This document shows positions 1-49,490 of a stretch of 49,490 nt of DNA, piece after piece. The stretch's first letter is position 1; every line of letters begins with the position of its first letter. The DNA lies in NCBI GenBank assembly GCA_965263355.1, contig CBDHHL010000037.1:1-49490 (forward strand). Reading direction: 5' to 3'. Source of the stretch: Leptolyngbyaceae cyanobacterium. GTDB taxonomy: Bacteria > Cyanobacteriota > Cyanobacteriia > Phormidesmidales > Phormidesmidaceae. Made by a program: the position numbers and the translations under genes. Under the pieces are notes generated by a model. It saw only the letters and a list, made by a program, of their open reading frames with translations. It did not search any database and was not told the DNA's origin.

Positions 1-775
1 TTCCTGGAGTGAACCCAACTGATAATGCTGTATGAGTTTCAGTAGCTACATCTACCGATATGGTTTGTGCTGCTGGAGCATCGTTAAACTCGAATAGAGT
101 TAAACCAAAGTGGAAAGTAGATCCGCCAGACCTAGTAACAGTTACGCCAGTAGCAGTATTAGTACTAGAATTACCTACCTGTATACCATATGGAAGTGTT
201 GAATCAGTATCTAGAGCCGACCAATTAGTTGGTGGAGTAGCAAAGCCGGCTACAGGATTAGATTCCTGAATAGCTACATATACTTGATCTCCGGATGGGG
301 CAGAGCCAAATGTAGTAGTTTGATTCGTTAAAGAGGTAGGTGGCGGGTCTAAAGTATAATCTGCTATTTCCTGTGCTATTGGATCAGAAGTGTTATGTCC
401 AGTGACCTCAATAATTACTATACCAAGGCCAGAAAAAACATCTGTTCCACTATCATCAGGATCTATAGTTATTGTTCTAGCAGCGGGAGACGCACCAAAT
501 TGCTGAGTCCAAACATATTGACCCCAAGTATTATCATTAGGACCAATAGTAAACGAATCGCTTTGTGATAAATCAACAGTTCCGCCAGTTCCATCTCTAG
601 CGGTATATGATTCCGCACCACCAGAAATGCCCCAGTCAAATGTATATGGATTATTAGGTGAGCTAGCTGTGCCAACAATTATCCAGAGACTATTAGCGGC
701 AGGAGTTAACGACGCAGAAGATATAGTCTGCGCCGATGTACCTATACTAATTTCTCTAACTGTTGGCGTAGCCAT
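1..775 (-). CDS. N-terminal part of the repeat-fibre/pectate-lyase virion protein; runs off the window start and continues at 49490
   Basis: ATG at 775 (MATPTVREISIG...), open to base 1. It ends AQTISVDVATETHTALSVGFTPG, the same repeat as in 47113-49490, and joins that ORF in frame. Confidence 0.85.
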   Translation of the reverse strand, partial: MATPTVREISIGTSAQTISSASLTPAANSLWIIVGTASSPNNPYTFDWGISGGAESYTARDGTGGTVDLSQSDSFTIGPNDNTWGQYVWTQQFGASPAARTITIDPDDSGTDVFSGLGIVIIEVTGHNTSDPIAQEIADYTLDPPPTSLTNQTTTFGSAPSGDQVYVAIQESNPVAGFATPPTNWSALDTDSTLPYGIQVGNSSTNTATGVTVTRSGGSTFHFGLTLFEFNDAPAAQTISVDVATETHTALSVGFTPG

Positions 776-785
776 ATACTAGAGT

Positions 786-1265
786 TTAGCTGCTCCGCTG
801 ATATCCATTAGTAGCGTCAAAGTCAACATTGACATCGCCGCCATTAGTGGTGCCGACCCAATCATGATGACTCAACGGAACAATATTAGAATCAGTTCCG
901 CCGGTTGAATCAGAATCATAACAGACTAAAAGCTTAGCAGTAGTATTATCAAGAGTACCACCAGCACTAGAGAAAGTCTGATCGGCTATAACAGCATAAT
1001 TCCTATTGTTAGTATCGTCTGTAGTAATAGCAGCGATATCTGAATCAGTAAGAACTATACGAGCATAGTTAGTAAAATCTGCCTCAGTATTACCAGCAGC
1101 AGCTAACAAAGTAGAAAGATCATCATAATCTTCTAAAGTAGCGTCAGCCTCAGCAGCCTTTAAAACAACAATTACAAGAACAGAGTTAGTAGGATCATTA
1201 TCATTGACCCTTTCATGGTACTCTATACCTCTGCCCTTAGATATATTGAAAATTCCATCTGCCAT
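786..1265 (-). CDS. Virion structural protein (head/neck/fibre associated)
   Basis: 159 aa, acidic and beta-rich, tightly packed in the structural operon. Confidence 0.65.
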   Translation of the reverse strand: MADGIFNISKGRGIEYHERVNDNDPTNSVLVIVVLKAAEADATLEDYDDLSTLLAAAGNTEADFTNYARIVLTDSDIAAITTDDTNNRNYAVIADQTFSSAGGTLDNTTAKLLVCYDSDSTGGTDSNIVPLSHHDWVGTTNGGDVNVDFDATNGYQRSS

Positions 1266-1268
1266 TAT

Positions 1269-1523
1269 TTAGTCCTCCTTCGGGAACCCAACAGGAATGT
1301 AATTAGGATCCTCTAAATCTTCGGGAGCAGCAATTAACGAAACCTGAGAACGGTCCTTAATTTCTCGCTTTTCAGCTACACCCTTAGGACCCATACCAAT
1401 TAAATCAATACGCTTTACAGCGTCCGCATCAACTAATCCCTTACGGACATACTCTGGCAAAAGGCACTTTCCATGCCAGCCAGTAGCATCATCCCTATAA
1501 ATTGCTCCGTGAACAAACTCCAT
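1269..1523 (-). CDS. Hypothetical protein
   Basis: 84 aa, AGGAAG SD-like sequence, operon packing. Confidence 0.7.
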   Translation of the reverse strand: MEFVHGAIYRDDATGWHGKCLLPEYVRKGLVDADAVKRIDLIGMGPKGVAEKREIKDRSQVSLIAAPEDLEDPNYIPVGFPKED

Positions 1524-1531
1524 TTTCTTCC

Positions 1532-1879
1532 TTATGATGTGAGTTTATTGGCTATAATTTCAACAGGACCTTCTAGGACAAGTCTATTATCCTCCCAAAA
1601 GGTCCAAATATAACGTCCCTTAGTCAACAATGCCGTTACTGAATTAGACATTGTTAACTGAAAGGTCCCCTGAGCGAGGTCTACAGCATTAACAACAAAT
1701 TCTGCTATAGATGCCCCGCCCGGGGGACCAATTTTAGCTGTGTAATTTCGACCCGTAACATTAACGCCGCTTTCGTCGCTAGGGTCTAATACGGATACAG
1801 GAATGACAATGGCCTGACCAGCCATAAATCGGAGAGGGATTCTCTCACCAATTAAGTCTATCTGGTCGACCCTTGCCAT
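1532..1879 (-). CDS. Small beta-sandwich virion protein (BppU-N/LtfC-like adaptor)
   Basis: VTGRNYTAKI...GTFQLTMSNSVTALL.KGRYIW pattern typical of fibre-attachment proteins. Confidence 0.5.
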   Translation of the reverse strand: MARVDQIDLIGERIPLRFMAGQAIVIPVSVLDPSDESGVNVTGRNYTAKIGPPGGASIAEFVVNAVDLAQGTFQLTMSNSVTALLTKGRYIWTFWEDNRLVLEGPVEIIANKLTS

Positions 1880-1883
1880 TTAC

Positions 1884-2105
1884 CTATTCTCCCTCTGTAG
1901 AAGTGCCTTCGCTTGAATCCTCTTCGTCCTCTACAACTAAAGGCTCGGGATTCTCTACAGCATTACGGTCAAAAGCAACAATAGCACCACTAGCAACTAA
2001 TTCCTTAGCAACCTCAGTGGGAAGCATACTCCTACTAATCTTAGTACCAGCAGGAATTCTCTCGCCATTGCGCTTAATATCTGTAAACGCATACATATCA
2101 GCCAT
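1884..2105 (-). CDS. Small head-associated protein
   Basis: 73 aa directly after the major capsid gene; AGGAG SD; acidic tail. Confidence 0.7.
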   Translation of the reverse strand: MADMYAFTDIKRNGERIPAGTKISRSMLPTEVAKELVASGAIVAFDRNAVENPEPLVVEDEEDSSEGTSTEGE

Positions 2106-2116
2106 AAATTATCTCC

Positions 2117-3115
2117 TTAAGCGACTGCGGCCTTAATAATATAGCCAGCAGTGGACAAACCGCTTCCATCGACAGCAACGTGCTTAATATCAAAACGATG
2201 CGAGACTCGAACCACATCCGACTTTCGAGCCTCATCACGCCAACGGGTAACCTGACGCCTTGGACCAGAAGCCGAACCGTAATTCCAGCTAAACTCATAG
2301 CCATAAGCAGGAGTCTTAAGACCCGCACGAGGCGGAACATAAGCTAAAACAACGTCCTTACCCCAAATATAAGCAAGTGACTCAGTCTGGCCAGGATTAG
2401 CAGTGTTATAACCAGCACCAGGAACAATTACATCATCAAGTCCAAGCACAGCAGCGATAATCTCACGAGTGAGAACACCACGCTCGGAATACTTAATACG
2501 CTCGATGATATCGGTATGATCCTCAAGCTGAGACATTACCTCATAAGGCATAACCGACTTGTTGACACGACGGAAAAGAACCGAATGGATCTTATCTCGG
2601 CCAACCTTAATGTCGTCCTTAGGATCTGAATTAGCATAATCACTCCACTGATCAGTACCAGAAAGAGTAGTAGAGTGACCAGAAGCATAATTAGCAGCGG
2701 TCGTAGCCAGGGAATGGATAATAAGTTCCTTACCCAGCATGAGCTTTTCAGTAACTAAATCAGTGGCATCACGGCGAGGCGCCAAAGGCGAATCGACATT
2801 CTGAACCTCTTCATCGGTAACGAAAGCCTGCAAAGCTCGCTCAAGAGCAAAATAAGGATTAGTCGAAACTGTCATACCATCAATCTCAGTAGCGACCGCA
2901 CCCGGCGCCCTAAGAGTATTATCGGTACCAGCATCGATTTCAGGAGTCCAGCCCTCACGACCATGAATGTAATAAAGGTCAGACTGCTTATTAACTCCAA
3001 CCGAAGGGAAAAGCATTTCCCCAACGAAATCCTCATTCTGATAACCGACTGAGACGTTAGTCAGAAGCTTATCAATATGAGTATTTCCGCCGCCAGCGGT
3101 ATCATAAACTGCCAT
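2117..3115 (-). CDS. Major capsid protein (lambda gpE-like family)
   Basis: 332 aa with LTNVSVGY, LFPSVGV, QWSDYANSDP and YIWGKDVVLAYV motifs; GGAGG SD; position in the head module. Confidence 0.92.
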   Translation of the reverse strand: MAVYDTAGGGNTHIDKLLTNVSVGYQNEDFVGEMLFPSVGVNKQSDLYYIHGREGWTPEIDAGTDNTLRAPGAVATEIDGMTVSTNPYFALERALQAFVTDEEVQNVDSPLAPRRDATDLVTEKLMLGKELIIHSLATTAANYASGHSTTLSGTDQWSDYANSDPKDDIKVGRDKIHSVLFRRVNKSVMPYEVMSQLEDHTDIIERIKYSERGVLTREIIAAVLGLDDVIVPGAGYNTANPGQTESLAYIWGKDVVLAYVPPRAGLKTPAYGYEFSWNYGSASGPRRQVTRWRDEARKSDVVRVSHRFDIKHVAVDGSGLSTAGYIIKAAVA

Positions 3116-3132
3116 TTATATAACCTCCTAAA

Positions 3133-3513
3133 TTAAGCTAACGGATTACCGTTAGGCAGCAGTAAGACAACAAACTGGTCATTAGCAACGGCAGCCATAG
3201 TCGCCATACCAATAACGTAATCACCAGACGCAGCAGTCATTAAAGTACCAGTAGCGGTGACTGTTAAAAGAGCACCGGCAGCAATATTACCGCCAGCAAT
3301 AGCATAAGAATAACCAATAGAGCGAACAGCTAGCTGACGCTGATTAGTAGCATCACCAGCAGTAGCGCCCTCCTGAGCAATACCAAAACAAAACTCACCC
3401 TGGCTATCAGCGACATTAAGAGTATTATCGCCATTCAACTTAACTGCATACTGCTTGGTAATAGCCTCACCAGCAGTATAGCTCATATCACCAATGTTCA
3501 TGGGACCAGCCAT
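3133..3513 (-). CDS. Capsid cement/decoration protein (DUF2190-like)
   Basis: 126 aa, Ala/Gly-rich, between scaffold and major capsid genes. Confidence 0.8.
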   Translation of the reverse strand: MAGPMNIGDMSYTAGEAITKQYAVKLNGDNTLNVADSQGEFCFGIAQEGATAGDATNQRQLAVRSIGYSYAIAGGNIAAGALLTVTATGTLMTAASGDYVIGMATMAAVANDQFVVLLLPNGNPLA

Positions 3514-4691
3514 TAGACATTACCTCCAATCGACTCATTCTCATAAGCTTGCCAAAGCTCTGAGTTAGTCTCACTTAAATGGACAGCAGCATCACCATAA
3601 GTCATAGCGTTATCGCCACTAGTAAGCTTGGCAATCTCAGCGTCCCAAACCTCAGTAGCACTCTTGCCACCGAGATCAATAGGATCAGTCTTGCCACCAG
3701 TCTCACCCAACTTAATAATGGCATCATCGCCAGTTAAGACAGACTCAGCAAACTTATAAACTAAATCAGCAGCAGCCGGATCGAGCTTAAGCATCAAATC
3801 GCCAAGAGCCTTAGTAACAGCAGGCGAATACTTAGTGTGATCATCACCAAGCTCACTAAGCTTAACCCTAATATGGTTACGATTAGCGACTGACTCAATC
3901 TTCTCCATACGATCAGCAAGAGCCTTATTATCGCTAAGAAGCTTAGCAATTTCAGGATGCTGCTCGGCCAGAGTAGCTAATTCCTTATCTTCCTCGGAAG
4001 TAGCTTCCTCTGCCTCTTCTTCGGTCTCTTCCTCTTCCACCTCATCCTCGGTAGAATTATCCTCTTCGCTGGCATCATTTACCAGCTTAAGAAGATCATC
4101 ATCCGAAGTCTTATCAGTGAAAGTAATACCTAACTTCTTTGCAAGCTTCTCCAAAAGCTCACGATCCATACTGGAACCTTCCTCACTTAAAGTTAACGGT
4201 TGTATACCTTTCAAAAACGGTCTATTAGTTAATGCACCTCCTAAAAGGACATCATTAAACACTATCTTAGATAACGGATGTTCCCATAAATTAACGAACT
4301 CAGGACTGAAATAGCGATATTCTCTACTCTTGACAGACTTAGCTGCTGCTTCTGTTAAATTAACTAATAACCATAAACCATCTTTACCTCTATTTGCAGC
4401 CTTCTCGATCCAGCCAGCAGCTTTTCCTACTGTATGATCATAATTAATATCTAAGTCTTGGCCTCGAATACCTGTATTAACTTGCTCAGTGTAATGCTGT
4501 ACCCTAGCCTCATCGACATGAATTTTCCCATGCCTAGGATGCTTATAGTTTCCAAGCGGGAAAGCCTGTAACCAAATCCTAGTATCATCAACCCATTCAG
4601 CTAAATTAGCTTCATCAGTTAAATCAACCAGATAATGGACTGAAACAGTCTCAGTATCCGATAATTTGACTATCTCATCGTGAGTTACCAC
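3513..4691 (-). CDS. Mu gpI-like prohead protease with C-terminal scaffold
   Basis: INYDH...AAGWI, EYRYFSPEF and ALTNRPFL motifs; acidic helical C-terminal half. Confidence 0.9.
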   Translation of the reverse strand: MVTHDEIVKLSDTETVSVHYLVDLTDEANLAEWVDDTRIWLQAFPLGNYKHPRHGKIHVDEARVQHYTEQVNTGIRGQDLDINYDHTVGKAAGWIEKAANRGKDGLWLLVNLTEAAAKSVKSREYRYFSPEFVNLWEHPLSKIVFNDVLLGGALTNRPFLKGIQPLTLSEEGSSMDRELLEKLAKKLGITFTDKTSDDDLLKLVNDASEEDNSTEDEVEEEETEEEAEEATSEEDKELATLAEQHPEIAKLLSDNKALADRMEKIESVANRNHIRVKLSELGDDHTKYSPAVTKALGDLMLKLDPAAADLVYKFAESVLTGDDAIIKLGETGGKTDPIDLGGKSATEVWDAEIAKLTSGDNAMTYGDAAVHLSETNSELWQAYENESIGGNV

Positions 4692-6144
4692 TAGGCGCCC
4701 CTTCTTTTCTACTTGGACCTATTTTCTGGTTACCAGCGGTACTTTGTTTAGGCTGTTGCGGTGCTGCAACTTCCCTAGTTGTATTAGTATCTGCCGCTGG
4801 AGCGTCAATAGTTTCTCTAGCCCATTGCTCTAAACGATCATCTGGCTTAATAACACCAGCGCCAATGTAATTTCTAAGCGAGAAACTAAGGTCTCTAGCC
4901 TCGCTAACATCGCCAAGCTTGCGAACTTTAAGCTGAGGATATTCTTCTACCCCTAGCCAATTGAAATTGACCATTTGAGGTATAACGAAACTGTTCATTA
5001 CAAGAGCCATTTCTTCGGCTAACTGGCGAGTGCTCTTGTAAAATATTTCCTGTGCTTGCTCAGCGTCCGAAGATGTTACGCCGAAATTACTTCCCCACAT
5101 AGCCTGAGCTAATACATTCTGATAGATCATCTTATTGTGATGATCAGCAGTTTCTAATGCGCTTACAGGTTCTCCCTCAAGCTTAAGGAACATTAATTCC
5201 CAACCAGCAGGAAGAACTGCATAAGCTTTTTCATTGACCCTAAGATTTCTAGCTAAATTAATAGCATCTGTTCTATCTTTGGTCTTAGCTCCAAAAGGCA
5301 ATACGACAATCGGTATACCTATACCATGTCGCTCTTTCTGAATAGCGTCGATCTTGTAAGCATTTTCCTTAAAATACCAATGCTTATAAGCACTACGCAG
5401 AACAGAATTACCAGTTATATCACCAGCTTCACCATCGAAAGTGAAGATGGCCAACTTATCTATAGGAATATAAACATGATCTGACTGACCCTCAGCATCA
5501 TATAAATGTACCCCTAAAGGCCCACCATTAGCGTCAAATGCCCATTCTTCAACATCCATAGGATGCCTAGCAGCTAATTTCTTAAGAACAGCTCTAGGCT
5601 CACCGTTTACAATACGGATATCCCATACCTTCTCGAACATATAGAAACCTAAGTCAAGGCTGACTAAAGCTTCTCTGAGAATTGAGCGCCATACATAAGT
5701 CATGCCACGGAATAAATTCCATGACACGAACTCAGCTATTTCTATATCTAATGGAGTCTCGTTAGCCGCTTCAACGAACCACGTTGCACCTGTAATAGGA
5801 GTTTTTAAAGTCCTAAGTGAACCTCGAACAGTAGAGTCAGTTTTCCGCATACGATCATAAAGTTTTAATCCTTCTATACCTCTAAGCTTAGGATTAAACT
5901 CTTCTCGCATGTAAGAAGTCCATTGACTTCTAGTAGTTCCTAACTCTGGACCTAACCTCTCATTTAATTCAGTAGCTATAACTCCATCTTCATGTAAAGT
6001 TACATCATGAGTTGTAGAGAGGTTAGATAAGAACTTAGGAAGGTCAGAGGAGCTAAGAACAATGTCAGAGCCAACACCCGATGAGTCGGCGGTGGAATCG
6101 GTGGCCTGTCCTGTACTGGATAATGCCCAGTCTTCGATTCCCAT
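4675..6144 (-). CDS. Portal protein (DUF935/Mu gp29-like); start codon uncertain
   Basis: GNSVLRSAYKHW.FK, ERHGIGIP and LAQ motifs; follows terminase. Confidence 0.9.
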   Translation of the reverse strand: MGIEDWALSSTGQATDSTADSSGVGSDIVLSSSDLPKFLSNLSTTHDVTLHEDGVIATELNERLGPELGTTRSQWTSYMREEFNPKLRGIEGLKLYDRMRKTDSTVRGSLRTLKTPITGATWFVEAANETPLDIEIAEFVSWNLFRGMTYVWRSILREALVSLDLGFYMFEKVWDIRIVNGEPRAVLKKLAARHPMDVEEWAFDANGGPLGVHLYDAEGQSDHVYIPIDKLAIFTFDGEAGDITGNSVLRSAYKHWYFKENAYKIDAIQKERHGIGIPIVVLPFGAKTKDRTDAINLARNLRVNEKAYAVLPAGWELMFLKLEGEPVSALETADHHNKMIYQNVLAQAMWGSNFGVTSSDAEQAQEIFYKSTRQLAEEMALVMNSFVIPQMVNFNWLGVEEYPQLKVRKLGDVSEARDLSFSLRNYIGAGVIKPDDRLEQWARETIDAPAADTNTTREVAAPQQPKQSTAGNQKIGPSRKEGAPSGNSR

Positions 6145-6287
6145 TCAACTATTCCTCCGCATTCCGAACAATAAAGAGTACTATTTATATCTACCATAGG
6201 CGTTTCACAACAATATGTTGAGTTACACTTGGTACAATAAAGAGTCTCTCCAATAGTTATTAATCGCACATCACAACAAGTCAGCAT
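6000..6287 (-). CDS. Cys-rich zinc-ribbon protein overlapping the portal 5' end
   Basis: Two similar CC...TLYCxxC units; fills the terL-portal gap. Confidence 0.55.
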   Translation of the reverse strand: MLTCCDVRLITIGETLYCTKCNSTYCCETPMVDINSTLYCSECGGIVEWESKTGHYPVQDRPPIPPPTHRVLALTLFLAPLTFLSSYLTSLQLMM

Positions 6288-6314
6288 AATCCTTAGTGTG
6301 CCCGCACCAAAGAT

Positions 6315-7805
6315 TTAAAACATCATAGAATCTAAGTCACCGAAAATTTCGCCGTCCCCTGAACCTACGGACCACAGAGGGGAGAGGCTATCTTCCGATT
6401 CATAATTATTAACCGCAGCTACTTCACGATCTGTAGGTATAATTATGTCGGGAGTAGTTACATCCATTTCATCTAAGATAGAGCCTAGTGGTTCATAAAC
6501 TCCTATCTTATAGAGCTGCATTAACGCATATCGAATAGCATCTAATGTATGGTCATCGATCTTCTGTGGTAATTCAGCAGGACTACTTACCTTAGTACCA
6601 GGCTTGCCTTTGTAGTTATTGAACTCTCGAATAACGTTAGGGCAATTGGCATCTACTATTAATCCAGGCTGACCTTCTGCAGGAGTCCCATACTCATCAA
6701 TAACATCATCAGATGGCCTAGACTTAATGAATGTATTGACTAAGTCGATTCCATCTCGCCAATTCTCTTTAGCCTTAGGATCGCCTATGCATTCAACTAA
6801 TTCTAAAGTGATTTGTCGACAAGCGGCTGGATCTGCTGCATCTCCGAACCCTAAATCTAAATGGTAACCAACCGGCTGTTCTCTAGATTTAAGTATTGCA
6901 ATGTGCTCACCGATAGTTAAATGACTCTTGTAGTGCTCTCGCCAGATCCTAATTTGATCATCTGGAGTCACTTGGAACTCTACAGCAGCAAGCGGATTAG
7001 TAAATCCAAAGTCAAATGCTATATAGTTCGGTAAGCTAGGATTAAATCGCAAATTCTGTACGTGAGTTTCTTCGTTGAACTCAGCGTAAATCTTGCCTAC
7101 GAAGCTAGTAAAGTCAGCGCCGATTTCCTGATCAAATTCCTCTTTCGTCATTGTTCGACGAAGAAGCTCTATTTCAGGGTCATTTATCCCGCCAGGATAG
7201 ATAGCTTCATTTTCCCAGCTAGGGAACTGCCAACTAGCATAATCTTTGTAGTCATCATTCTGACCTAACAAGTAAATGTCATGTAGCCAGTTCTGACCTT
7301 CTGGAGTACTAGGGAAATCAGCCGTTCCACGCCTATCAGCTAAAGCCGGTCGAACGTACCTATCCCAAGTCTCTTTCTTATGCTTAGCCGCTTCACTCAT
7401 TATTACATGGTCGAGTGATTCACCAACTAAGTTTTCTGGCCGATCAGCGGTTCTAACTTCTAATCTAGCCTGCCAAGGGAACTCGATATACATATTCCCT
7501 TGTTTGATGTTATAAGCTTTCTTGACTTTCTTGTGCTGACCTAACTTTTTGGTGATAATTAGATCATTCCATATGACTCGGAACTCTTTTTCTCCCAAGT
7601 CATAAGTAGGACCGATAATCCAAGTACGTCGGCCAGGAATCAATAAGTTAGGTTCTTCATCTCGGCCTGCCATCACAGATTTGCCGAATCGGCGCCCACA
7701 TATAGGAGCCTTAAACCTAGCCTTTGACTTATGATATAACGCTTGCTTAGGGTGCGGTTTATATCCTATTACTTGGAACCAAGCTGCTTTCCCTGGTGTT
7801 TTCAT
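6315..7805 (-). CDS. terL: Terminase large subunit
   Basis: CGRRFGKS Walker A, VIMSEAA Walker B, STP, AFDFGFTNP nuclease, DDHTLDAIRY. Confidence 0.95.
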   Translation of the reverse strand: MKTPGKAAWFQVIGYKPHPKQALYHKSKARFKAPICGRRFGKSVMAGRDEEPNLLIPGRRTWIIGPTYDLGEKEFRVIWNDLIITKKLGQHKKVKKAYNIKQGNMYIEFPWQARLEVRTADRPENLVGESLDHVIMSEAAKHKKETWDRYVRPALADRRGTADFPSTPEGQNWLHDIYLLGQNDDYKDYASWQFPSWENEAIYPGGINDPEIELLRRTMTKEEFDQEIGADFTSFVGKIYAEFNEETHVQNLRFNPSLPNYIAFDFGFTNPLAAVEFQVTPDDQIRIWREHYKSHLTIGEHIAILKSREQPVGYHLDLGFGDAADPAACRQITLELVECIGDPKAKENWRDGIDLVNTFIKSRPSDDVIDEYGTPAEGQPGLIVDANCPNVIREFNNYKGKPGTKVSSPAELPQKIDDHTLDAIRYALMQLYKIGVYEPLGSILDEMDVTTPDIIIPTDREVAAVNNYESEDSLSPLWSVGSGDGEIFGDLDSMMF

Positions 7806-7814
7806 AGGATATTA

Positions 7815-8111
7815 CTACCCGCCAAGAGCGTTTGTTATATCAGATAAAAGAGCCTCAATAGGATCTTCATCGCCGACCCCGTTACCAGAACCACAGACCC
7901 GATCCACAATATACTTAGAGGCATCGAACTTAATTCGCTCATTCAAGCCGTTTGTAGCTAGGTCAATAATTGAATAGACAGCAGCAGGGAGTGCTTGAGC
8001 AAATTGCGCCTTTGCAAGTGCTTTTGCATCCATCGCATGAAGATCGGCAAACGCAATATCTGCATCTGCCAATTCTTCTATCGCTGCAAAGTCCTGGTCG
8101 TCGGGCGACAT
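7815..8111 (-). CDS. terS: Probable terminase small subunit; leaderless, start revised to 8111
   Basis: Helical ERIKFDASKYIVDR motif; directly upstream of terL; ATG 6 nt after a -10 box. Confidence 0.65.
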   Translation of the reverse strand: MSPDDQDFAAIEELADADIAFADLHAMDAKALAKAQFAQALPAAVYSIIDLATNGLNERIKFDASKYIVDRVCGSGNGVGDEDPIEALLSDITNALGG

Positions 8112-8117
8112 AGCACG

Positions 8118-8146
8118 ATCATACGTAGAGGTCAAGAGATAGTCAA
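8118..8146 (-). promoter_or_regulatory. Sigma70/SigA-type promoter of the packaging/structural operon
   Basis: TTGACT-17 nt-TATGAT-6 nt-ATG on the minus strand. Confidence 0.75.
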
Positions 8147-8153
8147 GGTAATG

Positions 8154-8185
8154 GAGGTGACTTACAACTATATAGAGGTGACTTA
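8154..8185. repeat. 11-bp direct repeat GAGGTGACTTA x2, candidate operator
   Basis: Exact copies at 8154-8164 and 8175-8185 (21-bp period), just upstream of the -35 box. Confidence 0.6.
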
Positions 8186-9087
8186 TCAAATGATCTAAGC
8201 GAATGGTAAAATGGAGATTACACCCGATTTTGTGCTTTATTGGAAGAGATACCTACCGTAAACAAACCAATATTAGCATGGTATAATTAATATAGTTACT
8301 AATACATATGAAGTAAATAAAATAAAGTAAATAAAGCTAACTTAACTCTCTTAATTAATCTAACATAACACACTAAATGAAGTCAAGTAAATCAAGAAAA
8401 TAAAGACAACCTAACTCGCCGGCTCCAGAGCAGCAGCAGACCACAGGGCAGGGGAGAGTGTACTAATGTATGTACCTAAATAGCTTTATTAAAGCCAATG
8501 CTTACAGCGATTAGGATTAATAGCGCAATGTCCAATAACGTAGCTTGACAGTGGAATGACAAGCGTGTAGTTGCGTACCGTATCGTACCCATGTCTGCAT
8601 ATAAGCATCTGATTACCACTAAGCATTGCGTACATATGCGACCTCTATACACGTAATACTCACATGCAACGTATTAGCATTATCTTCAACTGCGTTGCAA
8701 GGTCAACACCATTACGCAGCCTATTACCATATACCTTTCATGCATTACATACACTCATTCAGTGTTACCAACACATTTTTCCAACGAAGCTTCTGCGTAT
8801 CTTCTGGTCATATAGCCATGATCCATAACACTCTAGTACTCTATTACAGTCCAACAAACGTACTGTCTACTAACGTATATGGACAGTGTTATCTAATTAC
8901 ACAGTGTTATAAGACTACAGTATACATACGTAGTATACTCATATCTCTATATACACTAGTATATGTATAATATATATTACTCTCTATTGTATTAGGAAAG
9001 TGTTTTGAGAATGAGCGAGAATATGTAATCTCTATCGCTATCATCATTCGTAAGCAAATCACTTTATTAGCAATTTAAAAATAGTGT

Positions 9088-9116
9088 TTGACAATTAATT
9101 ACACACGTACTAAGAT
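9088..9116 (+). promoter_or_regulatory. Early promoter P1 (leaderless)
   Basis: A-tract, TTGACA-17-TAAGAT-7-ATG (9124). Confidence 0.8.
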
Positions 9117-9123
9117 ACTCACT

Positions 9124-9333
9124 ATGAATCTTCTCCTTACACACGTAGCGGCATTCACCATCGCTTTCTTCACTCCTTGCCAATACGAAGATAGTAATAA
9201 CTGTCACTTCATCGATCAGACCGATGACAGTCACGAAACCACGAACCAAATCATTACCGACGACCAAGTCAATTGGATAACCGTCGACCACCCCACTACC
9301 TCAGACCCAATCATCGTTTTCTACTACAGCTAA
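9124..9333 (+). CDS. Small membrane/secreted early protein (PCxxEDSxNC type)
   Basis: Hydrophobic N-terminus then PCQYEDSNNC, a motif seen in small actinophage proteins. Confidence 0.7.
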   Translation: MNLLLTHVAAFTIAFFTPCQYEDSNNCHFIDQTDDSHETTNQIITDDQVNWITVDHPTTSDPIIVFYYS

Positions 9334-9398
9334 CCACGAACCAACGAACCACACAATCCACACACGAACCACCCAAACAAGAAAAATTAGAAAATCCG

Positions 9399-9427
9399 TT
9401 GACACATCCTACGATCTGTGTTAATCT
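9399..9427 (+). promoter_or_regulatory. Early promoter P2
   Basis: TTGACA-17-TAATCT with upstream A-tracts. Confidence 0.8.
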
Positions 9428-9480
9428 ATTACCAATCAAGAAAACGAACACCAACCCACCAACCAACTAGGGGAAACCAA

Positions 9481-9657
9481 ATGCGTGACTACACTTACAC
9501 TTTGATCGCCATTTACGACGACCAGCTCACTAACGAAACCGTTACTGTTGACCTTAAGGGATCGGACGATTTGGAAGAATTGATTGAGGATAGGGATCGC
9601 ATCCGCCCTACTCTCCGGGACAATGTTACTTTGTACATCATCGTTAATAACCTCTAA
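9481..9657 (+). CDS. Hypothetical early protein (58 aa)
   Basis: AGGGGA SD, MRDYTY start. Confidence 0.75.
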   Translation: MRDYTYTLIAIYDDQLTNETVTVDLKGSDDLEELIEDRDRIRPTLRDNVTLYIIVNNL

Positions 9658-9665
9658 GCCATAAA

Positions 9666-9716
9666 GCCAAATCAGTAACCAAGCTGCGATAGGGTGCGAA
9701 GCCCTTTTTGGCACTA
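9666..9716 (+). ncRNA. tRNA-like (acceptor + T-arm) element, copy 1
   Basis: GCCAAA/TTTGGC stem stacked on AGGG-TGCGAAG-CCCT, ending ACTA. Confidence 0.5.
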
Positions 9717-9739
9717 GCAAATCAACCAAAGGGAATCAA

Positions 9740-10120
9740 ATGGAACTGAAAATTAGATCACAGGGTGACATCGAAAAAGCCCTAGTCGGCTGGCACACGG
9801 GTCGACAGGGTGGAATCTCCCGGGCCGAAGCTTTCGCAATGGTTAAGGCTATCGAAATTTGGGAAAGCGCTTATGACATCACTCTATCAATCGATCCTGA
9901 GACGCTCGTCGCTTGCGTTAGCTTCTGTAAGAAGGCATCTGACATTTTCGACATTGATCCAGAGTTCAACCCAAACGAATTGATCGAATTGGCACAGGAT
10001 CCCAATACAACCGTTTTTGAACTCTCAGACGGTGGAATGGTCGTCAAGACTGGTTACTCTCAAATTCCGATGGTTTACTTTTGCTCCGACATCTACGCTT
10101 ACCAAATATTCAACAATTAG
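9740..10120 (+). CDS. Hypothetical early protein
   Basis: 126 aa, AAAGGGA SD. Confidence 0.8.
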   Translation: MELKIRSQGDIEKALVGWHTGRQGGISRAEAFAMVKAIEIWESAYDITLSIDPETLVACVSFCKKASDIFDIDPEFNPNELIELAQDPNTTVFELSDGGMVVKTGYSQIPMVYFCSDIYAYQIFNN

Positions 10121-10132
10121 CAAGAAATAGGG

Positions 10133-10161
10133 TTGACAAACTAGACCAACTGGATTAAGGT
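10133..10161 (+). promoter_or_regulatory. Early promoter P3 (leaderless)
   Basis: TTGACA-17-TAAGGT-7-ATG (10169). Confidence 0.8.
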
Positions 10162-10168
10162 AATAGAC

Positions 10169-10315
10169 ATGATCACAGCAACCGAAAGAAACTTCAACTC
10201 CAACGTGATTCGTGCGATCCACCATTTCGTTCTAGATTACCGACTCGATCCTCACCACCGTGCTAGGTTCCAGTTTGAGTCTGGTTACAGCTTTAAGGTC
10301 CGCTCCACTAAGTAA
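10169..10315 (+). CDS. Hypothetical 48-aa early protein (not in the ORF track)
   Basis: MITATERNFNSNVIRAIHHFVLDY...; starts at the predicted P3 transcription start. Confidence 0.65.
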   Translation: MITATERNFNSNVIRAIHHFVLDYRLDPHHRARFQFESGYSFKVRSTK

Positions 10316-10329
10316 CCAATCAACTAATC

Positions 10330-10373
10330 GCCAGATCAGCAAACTCCTAGGTGCGAGTCCTAGGCTGGCACTA
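10330..10373 (+). ncRNA. tRNA-like (acceptor + T-arm) element, copy 2
   Basis: GCCAG/CTGGC stem stacked on CTAGG-TGCGAGT-CCTAG, ending ACTA. Confidence 0.5.
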
Positions 10374-10415
10374 ACAACCTATCAAACAAGAAAAACAGAA
10401 AAATCAGAAAATAGG

Positions 10416-10444
10416 TTGACAGCAACACAGCAACATGATAAAGT
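10416..10444 (+). promoter_or_regulatory. Early promoter P4
   Basis: TTGACA-17-TAAAGT with A-tracts. Confidence 0.8.
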
Positions 10445-10508
10445 AAAACCAATCAAGTAAAGCAACACAACACAAGATCAACTAAATCAACAAAGAAAGA
10501 AGAATCAA

Positions 10509-10925
10509 ATGACTGCTCAGACCAAGCGCTCCGTTAACGCTCAGCTTTACAAGGTTATTGTCAAGGGCACTAAGGATGGTGTCTTTACTTGGGAGCGTGT
10601 CGGCGAAGGTGATACCGATTTCATCTCAAGTCAGCCCAAGAATAAGGGTGGAGACATCCGACTCACTTTCCAGCAGGCTGCACCTGTCCGTACTGCCGAT
10701 GACGATGATTCTAAGGTGGTTGACGACGGCTACCGTTGGGTTATCACTGCTAAGGGTGTGAGCGTTACGCTTAACCTTAAGCAGCGTGCTCTCGCTCGTC
10801 ATGTGATTGAGCAGATCGACGGTACCTCTGACGATCGCCAGATGGCAGAGCTTGACGCACTCGCTGATTCTCTCGCTGATGCCTTTGGAATCGATCTCGA
10901 CAGCTCTAGCGATGAAGATGAGTAA
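10509..10925 (+). CDS. Hypothetical early protein with acidic tail
   Basis: 138 aa, strongly biased codons, ends DLDSSSDEDE. Confidence 0.85.
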   Translation: MTAQTKRSVNAQLYKVIVKGTKDGVFTWERVGEGDTDFISSQPKNKGGDIRLTFQQAAPVRTADDDDSKVVDDGYRWVITAKGVSVTLNLKQRALARHVIEQIDGTSDDRQMAELDALADSLADAFGIDLDSSSDEDE

Positions 10926-10932
10926 TTAAGCG

Positions 10933-10983
10933 ATAGATGATCGGTCCCTAGGCGACCCCCTGGCTTAGGGGCCGGTTATCTGT
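10933..10983 (+). terminator. 21-bp hairpin (terminator or RNase III-type site)
   Basis: Stem 10933-10953/10963-10983; all non-Watson-Crick pairs are G-U. Confidence 0.65.
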
Positions 10984-11016
10984 TTCTTAAACTCACAAAT
11001 CAGATCTAAAAAATCC

Positions 11017-11045
11017 TTGACACTACCCACCGACTAGGATATATT
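11017..11045 (+). promoter_or_regulatory. Early promoter P5 (leaderless)
   Basis: TTGACA-17-TATATT-6-ATG (11052). Confidence 0.85.
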
Positions 11046-11051
11046 AAAGCC

Positions 11052-11270
11052 ATGACCAATTCGACCGCTCCGACCACTAATCTTCCCATCCTCCACAGCA
11101 ATTGCAACGGAATCGGCCGATGCGCTAGCTGTAAGGGAACCACTAACATGCAGTGGCTCATTAATCCTAGGCCAGCAACCAACAACATCGACCCGCACAA
11201 TCCGCACGTCGATCACATCGAGTTCGTTTGCACCACTTGTATCGACACTTTCACCAACCCAACCAACTAG
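11052..11270 (+). CDS. Small zinc-finger protein
   Basis: CASC...CTTC. Confidence 0.75.
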   Translation: MTNSTAPTTNLPILHSNCNGIGRCASCKGTTNMQWLINPRPATNNIDPHNPHVDHIEFVCTTCIDTFTNPTN

Positions 11271-11385
11271 CAAAGGTAAGCAACATGCTCCACTATTAAG
11301 TACTCTTAATATGTTTCCGGATACTAGCCTAGGAAGTATCGTAACCGGTTAACAGAGTACCATACATTAAACCCTATACCCTACC

Positions 11386-11419
11386 GAAGGGAGTCGGTCC
11401 ATACGGATCGGCTCTCTTC
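11386..11419 (+). terminator. Hairpin, probable terminator
   Basis: GAAGGGAGTCGGTCC-ATAC-GGATCGGCTCTCTTC. Confidence 0.55.
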
Positions 11420-11493
11420 ATGTTTAGCGGTCCATCTAACTAGTCCAGATAGACCGTTACCTATCGCTCAATTAACTAATCTAAAAAATAGGG

Positions 11494-11522
11494 TTGACAA
11501 ACCAGTCCATCCGTACTAGTGT
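11494..11522 (+). promoter_or_regulatory. Early promoter P6 (near-leaderless)
   Basis: TTGACA-17-TAGTGT-8-ATG (11531). Confidence 0.75.
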
Positions 11523-11530
11523 GCAACACT

Positions 11531-12544
11531 ATGGAAACGGGTACACTAAACAATTCAACTGACCAACCAACCATACAAGATATCTTTAACTCTCCTGGAC
11601 TCACTGTCGCCGTTCTTTTCGTAGACGAGCAGGGCAACAGCCACCTTACTCCAGACTGTGACAAGGTCGTAGGCGCCACCACCGTAGTAACTAATTACGA
11701 CGACCGTGGTTCGTATGTCTGTAGCTGTATTCCCCTGCCACCTAAGCACACCGTCCCACAAGCCCTACAGCAGTCCGCTAGCTCGATCGGCACCACCCAT
11801 AGCCCAAGCTCCACCAGCGCTCATCACGGCGGCTCCCTGCAGCGCTCCTGGCCTTCCGATCTCGACCAGCTCGACCCATCGGCTCTGTCTCTGGTCAACT
11901 TCCCTAACCAGGATTTTATTATTTGGCTCGGCAACACTAAGCGTAAGCTGACTCCCGAAGATGTCGAAGCAATTCAGGAGCTTAAGGCCATCGCTACTAA
12001 ATACGTGATGGACGAAGCCAATAAGCCAGAGAACAAAGACAATGACTTTATCATCTCTGTCGCTAACGCTTGCGCTCGTTACGATATCTCTCCTGGTCAA
12101 GCTAAGGGTGTTCTCAATTGGTGGCGATCGCAAATTCAGCGCTCACAGCGTAATAATCCTGCACCCAAGAATGATAATCCCACCTCCTCTGTGGTTCCCT
12201 CGGATGAAGGGGCCGCTATTGATCTCGATCTGAGTAACGTTCCCGATGGGACTTACTTGGTTGAGCGGGTCATTATGAAGGTCAATAAGCCTACTAATAA
12301 TAGGTGGGCAGGATGGGCTTTTATTAATGGCGAGCAGCGAGGTGACAAGATTGGTAACCAACGGCCCGGAGCTTTCTATAAGGGCCAGTACGCCGACCTA
12401 GTGGCCAAGCTGATTAGCGATCCGCTCAAGTACGCTAAGGCTTATGGGATTGAGACCGGACAGTGTGGCAACTGCGGACGCACGCTAACTAATCCTGAGT
12501 CCATCGCTAAGGGTATTGGTCCCATCTGTGAAGGTCGCTACTGA
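11531..12544 (+). CDS. DUF6011 zinc-finger domain protein
   Basis: C-terminal CGNCGRTLTNPESIAKGIGPIC. Confidence 0.85.
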   Translation: METGTLNNSTDQPTIQDIFNSPGLTVAVLFVDEQGNSHLTPDCDKVVGATTVVTNYDDRGSYVCSCIPLPPKHTVPQALQQSASSIGTTHSPSSTSAHHGGSLQRSWPSDLDQLDPSALSLVNFPNQDFIIWLGNTKRKLTPEDVEAIQELKAIATKYVMDEANKPENKDNDFIISVANACARYDISPGQAKGVLNWWRSQIQRSQRNNPAPKNDNPTSSVVPSDEGAAIDLDLSNVPDGTYLVERVIMKVNKPTNNRWAGWAFINGEQRGDKIGNQRPGAFYKGQYADLVAKLISDPLKYAKAYGIETGQCGNCGRTLTNPESIAKGIGPICEGRY

Positions 12545-12546
12545 TT

Positions 12547-12610
12547 AGTAATCATAAGGGACTCTATCAACCTCAAGCTAGGAAGGTTGGTAGGGTTCAT
12601 TATGACTACT
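12547..12610 (+). terminator. Long imperfect hairpin (terminator or processing site)
   Basis: AGTAATCATAA/TTATGACTACT plus ACTCTATCAACCT/AGGTTGGTAGGGT. Confidence 0.6.
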
Positions 12611-12624
12611 GAAAGGGAAAGGGT

Positions 12625-12861
12625 ATGTATTCATTTGTAAGTGTTAATACAGATGAGAATAACGGTACTACTTGGACTATTCATCCATTCGATAAGAGGT
12701 TTGAATTTTCTGAGACAGAAGACGGAAAAGGATTAGTCCTACAATTGGATACAGAAGATTTCTTGTACCTTATCCGAAGAGTTACAAGTGATATGCTATT
12801 AGAGTTTAGTAATCAGTTGAGTCTTAATGATGCTCAACCGTTTACACAATTGGGTAGGTAA
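12625..12861 (+). CDS. Hypothetical protein
   Basis: 78 aa, SD, operon packing. Confidence 0.7.
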   Translation: MYSFVSVNTDENNGTTWTIHPFDKRFEFSETEDGKGLVLQLDTEDFLYLIRRVTSDMLLEFSNQLSLNDAQPFTQLGR

Positions 12862-12864
12862 TCT

Positions 12865-13140
12865 ATGCCACTTAAATCTATATGGATAATTGTAGATGAG
12901 AATGGAGAAACAGAGCGAGAGAGATTAGCTAGATACACAGGATCGGAGACCGTTGTAGAGTTAAGTAGAGACAACGTGCAAGGTTTCCTAGACACTATGA
13001 ACAACGTTCACAGAGGCTCTACAGATCTCTTGATAGAGAAAGGGTGGACCCCATTAAAGATTAACCTAACATTCTCACGTAGCACTATCGAGATTGTTGG
13101 AGACCCTAGACTAATAGATTTGTTTGGATTGTATAGATGA
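12865..13140 (+). CDS. Hypothetical protein
   Basis: 91 aa, coupled to the next gene. Confidence 0.7.
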   Translation: MPLKSIWIIVDENGETERERLARYTGSETVVELSRDNVQGFLDTMNNVHRGSTDLLIEKGWTPLKINLTFSRSTIEIVGDPRLIDLFGLYR

Positions 13141-13346
13141 GTGAAGAACAGTTGACAAGCGCATCGTTTCAAATCTCAAGCGACAATGGAGAACAGTTAA
13201 CGAGGATTATGGAGGCTATCCGCACGCTAGTAGAGACGTCAGAAGAACCGGTAAAGGTAGAGGTTCACTATGGAGCTAGACGAATTAGGTTCGTGGCGCC
13301 TATGTATTTAGAAGCGCAACTAAGGATGATGGAGGTTATTATTTAA
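13137..13346 (+). CDS. Hypothetical protein
   Basis: ATGA overlap. Confidence 0.7.
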   Translation: MSEEQLTSASFQISSDNGEQLTRIMEAIRTLVETSEEPVKVEVHYGARRIRFVAPMYLEAQLRMMEVII

Positions 13347-13603
13347 TGTTAGGACCTGGACAATTCACTAAAGAGCCCGCTATCTTAGAGGGTAGAACAA
13401 TCATTACCGTTACATGCGGTGTTTGTGAAAAGCCTAAGGAGCCTATTAACTTACGTGACGAGGATTGGAAAGAGTATACGAGCGATGATCCTAATCGTAG
13501 GTATGTGCAAGAGATCTTCTATTATCTAGACGCTAACCAACGTGAGCTATTAACGAGCGGAACTTGTGGAGAGTGTTTTGATGCGCTATTTTCAGAGGGT
13601 TAA
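13346..13603 (+). CDS. Zinc-finger protein
   Basis: CGVC...RELLTSGTCGECFD. Confidence 0.75.
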   Translation: MLGPGQFTKEPAILEGRTIITVTCGVCEKPKEPINLRDEDWKEYTSDDPNRRYVQEIFYYLDANQRELLTSGTCGECFDALFSEG

Positions 13604-13721
13604 ACTAGAGGATATCTTCGATTTAGGTAGAGGAGCTGTCGGCCTTTTCCTGCTATTAGTTATAGGATCCTATTACATTATCAAGGATAAATTGACAGGC
13701 GAGACAAAGTATATACCATGA
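13581..13721 (+). CDS. Small membrane protein (46 aa, not in the track)
   Basis: AVGLFLLLVIGSYYII segment; ATGA coupling to 13718. Confidence 0.5.
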   Translation: MRYFQRVKLEDIFDLGRGAVGLFLLLVIGSYYIIKDKLTGETKYIP

Positions 13722-14068
13722 TACAGGTTAAGGTTTATTACGTTCGCTCGTTTGGAGAGTTATCGGGTCCAGAAATTGAGGCTATTCAGAATAAGGATGG
13801 TGATCTATTAGATTTTGGAGACTCCTTTACAAACTATTTGTTCTGTAGGACAGAGTACGAAGGCTTAGATATCCCTTATATTCGTTACGTTAATTGCGAT
13901 GGTGGCGAGGCAGAGGATCAAACACTAAGGCGTGACTATTCTTGGGTAGCTGAGGAACTTAATAGAGCTTATGTAGAGGGTACTGGCCTAGATGTAGATC
14001 AACTTTACTCTATGTTAAAGGACTTTATGACTACAGCAAATAGATTAAAGGAAGTCTATGGACTCTAA
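13718..14068 (+). CDS. Hypothetical phage protein (DGGExED motif)
   Basis: DGGEAEDQTLRRDYSWVAEELNRAY. Confidence 0.75.
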   Translation: MIQVKVYYVRSFGELSGPEIEAIQNKDGDLLDFGDSFTNYLFCRTEYEGLDIPYIRYVNCDGGEAEDQTLRRDYSWVAEELNRAYVEGTGLDVDQLYSMLKDFMTTANRLKEVYGL

Positions 14069-14219
14069 CGAGAAAGAGGAAAAGCCAGACTACAGTTTAA
14101 ATGAGCATCCAGTAAGTCGAACGCAATTTATAACCGAGACACTTATTTGGATTATAGGTGGCGGTGTTATAGCATTAATGATAGCAGAAGCGATTATAAA
14201 ATCAGGAGTTTTAGAATGA
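14058..14219 (+). CDS. Small membrane protein (53 aa, not in the track)
   Basis: LIWIIGGGVIALMIAEAII; overlaps both neighbours. Confidence 0.55.
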   Translation: MDSNEKEEKPDYSLNEHPVSRTQFITETLIWIIGGGVIALMIAEAIIKSGVLE

Positions 14220-14401
14220 GTGAGCCTAGTGCATTTTGGAATATTGATATCGGATTGGAATTGCAAGAGGATAATCTAGAGGAATTAAGTGCAGATGAAG
14301 CGAGCGAGCTTTTAGAATCAATTGTTGATAAGATTTCATCTATGCTTATCGAGGATCCTATGGTCTATAATGTAGAGATTTCGTTTAGTGAATCCGACTA
14401 G
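14216..14401 (+). CDS. Very acidic small protein
   Basis: MSEPSAFW start after AGGAG; about 17 D/E versus 1 K in 61 aa. Confidence 0.7.
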   Translation: MSEPSAFWNIDIGLELQEDNLEELSADEASELLESIVDKISSMLIEDPMVYNVEISFSESD

Positions 14402-14527
14402 GATCTATTCAATGTATAGAAATTTACCACCGTATTTAAAGGTAATTTATTTCACCGCATTAACAATTGTTTGGGGAGTATTGGTTTATATGTATGTTGT
14501 TTGGTCTAAACCTCCGGCAGGCTGATA

Positions 14528-14803
14528 ATGGCAAATCATCCAGAGGGTAGAATTATCATAGCCTTACGCATCTGTTCTAGAATAGAGGATATAACATCAG
14601 AGAGATTAAAACCTACAGACGAGGAATTTTCAAGGGCTTTAGCCACACCATTTAGGCATGGCAGTAGGCAATTATTAGCTCCAATTGTAGGTGATTTAAG
14701 TAAAGTTCAAGAGCACTATTATCCGAGCAAAGAGACATTCGATTTAGCACATATGATATTTACTAGATTCGTGGTTACTGAGAATGATAATAAAGACAAC
14801 TAA
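14528..14803 (+). CDS. Hypothetical protein
   Basis: 91 aa, operon packing. Confidence 0.65.
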   Translation: MANHPEGRIIIALRICSRIEDITSERLKPTDEEFSRALATPFRHGSRQLLAPIVGDLSKVQEHYYPSKETFDLAHMIFTRFVVTENDNKDN

Positions 14804-14978
14804 AAATGAAATTGTTGAGCGCCATAGAAGGATTTACGAGGATATCATTACTGGTAATTGCAGCATTTCTTGCGCTAGTGCTATTCACGATAATCATTGT
14901 AATTGTAGGTGCTATGGTAGTAATCATGGCGCTCTATGGATTGATGAAGTCATCGTTGAGCGCAGCGAGCGAGGCTAA
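14784..14978 (+). CDS. Cys/His-rich small protein
   Basis: CSISC...CNCRCYGSNHG metal-binding motif; TAATG coupling. Confidence 0.7.
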   Translation: MIIKTTKNEIVERHRRIYEDIITGNCSISCASAIHDNHCNCRCYGSNHGALWIDEVIVERSERG

Positions 14979-15223
14979 TGGCGATGAGCTATTTGATTAA
15001 CGGAAAAAGGATTCAAAAGCAAAGACCAAAGATTAGTACATATCACAAGAAGCATGGTCGAAAACCTAAGGTTCATGTGTTAGTATATAACACAGCTAAC
15101 TCTACTTATGTTAGAGTGTGCGATGGATTCTTTTCTCCTATTGGAGATAATCTACCAAATGATACAGAAGTAACTTGTCAAGCTTGTCACTTTTATATGG
15201 AGAATAACGTTGGTAATAGCTAG
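14978..15223 (+). CDS. Hypothetical zinc-binding protein
   Basis: H...C...VTCQAC. Confidence 0.65.
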   Translation: MAMSYLINGKRIQKQRPKISTYHKKHGRKPKVHVLVYNTANSTYVRVCDGFFSPIGDNLPNDTEVTCQACHFYMENNVGNS

Positions 15224-15392
15224 GTTTTATAATCGTACTGCTAGGAAGATTGAGGTAGGAGACCTAGTAGAAAATATCTTATTGTCTAGAACAGCAGAGG
15301 TTTTAGAACTGCAATTAGATACTGTTAAAGTTCGAGTTAAAGCAGGATATGAGGAATGGCCTTACTCTTATATAATTTATGCTGGAGAATAG
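15210..15392 (+). CDS. Hypothetical small beta-barrel protein
   Basis: IEVGDLV motif; packing. Confidence 0.55.
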   Translation: MVIARFYNRTARKIEVGDLVENILLSRTAEVLELQLDTVKVRVKAGYEEWPYSYIIYAGE

Positions 15393-15699
15393 CGTGACAG
15401 TATCTAGAGATTTAGAGGTTGTGGGCACTACTGTAGAGACTTTAAAACATTCATATGATACGAACGGTGTATGCCCAGTATGCGATAGAGTTAAGCCAGG
15501 ATATTTAAAGTTTTCTGATAACGAGATTCAGGATATCTTTGTTGCCTATTTGATTGATAAATGGACATGGAATATGATATGTGAGAGGTGGCCTATGGCA
15601 CGAGATACATTATCGAAAATTCTTAAGAGAGAAACTTATAAGCATGTTGATATTACTTGGATTGAGGATAAGGCTAAGCGATTAGCAAATGAAGACTGA
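15379..15699 (+). CDS. CxxC + helix-turn-helix protein
   Basis: CPVC; FSDNEIQDI...TLSKILKRETYKHV. Confidence 0.65.
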   Translation: MLENSVTVSRDLEVVGTTVETLKHSYDTNGVCPVCDRVKPGYLKFSDNEIQDIFVAYLIDKWTWNMICERWPMARDTLSKILKRETYKHVDITWIEDKAKRLANED

Positions 15700-15901
15700 C
15701 TTTGCATTAGTTCAAGTATTAGTAGGTTGTATTGTATGCGGCAAGACTTCTGTTCTTTTGTTAGAGCGAGAGGTTTATTTACACTCATTCAATCATGTGT
15801 CTAAGTACCATGATTTAGTAAAAAGTTTACCCTATAGTCAACAGGAAATTAGTATGTTACAATTCGGAAGGTGTTCTAGTTTACGATGTTTAAAGTTTTA
15901 G
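15689..15901 (+). CDS. Hypothetical zinc-finger protein
   Basis: CIVCG...CSSLRC. Confidence 0.55.
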   Translation: MKTDFALVQVLVGCIVCGKTSVLLLEREVYLHSFNHVSKYHDLVKSLPYSQQEISMLQFGRCSSLRCLKF

Positions 15902-16080
15902 CAATTTCAATTGGAGTCCTCTCCTGTGGTCTATTTGGGGGGACGGCCTTTTTCATTTGGTGGTCCCGATATTTACATAAAGACCACGAGGACCGTATGA
16001 AAGAGTATATGTCTGGCGAGGAAGTAAATGAAATCTATCAGTATTTAGCTACTATGTATGATAGTAGGCGTGATGACTAA
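15886..16080 (+). CDS. Small membrane protein
   Basis: N-terminal transmembrane segment. Confidence 0.65.
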   Translation: MFKVLAISIGVLSCGLFGGTAFFIWWSRYLHKDHEDRMKEYMSGEEVNEIYQYLATMYDSRRDD

Positions 16081-16690
16081 TCCACTTTCATTTAGGGTAT
16101 GTGGAGATTGTTCTATCTTACCTGATTATACTGATAGAGAAATCACAGACATATTCGAGAATACATATTACAGGTGTAAGATTTGTGGGCAGGAGAAACT
16201 AGACGGTTGCTATATGTTATTCGCTCATGATTCCGAAGACCATAATCCTGTTTTCCCTTATGTAGGTATAACAGGGTTTAGACAAACAGGCAAAACTAGA
16301 TCTCTTATAAGCAAGATGAAAGAATTCGAGATGAGAGATAGTTTATTCTACATAGTTGTGCCATATGAGAATAGAAAGAACCATTTAATAAGCGAGATAC
16401 ATAGTAATACAGAATTTGAGGTAGTTAAAAATTTCGTTTTTGTCGACCCAAATAAAATAGAGGAATGGTTTAGAGGAATACGAGAGCCAGATAGGAATAT
16501 ATACGTAGATGAAATACAAAATTTATCGGACAATGCAGTAACAGAGATCTCTATCGCTTGCGCCACTGGTCGAGCAGGAAGATTATTTTTCACTAAGACT
16601 AGGACAGCTCTAGATATCCTTATGGAACGTGCTCATATGACAGTTATTACCCATCCAGAGCCTAGGCCGACAGAAAAATCTGAGGGTTAG
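16058..16690 (+). CDS. P-loop NTPase with N-terminal CxxC pairs
   Basis: GFRQTGKT Walker A, IYVDEIQ Walker B. Confidence 0.7.
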   Translation: MIVGVMTNPLSFRVCGDCSILPDYTDREITDIFENTYYRCKICGQEKLDGCYMLFAHDSEDHNPVFPYVGITGFRQTGKTRSLISKMKEFEMRDSLFYIVVPYENRKNHLISEIHSNTEFEVVKNFVFVDPNKIEEWFRGIREPDRNIYVDEIQNLSDNAVTEISIACATGRAGRLFFTKTRTALDILMERAHMTVITHPEPRPTEKSEG

Positions 16691-16692
16691 GG

Positions 16693-16721
16693 TTGACATA
16701 GCAGTCTAGGCAGACTAGGGT
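16693..16721 (+). promoter_or_regulatory. Promoter P7 upstream of the tRNA cluster
   Basis: AGGG-TTGACA-17-TAGGGT, same context as P3 and P6. Confidence 0.7.
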
Positions 16722-16765
16722 AGAAACCAGTGACCACAGGACAGCAGCAACGGAGGTTTAGGTTT

Positions 16766-16996
16766 ATGGTAGTGACTAATGCGGTCCACGCTAGTACTAC
16801 ATCTGACAAGATAATTGAATTTGTAGGGGCACGAGCAGCTTTTCTAAATGCTGTGAGTAATGCTGATCGAGACGAAGCTGTAAAGCAGGCTGCTAGTATG
16901 ATTGATGTTAAAGAGGACATCATGCAGGTTTTGGTGGCGGATGTTTCGGCCGCTCAATCTGTTCTACAGCATTGGGATTTTGTCCAGAAAAAGTAA
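16766..16996 (+). CDS. Hypothetical protein
   Basis: GGAGG SD then ATG at 16766. Confidence 0.7.
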   Translation: MVVTNAVHASTTSDKIIEFVGARAAFLNAVSNADRDEAVKQAASMIDVKEDIMQVLVADVSAAQSVLQHWDFVQKK

Positions 16997-17006
16997 GGAT
17001 CTTAAT

Positions 17007-17171
17007 ATGTGGGATGCTGACCTTGTAGTAAGGACAGTTAGAATTGAAAATAAAAGCGATCTATCTTATGAAGAGTTGAGTGAAGATCCTAACCCTAATT
17101 ATAGTGAAGTTTGGATTTCCATGGAAGCTAACGAGGATGTGTTAGAGATCACTATTCGTAATGCTCCATAG
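17007..17171 (+). CDS. Hypothetical acidic protein
   Basis: AAGGA SD, MWDADL start. Confidence 0.6.
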   Translation: MWDADLVVRTVRIENKSDLSYEELSEDPNPNYSEVWISMEANEDVLEITIRNAP

Positions 17172-17181
17172 ATAAGGTTTC

Positions 17182-17255
17182 GGGCGTATAGCTCAGTTGG
17201 TTAGAGCACGGCACTCATAATGCCTAGGTCCAGGGTTCAAGTCCCTGTGCGCCCA
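17182..17255 (+). tRNA. tRNA with CAT anticodon; probably Ile2 (lysidine, reads ATA) rather than Met
   Basis: Cloverleaf GGGCGTA/TGCGCCC, loop CTCATAA, TTCAAGT T-loop; G3-C70 and C4-G69 rather than the Met-type C3-G70; no encoded CCA. Confidence 0.9.
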
Positions 17256-17257
17256 CA

Positions 17258-17503
17258 ATGAATAAAAGAAACACTTGTGGTTTATGTGCTCATTATGGAA
17301 ATGAGGGGCCTTGCCCTTATGATGAAAAGGCAGAATCAGTGACACATTTCAGTGAAGAAGATTATCAAGAAGTCAAAGAGTTTATCGAGTCTCATCCATG
17401 GGCAAATGATATTACAGATTGGGTACAACCCATTATGGAGGATTTTGGTATGGAAGAGTCAGTAGCTAAGGCTATCTTTAATAGGTATAGTAATGAAATC
17501 TAG
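17258..17503 (+). CDS. Hypothetical protein
   Basis: 81 aa, CGLC...CP, starts 2 nt after the tRNA. Confidence 0.65.
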   Translation: MNKRNTCGLCAHYGNEGPCPYDEKAESVTHFSEEDYQEVKEFIESHPWANDITDWVQPIMEDFGMEESVAKAIFNRYSNEI

Positions 17504-17711
17504 AATCATTGTTACATTTGAATATGATATCACTAACCCTAAAGCGTATTTAAATAGTGATGAACCGTCAAATGATCCTGATCTATTGGCTGAAAGAGTT
17601 TTACAAACGGATGGAAACTTTGAAACTGTAGAGCTTTTACTTATTAACAGAGAATTTGTAAAGGCTGAGATTCATTGTAATGGATACAGTAGAGTGTTCC
17701 ATGAAGAGTAA
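17493..17711 (+). CDS. Hypothetical protein
   Basis: 72 aa, overlap coupling. Confidence 0.65.
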   Translation: MKSRIIVTFEYDITNPKAYLNSDEPSNDPDLLAERVLQTDGNFETVELLLINREFVKAEIHCNGYSRVFHEE

Positions 17712-17721
17712 TTAGATACTG

Positions 17722-17803
17722 GCCCCGTTGGCGGAATTGGCATACGCAGTTGACTTAAAATCAACGGTCGAAAGACATATGGGTTCGAGTCCCATACGGG
17801 GTA
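17722..17803 (+). tRNA. tRNA-Leu (anticodon TAA)
   Basis: GCCCCGT/ACGGGGT acceptor, GTTGA-CTTAAAA-TCAAC, long variable arm, TTCGAGT T-loop. Confidence 0.93.
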
Positions 17804-17805
17804 CT

Positions 17806-17952
17806 ATGGGAATTAAGGAAGATAGGCAAAAGATTATAGATTTTGCTGAGGAATTAGGGTATACGTTATTAGGTTGCTGCAATCATTGTTACGATTGGGT
17901 TATGGAACCTATACCTAAAGGGGAGCCAGTAGATGAATGGGATTTTGAATAA
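17806..17952 (+). CDS. Hypothetical protein (48 aa)
   Basis: MGIKEDRQK...CCNHC; TAATG coupling to the next gene. Confidence 0.6.
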   Translation: MGIKEDRQKIIDFAEELGYTLLGCCNHCYDWVMEPIPKGEPVDEWDFE

Positions 17953-18599
17953 TGGTAGATGAAGCTACTATAAATAGGATTAGGAATCTACTAAGGAAAG
18001 CTGAATCATCTGAGTTTGAAGCCGAATCAGAAACGTTTGAGAAAAAAGCTCTAGAGTTAATGGCTCTTTATGAGCTACAATATAGAGACTTAGCAGAAGA
18101 GGATAATCCAGATATCAAAGAGTTCTTAATTGATCTTAGTGAGCATGGTAATTTCACTCTAGGTGTAGCTATTCTCTATTCAGGTATCATAGATATCTAT
18201 GGTGGATTTACTTTATTTGCTTCTGGCAAGAAGAGGGAACGTAAAGGATCTAAAATTCTAGTCTATGCTACACAAGATCAAATGGATAGAGCTACAGTTT
18301 TAATAGAGTTCTTTATCCGTCAAATGCAGTACCATTTCGTAGTTGCTAAGGCATCTAGTCGAAAGTCTTTTAGTAAGGGTTGGGCTGTAGAAGTCGCTAA
18401 CAGATTAAAGCTTGCTAACCAAGAAGTTTATATGGGCTTAGGCGCATTGGTTCCAACTAACGATAGAGCTTATGAACATGCTGCTAATATCCACGGTAGT
18501 TTCGGAACCTTTAATAGTGGGGAAACTACATCGGATGAAACTCTAGGTAGAGTCAAGGGAAGTGAAGCTGATTTAGGACAAGACAAGATCGGAAGTTAA
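17952..18599 (+). CDS. DUF2786 domain protein
   Basis: INRIRNLLRKAESSEFEAESETFEKKALELMALY N-terminus; SFSKGWA. Confidence 0.85.
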   Translation: MVDEATINRIRNLLRKAESSEFEAESETFEKKALELMALYELQYRDLAEEDNPDIKEFLIDLSEHGNFTLGVAILYSGIIDIYGGFTLFASGKKRERKGSKILVYATQDQMDRATVLIEFFIRQMQYHFVVAKASSRKSFSKGWAVEVANRLKLANQEVYMGLGALVPTNDRAYEHAANIHGSFGTFNSGETTSDETLGRVKGSEADLGQDKIGS

Positions 18600-18601
18600 C
18601 A

Positions 18602-18853
18602 ATGTATGTTATATTCGCTGGCGATCAATATTATGCTCGTGGTGGTTGGGACGATTATCAAGACATTATATTTGAAGATATAGAGGATGCTAAGAGATAT
18701 GCAGAACTTATAACTAAAGAGTTAGTAGATGAAAGTAAAGATTATACGCCCAAAGATTGGTCTCATATTGTAGACCTAAATGGTCTTTATATTGTCGCTA
18801 GGTTTGGGACACCGGCACACGGTAGCCCAGTCCAAGGAAAGATCGGACGCTAA
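18602..18853 (+). CDS. Conserved hypothetical phage protein
   Basis: FAGDQYYARGGWDDY motif. Confidence 0.75.
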   Translation: MYVIFAGDQYYARGGWDDYQDIIFEDIEDAKRYAELITKELVDESKDYTPKDWSHIVDLNGLYIVARFGTPAHGSPVQGKIGR

Positions 18854-18987
18854 ACCACAAGCAACATCCACCGTTTAGCGAAAGAGTTTCGTCCGCCTAT
18901 TAGGTTGGGAACTCGGTAGGTCAAATGCCTACTCTGCTGGCCCTGTGGAGCCTAGTCGGCGGCCGGAACTATTTTTCTGAAAAGGTG

Positions 18988-19015
18988 TTGCGCTCTAGGA
19001 TAATTCTGCTAGAGT
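18988..19015 (+). promoter_or_regulatory. Promoter P8
   Basis: TTGCGC-16-TAGAGT with extended TGn. Confidence 0.55.
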
Positions 19016-19050
19016 GCTCTAAAGCAAATCAACCTAAGAGAGGTTAATAA

Positions 19051-19530
19051 ATGACTGATGATGAGTTTGATTTCGATTTTGAGGATGAGGCCGATACCGA
19101 TGTGGAGTCGGAAAATGCTGAGCCTGTAGTTGACGATAAGCCTAAGCGACGTGGTCGCCCTCCGGGCAAGCGTCCTAAGCATCCTCTCCCGACCGGTTGG
19201 GAAACTCCATCTGACTTGGCTATCCGAGTTAATTATGAGGGACAGCTTAAGGATGAGAATGGCGAAGGTGATGACATCGATGGCCAGACTATTTATTCTT
19301 ATGCTGGTCGAGATGATGCGCTTATTTCCGATGAGAATCCAGACGGCTGGTCGACTAATCATACCGACGGCCGTTTGATTGTTAATGTCGAAAAGGCTAT
19401 CGCTTGGCTTGTCGATCGTAAGGGAGAGATGGCGGAGCGAGCTGCTAAGCGTGCTGCTGCTGCTGAAATGCGAGAGTTTAATCGTATGCGATCTCTCACT
19501 AAGGGTGTGGCGGCTCTAGCCCGCTCATAA
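19051..19530 (+). CDS. AT-hook DNA-binding protein with acidic N-terminus
   Basis: KPKRRGRPPGKRPK; GAGG SD; biased codons. Confidence 0.75.
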   Translation: MTDDEFDFDFEDEADTDVESENAEPVVDDKPKRRGRPPGKRPKHPLPTGWETPSDLAIRVNYEGQLKDENGEGDDIDGQTIYSYAGRDDALISDENPDGWSTNHTDGRLIVNVEKAIAWLVDRKGEMAERAAKRAAAAEMREFNRMRSLTKGVAALARS

Positions 19531-19532
19531 TA

Positions 19533-20006
19533 GTGGATGACTTAAGCTATCCGAAACTATTTGAGCAATGCGTCCAAGCTTATAAATTACTTTATGCAGA
19601 ATCATCAGATCCAGAAGAAATAGGAATTGATATAGGAAACGCTGAGCCTTATCGAGTATTCCGAGGATCAATTACTAGAATTATTTACAACGTTAAAGAT
19701 GTAAATTCAGGTAATTATTCTAGGTTGATGACTAGGCTTAAAGAAATGGGCTGCATTGAATTAGTAGAGAGAGGTTCGGGAACTATTCCGAGCGTTGTCC
19801 ATCTACATTTCGCACCTGATTATCAAAGATATACTAGAGCTAAAGGTCAACATACTAAAGGTAAAAAGAAAGAACGCCAATTAGAAGAACAGATCATAGC
19901 TCTAAGTGCTCGACTAGCTAGACTAGAAGTTAGAGTAAATAGAATAGATGGTCGAGTAGCAGCGCCAATTGAAATAGAAGAGTTAGATTCACATGAAGAT
20001 TCATGA
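19533..20006 (+). CDS. Winged-helix-like DNA-binding protein with coiled coil
   Basis: YSRLMTRLKEMGCIELVERG pattern. Confidence 0.65.
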   Translation: MDDLSYPKLFEQCVQAYKLLYAESSDPEEIGIDIGNAEPYRVFRGSITRIIYNVKDVNSGNYSRLMTRLKEMGCIELVERGSGTIPSVVHLHFAPDYQRYTRAKGQHTKGKKKERQLEEQIIALSARLARLEVRVNRIDGRVAAPIEIEELDSHEDS

Positions 20007-20316
20007 AGCTGCTAAATGCAGAACTTGTAAGTATGATGGCGAATTAATTATAAGTCAGCCTAGTATTTCGCCTTCGACTAGGGAGCCTGTAGACTTAGCG
20101 GTTTATGAATGTAGAAATGAATTGTGTCTAGATTATCAATGGCGTTGGATTGTTCAATCGGATGAAGAGGGTAATGTTCCCGAAAGAGATCATGGCCCTA
20201 GAGGTGTGGATAAAGATTTCCCACGCCTAAGTAGTGAAGCTTTATCTAAGGGTAGAGCTGTAGTAGAAGAAGCAATAGGAAAAGAACACAATAGAGACGA
20301 GGAAAATAATGGCTAG
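19993..20316 (+). CDS. Zinc-ribbon protein
   Basis: CRTC...CRNELC. Confidence 0.7.
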   Translation: MKIHEAAKCRTCKYDGELIISQPSISPSTREPVDLAVYECRNELCLDYQWRWIVQSDEEGNVPERDHGPRGVDKDFPRLSSEALSKGRAVVEEAIGKEHNRDEENNG

Positions 20317-20563
20317 TATGGACGCACTTAAGGACACGCTGGATAACGAGCTTGTTTATACGGCTGTGTTTATTGATTGTGATGAGGATGAGGGTCGATA
20401 CGATTCTATTCTTAAGGCTTTGGGTATTGAGCGGGATGACGTTATCGATGAAAAGTCTCCCCTCATTTATACTCATGAGGATTTGCCTACTAATGGATCT
20501 GTTACGATTCAGTATCGGGCCGGTAAGCCTGAGGTTGAATCTGATTCAGATGAAGAAGAGTAA
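20309..20563 (+). CDS. Acidic hypothetical protein
   Basis: 84 aa, GAGG SD. Confidence 0.75.
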   Translation: MASMDALKDTLDNELVYTAVFIDCDEDEGRYDSILKALGIERDDVIDEKSPLIYTHEDLPTNGSVTIQYRAGKPEVESDSDEEE

Positions 20564-20622
20564 TACATAAATCATTTAAAAGTATCTAAAACATTAAAAG
20601 CCAACACTTAATAATTAACTTT

Positions 20623-20661
20623 GGGAAGATCCACCTGCTAATACTAGGGGTGGATTTTCTC
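20623..20661 (+). terminator. Intrinsic terminator-like hairpin
   Basis: GGGAAGATCCACC/GGTGGATTTTCTC. Confidence 0.6.
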
Positions 20662-20716
20662 ATGTCATTTAAATACTTAGCCATGCTAACCTTCCTAAGT
20701 TACCCGAAGGTAACCC

Positions 20717-20745
20717 TTGCCAAACCTTTGCCAATGGTCTATAGT
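20717..20745 (+). promoter_or_regulatory. Promoter P9 for the structured RNA
   Basis: TTGCCA-17-TATAGT; the predicted start G20753 is the first base of stem 1. Confidence 0.7.
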
Positions 20746-20752
20746 GGTGAAT

Positions 20753-21112
20753 GTAAGCAAATGGAGCAATTCCTCTAGCTTCCGGTGGATTTGCTTACCA
20801 CTGCGGCGGCGGTGAAAAGAATAGGGGTGGAGAGTTGTTCTCGAACTTTAAGCTTAGACCCTCCCCTTTGGTTAGGCTAAAGTTAAGGGCTCTCTGCCCC
20901 TATTCTATCTTTCTTTAAAGGTTTGATTACACCGAACCACAATTAAATAGAGTGAGCTAATCACACTAGCTTAATCCATAAGACCGGTAGGTAGCTTTCG
21001 TCAGCCATACTTACCATCGCCCTGGTGTAATCAATCGGCAGGACCTTATCTAATTGTTAGTTACTGTAAACGCCCGTTTCCAGCTAACAAAAGGATAGGG
21101 TCCTGCTTTTTT
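20753..21112 (+). ncRNA. Unknown ~360-nt multi-domain structured RNA ending in a U-tract terminator
   Basis: Five consecutive stem domains with G-U pairs; no convincing ORF. Confidence 0.75.
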
Positions 21113-21128
21113 CTATTTAAGGAGAACT

Positions 21129-22439
21129 ATGTCAGATTTACCAGAAGACTTTGATCATGTTAAACCAGATGGAAGATTAGCTATATTTGGTTTCGCTGTA
21201 GCTATCAGTGTAGTGGTTTTAGCAGCTTTAATATTTGACCCTAGTGGCACTCCACCCACAGGGCCGCCCATCACGGTCCCTCCCGAGATCGAGCTAGGTA
21301 GTCTCGACAACCCTGCTGGCATGGCCTCATGGTTTGATTCTGACGGTCTGACAGCAAGCGAGATAGAGCTAGGGTGGGGCGCCGAACCGTATGGCGCATT
21401 TCATAATCCAGATTATACTCAGCCGATAAATCCGGTGAGTAATGGATCACACCCACAGGGGCAGTTTAGAATTATATGTGCTCCATCTCATTTCTCATTT
21501 GATGATCCAGTAATATTTCCTAATGATCCTGGCGCTTCACATATGCATATGTACTTTGGTAATAGCGCTGTGAATGCAGATACTACAGAGGTGGATATAC
21601 TTACTAATACTGGTGGATCTACTTGTCAGTCTAGTCTGTTAAATCGTAGTGGCTATTGGGTACCTACTATGTTTAGTGGTGGGAAGGGAGCTGACAGACA
21701 AATAGTTTTACCAAAGGTTATTACCCTTTACTATAAGAGTCATAAGCCTGAATCAGTACAACCTTTTGTAAATGGCACTCAGTTTATAGCCGGCAATATT
21801 CATCCTGATAATGGTACGCCTAGAGAGAGTTTTACTCCTGGCGAGTACTTGCATTGGGGTTGTTATATTAATGGCTCGACTAGAGGTAGTAGTTGGTCTG
21901 GTATTATTCCAGGTACTAGAGGTACTACACCTTGTGCCGATAATGAAGACATTCAATTAACTATACAATTCCCACAATGCTTAGCAGTAGATGAGAATGG
22001 GCCAGTCTTACGGTCTGACAATCATCAAGATCATGCGTTCATCCTTTATAACTTTGATGGTAACTACGGAATACAGAAGGCTAATTGTCCTAGTACTCAT
22101 CCGTATAGGACGATGCAAATTAGTTACCTTATAAGGTTCCCTAACTTAGGAGTCGAAGAGGTTAAGCGTTGGAGACTTTCATCCGACTTTGGTTATGAGA
22201 ATGATATAGTTGATTTCCCTGGCGGATCTGCACACGCTGATTGGTTTGCTGGATGGAATGATAATGCTCAACGAGCTTGGATAGATGGTTGTGTTAATGG
22301 CGACTTAGGCTCTTTCAATTGTTCATTAGGACAGACTGGCGAGAATGGTACAGGCTTACGATTCAATCCAATTGAGGGAGAAAGGTTAAAGAACATGGAA
22401 TACATTGGCCCCTATTTAGTGGATGATCCTACGTCATGA
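21129..22439 (+). CDS. Membrane-anchored DUF1996 domain protein
   Basis: Transmembrane helix; DDPVIFP..PGASHMHMYFGN, NRSGYWVP and HADWFAGW motifs; AAGGAG SD. Confidence 0.88.
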   Translation: MSDLPEDFDHVKPDGRLAIFGFAVAISVVVLAALIFDPSGTPPTGPPITVPPEIELGSLDNPAGMASWFDSDGLTASEIELGWGAEPYGAFHNPDYTQPINPVSNGSHPQGQFRIICAPSHFSFDDPVIFPNDPGASHMHMYFGNSAVNADTTEVDILTNTGGSTCQSSLLNRSGYWVPTMFSGGKGADRQIVLPKVITLYYKSHKPESVQPFVNGTQFIAGNIHPDNGTPRESFTPGEYLHWGCYINGSTRGSSWSGIIPGTRGTTPCADNEDIQLTIQFPQCLAVDENGPVLRSDNHQDHAFILYNFDGNYGIQKANCPSTHPYRTMQISYLIRFPNLGVEEVKRWRLSSDFGYENDIVDFPGGSAHADWFAGWNDNAQRAWIDGCVNGDLGSFNCSLGQTGENGTGLRFNPIEGERLKNMEYIGPYLVDDPTS

Positions 22440-22723
22440 CAGATGGATTTTTTGAGTTAGCTAAAAATAAAATAACCGACACCCCAGAAGATATGGTCTG
22501 GTCTTCTGCTACATTTGGAGATTCACTTAATACCATCTTCGTGTATGACAGTGAGGAACCTAAGCTTAGACATCAATCTTTTAAATATATTTTAAAGCTT
22601 ATCAACTTCTTAGATTGGTCACTTAGGGAAATAGAAGAATGGATAATGGAAGATCCAACATCTTTTGTTATGATTAAAGATGAGATTGGGGATTGGAAGA
22701 AGGTTGATTTAGAGAATGAGTGA
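22436..22723 (+). CDS. Hypothetical protein
   Basis: ATGA coupling. Confidence 0.7.
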   Translation: MTDGFFELAKNKITDTPEDMVWSSATFGDSLNTIFVYDSEEPKLRHQSFKYILKLINFLDWSLREIEEWIMEDPTSFVMIKDEIGDWKKVDLENE

Positions 22724-22955
22724 AGATTACATACCTCAAGTATTTTTTAACGATCCAGAAAAAGATGCTGAGCATAACTTCTATATGATTCCAGATACCA
22801 AATCTGGTTATGCAGCTATATTTGTTAGGTGGGATCCAGATGATTACGATTGGTATATAGGTATCATATCAGATGAGTATCCGCCTAAACCATTTATTAA
22901 ACTAGAGGAAGTAACTAGCTTTGTTCTAGATATAGAGGTAATTGATGAGAGCTGA
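22716..22955 (+). CDS. Acidic hypothetical protein
   Basis: Overlap coupling. Confidence 0.7.
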   Translation: MSEDYIPQVFFNDPEKDAEHNFYMIPDTKSGYAAIFVRWDPDDYDWYIGIISDEYPPKPFIKLEEVTSFVLDIEVIDES

Positions 22956-23187
22956 TACAGATAGATTATATGATCAAATAGACGAGACGCTTAGAGATGT
23001 AGCTCACATCTCACTACTCTATTTTGTTTGGACTAAGCGTAGAAATGTTCGTAAGTCATGGGAGCAAATAGCTTATGATGTTCGTTCCACTACTGACATA
23101 GCTGTATCTGGTGAATGGTTACGTACTAGATTTAGTGGAATAGAAAACTATACTACACCTACAGCATGGAAAGATGATCAAATATAA
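22942..23187 (+). CDS. HTH-like DNA-binding protein
   Basis: SWEQIAYDV...VSGEWLRTRF. Confidence 0.6.
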   Translation: MMRADTDRLYDQIDETLRDVAHISLLYFVWTKRRNVRKSWEQIAYDVRSTTDIAVSGEWLRTRFSGIENYTTPTAWKDDQI

Positions 23188-23390
23188 TGTGGGCTAAACT
23201 GCAAGGTGCTTATCATTGGGGATCTAGGAAGCAGCTTAGAGATGTTGAATTAACTTTTATAGGCGATGAACTTGTCATAGAAGTTAAGAAGTCTAGACAA
23301 GAAGGTAATATATACACAGAAGTTAGATTGGAGCTTACGGCTAGTGAAGTAATTAAATTCTTATTAAGTACAGAGCGCCACGTTGCATGA
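23187..23390 (+). CDS. Hypothetical protein
   Basis: TAATG and ATGA coupling. Confidence 0.65.
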   Translation: MWAKLQGAYHWGSRKQLRDVELTFIGDELVIEVKKSRQEGNIYTEVRLELTASEVIKFLLSTERHVA

Positions 23391-24835
23391 ACCAATTAGT
23401 TAAGACTCCTTTATGGGAACATCAGCGAGATACATTAGAGTATTTTGCTGAGCAAGAACAAGTCTTATGTGCTTGGGATATGGGTACTGGTAAGACTTTA
23501 TTTGCCATAGAGCGAGACGCTAGAATAAGAGAGACAGTTAGAGTAGGTAGAAATAAGGATAGTGGAAGAAAGTTTAGGACTCTAGTTGTAGCTCCATTAT
23601 CTACACATAAACAATGGAAGAATGCATTTGAATCAGAGTTACCAGGAATTAAAGTAAAGCAAATCAATCCTAAGGATCGTACTGCTTTCTTAATGGGTGA
23701 CTATGATGTATGGGTCATGCATTATGAAGCTGTTCGTATTATGTGGGTCGAACTTAAAGCGCATATGTTTGACCATGGTATATTTGATGAGTGTCATAGG
23801 CTTAAGAATAGAAAGACTCAACAGACACAAGCGGTAAAGAAATTAAAGATTCCTTTACTTACTGATATGTCTGGATCCCCTGTAACCGATAGACCACAGG
23901 ACATATGGTCTATATTACATCACCTTAAGCCTAAAGAATATACTAGCTATTGGACGTTCTTCCATAACATGACTAATAGCGAGAGGCCATGGATTAATAC
24001 AAAGGGAGGTAAGCGTATGCAAGCTCAGTATTGGGTAACGCATGGACCTTCCGAACGTTGGTTAACTAATGGGCTAGACGATATAGAAGAATACTATTCA
24101 CGCATACTAATAGACCAATGTATAGATTTACCGGAATTAGTACACACAACTATTAATGTTGATCTTACACCTAAGATGCGTAAAGCATATGCTGAAATGC
24201 ATGATGAAATGATTACTTGGGTACGAGAGATGGGTGAAGATGAAGAAGACCATCCGTTAGCTGCACCCGCTATTATATCTAGAATGACTAGATTGCAGCA
24301 GCTTGCAATGGCTACTATAGAATACAATCCTACTACTGAAAAGTATAGGATGGTTGCACCATCTCCTAAATTAGATGCAGTTGTTGAGAGAATAAGAGAC
24401 AATGATGGCGATAAGTTTCTAGTATTCTCCCAATGGAAACACCCTTTACTTTTACTTAGGTCTATGCTTGAAAAGCAAAAGGGATTACCTGCACCTATTA
24501 ACCCTTGCATGTTTACTGGTGATGAGACTGGACCTTTAAGAGAGAACTCTAAGAAACGATTTATAGAGGGTGACTCTAGGGTTATGTTAGCTACTATTGA
24601 TGCGGGCGGCGAAGGTGTTGATGGTTTGCAGCATGTTTGCAACAACGTTATATTCTTAGATAGATCATGGACTCCAACTAAGAATGATCAAGCTATAGCT
24701 CGCTTACGTAGGGGTGGGCAAACTAAACCAGTAAACGTTATTGATGTGGTGTCCACAGGGACAGTGGATATTATACGTAATCAGAAGATCGAACTTAAGA
24801 AGCAATGGGTTATGCAAACCTTAGGAGATATATAA
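23387..24835 (+). CDS. SNF2-family DNA helicase
   Basis: DMGTGKT, DECH, SGSP, GGEGVD, QAIARLRRGGQ. Confidence 0.92.
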   Translation: MNQLVKTPLWEHQRDTLEYFAEQEQVLCAWDMGTGKTLFAIERDARIRETVRVGRNKDSGRKFRTLVVAPLSTHKQWKNAFESELPGIKVKQINPKDRTAFLMGDYDVWVMHYEAVRIMWVELKAHMFDHGIFDECHRLKNRKTQQTQAVKKLKIPLLTDMSGSPVTDRPQDIWSILHHLKPKEYTSYWTFFHNMTNSERPWINTKGGKRMQAQYWVTHGPSERWLTNGLDDIEEYYSRILIDQCIDLPELVHTTINVDLTPKMRKAYAEMHDEMITWVREMGEDEEDHPLAAPAIISRMTRLQQLAMATIEYNPTTEKYRMVAPSPKLDAVVERIRDNDGDKFLVFSQWKHPLLLLRSMLEKQKGLPAPINPCMFTGDETGPLRENSKKRFIEGDSRVMLATIDAGGEGVDGLQHVCNNVIFLDRSWTPTKNDQAIARLRRGGQTKPVNVIDVVSTGTVDIIRNQKIELKKQWVMQTLGDI

Positions 24836-24847
24836 TGAAGAGGAAAT

Positions 24848-25033
24848 GTGTTAGAGTACGCTGTTGAGTATTATGGTGGGCCATTAGATGGTGTAGCTCA
24901 AACTCTAACTGATCTATTTGAAAGTGTTAAAGTACCATATGGAGATGGAAAGTTTGCAATCTACGGATATAATGGATATAGATACAACGACAATGAGGGA
25001 ATAAATGTTCACAAGTACGAATTCCAAGGGTGA
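24848..25033 (+). CDS. Hypothetical protein (GGPLDG motif)
   Basis: YYGGPLDG; GAGG SD. Confidence 0.65.
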   Translation: MLEYAVEYYGGPLDGVAQTLTDLFESVKVPYGDGKFAIYGYNGYRYNDNEGINVHKYEFQG

Positions 25034-26153
25034 ACCTTGCTTCATAATCAGGAACTCTGACAGAGCTTTATTTAAGCGTTGCCGATTCTTGTGGCATTGC
25101 TCATCTAGAAATAGATTGAACTACGGATCTATTGGAGTAACAGAAGCGTTAGAGTTTGGGACAGCTATCCATGCTGGAATGGAAGTTATACATAGCTCGG
25201 TCAATTGGGAAAATCCAATAGACATATTAACTGCTGAGGCTATACTCAAATTCAAAGAGAGTATGGATAAGTGGCGAGAAAGATTAATTAAACTAGATGC
25301 TTTCTTCGGAACTAAGAATGAAGTTGAATGGAATGAGTATGTAGAATTAGGTAAGCAAATGTTAGCTCATTACATCTATTGGGCTGACGTAGAAAATACT
25401 GATTGGATACCTGTTAAAACTGAGATCGAGTTTGAAGTACCCTTACCATTAACTAATGTATTTGAAGATGCTGTATATGATTCAAATTTATTTAGGATGA
25501 AAGATATAGATGGTATACCTAGTTGTTTGGCTTACAGCCATGAACATGGTGATTACTTACCTGTTTATGTTCAGGGTAGGCTTGATGGTTTATTCAAGAA
25601 TTTAGATGATGGAAGTCTTTGGGCTTGGGACCATAAGACCACAGGGCAGATGCCTAATAACTTTGATCACTTGTTATTAGATACTCAAGCCGGTACATAT
25701 TACTGGGCTACACGTCGAATGTTAGGCATGGATGTATCAGGAGTTGTATTCAACTTCTTGCTTAAGGATTACCCTAAGCCACCTGCTATATTAAAGAGTG
25801 GTAAGGTATCTAAGAATAAGGCGCAGCGTACTACTAAGTATTTAATTAGGGAAGCTATAGCAGAACTTGGACTCAATCCATTTGAGTATCAAGACTTCTT
25901 AAATACTTTTGAAGAACCTTCATTCTTCCATAGAGAACCGGTCACTAAAACATCAGATGAGTTAGATCAAATCCAGAATGATTTGGTCATGGAATTCATG
26001 GATATGTATAACGCTAGGATATATACTCATCCTAATATGTTTAACTGTCGTGGATGTAAATTCAAGAAGCCATGCCAAATAAGGCAAGAGGGCGGCGACT
26101 GGTATTGGTACTTAAACAATTCTGGAATGTACGCAGAGAACAACCCTTATTGA
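25005..26153 (+). CDS. PD-(D/E)xK Cas4/RecB-like exonuclease
   Basis: FKRC, FGTAIH, GRLD...DHKT, Q..TY, C-terminal CRGCKFKKPC. Confidence 0.88.
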   Translation: MFTSTNSKGEPCFIIRNSDRALFKRCRFLWHCSSRNRLNYGSIGVTEALEFGTAIHAGMEVIHSSVNWENPIDILTAEAILKFKESMDKWRERLIKLDAFFGTKNEVEWNEYVELGKQMLAHYIYWADVENTDWIPVKTEIEFEVPLPLTNVFEDAVYDSNLFRMKDIDGIPSCLAYSHEHGDYLPVYVQGRLDGLFKNLDDGSLWAWDHKTTGQMPNNFDHLLLDTQAGTYYWATRRMLGMDVSGVVFNFLLKDYPKPPAILKSGKVSKNKAQRTTKYLIREAIAELGLNPFEYQDFLNTFEEPSFFHREPVTKTSDELDQIQNDLVMEFMDMYNARIYTHPNMFNCRGCKFKKPCQIRQEGGDWYWYLNNSGMYAENNPY

Positions 26154-26154
26154 T

Positions 26155-26397
26155 ATGAAACTCAGAGCTATTAGATTAGAGGATTTGCCAAAGAGAAAAC
26201 CTAACTCGATATGCATAATGAACAATCTATGGATATATGAAGTACGTAGATTGATAGTTCCAATACACCCAATGTTTAGACCATGGACATCTATAGAAGA
26301 AGATGCACTAGAACTAATAGAGTTCTTTGGTGATAACTTCTTTTATCAAAGGCTTATGTTAGCTTACTTACCAAGGGATTTGATTAGTGGCAGATGA
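26155..26397 (+). CDS. Hypothetical protein
   Basis: 80 aa, operon packing. Confidence 0.6.
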   Translation: MKLRAIRLEDLPKRKPNSICIMNNLWIYEVRRLIVPIHPMFRPWTSIEEDALELIEFFGDNFFYQRLMLAYLPRDLISGR

Positions 26398-27175
26398 TGA
26401 AGTACTAACATTAGATACAATAAAGTTTGCTGGATTAGAGTTAACTACACCTAGTGCCATTGACTATACTAATACACTTATCTATGGTGACTCTGGTGTA
26501 GGTAAGACTAGGCTTGCAGCTAGTGCAGCTTTAGTAGCTGACTGTGCGCCAGTGTTGCTAATAGATATTGAAAAAGGTGGAACCTCAGCTAGAGGCTTTT
26601 CTAATATCTATACGGTTAGACCAACTAGCTTTACTGAGTTAGCCAACGTTGGTAGAGAGCTTAAAAAGCAACAAACCAATGGAGGCATACAATACAAGAC
26701 TATTATTGTAGACTCTTTAACAGAAGCTCAGCGCTTAGGTACCGATGCTGTCATGGCCAGAACGGTAGAACGTGCTAGAGAAAAAGGTGAGACTAAAGAT
26801 CCTGATCATCCTGATTGGGGAGATTGGACTAAGAGTCATAATACTTTTCGTAGACTTGTAAGAAGTTTCAGGGATTTAGAATGCAATGTCATATTCACTG
26901 CACTAGCACAAGTTGATAATTCTAGGCCATCCAAACCTAAAGCCAAGCCTAAACTTAATGGTGCAATGGCAGATGAGATTGCAGCTTCTTTAGACTTTGT
27001 GTTCTATATGTTCACCCAAACAGATGATGAAGCAAAGGAGGTAAGGCGAGGAATACTAACTAGTTCAACTGAGGATATTATATCAAAAGACAGATCAGGT
27101 AATTTGGATAGAACAATAGCTGATCCAACTTGGGAAATTATATACAACCAGATAATTGGAGATAATAATGAGTGA
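26387..27175 (+). CDS. AAA_24/Sak4-like ATPase (recombinase)
   Basis: IYGDSGVGKT, IIVDSLT, NVIFTAL, KDRSG. Confidence 0.88.
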   Translation: MADDEVLTLDTIKFAGLELTTPSAIDYTNTLIYGDSGVGKTRLAASAALVADCAPVLLIDIEKGGTSARGFSNIYTVRPTSFTELANVGRELKKQQTNGGIQYKTIIVDSLTEAQRLGTDAVMARTVERAREKGETKDPDHPDWGDWTKSHNTFRRLVRSFRDLECNVIFTALAQVDNSRPSKPKAKPKLNGAMADEIAASLDFVFYMFTQTDDEAKEVRRGILTSSTEDIISKDRSGNLDRTIADPTWEIIYNQIIGDNNE

Positions 27176-27665
27176 TGAATCTTTCGTTTTTAATTTAGGT
27201 GAAGTCGAGACTCCCGATTATGATCTTATGCCTAGCGGATGGCGTAAGTTTGTTATCAGTAAGTACAATACCGAAAAGTCTGATGGTACTCCCATTCAAG
27301 TTAATAAGGATGGAGGAAAGTTACCGCAGGGAACCGGTGGTACTAATTGGGAATTCACCGTTATTGATGATGAAAACTACGATGGTCGAAAGGTTTGGGA
27401 AACCTATTGGCATCATGCTAATACTATGGGATTCTGGAAGTCCCTTTATCGAGCAGCCGACGCATTCACCGATGAGGAATTAGAATCTGAGATTGATATC
27501 TTAGAGGAGCGTGACCGAATTGTTGGCTGCGAGTTTTGGGGTCAAGTCGGTATTAAGAAGGGATCCGGTGGATATGATGACCAGAATACCATTAAGAGCT
27601 TTAAGAAGTTAAGCGAGCGTGAAGCTCCGAAGGAGGCTGAATTTAATCCTCTGGATCTTGGTTAA
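27168..27665 (+). CDS. Single-stranded DNA-binding protein (DUF669-like)
   Basis: YDLMPSG..., WEFTV...YDGRKVW, NTIKSF; follows the Sak4-like gene. Confidence 0.75.
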   Translation: MSDESFVFNLGEVETPDYDLMPSGWRKFVISKYNTEKSDGTPIQVNKDGGKLPQGTGGTNWEFTVIDDENYDGRKVWETYWHHANTMGFWKSLYRAADAFTDEELESEIDILEERDRIVGCEFWGQVGIKKGSGGYDDQNTIKSFKKLSEREAPKEAEFNPLDLG

Positions 27666-27679
27666 TTAATCTGTAAATG

Positions 27680-27721
27680 GCAGGCGGTCCCTCACACTAT
27701 TAAAGTGTGGGGGGCCCTTGC
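27680..27721 (+). terminator. Intergenic hairpin
   Basis: GGTCCCTCACACT-ATTAA-AGTGTGGGGGGCC. Confidence 0.55.
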
Positions 27722-27742
27722 ATCTACCCACTGAAAGTTAAT

Positions 27743-29941
27743 ATGTCTGATGATAAAAGAATAGCGTTTATTCGGTGGATAGTTGGAACGCATGAGGACT
27801 CTTATCTAGGACTTGCTTCTAGGGGTGGAGAATCTAATGCATGGACAGAAGGTATATTTAATCCTAGAACCGAATTACCTAAGATTGAAAACTTTCTTAG
27901 ACAGAATGAATTAGTATCAGACCTTTACTTTTGTCCTACTCCATTAGATGCACCTAGAAGAACCAAAGATAATATAACGAGATCAAACGTTCTATGGTCT
28001 GACTTAGATAGTTGTGAGCCAGATCAATTACTTGTACCGCCTACACTTGTTACTGAAACTTCACCTGGACATTATCAATGCTTCTGGAGATTAGAAGAAT
28101 CAGTACATGCAGATGAAGCAGAGCTACTTAATAAACGGATAGCTTATAGACATTCAGATCAAGGAGCCGATAGAAGCGGTTGGGATCTAAGCCAATTACT
28201 ACGTATACCTAATACTAGAAACTTTAAGTATCCAGAAACTCCAGTAGTCAGACTACATACTGCTAACCAAAAAGCTATATACTCAATACAAGAATTAAAA
28301 GATAAGTATGGCAAGGTAGATGTAACTCAAGAAGCGAGTGTTAAAGATATCCCTCTCCCTGTGGACCTACCTAATAGGACCGCTGATAGCATTTTAAATA
28401 CATTATCAGCACAGTCTAATCCTAGGATAAGGGAGCTATTCGATAACCCACCTATAACAGATAGAAGTAGAGCGCTATGGGAATTGATATTACTTCTTCT
28501 TGAGGCTGAGTTATCTATAGAAGAAACCTTCATTGTAGCTAGAGACTCTAAGTGCAATAAGTTTGGATCTAATCCGCATCACTTATGGAAAGATATACTT
28601 AGGGCTAAAGCTAAAATTGAGCGAGATGAAGCTAATAAGAATAGCATAGCCGATATACCTGATACAGATTTAATCATACCAGACGGATCTATATTAACAG
28701 AAGAAGAATGGGAAATAGCTAATAGTTATAGATCGCTAGTAGATGAATACTATGAATGGGCTAGTAAAGCTACAGATGCTGCACCACAATACCATGTAGC
28801 TACAGGTATAATTATACTCTCTTCATTACTTTCTGGTTCGTTGAGATTGTATACTCAATATGGCGAGATAAAGCCCAACCTGTGGGTAATGATAATGGGT
28901 GACACAACTACATCTAGGAAATCTACATCTATGGAAATGGGTACAGATATCTTAGATGATATAAATCCAGAGTGCTTATTAGCAACTGACGGAACCATAG
29001 AAGGTTTATTAGCTGCTATGACTAATCGCTCTAGTAAAGTATCTCTATTCCACAGGGATGAGGTATCAGGTTTACTACTAGCGATGGATAAAAAGGATTA
29101 CAATGCGGGAATGCTAGAAGCTTTCACTAAGTTGTATGATGGTAAGCGTATGCGCCGCATCCTTAGGAAAGAGCAAATAGAAGTTAGAGATCCTGTCTTT
29201 GTTATGTTAACTGGTGGCACTAGGACAGGTATATTTAGTGCGTTAAGTTCAGCACATATATCATCTGGCTTTGCGCCTAGATTTGTTTATATATCTGCTG
29301 AACAAGATCCTTCTAGAAGAAGAGGTCTAGGACCTAGGACTATAAATAGCAATGAGAAACGAATCAAACTAGTAAGTAAATTTGAAGACGTATATCTTCA
29401 ATACAATGACACCGGTAGCACAGATCCATTTGCTTTGCCTAAGAAGGTTGAGGTATCATTAACCGAAGAGGCTTGGCAAGCATACAATCATTATGATTTT
29501 ATGTTAGTTGATCTAGCAGATAAATCTAGTATACCTGAATTCTTAACTCCTATGATGGCTAGATTATCTATGTCTGGACTTAAGATCGCTATGCTATTAG
29601 CTGCTAGTAGAGGTGATGAAAAGATAGTTGTAGATGTACCTGATATAATTAAAGCGTTCTCATATGTAGATTCATGGAAAGCATATTCATTTGAAGTAGT
29701 AGTTAATGCTGGTCGATCGAATCAAGAAACTCAGATAACAGAATGCTATACAACAATAGCTAACGCTGGATCCTCCGGGCTTAGCAGAGCACAAGTAATG
29801 CAGATACATAGGTTGACTAGCAGAAATGCCGATCTAGTATTTGGTACACTAGAGCAACGTAACCTGATTGTCTCTAATAGACCTAATGGTAAGATTGTAT
29901 ATTATGCTGTCAGTAAATTAAACAAGGATGAGTTTGTATGA
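27743..29941 (+). CDS. RepB-type primase fused to a DUF3987-like helicase/NTPase domain
   Basis: LWSDLD, ETSPGHYQCFW, LLRIPNTRNFK; RKSTS, DEV and SGFAPRF in the C-terminal half. Confidence 0.85.
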   Translation: MSDDKRIAFIRWIVGTHEDSYLGLASRGGESNAWTEGIFNPRTELPKIENFLRQNELVSDLYFCPTPLDAPRRTKDNITRSNVLWSDLDSCEPDQLLVPPTLVTETSPGHYQCFWRLEESVHADEAELLNKRIAYRHSDQGADRSGWDLSQLLRIPNTRNFKYPETPVVRLHTANQKAIYSIQELKDKYGKVDVTQEASVKDIPLPVDLPNRTADSILNTLSAQSNPRIRELFDNPPITDRSRALWELILLLLEAELSIEETFIVARDSKCNKFGSNPHHLWKDILRAKAKIERDEANKNSIADIPDTDLIIPDGSILTEEEWEIANSYRSLVDEYYEWASKATDAAPQYHVATGIIILSSLLSGSLRLYTQYGEIKPNLWVMIMGDTTTSRKSTSMEMGTDILDDINPECLLATDGTIEGLLAAMTNRSSKVSLFHRDEVSGLLLAMDKKDYNAGMLEAFTKLYDGKRMRRILRKEQIEVRDPVFVMLTGGTRTGIFSALSSAHISSGFAPRFVYISAEQDPSRRRGLGPRTINSNEKRIKLVSKFEDVYLQYNDTGSTDPFALPKKVEVSLTEEAWQAYNHYDFMLVDLADKSSIPEFLTPMMARLSMSGLKIAMLLAASRGDEKIVVDVPDIIKAFSYVDSWKAYSFEVVVNAGRSNQETQITECYTTIANAGSSGLSRAQVMQIHRLTSRNADLVFGTLEQRNLIVSNRPNGKIVYYAVSKLNKDEFV

Positions 29942-30144
29942 GCTTACCGCCCGGTCGACATCAACAGCATCAATTCACAGATGAGCAAGTTAAAGAGATG
30001 AGAGAGTTATATGAAGGGACTAAAAACTTGCCACGTAATGATGTAAATAGGTGGACGTATCGTAGACTAGCTGAGAAATTTGGAGCCTCACATCAAACAA
30101 TTTCTAAGATAGTCAATTACCATAGATACGAATGGGTACAGTAA
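29938..30144 (+). CDS. Helix-turn-helix protein
   Basis: TYRRLAEKFGASHQTISKIV. Confidence 0.8.
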   Translation: MSLPPGRHQQHQFTDEQVKEMRELYEGTKNLPRNDVNRWTYRRLAEKFGASHQTISKIVNYHRYEWVQ

Positions 30145-30287
30145 TGGATGAGATATTGAAGATGGTAGGTTACACATGGGTATTTAGAACTTTAGTACTC
30201 TATATAATAAAAGGTTTAATACTTATATTAGAGCGCTTAACGGCTGAGGAATCTATGCGTAAAGAAATGCAAGAATATGCTTCTTGA
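30144..30287 (+). CDS. Small hydrophobic protein (47 aa, not in the track)
   Basis: TAATG coupling; fills the gap before the polymerase. Confidence 0.45.
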   Translation: MDEILKMVGYTWVFRTLVLYIIKGLILILERLTAEESMRKEMQEYAS

Positions 30288-32676
30288 AGATTATATAAAA
30301 GATGTAGAGCGTAAAGAAAGACCTAGACGTCATCCATTAGCTAAATGTGAAGAATGTGAATGGAACATAGAGGCAGCGGGATTTGCTGACGCAACTGGGC
30401 CACAGGGGGCAGAGCTTGTATTTATAGGCGAGTCACCTGGAAAGCATGAAGCGAAAACAGGTATTCCTTTTACTGGCCCTACTGGTCACCTCTTATATAT
30501 GGTTATGGATAGGTACGACCTCAAGCGCTCGGATATAAGGCTCACCAACGCCGTAGCCTGCCATCCGCCATATGAAGAGGGTATGACCTCTACCGAGCCG
30601 CCTAGAGGGGTCATAGAGGCTTGTAGGCCCCGTCTAATGGCAGAGATCGAGCAAGCTGATACAGTATTGTTGATGGGCAATACGGCTAGGCGCTCTGTCA
30701 CCGAAGATTATAAGACTGGCATTATGAAGGGTAGACAAGAACCTCCTATCTTCCAAGATGATGGTCCTACTTTATTATCTACTATTCATCCTGCTGCATG
30801 TCTAAGGAATCCTGACAGCTTCCCTTCATTTCTAAGAGATATAAAGAAGCTAGTTAGACTAAGGTCAGACGGTCCAGATAATGTATATGTTAATTATGAG
30901 CCACCTAGGTACGCATGGTACGACACTGTACCAGAAGCCGAAATGGTTCTTAAGAAACTTATGGACAGTGCAGATTTACTAGCTTGTGATATAGAAACTG
31001 GCGTTGAAAAAGACAGAGACTTTACTCACCCAAATGTATGGCTATCTATAGGTTTTGCTTATGCGCCTAACAAAGCTGTAGTTTTAGGTGAGAGATGTCT
31101 AAGGAATCATAAGATACAACGGATGGTAGGAGAGTTAATTGCAGCAAAACGAACCATTTGGCATAATGGAAAATACGACCTGCAAGTCTTATTGCGCCTT
31201 GGCGTCGTTCGACCAGAGTCATTCAGTATATACGCTGACACCATGCTCGCCTCATATGTGTTGGATGAAAGACCTGGAAACCATGGCCTTAAGAACTTAT
31301 CATCCGAGCACCTTGGAGCCCCAGATTATGAGCATGAAGTTCAGAAGTACTTATCAAGAGGACAAACCTCCTATGCTAATGTACCTAGGAAAATCCTTTA
31401 TAAGTACAACGCGTATGACTGTGTTTTCACATGGGCTCTATGGGAGCGACTTAGTGAGGAAATGGATGATACGGGTAGGGAACTTCATGACTACTTGTGT
31501 GAACTGGCTACGGAGCTTATTTACATAGAGTTAGATGGAGTATCTATTAATGAAGACTATTTAGACGAACTCACCATAGACTATACGAAACAATTAGATC
31601 AGATAGATGAAGACTTATCTAGGTGGGTAGAGAATCCTAGATCCTGGCAACAAGTAGCGGCAGCACTTAAAGAGCTTGGATTACCGCATGAGACCACAGG
31701 GGCAGATGAGCTACAAAGACTGAAAGAAAGAGTGTCTGTTGAATCCGAGTCTTATGATTTCTTATCACAGATATTACACCAACGTAGAACTCAAAAGCTA
31801 TATGGCACTTATGTCAAAGGTACTAGAGAGCGCTTAATTGATGGCAGAGTTTACCCTACCTATCTCTTACATGGAACAACTTCTGGCCGACTATCTGCTA
31901 GAAATCCGAATATCCATAATGTTCCAAGAGACTCTAAGATCAAACGTTTATTCGTACCTAGAACGGCAGACCATACCTTCATACAATGTGACTATGGTCA
32001 AGCCGAACTTAGAACTATCGCCATACTCGCTCAAGATCCCTATTTAAAGGAAGTTTTTGAAGATGCTACTAGAGACATTCATGGTGAATTAGCCGATGTA
32101 TTATTTGGTGCCGGTAAGTGGGACAAGGAGGACAGAGTTAGAGCTAAGTCTTATGTGTTTGGATCTATATATGGCCTTTCCCCATACTCGATCGCTCTTG
32201 ATTATGGAATCACTGAAATGCAAGCCTTTAGGGAGCAATCAGCTTTCTTCCGAATGATTCCCGATACTATGAAATGGCGCACTAGGACAGTTAAAAGTGT
32301 GCTTAAGCATGGCAATAGCTTAGAAACTATATTCGGTAGGAGGCGTAGGTTTATGCTTATAACTCCAGACAATAAGCATAAACTTGAGAAAGAGGTATTA
32401 GCATTCTTACCACAGAGCACAGCTAGCGATTTAACCACGAATTCACTCATGCGTATTAGGCGTGAGTTCGGTACTGGTGCTAATGTTCCTAGTATCAAGA
32501 TTACCGTTCATGACTCCATAGTTGTAGAGTGTCATAATGATATTAGAGAGGATGTTGGTCGATTTGTAGCTAAGACTATGAGAGATACTGCAAGAGATTT
32601 AATAGGAGATTACGTACCCTTCACCACTGATATAGAATATGGTGACTCATGGGGTACTTTACAGGACGCAGCATAA
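30277..32676 (+). CDS. polA: Family A DNA polymerase with N-terminal family-4 uracil-DNA glycosylase-like domain
   Basis: UDG: CEEC, IGESPG, PFTG, TNAVAC, HPAA. Exonuclease: DIET, HNGKYD, YNAYD. Polymerase: DYGQAELR, KSYVFG..YG, VHDS. Confidence 0.95.
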   Translation: MLLEDYIKDVERKERPRRHPLAKCEECEWNIEAAGFADATGPQGAELVFIGESPGKHEAKTGIPFTGPTGHLLYMVMDRYDLKRSDIRLTNAVACHPPYEEGMTSTEPPRGVIEACRPRLMAEIEQADTVLLMGNTARRSVTEDYKTGIMKGRQEPPIFQDDGPTLLSTIHPAACLRNPDSFPSFLRDIKKLVRLRSDGPDNVYVNYEPPRYAWYDTVPEAEMVLKKLMDSADLLACDIETGVEKDRDFTHPNVWLSIGFAYAPNKAVVLGERCLRNHKIQRMVGELIAAKRTIWHNGKYDLQVLLRLGVVRPESFSIYADTMLASYVLDERPGNHGLKNLSSEHLGAPDYEHEVQKYLSRGQTSYANVPRKILYKYNAYDCVFTWALWERLSEEMDDTGRELHDYLCELATELIYIELDGVSINEDYLDELTIDYTKQLDQIDEDLSRWVENPRSWQQVAAALKELGLPHETTGADELQRLKERVSVESESYDFLSQILHQRRTQKLYGTYVKGTRERLIDGRVYPTYLLHGTTSGRLSARNPNIHNVPRDSKIKRLFVPRTADHTFIQCDYGQAELRTIAILAQDPYLKEVFEDATRDIHGELADVLFGAGKWDKEDRVRAKSYVFGSIYGLSPYSIALDYGITEMQAFREQSAFFRMIPDTMKWRTRTVKSVLKHGNSLETIFGRRRRFMLITPDNKHKLEKEVLAFLPQSTASDLTTNSLMRIRREFGTGANVPSIKITVHDSIVVECHNDIREDVGRFVAKTMRDTARDLIGDYVPFTTDIEYGDSWGTLQDAA

Positions 32677-32921
32677 TGACAGACAAAGTACAATGGGAAA
32701 CTAAAAGGTCTATCTTAGAAGCCTTAGGTATAGATCATGAAACTCGTAATCTAGAGACTGTTACCATAGAGTTATCTACGAACGAACCCATAACAGTATT
32801 GATACAAGAACTTATATATAGGGGAGGGGAACTTGATCTAGACTTCTCTACATATGAGTTAGTACCATTAGATCCTATAACAGGAAAACCCACTATAGAA
32901 AGTGATATAAATGAAGAGTAG
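32676..32921 (+). CDS. Hypothetical protein
   Basis: MTDKVQW start with TAATG coupling. Confidence 0.65.
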   Translation: MTDKVQWETKRSILEALGIDHETRNLETVTIELSTNEPITVLIQELIYRGGELDLDFSTYELVPLDPITGKPTIESDINEE

Positions 32922-33315
32922 AATATCAGTCATCATTTCAATGTTAATATTAGCGGGATTGCTAACTGTAGCAAGCCCACAACCCGCTAGTGCGGCCTAT
33001 GAATGTGCTTCATGGGGTTGCGCCGAAACGGTTCATTATTACCCTGCTGGAGGATCTGGTAAATATCGCATTGACGACAAATGGGTCGACGCCGCATGGT
33101 GGATGGACCAAGACGACGTAACGGCCTGTACGACAATGTATGTTAGGCGTAAGTCTAACGGTTGGTGGTATTATGTAGGGTCAGACTGTGGCGGCGAACC
33201 TGATACTGTCTATTTCGATTTCAACTTTGAGATTAATTCAGTGCAAATCCGGTCGAGGGATTGGCGTGGACGTTGGCGCTATAAGACCATTGATGGTTAT
33301 TCATACGCACCATAG
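32911..33315 (+). CDS. Secreted Trp/Tyr/Cys-rich protein
   Basis: Sec signal peptide ending PQPASA-A. Confidence 0.75.
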   Translation: MKSRISVIISMLILAGLLTVASPQPASAAYECASWGCAETVHYYPAGGSGKYRIDDKWVDAAWWMDQDDVTACTTMYVRRKSNGWWYYVGSDCGGEPDTVYFDFNFEINSVQIRSRDWRGRWRYKTIDGYSYAP

Positions 33316-33362
33316 TTGATATATGTTCCTCCCCCTGTGGTCATCTATAGGGGGCGGTTCAT

Positions 33363-33536
33363 ATGCCAACTATGAATACTTATGCAACTAATATAGGTGA
33401 TACATACTCTAAAGTGATTTGTAGTTACGATAATGGTCTTACTGTAACTGTAGAGTATAACCGTAAAATAGATAGTATAGAATTACATGGTGTGTTGATG
33501 CGTATAAAAGAATTTGTTGAAGGGTCATCGACATGA
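33363..33536 (+). CDS. Hypothetical protein (57 aa, not in the track)
   Basis: ATGA coupling to the resolvase gene. Confidence 0.45.
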   Translation: MPTMNTYATNIGDTYSKVICSYDNGLTVTVEYNRKIDSIELHGVLMRIKEFVEGSST

Positions 33537-34063
33537 AAATTATGTGCTTTGATCCAGGTGGAACTACTGGTGTAGTAGTTTTAGATACCGATCACCCAAC
33601 TAGGTTTCGTGGTTATCAATTAGGGCCGGGCGAACATCATATAGCTTTGTGGACAGTTTTAACTGCTAATGCTCCAAAAAAGGTAGTCTGTGAATCATTT
33701 GATTATAGGGTCGCTACAACCGATGGTGATTGGTCACACTCGGACCACAGAGGTACAGTTGATAGGGCTGTGCCTGGTATTAACCTTATGTCTCGCAATT
33801 ATATTGGTGTTATTGAACTCTACTGCCAAATGAGGCATATAGAATTAACAATGCAAAAGCCTAGCGAAGCTGTATCTAAGAACCAAGGTAATATGTTCTT
33901 TAATAACGATAAGCTTAAATCACTAGGCGTATACGTAGCAGACGCACCGCACTATAATGATGCGATGCGCCATATGCTAGTTTATTTGGTTTTTAAATTA
34001 AAGCAGAAAGCTTATCTCAAGATGCTTAGGGCAAATCGACAGCTTCACCTGACTTATAGTTAG
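33533..34063 (+). CDS. RuvC-like Holliday junction resolvase
   Basis: IMCFDPGGTTG, VVCESF, HYNDAMRH. Confidence 0.8.
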   Translation: MKIMCFDPGGTTGVVVLDTDHPTRFRGYQLGPGEHHIALWTVLTANAPKKVVCESFDYRVATTDGDWSHSDHRGTVDRAVPGINLMSRNYIGVIELYCQMRHIELTMQKPSEAVSKNQGNMFFNNDKLKSLGVYVADAPHYNDAMRHMLVYLVFKLKQKAYLKMLRANRQLHLTYS

Positions 34064-34316
34064 GTGTAGTAGGATAGCCATTCAACCATCCATAAAGAGG
34101 ATTTCTAGTGCGAGCTAGATAGTCTACTATTTCCCTCCACAGAAGAGTGAATAGCATAACTAAGAAGCCTGCTAGTATAGGAGTTAATCCCTCTAAGTCA
34201 GTAATAAATTCGGTATCAAATCCTTGATTGATTAGATACGTAGTGAGCCAAGTAATTAATACGCCTGCTACTAACTGAGCACCAGTACGAATTCTACCAA
34301 TGATAAAATCATTCAT
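34026..34316 (-). CDS. Holin-like membrane protein
   Basis: Two transmembrane helices; GRIRT...WLNGYPTTPNY resembles actinophage holins. Confidence 0.65.
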   Translation of the reverse strand: MNDFIIGRIRTGAQLVAGVLITWLTTYLINQGFDTEFITDLEGLTPILAGFLVMLFTLLWREIVDYLARTRNPLYGWLNGYPTTPNYKSGEAVDLP

Positions 34317-34713
34317 TACTAAAACCTCCATTAGCCTTACTAGCCGCTGACTCTAGACTTGCTATACGTGCTTCTAACTTTGCCACAATAAGTTCTGCTG
34401 CTTGAGCACGTTCTGTCATGTCGTGTAAAGTTTTCTGATAATTCCTCATATTCTCAAATGCTTCATCTCTACAAGCTCTAAGCTCTTTATGCATTTCATC
34501 TAATTCTTCTTTTAATCTATCTATATCTGCATCTGTTTCATCTCTATATTCTTTCAAATCTTGCTTTGCTAATTCAGCGGTGGCTCTAGCTTGGGCCATC
34601 GCTTGTTCATATGCTCTATTAGTAACTCTAAGATAAGTAAAAGCTATAGCTACTATTAACGCTATCCTAGATCCATCATCTACAATTATTCTAAGTAGTT
34701 CATCAATTTCCAT
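34309..34713 (-). CDS. Membrane protein with coiled coil (lysis cassette)
   Basis: One transmembrane helix plus a long heptad region. Confidence 0.7.
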   Translation of the reverse strand: MEIDELLRIIVDDGSRIALIVAIAFTYLRVTNRAYEQAMAQARATAELAKQDLKEYRDETDADIDRLKEELDEMHKELRACRDEAFENMRNYQKTLHDMTERAQAAELIVAKLEARIASLESAASKANGGFSNE

Positions 34714-35104
34714 GTAAGATTCGACTTTCTTCCACAGCTATACGCTTTATAGAAAAGAGATGCCACATTACAGATACTAAAATAGCAGTGTGACCTCTTT
34801 CTAAAACAGCTCCAGTTAAGTCTACTCTACCAGAAAATACTAAATCCAAAAAGGCTAATCCTCTAGATAACCAGAATATTAATCCTAAAGCTCCACATAT
34901 CTTTTGCTTATTGATATTGATTGGATCTATCAATAGAGTAATTAACATTACTATGTAGAGCAGCGCAAACGATTCGGCTAAACCACCCTCTATAAACCAA
35001 AGGCTGATACCAACCTCAGAAGTTAATAATATACCACCTACGGTGACCACAGAGGAAAGGGCCAATAGCCTGTCGTAGTTAGGGGAGAAATGATTACCTT
35101 CCAC
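34703..35104 (-). CDS. Multi-pass membrane protein (lysis cassette)
   Basis: 3-4 hydrophobic segments; GAAAGG SD. Confidence 0.7.
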   Translation of the reverse strand: MEGNHFSPNYDRLLALSSVVTVGGILLTSEVGISLWFIEGGLAESFALLYIVMLITLLIDPININKQKICGALGLIFWLSRGLAFLDLVFSGRVDLTGAVLERGHTAILVSVMWHLFSIKRIAVEESRILHGN

Positions 35105-35128
35105 ATTGACCTTTCAAATTTGAAGTAA

Positions 35129-35213
35129 GTGGAGTAGGTATTCCGCAATAAAGGCTACCATGTTTGCCCAACTAGATTTACCTTTATTCAGCGGTGCGAA
35201 ATACCTACCCCAC
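35129..35213 (-). other. Long hairpin between the tail and lysis genes
   Basis: 19-bp stem whose two non-Watson-Crick pairs are G-U on the minus strand; inner AATAAAGG/CCTTTATT. Confidence 0.6.
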
Positions 35214-35217
35214 GATC

Positions 35218-38200
35218 TTATGCCCTAACTCCAACAACCCAATTAACCTTAGCGGATTCCGTACCGTCCCAAGTTGCATTATTAGGAGTCTCAGAAGTTC
35301 CGGTAGCTTCATAGGAAGATATAGCTATAGCTAGGGGTGAGAAAATAGTATCGTTCAATGATATCGTGTATGTAGAATGTGAAATCAGCTCGTCCTTAGA
35401 CTGCTGAACATTCATATTAATGATTCTATCATTAACTTGAGTACCAGTAAGTGTAGGGAATGCTTGACTAGAAGCAGTGCTGTAAGTAGGTGTAGCCGTC
35501 ACATTAATGTCTGAGGCTAAGCCATCTAAGCCTATAGCAAAGAAAGTATGTATATCTGCTGTGTCACTCCAGCCAGCAGTATAAGTCTCTTTACCGTTTT
35601 CAGTTAAAGACCAAGCTCTAATTCTTGGTACGAATAAGTCACCAGCGAAATCAAATATTTGAACAGCATCGGCATCTGGTACAGTATAAGAACCGGACGC
35701 ACTTTCACTAGGTCCAGGAGCTATACAACCGAATATAATAGTACCACCGGTATCCTTAATAGGATTATTCAGAACTATTAATCCACCTCGTCTAGAACCA
35801 GAGGTACCAGCAGATATTTCTAGACTTGTGCTGGGTCGGGTTGGCGGCTTAACCCATATTATGTACTCAGTATTACGTGGACCATCTAGAATATGTCCAG
35901 CGTCGTATTCAATAAGACTTTCATTAGGTACTAAAGCTGGATAGTAATCATACGGTACTGTGAATATACTTCCTGTATTTGAATCTGTAGCAGTAGCTCC
36001 ATTTTTCTTAGTGTTATTTAATTCGACGTTTACAGAGCTAGTTTCACTTGGCTCTGGTCCAGCGAACTCAGTTTGAACAGTGGTCACCGTGGCCCCACTG
36101 GCACCCACAATGTCATTGAGGCTACGTGCTGTGGCTACACAGCGCTCTATGAGCATCGCTCCATCGCCTCTAGTCTGAGCTGCGCCACCACCGCCCGAAT
36201 CATTGCCATAACGAATATATGCCGAATTGAATTCGTGATAATTACAGTTATCAACCTTCGGAGCGTTATCAGTTATATCAAAGTAGAAGTTGTTGTGACC
36301 AGTAACATAGTAATAGCCACCTTCATTAGCACCTTGATTATCAACTAACATGACGTTAGCTAAAGTGCTATAGAAGTTGTACGCATGAGTCACATAGATA
36401 TAATTAGTGTAACTGTCCTCTAGCCTTACAGCATAAGCAGTTAGTGGCCCTATGAATGAGTTGCCTATAAGCTGTAATGTTAAGTCTTTAAATTCAGACA
36501 AACCAGACTTACTAGTAAACGTAATACCAGACGTACCGGAGAATTGGCAATCTTGTATTCGTATATTAGTACAGTTGGCAAAGTCCAATCGACCTGCATT
36601 TATATTAATTCTACCACGTAGGTTAACTGTTATATTATCTAGAGTGTCTACTTGTATATCATTGTCTAAAGTAAGAGTACCTGATAAGGATGGGTCGGCT
36701 ACAATATTCCTGTTGCCCGCTGACAACGCATCTCTTAAACTACCACTGCCAGAATTATTTAGATTAGTTACTATGTATTCTGTTTGACCTTCCCCACCTG
36801 TTACAGAAGATCCATAGCCATATATGACTCGCCTGTTAGCTCGTTCTAATACATCTAAAGTAACTACGTTGTCTTGATTTTCTGCTAGAGTAGTACGCTT
36901 CTTCCCTACTATAAATAGATCATCAATCTTTCTAACTTGATCATCTATAACAGTACGGAAAGCTTGACCAGGTAATATTTGATTATGGAATGGCTCTAGC
37001 TCTCTATCTAGTGTTAACTTTAATCTTCTAGAAGTTAACCTAGCACCATCTCTTAAAATTTGCTGAGCATAACTAGTTAGTATGTCTGTATCATCTTGAT
37101 CAGAGTAACTAACCTTTTCCTCCCACAGGGGAGTAGAGCCATTAGTAGCTTGTAAATAAACAGACCTTTGGCTAGCACCTTCACCAGAACCAATAACAGA
37201 GATGCCAGTAACAGGGCGCTCTACCCCATTATCATCGTAATCTAGAATATTAGATCGTTTAGCAGTAGGTATCTTAGACTCTTTAGTATAAGAGGTATGG
37301 TTTTGTATAGCAGCATTACCAGTTAATGTGAATGTGTTACCATGAGGATCTTCATAAGTAGTATCTCCAGGTTCTAACAACCTAGCATCGAATCGAGCTA
37401 CTGGAGAACCAAATCCCTCATTGACCACAGCGAAGAGAACTTCACCTGTTAAGTAATTACCGCCACCATTTCGAGAACCTATCTCTAGCGAAGAAGTTCC
37501 ATTGAATATAGAGGTTGCTGCTGCTGTACTGCTAGTGGATAAAACAGTCCATGTAGGACTAGCCATATCTTCATTAACATAGAATGTTGCTTGTCTAATA
37601 GAAGCATCAAAGCTAACACCTACACCATGATAACCATCTGTAAAGCTAACAGCAGCAGAGACAATAGCTGTCTCAAATGAGACACCATCTTCGGACCATT
37701 CAAATACTAATGAGCCGCTACTATTAAGGTAGAACCACCAACCTCTTTGGTTACCTACAGCTAAAGTATCAGCGACAATTGCAGCAGCTACACCAGGAGT
37801 CCAATCTGTTAAATCTAAGCCAGCGAAAACTTCCATATCGCCAGTAATACTAAGTACATTGCCAGCGTTAGCTCTAGTGTTAGCAGATCCATCTAGATTC
37901 ATGGATCGTATAGCATTAATAGTTTCAGTTACAGTACGCTCTGGTTGGTATAACAGAACCTCTGAACTAACATTATTTTCTGCTGGATACTCTAGCTTAA
38001 TGTTACAAGTTGGATTACCATTACCATCAAAGCTATAAACTTGATAGAAGGTAAATCCTAAAACTCTGTTAGCCAATTCCCTGAATGCAGTAGCTATACG
38101 CTTTCGGCTAACAGTGCTATACTTCATAGATATAAGAATACCAGATAGGTTATCCCATTCTAAATCAATACCTATATCGCCATCATCAAATGAGTGTGCA

Positions 38201-38616
38201 TGAGCAAAGAAATCGTTAGCTATCTCGAACATATCAACTTGATTCCAAGTTATGTCCGTATTGTTCTCTATGGTAGCATTACTCATACCAGCAAACCCTT
38301 GTAGGGTTCTACTTTCATAGTAATCTAAGAAACCATGAACAGGTATGTTTAAGACCCTAGTTCCGCCACGAATCTGAGTCTTACCTATTATTCCACCGAA
38401 CTGTATTGTACCATTTTTAATAGCCCATAAAGCATGATGCCAATCTTTGAAAGTCTCAAGATCAGTACTTCTAACATCTAACCTAGCCGTAGCTAACCCT
38501 GATCCAGGAGCATTCTTAATTTCGTCCCAATAGAACGAACTAAGCTCTACTGTATCAATTACGTTACCAGTTAAAAGACTAGTGACTACAAAGTTATATT
38601 GGCCAATATCTGTCAT
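35218..38616 (-). CDS. Minor tail protein: ReqiPepy6 Gp37-like hub + LamG-like insert + pectate-lyase-like beta-helix + C-terminal domain
   Basis: N-terminal pattern and GSGEG motif; LEIGSRNGG LamG-like segment; GYGSSVTGG...VTNLNNSGSGSLRDAL. Confidence 0.8.
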   Translation of the reverse strand: MTDIGQYNFVVTSLLTGNVIDTVELSSFYWDEIKNAPGSGLATARLDVRSTDLETFKDWHHALWAIKNGTIQFGGIIGKTQIRGGTRVLNIPVHGFLDYYESRTLQGFAGMSNATIENNTDITWNQVDMFEIANDFFAHAHSFDDGDIGIDLEWDNLSGILISMKYSTVSRKRIATAFRELANRVLGFTFYQVYSFDGNGNPTCNIKLEYPAENNVSSEVLLYQPERTVTETINAIRSMNLDGSANTRANAGNVLSITGDMEVFAGLDLTDWTPGVAAAIVADTLAVGNQRGWWFYLNSSGSLVFEWSEDGVSFETAIVSAAVSFTDGYHGVGVSFDASIRQATFYVNEDMASPTWTVLSTSSTAAATSIFNGTSSLEIGSRNGGGNYLTGEVLFAVVNEGFGSPVARFDARLLEPGDTTYEDPHGNTFTLTGNAAIQNHTSYTKESKIPTAKRSNILDYDDNGVERPVTGISVIGSGEGASQRSVYLQATNGSTPLWEEKVSYSDQDDTDILTSYAQQILRDGARLTSRRLKLTLDRELEPFHNQILPGQAFRTVIDDQVRKIDDLFIVGKKRTTLAENQDNVVTLDVLERANRRVIYGYGSSVTGGEGQTEYIVTNLNNSGSGSLRDALSAGNRNIVADPSLSGTLTLDNDIQVDTLDNITVNLRGRININAGRLDFANCTNIRIQDCQFSGTSGITFTSKSGLSEFKDLTLQLIGNSFIGPLTAYAVRLEDSYTNYIYVTHAYNFYSTLANVMLVDNQGANEGGYYYVTGHNNFYFDITDNAPKVDNCNYHEFNSAYIRYGNDSGGGGAAQTRGDGAMLIERCVATARSLNDIVGASGATVTTVQTEFAGPEPSETSSVNVELNNTKKNGATATDSNTGSIFTVPYDYYPALVPNESLIEYDAGHILDGPRNTEYIIWVKPPTRPSTSLEISAGTSGSRRGGLIVLNNPIKDTGGTIIFGCIAPGPSESASGSYTVPDADAVQIFDFAGDLFVPRIRAWSLTENGKETYTAGWSDTADIHTFFAIGLDGLASDINVTATPTYSTASSQAFPTLTGTQVNDRIINMNVQQSKDELISHSTYTISLNDTIFSPLAIAISSYEATGTSETPNNATWDGTESAKVNWVVGVRA

Positions 38617-39314
38617 GCTGGGATACCTGTTGAGGTCGCATCCACCATTCTAGATGGAGTTTCAAAATAAGCAGCATCGGGAGCAAATACAAGTAAGTTA
38701 CCTGATCCAGATACTCGCCTAGCTTCTACTCTTAAATCTACCTCACTATTGAAATTCATTATAGAACTTATGTCCCATTTGAATTCATAAGAAGCAGAAG
38801 AGTTTTCAGGGATGCTTATAGCATCAGTAAAGTTAGTACCTAACTCTAACCTTATCTCTCCTGTGGTCCCAGAAGGGCAATTCACAATTAACTTAACATA
38901 TACTATTTTAGAAGTAATAGCTACGAATGCCTTATATACATTAGTGAAGGATGAACTAGTAACAATCACAAATGTATCTTCAATAAATTGAACAATTTGC
39001 TTAGGACGTATAATACCCTCGACAGTATCGACAAGCATTAAGAATCTATTATCAACAGAATCTTCGGAGACTGCAAACACTGGACGTTCTATAACTCCAG
39101 AATTAGATACTCTAGTACCTAAACCTAAACGTCCGACTTGTCTATTATTATCGTTGAATACAGCTATAGCGCCACCAGAAAGCGATGAGTTTCTAAGAGG
39201 TTCGCCAGTCTCTAAATCCTCTATCCTACGCTCTAGCCTCTTTATATAAGCTAGAAGCTGAGATGCTTCATCTGGAGGTATATAACCTTCTGGCTCTGGA
39301 TTATTCAGAGGCAA
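38613..39314 (-). CDS. Minor tail protein
   Basis: IKRLERRIEDLE coiled coil then a beta-rich region. Confidence 0.7.
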   Translation of the reverse strand: MPLNNPEPEGYIPPDEASQLLAYIKRLERRIEDLETGEPLRNSSLSGGAIAVFNDNNRQVGRLGLGTRVSNSGVIERPVFAVSEDSVDNRFLMLVDTVEGIIRPKQIVQFIEDTFVIVTSSSFTNVYKAFVAITSKIVYVKLIVNCPSGTTGEIRLELGTNFTDAISIPENSSASYEFKWDISSIMNFNSEVDLRVEARRVSGSGNLLVFAPDAAYFETPSRMVDATSTGIPA

Positions 39315-40065
39315 TTTCCCACCTCACCGCTGAAAGACCAACTTCCTTAGCCCTATCTAGATAGTAAGATATTACTTCCCTATCTGGAGTAACATCTAAA
39401 TGAAATTGGTGAGCCCATGTTATAAATGCTATGGCTTCTAGATTCCATAGCCTATCAGCAATTCGATCAACTTTACTAGGTAAAGTATCACTAGCTGGAC
39501 TCACATAATGCTTGTCTTGTAGCAAAGAAAATAAGTAGGCCCAAGGGAAATCTTCCCCAGGGTCAGAGCGTCGACCAGGGTCTAATTCAGCATGAGATAT
39601 GAATCCAGGTTTACGATCAAAATACTCATTGCGAGTAATTCGTTTAAGAGGTACAATAATTCCTCTTGTCTCTTTAACCCATTCAATACCTTTAGCTATC
39701 CTAGATGCAGCTATAAACATAGCTCCATCTACCCACCAATCAGGTAATTCTTTCCATTGCTCAGCCCTACAAGCGAAAGAATAACCTAAAGAGAATCTAT
39801 TACCACCTGTACCCTCGTGGTACATTTGCCATTCATACTTACCTAATTGCAAATATGAATCAGAGTCGAAAACTTCTAGATACGATCCAGCGTCACTACG
39901 ATTACGTATGAAGTTAGCAACACCCTCAGCGCCAGTATCAGGTAAAACTAAGTCAGTCATATTCTGCGCTGTATGTATGACTATAGCACCTGATACTTCT
40001 TCTTTACGTGGATAAGACCACTGTTTCCTAACTGGTGGATTATCTTCTAAATATATGTTGGGCAT
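39301..40065 (-). CDS. Endolysin, N-acetylmuramoyl-L-alanine amidase (Amidase_2)
   Basis: IVIHT and HAELDPGRRSDPG zinc-amidase motifs; TAATG coupling at 40065. Confidence 0.85.
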   Translation of the reverse strand: MPNIYLEDNPPVRKQWSYPRKEEVSGAIVIHTAQNMTDLVLPDTGAEGVANFIRNRSDAGSYLEVFDSDSYLQLGKYEWQMYHEGTGGNRFSLGYSFACRAEQWKELPDWWVDGAMFIAASRIAKGIEWVKETRGIIVPLKRITRNEYFDRKPGFISHAELDPGRRSDPGEDFPWAYLFSLLQDKHYVSPASDTLPSKVDRIADRLWNLEAIAFITWAHQFHLDVTPDREVISYYLDRAKEVGLSAVRWEIASE

Positions 40066-40883
40066 TATGGTATCCAATACGAGTCTCGCCAAGTGAGAGT
40101 AAATGTAGCACTACCCGCACTTGTGGCCGATATACTAATTGAATTATTACCAGGAGATAACTCAAACCAAGAGAATCCACTAGCTAGAGTCAACGCATTA
40201 GAAGATCCATTTAACTCAACTCTTGAATCTATTGACTCATAAACTAATGTGTCAGATCCACTTAGTGTCAAACTACTAAATGAGACAACTTGACTAGTTC
40301 CAACATGAGTCAATATAGGATTAACTGCTGGACCTACTAAAGTACCAGTCCAATAAGCTGGAGCATTGCCATCATTAGCTATAGTTTCAGTATCACTAGC
40401 TACAGTGAATACTTGAGACTTTAAAGTCAAAGCCTCTATTATAGGATTTACAACTTCAAGCCTAACTGTGAATTCTGGATTTAATCTTGCGTACTGTGGA
40501 GTAAGAGGAAAATCAACCTCTATGGGCCGACACCTGACTCTTAAATCCCTACCAGAACTACCGTCCGGCAAACGAATAGCCAAATACGGCGCATTAGTAG
40601 ACTCGACCACAGGGGCAAAGGCAGCACCGAAATTCCTTCTTAAAGTATCAAAAGAAGATTCAGAGTTAGTAGCTATCTCACCTTTTATAGTGATTACCTT
40701 GTTCATAGCATAATGTCGACCAGGGACACCGCCATGCCTACCGAACCTAGAAGTAGTACCAGACCTAGCATTAAACCCAAGTAACTTGTCTATGTCCGTC
40801 AAGTAATAGCTAGTATTGGGACCTAGTAACAAATCATTGAATTCTACCTGATAGTCGGCAGCAAGTAAATCACCTAAAGCCAT
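40065..40883 (-). CDS. Distal tail protein (Dit)
   Basis: Follows the tape measure gene; NDGNAPA..GP..NP and WFELSPGNN motifs. Confidence 0.85.
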   Translation of the reverse strand: MALGDLLAADYQVEFNDLLLGPNTSYYLTDIDKLLGFNARSGTTSRFGRHGGVPGRHYAMNKVITIKGEIATNSESSFDTLRRNFGAAFAPVVESTNAPYLAIRLPDGSSGRDLRVRCRPIEVDFPLTPQYARLNPEFTVRLEVVNPIIEALTLKSQVFTVASDTETIANDGNAPAYWTGTLVGPAVNPILTHVGTSQVVSFSSLTLSGSDTLVYESIDSRVELNGSSNALTLASGFSWFELSPGNNSISISATSAGSATFTLTWRDSYWIP

Positions 40884-43838
40884 TTAAACACCAGCTAAGT
40901 TGAGTCGATCCAATAGACTATCTTCACCCTCAGAGGTCATAATGTTAATGTCGCCACCAACACTAAGAACCTCACCAACTCCACCTAAGCCCTGAGCCTC
41001 AAGTATTCTTAGTATTCTGAGTAAGATAGAATCTGTTCTGTTAGTTCCATTAACAGTGAATGAAGGATTAGTTGTAGCTACTAACTCTCTATTGACAGCG
41101 TCAACAGCCTTCTTAACATTACCCTTCTGACCTAAGATACCTAGCCTCATACCTTCCATGGTATTCATACCTACTTCCTCGAATACCTTAGAAGGCGAGC
41201 CGATTCTTAAGAAGCTCTTAGCTCCATCAAGCGCACCCTTAACAGCTCCGATAGCTGCATCCTTAGCGGCGCCTGCCATATTCTTAATACCGTTTATAAG
41301 ACCTCTAATAATATCCTCACCAGTATTTTTAAGAACTGTTTTGGCATTACCAAACCAACCCTTAATCTTACCTGGTAATTCCATAAACCATTCTTTAACC
41401 TTATTCAAAGCATTACGAATACTTTGAAGGAAACCTAGCATCATCTCTGCCGCTTTGACTATGACAGTAGTTGCTAGAAGTTTGACAGTGTTAATTAAGA
41501 CATCTTTACCAGTCTTGAAGACCGTCTTGATGATATCCCAACCAGTACTAACAAGCGACTTTATTATCTCCCATATAGAACTAAATATAGCTTTAATGTT
41601 TTCCCACGCGCCAGACCAATCACCTTGGATAATATTCAAACCAAGTTGGATGACATTGGAAATAATGTTCATTACGTTAGTTACTATATCGGCAATCAGG
41701 TTAAAGATTGTCTTAAATAGCTCGCCTATACCCATTAATATAGGCTTTATAATTGGCATTAAGAACTTAATCACAGCTATAACAGTCTTGACTAAGAACG
41801 TGAATATATCAATTATTGCATGTATAGTAGGTAGTATCTCACTAGCTATACCTGCAACACCCTGTATAAATGCTCCAAATACCTTCTTGATTCCTGGCCA
41901 CATAGTACTAGCCAGCCAAGCGACTAATGTAGCAAACACAGAAACTACAATTGGTACAACTGTTCTAACTACTAAAGCGATGCGCTCCATTAAAGCTACG
42001 AAGCCAGTATCACTTTGTCCAAATGGTCCGCCTGCTATAGCATCCTTTAAGGAACCACCGGCTAAGACATTAAGGAATGAAGTTATACCTTCTACAACTA
42101 CTCCAACTGTACCAATTATATAGTCAAAAGTAGAACGTAAGGCTACGCCGACCACTTCCATAAAGCCGACGAAACCATCAGATGTTAATCCACCACCACT
42201 AAAGGCCGCCCATAAAGCATTAATACCTAACTGGAATTGCTCCAATATAGGTCCTATAGTGTCCCAAGTTGTACGTAAAGCGACAGCTAATCTCTCTATA
42301 GTAGAGATAATACCATCTGGGCCGCCACCACCTGCACTACCAAACTTAGGATCTGCACCCTTAAATACTTCTACAAACCTATTCCAACCATCCACTAATG
42401 CATCAAAGATAGGCATTAGCTTAGACTTAACAGTATCCCAATTCCTAATTATCAATATCGCTATTGCAGCAACTCCACCCATTGCAGCAACAAAACCAAG
42501 ACTTGCAGCAACTACAGCGGTTAGAGATGTACCTAGGAATCCAAATACAGCGGATGCCGTTAATATAGCTCCAGCTATACTAGCTAATGTACCAACTACA
42601 ACTGCTATAGCAGCGCCTATTGCAGTAAACTTAACTATATTCTCTTGTGTGGCAGGACTTAAGCCGTGCCAAAATTCTATTAACTCGCCGGCTGTTTCAA
42701 CTAACTCAATAAAAGCAGGAGCTAAAATAGATCCTATGCTCTGCTTAAAGATCTGAAATTGGTTATTTAATAGCTGAGTTTGTGTATGTAACTCTTCACT
42801 CTGTAAACCGAATGCGCCCCAAATACCACCAGCATCCGAAACACCTTGATTAACTTCACCTAATACAGCTTCAAAAGCATCTAAATCTTCTAAAGCAGGA
42901 CCTAAAAATCGGAATGCACGAACATTAGGACCGAATATTTCCTGTAACTTAACACTTTTTTCGTTAGCTGTTAAATCTGATAAAGCAGCATCTAAGTCTC
43001 TCATTATTGGGAGAATAGGTCTGAAGTTACCTTCAACGTCCCTAACTGCTACACCAATAGCTTCAAGATTAGCTACTACATTTATCTCCCCACTTGACTT
43101 TCTCATTAAGTCAAAAGCACGAGCAACAGCAGTACCAGCTTCGGCAGCAGATAAACCAGTTTGCTTAGTTACGAATGCTACAGAACCGAAGGTATCTTGG
43201 AATGTTTGATCAAACTGCTGAGCTGCTGGAATAGCAGTAGCAAAACCAGAAGAGAAACCCTCAAACGTACCTTGACCCTGCTCTACAGCCCTAAAGAAAG
43301 CGTCAATAACAGGTAAAGCATCTGCTGTTTCTAACTTGAAAGCGTTAATAGATGCAGTAACAACTCCAGCAAAATCAGCGCTAGTGCCGGCTCTAGCAAC
43401 TCCAGCAATAGCTAAAGCCTCTAATACTTCTACTGCACCAGGAACATCAGTTTCAATTGTAGATAAAATCTCAAACAGAGATTCGTGTAGCCCATCTAAT
43501 GATGTACCATAATTAGAGCCAGTATTATTAACAATCTCTAAAACCTCGGCAACACTTAGACCCAAATTCTGAGCCTGAGTAGCAGTAATCGCAGCTACCT
43601 TATTAGCCTCTTCAAAAGCTGATACCGCATCCTGACCAAAACCAATAACATCTAATCCAGCCTCCCTTAAACTAGATCCGACAGTGCTAGCTGCAATACC
43701 TAAACCTAAAAGTTTAGCATTGGCGCCGACAGCAGCATTACCTACACCATTAATAGCAGTACCACTACGAGCAAGAACGCCAGATAAATTGTCCCTAGCT
43801 TGTAGGATAAGTACTAATTCTCTTGTAGATAATGCCAC
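40884..43838 (-). CDS. Tape measure protein
   Basis: 984 aa, helical and Ala-rich; GDWSGAWE and IGSPSKVF motifs. Confidence 0.93.
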   Translation of the reverse strand: MALSTRELVLILQARDNLSGVLARSGTAINGVGNAAVGANAKLLGLGIAASTVGSSLREAGLDVIGFGQDAVSAFEEANKVAAITATQAQNLGLSVAEVLEIVNNTGSNYGTSLDGLHESLFEILSTIETDVPGAVEVLEALAIAGVARAGTSADFAGVVTASINAFKLETADALPVIDAFFRAVEQGQGTFEGFSSGFATAIPAAQQFDQTFQDTFGSVAFVTKQTGLSAAEAGTAVARAFDLMRKSSGEINVVANLEAIGVAVRDVEGNFRPILPIMRDLDAALSDLTANEKSVKLQEIFGPNVRAFRFLGPALEDLDAFEAVLGEVNQGVSDAGGIWGAFGLQSEELHTQTQLLNNQFQIFKQSIGSILAPAFIELVETAGELIEFWHGLSPATQENIVKFTAIGAAIAVVVGTLASIAGAILTASAVFGFLGTSLTAVVAASLGFVAAMGGVAAIAILIIRNWDTVKSKLMPIFDALVDGWNRFVEVFKGADPKFGSAGGGGPDGIISTIERLAVALRTTWDTIGPILEQFQLGINALWAAFSGGGLTSDGFVGFMEVVGVALRSTFDYIIGTVGVVVEGITSFLNVLAGGSLKDAIAGGPFGQSDTGFVALMERIALVVRTVVPIVVSVFATLVAWLASTMWPGIKKVFGAFIQGVAGIASEILPTIHAIIDIFTFLVKTVIAVIKFLMPIIKPILMGIGELFKTIFNLIADIVTNVMNIISNVIQLGLNIIQGDWSGAWENIKAIFSSIWEIIKSLVSTGWDIIKTVFKTGKDVLINTVKLLATTVIVKAAEMMLGFLQSIRNALNKVKEWFMELPGKIKGWFGNAKTVLKNTGEDIIRGLINGIKNMAGAAKDAAIGAVKGALDGAKSFLRIGSPSKVFEEVGMNTMEGMRLGILGQKGNVKKAVDAVNRELVATTNPSFTVNGTNRTDSILLRILRILEAQGLGGVGEVLSVGGDINIMTSEGEDSLLDRLNLAGV

Positions 43839-43849
43839 TGTCGACCAAT

Positions 43850-44098
43850 CTATTGAGGCTTATTTCTATTTCTAACTTCTTGACGCTTAGCTAACTTCTT
43901 CTCTAAGTCAGCTAAGGCACCATTTATAATTCCAAAGTAATGAATTACTCTAGGATGTTGGTCTAACAAACCACCAGATTCAGGCAATACTCCGAACTTA
44001 CTAGCCATAGTATGTAAGTTTATATAAAACGCTACATCTTGATGGACCTTTTTACGTTCAAAGAATATAGCTGCATGAATCCTGTCAGCTAGTTTCCC
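43850..44098 (-). CDS. Tail assembly chaperone, -1 frameshift extension (gpGT-like)
   Basis: Slippery G GGA AAC at 44098-44092; the -1 frame is open to 43850 and contains LPESGGLLDQ. Confidence 0.85.
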   Translation of the reverse strand, partial: GKLADRIHAAIFFERKKVHQDVAFYINLHTMASKFGVLPESGGLLDQHPRVIHYFGIINGALADLEKKLAKRQEVRNRNKPQ

Positions 44099-44487
44099 GA
44101 ACCATCCACCTTATCAGGTTCAAAGTTATTCATATTATCAATAAGGGTAGCTATCTCTTCACCAACAATAGGATCCAAGACATACAAGTCATCCGGGTCA
44201 CTAAAGTTAATAGGAACTAATGACTTCTCACCCTTATTATTTTCAATCTCTTTTTCTAGATTATGATCAACAATACACATTTCAAACTCAAATTGCTGAG
44301 ATGCCCGCTGAGCAATCTGAATAGCCATCTGCATATCACCGTCACCTATATTTGCAGATTGCTGAGTAGCAATTTCAGTTTTGTGTAACTTGTCGCCATA
44401 AGACATTGGTCGTAAAGAGACCCATAATTCTGGATTACTCTTTAAATTACACTTTATAGCCTTACGTGAAACAGTTGCTAATGGCAT
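44089..44487 (-). CDS. Tail assembly chaperone (gpG-like)
   Basis: Between tail tube and tape measure; ends at the slippery site. Confidence 0.85.
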   Translation of the reverse strand: MPLATVSRKAIKCNLKSNPELWVSLRPMSYGDKLHKTEIATQQSANIGDGDMQMAIQIAQRASQQFEFEMCIVDHNLEKEIENNKGEKSLVPINFSDPDDLYVLDPIVGEEIATLIDNMNNFEPDKVDGSGN

Positions 44488-44520
44488 TTAATTACCTTTC
44501 TAGTTGGGACTTTTTACTTC

Positions 44521-45462
44521 TTAGGTCGGAACAGTAATATTCTCGTCAGTAGTAATTACAACTTCATATGACGATCCTAAAGTCGTGTCATAATCAGCAG
44601 TATACTCAACTGAGCCTCTAACTAATTCGCCCTGACCCTCAAGAGGAATAGCGTAAGAATCAGCGACTAACTGTGGCATTTCCCATTCAATTGAATGAGT
44701 GCCATTACTAATATCAAACTCGAATTTCTGAGATGTAGCAGCTCGGAACAAATCGTATTCAGCTCGACTTTCAAAGTCACGAGCCATAGAAACGTTCACA
44801 GTACGCTCACCAAATCGAATTAAGTCAGCACCAGAGGTACCACTTAAACGATCCTCAGCAGAACCAGAGTCATCAATATCAATTGTTACCTCTGTAGCAT
44901 TAGAAGTAGCAGAATCATCGAACTCTAAAGTGTGCTGACCAGACTGGAATTCTTTCCCTGTGGACGTATAAGAAGCAGCGGTATCCGCTTGGGTAGCCTC
45001 ATCCTGGCCAAGAATTGACCATTCAACCATCAAAATACCATCTTCGACGGTCCATGACTGAGAAACAACAGTACAACCGACATAACCAAATCGGACGCCA
45101 TTACGCTCGACTAAGAAAGAAAGAGTGTAATTAGCCTGACCAATATGGGAACCTTCACAAGTATATGTGTAAGGTCCAGAGCCAGCCTTAACTACAGTAG
45201 TTCTAGCAGCATATAAGAAGTAAGGAACGATATCGTGATAGGCCGCCATCTTAATTGAGCCTTCAACGAATCCAGGACCAAGCTTAGAATCTACAGGATC
45301 GACAACGCCCTGAATTGGCCTACGCTTAGTAATAGGCTGATTGAAATTAAGATCCTCAGACTCAATAGGAACCCACTTAGTAGGCGCAACATATGTACCT
45401 ACAGCACCTAAAGCCTCAAATCCTAATCCAAGCTTACCAGCAGCACCTAAACCAACAGCCAT
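44521..45462 (-). CDS. Major tail tube protein
   Basis: 313 aa; GTYVAPT..., VEGSI and YVGCTV pattern; GGAGG SD. Confidence 0.88.
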   Translation of the reverse strand: MAVGLGAAGKLGLGFEALGAVGTYVAPTKWVPIESEDLNFNQPITKRRPIQGVVDPVDSKLGPGFVEGSIKMAAYHDIVPYFLYAARTTVVKAGSGPYTYTCEGSHIGQANYTLSFLVERNGVRFGYVGCTVVSQSWTVEDGILMVEWSILGQDEATQADTAASYTSTGKEFQSGQHTLEFDDSATSNATEVTIDIDDSGSAEDRLSGTSGADLIRFGERTVNVSMARDFESRAEYDLFRAATSQKFEFDISNGTHSIEWEMPQLVADSYAIPLEGQGELVRGSVEYTADYDTTLGSSYEVVITTDENITVPT

Positions 45463-45725
45463 TAATCATTACCTCCAGTTTCTAAGTTAGAGTGAAAATG
45501 AGGTCCCGGGACCGGCAATTCCTCCTCTTCCTCAATTTCTAATTGCTCCATAGTTAAATCCCTGACTTTGGTGTTTTCATCTAAATCTTCACCAATAGTC
45601 ATGTCATTTGGTATTTGGTCACCAACATCATAACGGTAACCATTTTCAAAATCTCCCTTGATGCCAGGCACCATGACCTTATTATCTTTAGGCACACTAG
45701 GCAAATTAATCGTAAGAATACTCAT
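45462..45725 (-). CDS. Hypothetical protein in the tail operon
   Basis: TAATG coupling on both sides. Confidence 0.7.
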   Translation of the reverse strand: MSILTINLPSVPKDNKVMVPGIKGDFENGYRYDVGDQIPNDMTIGEDLDENTKVRDLTMEQLEIEEEEELPVPGPHFHSNLETGGND

Positions 45726-46189
45726 TACGACAATCCCTTTCTAGTTAGAGTAGATACAATCATCCTATTAGCCCTAATAGTTTGGCTAGACGGAACTCTG
45801 TAACCATATTCAATTCCAGATACCCAACCTCTAGAAATTAAACCTCCTAAACTAGTTCCATTTAATCCAGCCGTACTTGGGCTACAGATATTGTTTATTA
45901 CAATCTCTAGATTTTCGGTTAATTCATCAGCTTCTTCTTGCACTTGCTGAACACCCTCAGACCCAACTTTATAAACAATAACCGACGTCTCGCAATCAAA
46001 GTCGAATTGGTAACCTACCGTAGCCGGTCCAGCTACTTTCTTAAAAGGCTCGACACATACCACAGTACCATCACCAATTATTCTTTGATCTCCATAATAA
46101 ACACGGTCTATATCGTATTTACTTTGGTTATCTTCTATTAAGTCTTTAATAGCCAAAGCTACTACTCGACTACTAGAAGTTAAGCTCAT
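45725..46189 (-). CDS. Tail terminator-like protein
   Basis: Position and size; VYYGDQ motif. Confidence 0.65.
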   Translation of the reverse strand: MSLTSSSRVVALAIKDLIEDNQSKYDIDRVYYGDQRIIGDGTVVCVEPFKKVAGPATVGYQFDFDCETSVIVYKVGSEGVQQVQEEADELTENLEIVINNICSPSTAGLNGTSLGGLISRGWVSGIEYGYRVPSSQTIRANRMIVSTLTRKGLS

Positions 46190-46640
46190 CGTCTATTTCC
46201 TCGGCCATCCATAATAAGAATTCATCAACTACATCATCTACGTCTGAATCTTGCATAACTGCCCATTGTCTAGCAGGAACATTAGTCTGGAATTGCACAT
46301 TCCAAAATCCAAAATTTTGAAAGACGCCATAGTCATCTATATTAGCTAAGGTAGCCTTATTGTTACCTATATCCCAAGAGTTTATAGAAGTGGCTTGACG
46401 TTCTAAATCGCCAGACTCATGAAGTATTCTACTATTACCTTTCTTAGTAGCAGTATAAGCAGCTAAAGGTTGCCATGATGGACGCCCACCTACAGAGAAA
46501 TTAGTTGATATAGATGGAGATATAACTCTAGAGACAGACCTAGTTAAGGGTACTTCAAATTTACTTAACCTAACAGATAAAGCTTGAAACGCTCTAGCTA
46601 AATCTGCTGGATTAGGTATCCATTCAAAGTAAAAGCTCAA
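46173..46640 (-). CDS. Virion morphogenesis/tail completion protein (Mu gpG-like)
   Basis: GRPSWQPLA..T..KK...ILHESGDL, YGVFQNFG, VPARQW. Confidence 0.85.
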   Translation of the reverse strand: MSFYFEWIPNPADLARAFQALSVRLSKFEVPLTRSVSRVISPSISTNFSVGGRPSWQPLAAYTATKKGNSRILHESGDLERQATSINSWDIGNNKATLANIDDYGVFQNFGFWNVQFQTNVPARQWAVMQDSDVDDVVDEFLLWMAEEIDDELNF

Positions 46641-47113
46641 AACTCTAATCCCATTTCAAAAGCCAAAACTGCTGCGCCATCTTGACTAGTACTACCATCC
46701 GCATTCTTATTCTCTAAATAAAGAGTAGTACTAGTATTATCTGGCCAATGAGATACACCAGCGCCTAAAACAGTATCCGTATCCTCGGAAGTTCCAACTA
46801 TATCTATATCGCCAGCGACAATACCATCACATATCATCATTGCACGTTGATCTAAATGATCAGCATACGTTGTTAGTCCATCTTCTTCGGAAGCTACTTT
46901 TCTTAAAAAGTCAGCAGCTACCTTCATGGACATTATGTTTAAGACTAATTCAGGAGTATCATCCTCATCAGTCCATAAAGTAGTGTCATAGCGACGCTCT
47001 AATTTACCAAATAGAACTAATCTGTGTAAGTTTTCCCAAGTCTCTTCAACTTCACCAACATCAAACTTACTATCTTGTAACCATGCTTGAATTCGCTCTA
47101 CACTAACATACAT
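46637..47113 (-). CDS. Head-tail adaptor (Mu gp36-like)
   Basis: MYVSVE start, TPELV motif, position. Confidence 0.65.
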   Translation of the reverse strand: MYVSVERIQAWLQDSKFDVGEVEETWENLHRLVLFGKLERRYDTTLWTDEDDTPELVLNIMSMKVAADFLRKVASEEDGLTTYADHLDQRAMMICDGIVAGDIDIVGTSEDTDTVLGAGVSHWPDNTSTTLYLENKNADGSTSQDGAAVLAFEMGLEF

Positions 47114-49490
47114 TATTTATTCACCACCACATCACTAGTTTTCGGCACGGTTACATTCACGCTACCAGCTTTAGTTACAGTAACGTTATGACCAGACTTT
47201 ATAATTATAGTTGATTCGCCTTCGTATATAGTTAGAGTATATTTCTGGTCATATATGACTAAAGAGAATGGGAAAGTATACGGATCACCAGTAATAACTG
47301 GCAAAGCTATATGAGTTTCCTCAGCTACTCCAACTGAGATAGTAGCTGTACCAGCTATAAATCCAACTGGTTGCGAAATATGTGTTTCTTCTGCTATTCC
47401 TACAGAAATACCTAATGCACTATCAAACCCAACTGATAGAGCTGTATGTATTTCCTCAGCTACTAAAGCTAATACACTTATAGCTCCAGCACCGAAACCT
47501 ACAGATAAAGCCTCATGACTTTCTTCTGCTACATCTACTTGTATAGTAGAAGAACCAGATACAAAACCTACTGTTAAGGCTGTATGTACTTCTTCTGCTA
47601 CACCAGCACTTATTAATAAGCTACCTGAGAATCCAACACTTAAGGCTGTATGCGTCTCCGAAGCTACATCTACAGGTATAGAAATAGCTCCACCAGAGAA
47701 TGCTACAGGCAATGCTGTATGTATCTCGGATGCTACATCGACGCCTATTGTATTACCACCTGTGAAATTAGTGGTTAAAGCGTCATGTATTTCAGATGCT
47801 ACATCTGCTGCTATAGATAAAGCGCCTGGTGTAAAATCTACACTCTGACTTGTATGTGTTTCCTCAGCAACAGATACAGATATTGATAATCCGCCCGATA
47901 TAAATGATACTGGTATAGCTGTATGTGTTTCCTCAGCTACATCAACAGCAATTAAAACGGCCCCCGAAGAATAGACCACAGGGAGGGCGGTATGAACTTC
48001 TTCACTAACATTTACAGCAACATCTATGGATCCGGGAACAAACCCTATAGATATGGCTGAGTGCGTCTCTTCTGCTACTCCAACCGATATGGTCTGAGCG
48101 CCGGCACTAAAATTAACTGATAAAGCTTCATGAGTTTCAGAAGCTAAATCAGCAGCTACAGAAATCGACCCTGGAACAAAACCAGTAGTTAAAGCTGTAT
48201 GCGTCTCTTCTGCAACATTAGCAGCTATGGTAGATGCGCCACTAGAGAAACCAACACTTATAGCGGTGTGAGTTTCTTCAGCTAGATCAGCACTTATTGT
48301 TATAGCTCCAGCAGAGAAACCAACTGCTAAAGCTGTGTGAGTTTCATCACTTACACCTACTGCTATAGTTTGGGCGCCTGCAACAAATTCAACTGCACCC
48401 GCTTCGGCCGGACCACTTCTAGGACCAGCTTCTAAAGCTATTAATTCAGGATCAGGAGTACTTGTATCATATGAATAGGGCGGTGTAAATATTGAGCCTT
48501 CGTTTTGCTGTAGCTCAGTAGCAGTAGTGTCACCATCATAACCAGTAAGAAGCGTGTTATTTTGACTATAATGAACAGCAGAAGTCTCACCAAATAGACG
48601 CTCTGAGAACCGATCCTTAGGATCAAAAGTAATCAGATTATTATAGCCTACTTGATCACCAATACTTCTAGGTCGAGCAGCGTTATATTCTACTCTTACT
48701 CCACCAACACCCCTAGAAGTTACAGCGGCTTGTGTTCCGTTGTAATCACCATACCTATACCAGTAATTCTGGAAGAAGTGAAGTCTACCATTCTGACACA
48801 AGAATTGCCTTGATATACAGTCTACAAAATAGTTATTGTGGACAGATATATCATAATCGCCACCCTCATTAGAACCATTACTGTCTATTAAGCCAACTTT
48901 ATCGCCAGCCTCAAACCAGTTGTAACATATAGAACCACTTACAGTAGCTCCATAATTTTGAGTTACATCTATGAAACCATCGCCAGCAGGGCCAATAAAC
49001 TTGTTCTGAGTTATAACGAATGAGAAATTAGCAGCACCAGAATCGTTCTGTACTGCTATAGCATCTCCACTAGATTTATAGAATATTCCGTTCTTTATTA
49101 TCCAATTATCAGCAGCTTGACATAATATTCTATTTCCAGTAACTACTATTTGACCATTTAAATCAAGTGTCCAATCATCTCCATTAACAGTTATATCTGT
49201 TAACAGACTGATAGTTCCACTTAACCCACTATCTACAACAATATTCCTAGAGCCAGATGATAAAGCATCACGTAATGATCCAGTGCCAGAATCAGCTAAA
49301 GTAGTTATTGTAAATGTAGATTGTCCTGCACCACCTGTAACGCTAGCACCAAAGCCTACTACAGTAGGATTTAAAGTACTAAATATACGATGTCTTTCAT
49401 CTACAACCGGTACAGGTAGAGTTAAAGCTCCAGCACTAAAGTTGTTAGCTATAGCCGTATGAGTTTCTTCGGCTACAGCTACAGGAATAC
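47113..49490 (-). CDS. C-terminal part of the repeat-fibre protein: PL1 pectate-lyase-like domain plus 16 ExH repeats; the frame is open past the 48801 track start to the window end
   Basis: GFGASVTGGAG...TLADSGTGSLRDAL, DGFID and HNNYF; 22-23-aa repeats xxxIxVxVAEETHTALxVGFxxG. Confidence 0.85.
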   Translation of the reverse strand, partial: IPVAVAEETHTAIANNFSAGALTLPVPVVDERHRIFSTLNPTVVGFGASVTGGAGQSTFTITTLADSGTGSLRDALSSGSRNIVVDSGLSGTISLLTDITVNGDDWTLDLNGQIVVTGNRILCQAADNWIIKNGIFYKSSGDAIAVQNDSGAANFSFVITQNKFIGPAGDGFIDVTQNYGATVSGSICYNWFEAGDKVGLIDSNGSNEGGDYDISVHNNYFVDCISRQFLCQNGRLHFFQNYWYRYGDYNGTQAAVTSRGVGGVRVEYNAARPRSIGDQVGYNNLITFDPKDRFSERLFGETSAVHYSQNNTLLTGYDGDTTATELQQNEGSIFTPPYSYDTSTPDPELIALEAGPRSGPAEAGAVEFVAGAQTIAVGVSDETHTALAVGFSAGAITISADLAEETHTAISVGFSSGASTIAANVAEETHTALTTGFVPGSISVAADLASETHEALSVNFSAGAQTISVGVAEETHSAISIGFVPGSIDVAVNVSEEVHTALPVVYSSGAVLIAVDVAEETHTAIPVSFISGGLSISVSVAEETHTSQSVDFTPGALSIAADVASEIHDALTTNFTGGNTIGVDVASEIHTALPVAFSGGAISIPVDVASETHTALSVGFSGSLLISAGVAEEVHTALTVGFVSGSSTIQVDVAEESHEALSVGFGAGAISVLALVAEEIHTALSVGFDSALGISVGIAEETHISQPVGFIAGTATISVGVAEETHIALPVITGDPYTFPFSLVIYDQKYTLTIYEGESTIIIKSGHNVTVTKAGSVNVTVPKTSDVVVNK

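Follow-up and report, generated by a model that had tools for sequence, protein, structure and literature searches.

What occupies the largest stretch without open reading frames (ORFs) in a siphovirus-like phage contig, directly ahead of its replication genes, and does it act as DNA, as the leader of a messenger or as an RNA in its own right? The window analysed here, by which we mean the whole stretch of DNA at its full 49,490 nucleotides, is a 49.5-kb phage contig of this type. Its portal, Mu-like protease, tail tube, tape measure and Dit genes all lie on the - strand, while a long block on the + strand carries small early genes, two tRNAs and a replication module (SNF2 helicase, PD-(D/E)XK exonuclease, Sak4-like ATPase, primase and a UDG-PolA fusion). 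By a greedy ORF call, the gap between 20564 and 21128 is the largest ORF-free stretch of the contig (565 nt) and contains no ORF of more than 42 codons. It is bordered on the left by an 84-aa ORF that belongs to no Pfam and no PHROG family, and on the right by a DUF1996 gene, the first of a tightly packed operon leading into the replication genes, in which the ORFs from 21129 to 27665 overlap or lie no more than 12 nt apart. An earlier note on this DNA had placed a DUF1996 gene and replication genes downstream, and our annotation confirms this, with genes for helicase, exonuclease, Sak4-like protein, primase and PolA after DUF1996. The same note had proposed that the gap holds a promoter and a multi-domain structured RNA of about 360 nt, the features of which are collected in Table 1.

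Table 1. Features in and around the ORF-free gap of the window, in order of position, with MFE values in kcal/mol and their z-scores.
Feature	Coordinates	Strand	Description
84-aa ORF	20309..20563	+	Left border of the slot, conserved; 44% identical (E 5e-19) to L150 66-317
Terminator-like hairpin (inverted repeat I4)	20622..20662	+	MFE -23.7, z -6.7; then UUUUCUC
Sigma-70-type promoter	20717..20745	+	Promoter scan; -35 TTGCCA at 20717-22, 17-nt spacer, -10 TATAGT at 20740-45
D1 hairpin	20753..20798	+	GTAAGCAAAT/ATTTGCTTAC at 20753-62/20789-98, 10/10 complementary; inverted repeat I6; MFE -13.3, z -2.2
D2 short GC hairpin	20799..20814	+	CACTGC/GCGGTG (RNA CACUGC/GCGGUG); MFE -8.0, z -2.8
D3 long hairpin	20818..20906	+	19-pair basal stem, 4-nt bulge CUCG, upper stem, loop CUCCCCUUU
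D3 variant	20858		A>T; in bulge of the + strand fold
D3 variant	20874		A>G; U-A to U-G in the + strand fold
D3 variant	20875		G>A; U-G to U-A in the + strand fold
D3 variant	20887		G>T; G.G mismatch to G-U in the + strand fold
D4 three-way junction	20923..21034	+	12-pair closing stem, two inner hairpins; inverted repeat I5, 11/11; MFE -32.0, z -5.0
D5 long hairpin and U6	21038..21112	+	GC-rich base GCAGGACC/GGUCCUGC; inverted repeat I1; MFE -35.2, z -7.2
Shine-Dalgarno sequence and DUF1996 gene	21119..22439	+	AAGGAG at 21119-24; gene 21129-22439; Pfam DUF1996, E 1.9e-30

All five domains, D1 to D5, sit at the positions assigned to them in that note, and every helix that it listed is present. 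The closing stem of D4 consists of an 11-bp perfect repeat and one G-U pair, and the loop of D3 is all-pyrimidine. As a whole, the 363 nt from 20753 to 21115 fold on the + strand with an MFE of -139.7 kcal/mol (z -8.67), a stability that none of 100 dinucleotide shuffles reached, and by GC-corrected MFE on this strand the region ranks first among the 407 sliding 363-nt windows of the contig. The fold thus exceeds chance, and the region is the most structured of these windows. The per-domain z-scores indicate that the fold signal is carried by D3, D4 and D5, with D1 and D2 individually weak. The evidence for the fold comes from a single sequence plus four micro-variants in a contig with a depth of about 6, and long, nearly perfect hairpins of this kind are as typical of terminators, RNase III sites and DNA inverted repeats as they are of RNAs with a folded core. 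The region has no credible coding frame.

The two strands of the region are not equivalent. The - strand of 20753-21115 is also more stable than its own shuffles (MFE -119.8, z -4.21), with the + strand more stable by 20 kcal/mol, and the same holds for D3 by itself (+ strand MFE -43.8, z -5.2; - strand -33.9, z -3.5). In the + strand fold, 15 of the 124 pairs are G-U and none of the five oppositions in symmetric internal loops is A-C, while the - strand fold has nine G-U pairs and A-C in six of its 14 oppositions. A palindrome in duplex DNA that decays by transitions is expected to accumulate G-U and A-C in equal measure. The imbalance seen here points to selection acting on a transcript of the + strand or, with lower probability, on this strand as single-stranded DNA, and it agrees, together with the difference in MFE, with the earlier reading of the G-U pairs as a feature of the + strand selected at the RNA level.

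The asymmetry also bears on whether the repeats are a DNA-level element, such as a replication origin, a single-strand initiation site or a recombination hotspot. The region lies directly ahead of the replication module, its - strand beats shuffles as well, and phage lineages have recombined at this segment (see below); a form acting as + strand single-stranded DNA would accommodate the strand bias, though less readily than a transcript. Against this, 15 G-U pairs and no A-C opposition are unexpected for a symmetric duplex element, iterons are absent apart from two repeats at the promoter, the GC content of 0.41-0.43 across the gap is not below that of its neighbours, and the cumulative GC skew turns elsewhere, near 12 kb and 34 kb. 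Moreover, the repeats are framed exactly by a promoter and a U-tract. We consider a DNA-level element very improbable.

Natural variation in the region offers a further view of its constraint. A look-up of sequencing runs placed the stretch in two DNA runs, both from one sample, and in no RNA run; a first contig from these is identical and may be the source. A second contig, at a depth of about 6, has four differences in 1201 nt, all of them inside 30 nt of D3 (Table 1), which marks D3 as a variation hotspot. With these changes, the MFE of D3 passes from -43.8 to -44.6 kcal/mol on the + strand and from -33.9 to -30.1 on the - strand. The variants retain or improve + strand pairing, which is consistent with constraint at the RNA level but is weak evidence for it: they come from one contig of low depth and include no double compensatory change, and we roughly estimate that chance alone would leave four variants in agreement with pairing in about one case out of ten. 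An inversion artefact was considered as their origin and rejected, since the loop is the same and none of the altered bases is the complement of its partner.

We also identified the borders that a separate transcription unit would need. Upstream, the hairpin of inverted repeat I4 would close the preceding operon by terminating transcription. The promoter named in the earlier note, TTGCCA-17-TATAGT, was recovered by our scan as its top + strand site with 10 of the 12 consensus positions, and it is the single match to TTGCCA-N16-18-TATAGT in the window. Promoter-like sites number 46 in the region where 59.7 are expected, so that there is no enrichment and the scan taken alone is weak evidence; the conservation of this promoter in a related contig is described below. 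The promoter overlaps an 11-nt direct repeat, AACCYTTGCCA, present twice at 20712-20733 (repeat family D5, to be distinguished from domain D5). D1 starts 8 nt past the -10 box, and from the position of this box we infer a transcription start at about 20753.

At the other end, D5 combines a GC-rich stem with an immediate U-tract, as in an intrinsic terminator, and we regard it as likely to be one. Its hairpin (21038-21106) is unusually long at 69 nt and is directly followed by T6 at 21107-21112. A pattern-based terminator scan did not call D5, which we take to reflect a branched stem and apical loop that misfit a simple stem-loop pattern. The element is real, strongly structured and + strand-specific, with a conserved promoter at one end and a terminator-like hairpin at the other.

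The position of such a terminator raises the alternative of a cis-acting leader, in which D1 to D4 would decide whether the polymerase stops at D5 and would thereby set the expression of DUF1996 and of the 13-kb replication block. It could do so as a polymerase-modifying RNA of the HK022 put type, as an attenuator sensing a ligand or protein, or as the binding site of a phage antiterminator. The putL and putR RNAs of phage HK022 are structured antitermination RNAs located after an early promoter and before a terminator that blocks the downstream genes; they are about 70 nt long, form two stem-loops and act in cis on the transcribing polymerase. The likeness to the window RNA is one of position, between a promoter and a terminator; the window RNA differs in its 360 nt and five domains, and none of our tests points to polymerase modification. 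The arrangement of the locus favours a leader: D5 and its U6 end 22 nt ahead of the start codon of DUF1996 (ATG at 21129), which leaves no space for a second promoter, and the genes at 21129-27665 form a single packed operon. The sites that the scan lists on the + strand from 21100 to 34400 have only 9 or 10 of the 12 consensus positions; they were partly mapped against ORFs, and both of those with 10 (24946-24973 and 25219-25246) lie inside ORFs of the greedy call. In addition, the unpaired D4 junction at 20939-49 is complementary at 10 of 11 positions to the 5' arm of D5 at 21047-57 (inverted repeat I7). Yet this pairing spares the GC-rich base of D5, a hairpin that is very stable alone (its MFE structure makes up 0.45 of the ensemble), and no alternative pairing that would open this base stands out. 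An equally long complementarity involves DNA that would not be transcribed (I9), and I7 may be a chance pairing. No riboswitch, T-box, ribosomal-protein leader or antitermination RNA model of Rfam matches the region, and the corresponding slot of a related contig carries trans-acting Y RNAs instead. Nor do DUF1996 genes elsewhere have a long leader: a general DUF1996 leader was rejected as a candidate, the median upstream gap of these genes being 36 nt in 125 loci. A cis-acting leader thus appears unlikely, although D5 adjoins the ribosome-binding site and no obvious promoter belongs to the downstream operon itself.

Searches for known families and homologues placed the RNA apart from described sequences. 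Across the whole window, Rfam at gathering score gave just two tRNA matches, both located elsewhere, and at E values up to 10 the interval 20500-21200 gave seven matches, all far below the gathering score and none credible. This is the family check that the earlier note had proposed, and the RNA belongs to no known family by it. ARAGORN found no tRNA, tRNA-like gene or tmRNA in the region, in agreement with the earlier statement that hallmarks of tRNA and tmRNA are absent. At the nucleotide level, the gap and its surrounding 7-kb stretch had no match in 50,697 phage records, and scans of IMG/VR with the DUF1996 protein, the helicase and a 28-nt piece of D3 retrieved no relatives. The nearest protein relatives are 43-53% identical for DUF1996 and 60-61% identical for the helicase. 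More distant loci were collected by profile, 149 via DUF1996 and 160 via the helicase; against these, blastn and nhmmer with the gap gave a single match, 38 nt long, to the promoter of locus L150. Covariance models of D3 and D4 matched only themselves in the window and in 199 of the 309 loci, a set formed by leaving out L001-L080, L124-L149 and the duplicates L231, L242, L248 and L257. No homologue of the RNA was thus found across the phage records, the IMG/VR scans and the fetched loci. For the 84-aa ORF, a word-based search returned the query itself only, and a full HMMER search of 1.84 billion representative proteins returned two further relatives, both absent from IMG/VR. A first promoter pattern had 0 matches in IMG/VR. 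A second pattern matched five loci there, which correspond to two unrelated sequences of different GC content, and we read these matches as chance.

The one contig found to share the promoter, L150, is a 10.7-kb metagenome contig whose helicase is 59% identical to that of the window. The homologue of the 84-aa ORF in L150 is followed by a promoter, TTGCCAA-N4-TTGCCAAT-N3-CTATAGTGGTGAATGT, and positions 342-379 of L150 are identical to the promoter of the window at 34 of 38 nt. This is the best-conserved nucleotide stretch between the two, with coding matches at 64-79% identity, and it includes both copies of the 11-nt tandem repeat (TTGCCA), the -10 box and the first transcribed bases. The claim that the RNA is bounded by a promoter therefore gains support from a near-identical promoter in one related contig. 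Between the promoter and the helicase, nothing can be aligned between the window and L150. Behind its promoter, L150 carries a 790-nt noncoding hairpin array (+ strand -281.5 kcal/mol, z -15; - strand -250.9) in which the YrlA model matches at 44.8 bits (E 2e-8) and both a T-arm, GGTTCGATTCC, and a D-arm, TAGCTCAGTTTGGTAGAGC, are present; this array is followed by a 509-aa TROVE/Ro60 gene. Sub-threshold YrlA matches of 31-52 bits also occur at the Ro60 loci of four of the five isolated phages examined, in noncoding DNA adjoining the Ro60 gene (upstream in three, downstream in one), Thermus phage phiLo being the one without such a match. The YrlA score of L150 is therefore typical for phage Y RNAs. 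Given the same flanking gene and promoter and a different cassette, the window and L150 share a slot for a promoter, a noncoding RNA and an accessory gene, the content of which has been exchanged. In more distant relatives the 84-aa ORF is absent, and the long gap is absent from all eight of the more distant loci examined, where no real gap exceeds 235 nt and the one of this length contains a tRNA. The presence of Y RNAs and Ro60 in the slot of the nearest relative had not been anticipated in the earlier note.

The content of this slot in L150 raises the question of whether the window RNA is itself related to the Y RNAs that accompany Ro60/Rsr, such as YrlA (RF02553), YrlB, and Yrl1 and Yrl2 of phage phiLo. 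The two loci resemble each other in the slot and promoter that they share and in their general layout, namely tandem hairpin modules paired at their ends, over several hundred noncoding nucleotides, upstream of an accessory gene on the same strand, a layout that isolated phages with Ro60 display as well. D3 moreover resembles YrlB and Yrn2, for which a long hairpin ending in a pyrimidine-rich loop has been noted. A CGAA in an internal loop is reported as a feature of Y RNAs, and Yrl1 and Yrl2 of phiLo were found via CGAA motifs in the noncoding region upstream of Ro60 and also bound the host PNPase in gel-shift assays (PMC12135203). The window RNA has two CGAA, both on the 5' strand and at boundaries between stem and loop: one at 20842-45, of which the CUCG bulge of D3 contains a part, and one at 20933-36, at the top of the D4 closing stem where it meets the junction. 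A divergent Y-RNA-like array in a phage lacking Ro60, with D3 and D4 docking the host's Ro60/Rsr or PNPase, would account for these likenesses.

Several defining features of Y RNAs are nonetheless missing. No YrlA (RF02553) or Y_RNA match occurs in 20500-21200 even at E values up to 10, and the T-loop motif GTTCGA/TTCGA and the D-arm TAGCTCA...GGTAGAGC, both present in L150, are absent from 20753-21115. The motif GNCGAAN0-1G, described near the 5' end of Y RNAs (PMC4201824), is absent from the window RNA and absent from the L150 array too. Two bare CGAA in 363 nt are at the level of composition (1.2 expected). Beyond the promoter there is no sequence similarity to the L150 array, and when the D3 and D4 models were applied unfiltered to L150 and five phage Ro60 loci, they gave only weak hairpin matches, on both strands alike. 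The modules of the window RNA have no common basal stem, whereas the four modules of L150, judged by eye, share one. No TROVE domain was found among the 63 window ORFs scanned, and the gene behind the RNA encodes a membrane-anchored DUF1996 protein. By the model match, the tRNA-like arms, the full motif and the neighbouring gene, the window RNA is not a Y RNA, and its phage is one without Ro60. We therefore hold a divergent Y-RNA-like array to be highly doubtful.

Another account would see the domains as RNase III-type cleavage sites and end-protecting hairpins within the untranslated 5' part of the DUF1996/replication messenger, without a function of their own and possibly left over from cassette exchange. 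In the early region of phage T7, RNase III sites between genes are long irregular duplexes, and the window hairpins resemble these as duplexes in an intergenic part of an early operon, with small internal loops between the lower and upper stems of D5; D3, too, is a long near-perfect duplex with such loops. Moreover, the whole segment from promoter to helicase differs between the window and L150, so its content is evidently dispensable for the phage backbone. The T7 hairpins differ from the present case, in which a single promoter precedes a cluster of five domains, the last of them a terminator with a U-tract. Five domains over 360 nt, together with a three-way junction, exceed what end protection needs; the four D3 variants preserve pairing, and the slot of L150 carries functional RNAs. 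Processing hairpins without a function of their own accordingly seem a rather remote explanation.

We hypothesize that the gap is its own transcription unit, most likely one for a noncoding RNA that is transcribed separately and has a terminator that also limits read-through. The promoter at 20717-20745 would start an RNA of about 360 nt at about 20753, which would fold co-transcriptionally into five consecutive hairpin domains, and D5 with its U6 would serve as an intrinsic terminator 22 nt ahead of the DUF1996 start codon. Most transcripts would then end as a compact RNA with hairpins at both ends, presumably resistant to nucleases and stable, and the fraction reading past D5 would supply the DUF1996 gene and, behind it, the replication operon. 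Placed in the exchangeable slot for promoter, noncoding RNA and accessory gene, the RNA may act in trans, early in infection, as a scaffold or decoy that binds proteins; by analogy with the Y RNAs and with an early RNA of cluster A mycobacteriophages, this role appears the most likely one. Taken together, a stable RNA that acts in trans from its own transcription unit, with D5 metering read-through, is a reading that we judge about as probable as its negation.

The closest functional analogy is this early-promoter RNA of cluster A mycobacteriophages: in L5, D29 and StarStuff, an abundant and stable noncoding transcript arises at the early promoter Pleft, where about 500 bp are transcribed (PMC5712189). 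The shared features would be a promoter-proximal noncoding transcript of several hundred nucleotides, with no notable ORF, at the head of the early gene block. The two differ in that expression was measured in the mycobacteriophages and is predicted here, in that the window RNA has no sequence similarity to the phage records searched, and in that its terminator abuts the ribosome-binding site of the next gene.

A bolder reading joins several of these elements into a new class of multi-domain phage RNA that has taken over a Y-RNA slot without Ro60. Under it, the promoter with its tandem 11-nt repeat, a possible operator, would drive swappable RNA cassettes in this lineage, and the 360-nt scaffold would capture host proteins of RNA decay or repair, for example PNPase or Rsr; alternatively, the C-rich loops of D1 and D3 would sequester ribosome-binding sites. 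D3 would be fast-evolving under structural constraint, all four strain differences being located there. As a joint claim, we regard this as distinctly improbable.

Few structured phage RNAs exceed the size of small regulatory RNAs, and most of those that do lack an explanation; the Y RNAs and the mycobacteriophage early RNA are examples. What looks new at the present locus is a candidate noncoding RNA of several hairpins that falls outside every described family. It is a compact case with sharp borders and is a candidate resting on one sequence. Compared between two phage contigs, the locus suggests that an early promoter can be a docking point for swapped cassettes of a noncoding RNA and an accessory gene, these being Y RNAs and Ro60 in L150 and the window RNA and the DUF1996 protein here. 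If the RNA is expressed and stable, it would provide a new entry into the scaffolds and decoys with which phage RNAs act on host RNA metabolism, as well as a test bed for a strong terminator placed before a replication operon.

Besides the gap that holds the structured RNA, the window has another ORF-poor gap, 197 nt long, and its + strand folds well, with an MFE of -70.0 and a z-score of -4.0, none of 200 shuffles being as good. A 40-codon ORF overlaps this gap, and two phage tRNA genes are found amid small early genes (see table for all coordinates).

In the structured RNA and in the terminator hairpin upstream of it, the motif GGGGTGGA or GGTGGATTT occurs three times (direct-repeat families D1 and D3, labels separate from those of the RNA's hairpin domains). 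This recurrence could be chance, or the copies could represent a protein-binding word in common.

Coordinates of features in the window and in related phage loci
Feature	Sequence	Position	Strand
tRNA-Met(CAT)	window	17182-17256	
tRNA-Leu(TAA)	window	17722-17804	
Second structured gap	window	18854-19050	+
40-codon ORF	window	18925-19047	
Motif, upstream terminator hairpin	window	20640-20654	
Motif, 3' arm of domain D1	window	20784-20795	
Motif, 5' arm of domain D3	window	20817-20831	
DUF1996 protein	window	21129-22439	
DNA polymerase A	window	30277-32676	
ORFs cut by the window ends	window	2-775; 47113-49488	-
Y-RNA array	L150	318-1110	
TROVE/Ro60 gene	L150	1111-2640	
Unannotated 700-nt gap	L318	762-1464	
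manA RNA match	L315	3579-3742	

In the phage metagenome contig L150, the nearest relative, an unannotated Y-RNA array lies upstream of the TROVE/Ro60 gene. Four hairpin modules of this array, compared by eye, have the basal stem UCUAUCRAC/GUYGAUAGA in common, one of them containing a tRNA-like YrlA core (44.8 bits), and an additional hairpin carries a C-rich loop (UUCCCCCC); the Y-RNA motif GNCGAAN0-1G was not found in the array. Among isolated phages, the 43-kb Xanthomonas phage MET23-P3 (L318) has an unannotated gap with two YrlA matches (52.3 and 37.5 bits) upstream of a Ro60 homologue that is annotated as 'hypothetical protein'. In Streptomyces phage BRock (L315), a manA RNA match that scores slightly under the gathering score (49.7 vs 55.2 bits) lies amid tRNA genes, downstream of the Ro60 gene.

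The DUF1996 protein of the window begins with an N-terminal hydrophobic stretch, which we read from its sequence as a predicted membrane anchor. Relatives of this protein are present in 69 IMG/VR viral contigs and are also encoded by many MAGs of Acidimicrobiia, Saccharibacteria, Myxococcota, and Burkholderiales. Among the papers listed that mention DUF1996, most deal with fungi, and none brings up a role for this family in phages.

The phage DNA polymerase A has an N-terminal domain of the uracil-DNA-glycosylase superfamily (PF03167, E 3.3e-24), followed by the 3'-5' exonuclease and polymerase domains. Both window ends cut through ORFs, and the contig that covers the stretch around the structured RNA in a sequencing run of the same sample is 49,337 nt long. 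The phage genome represented by the window may be nearly complete or circularly permuted.
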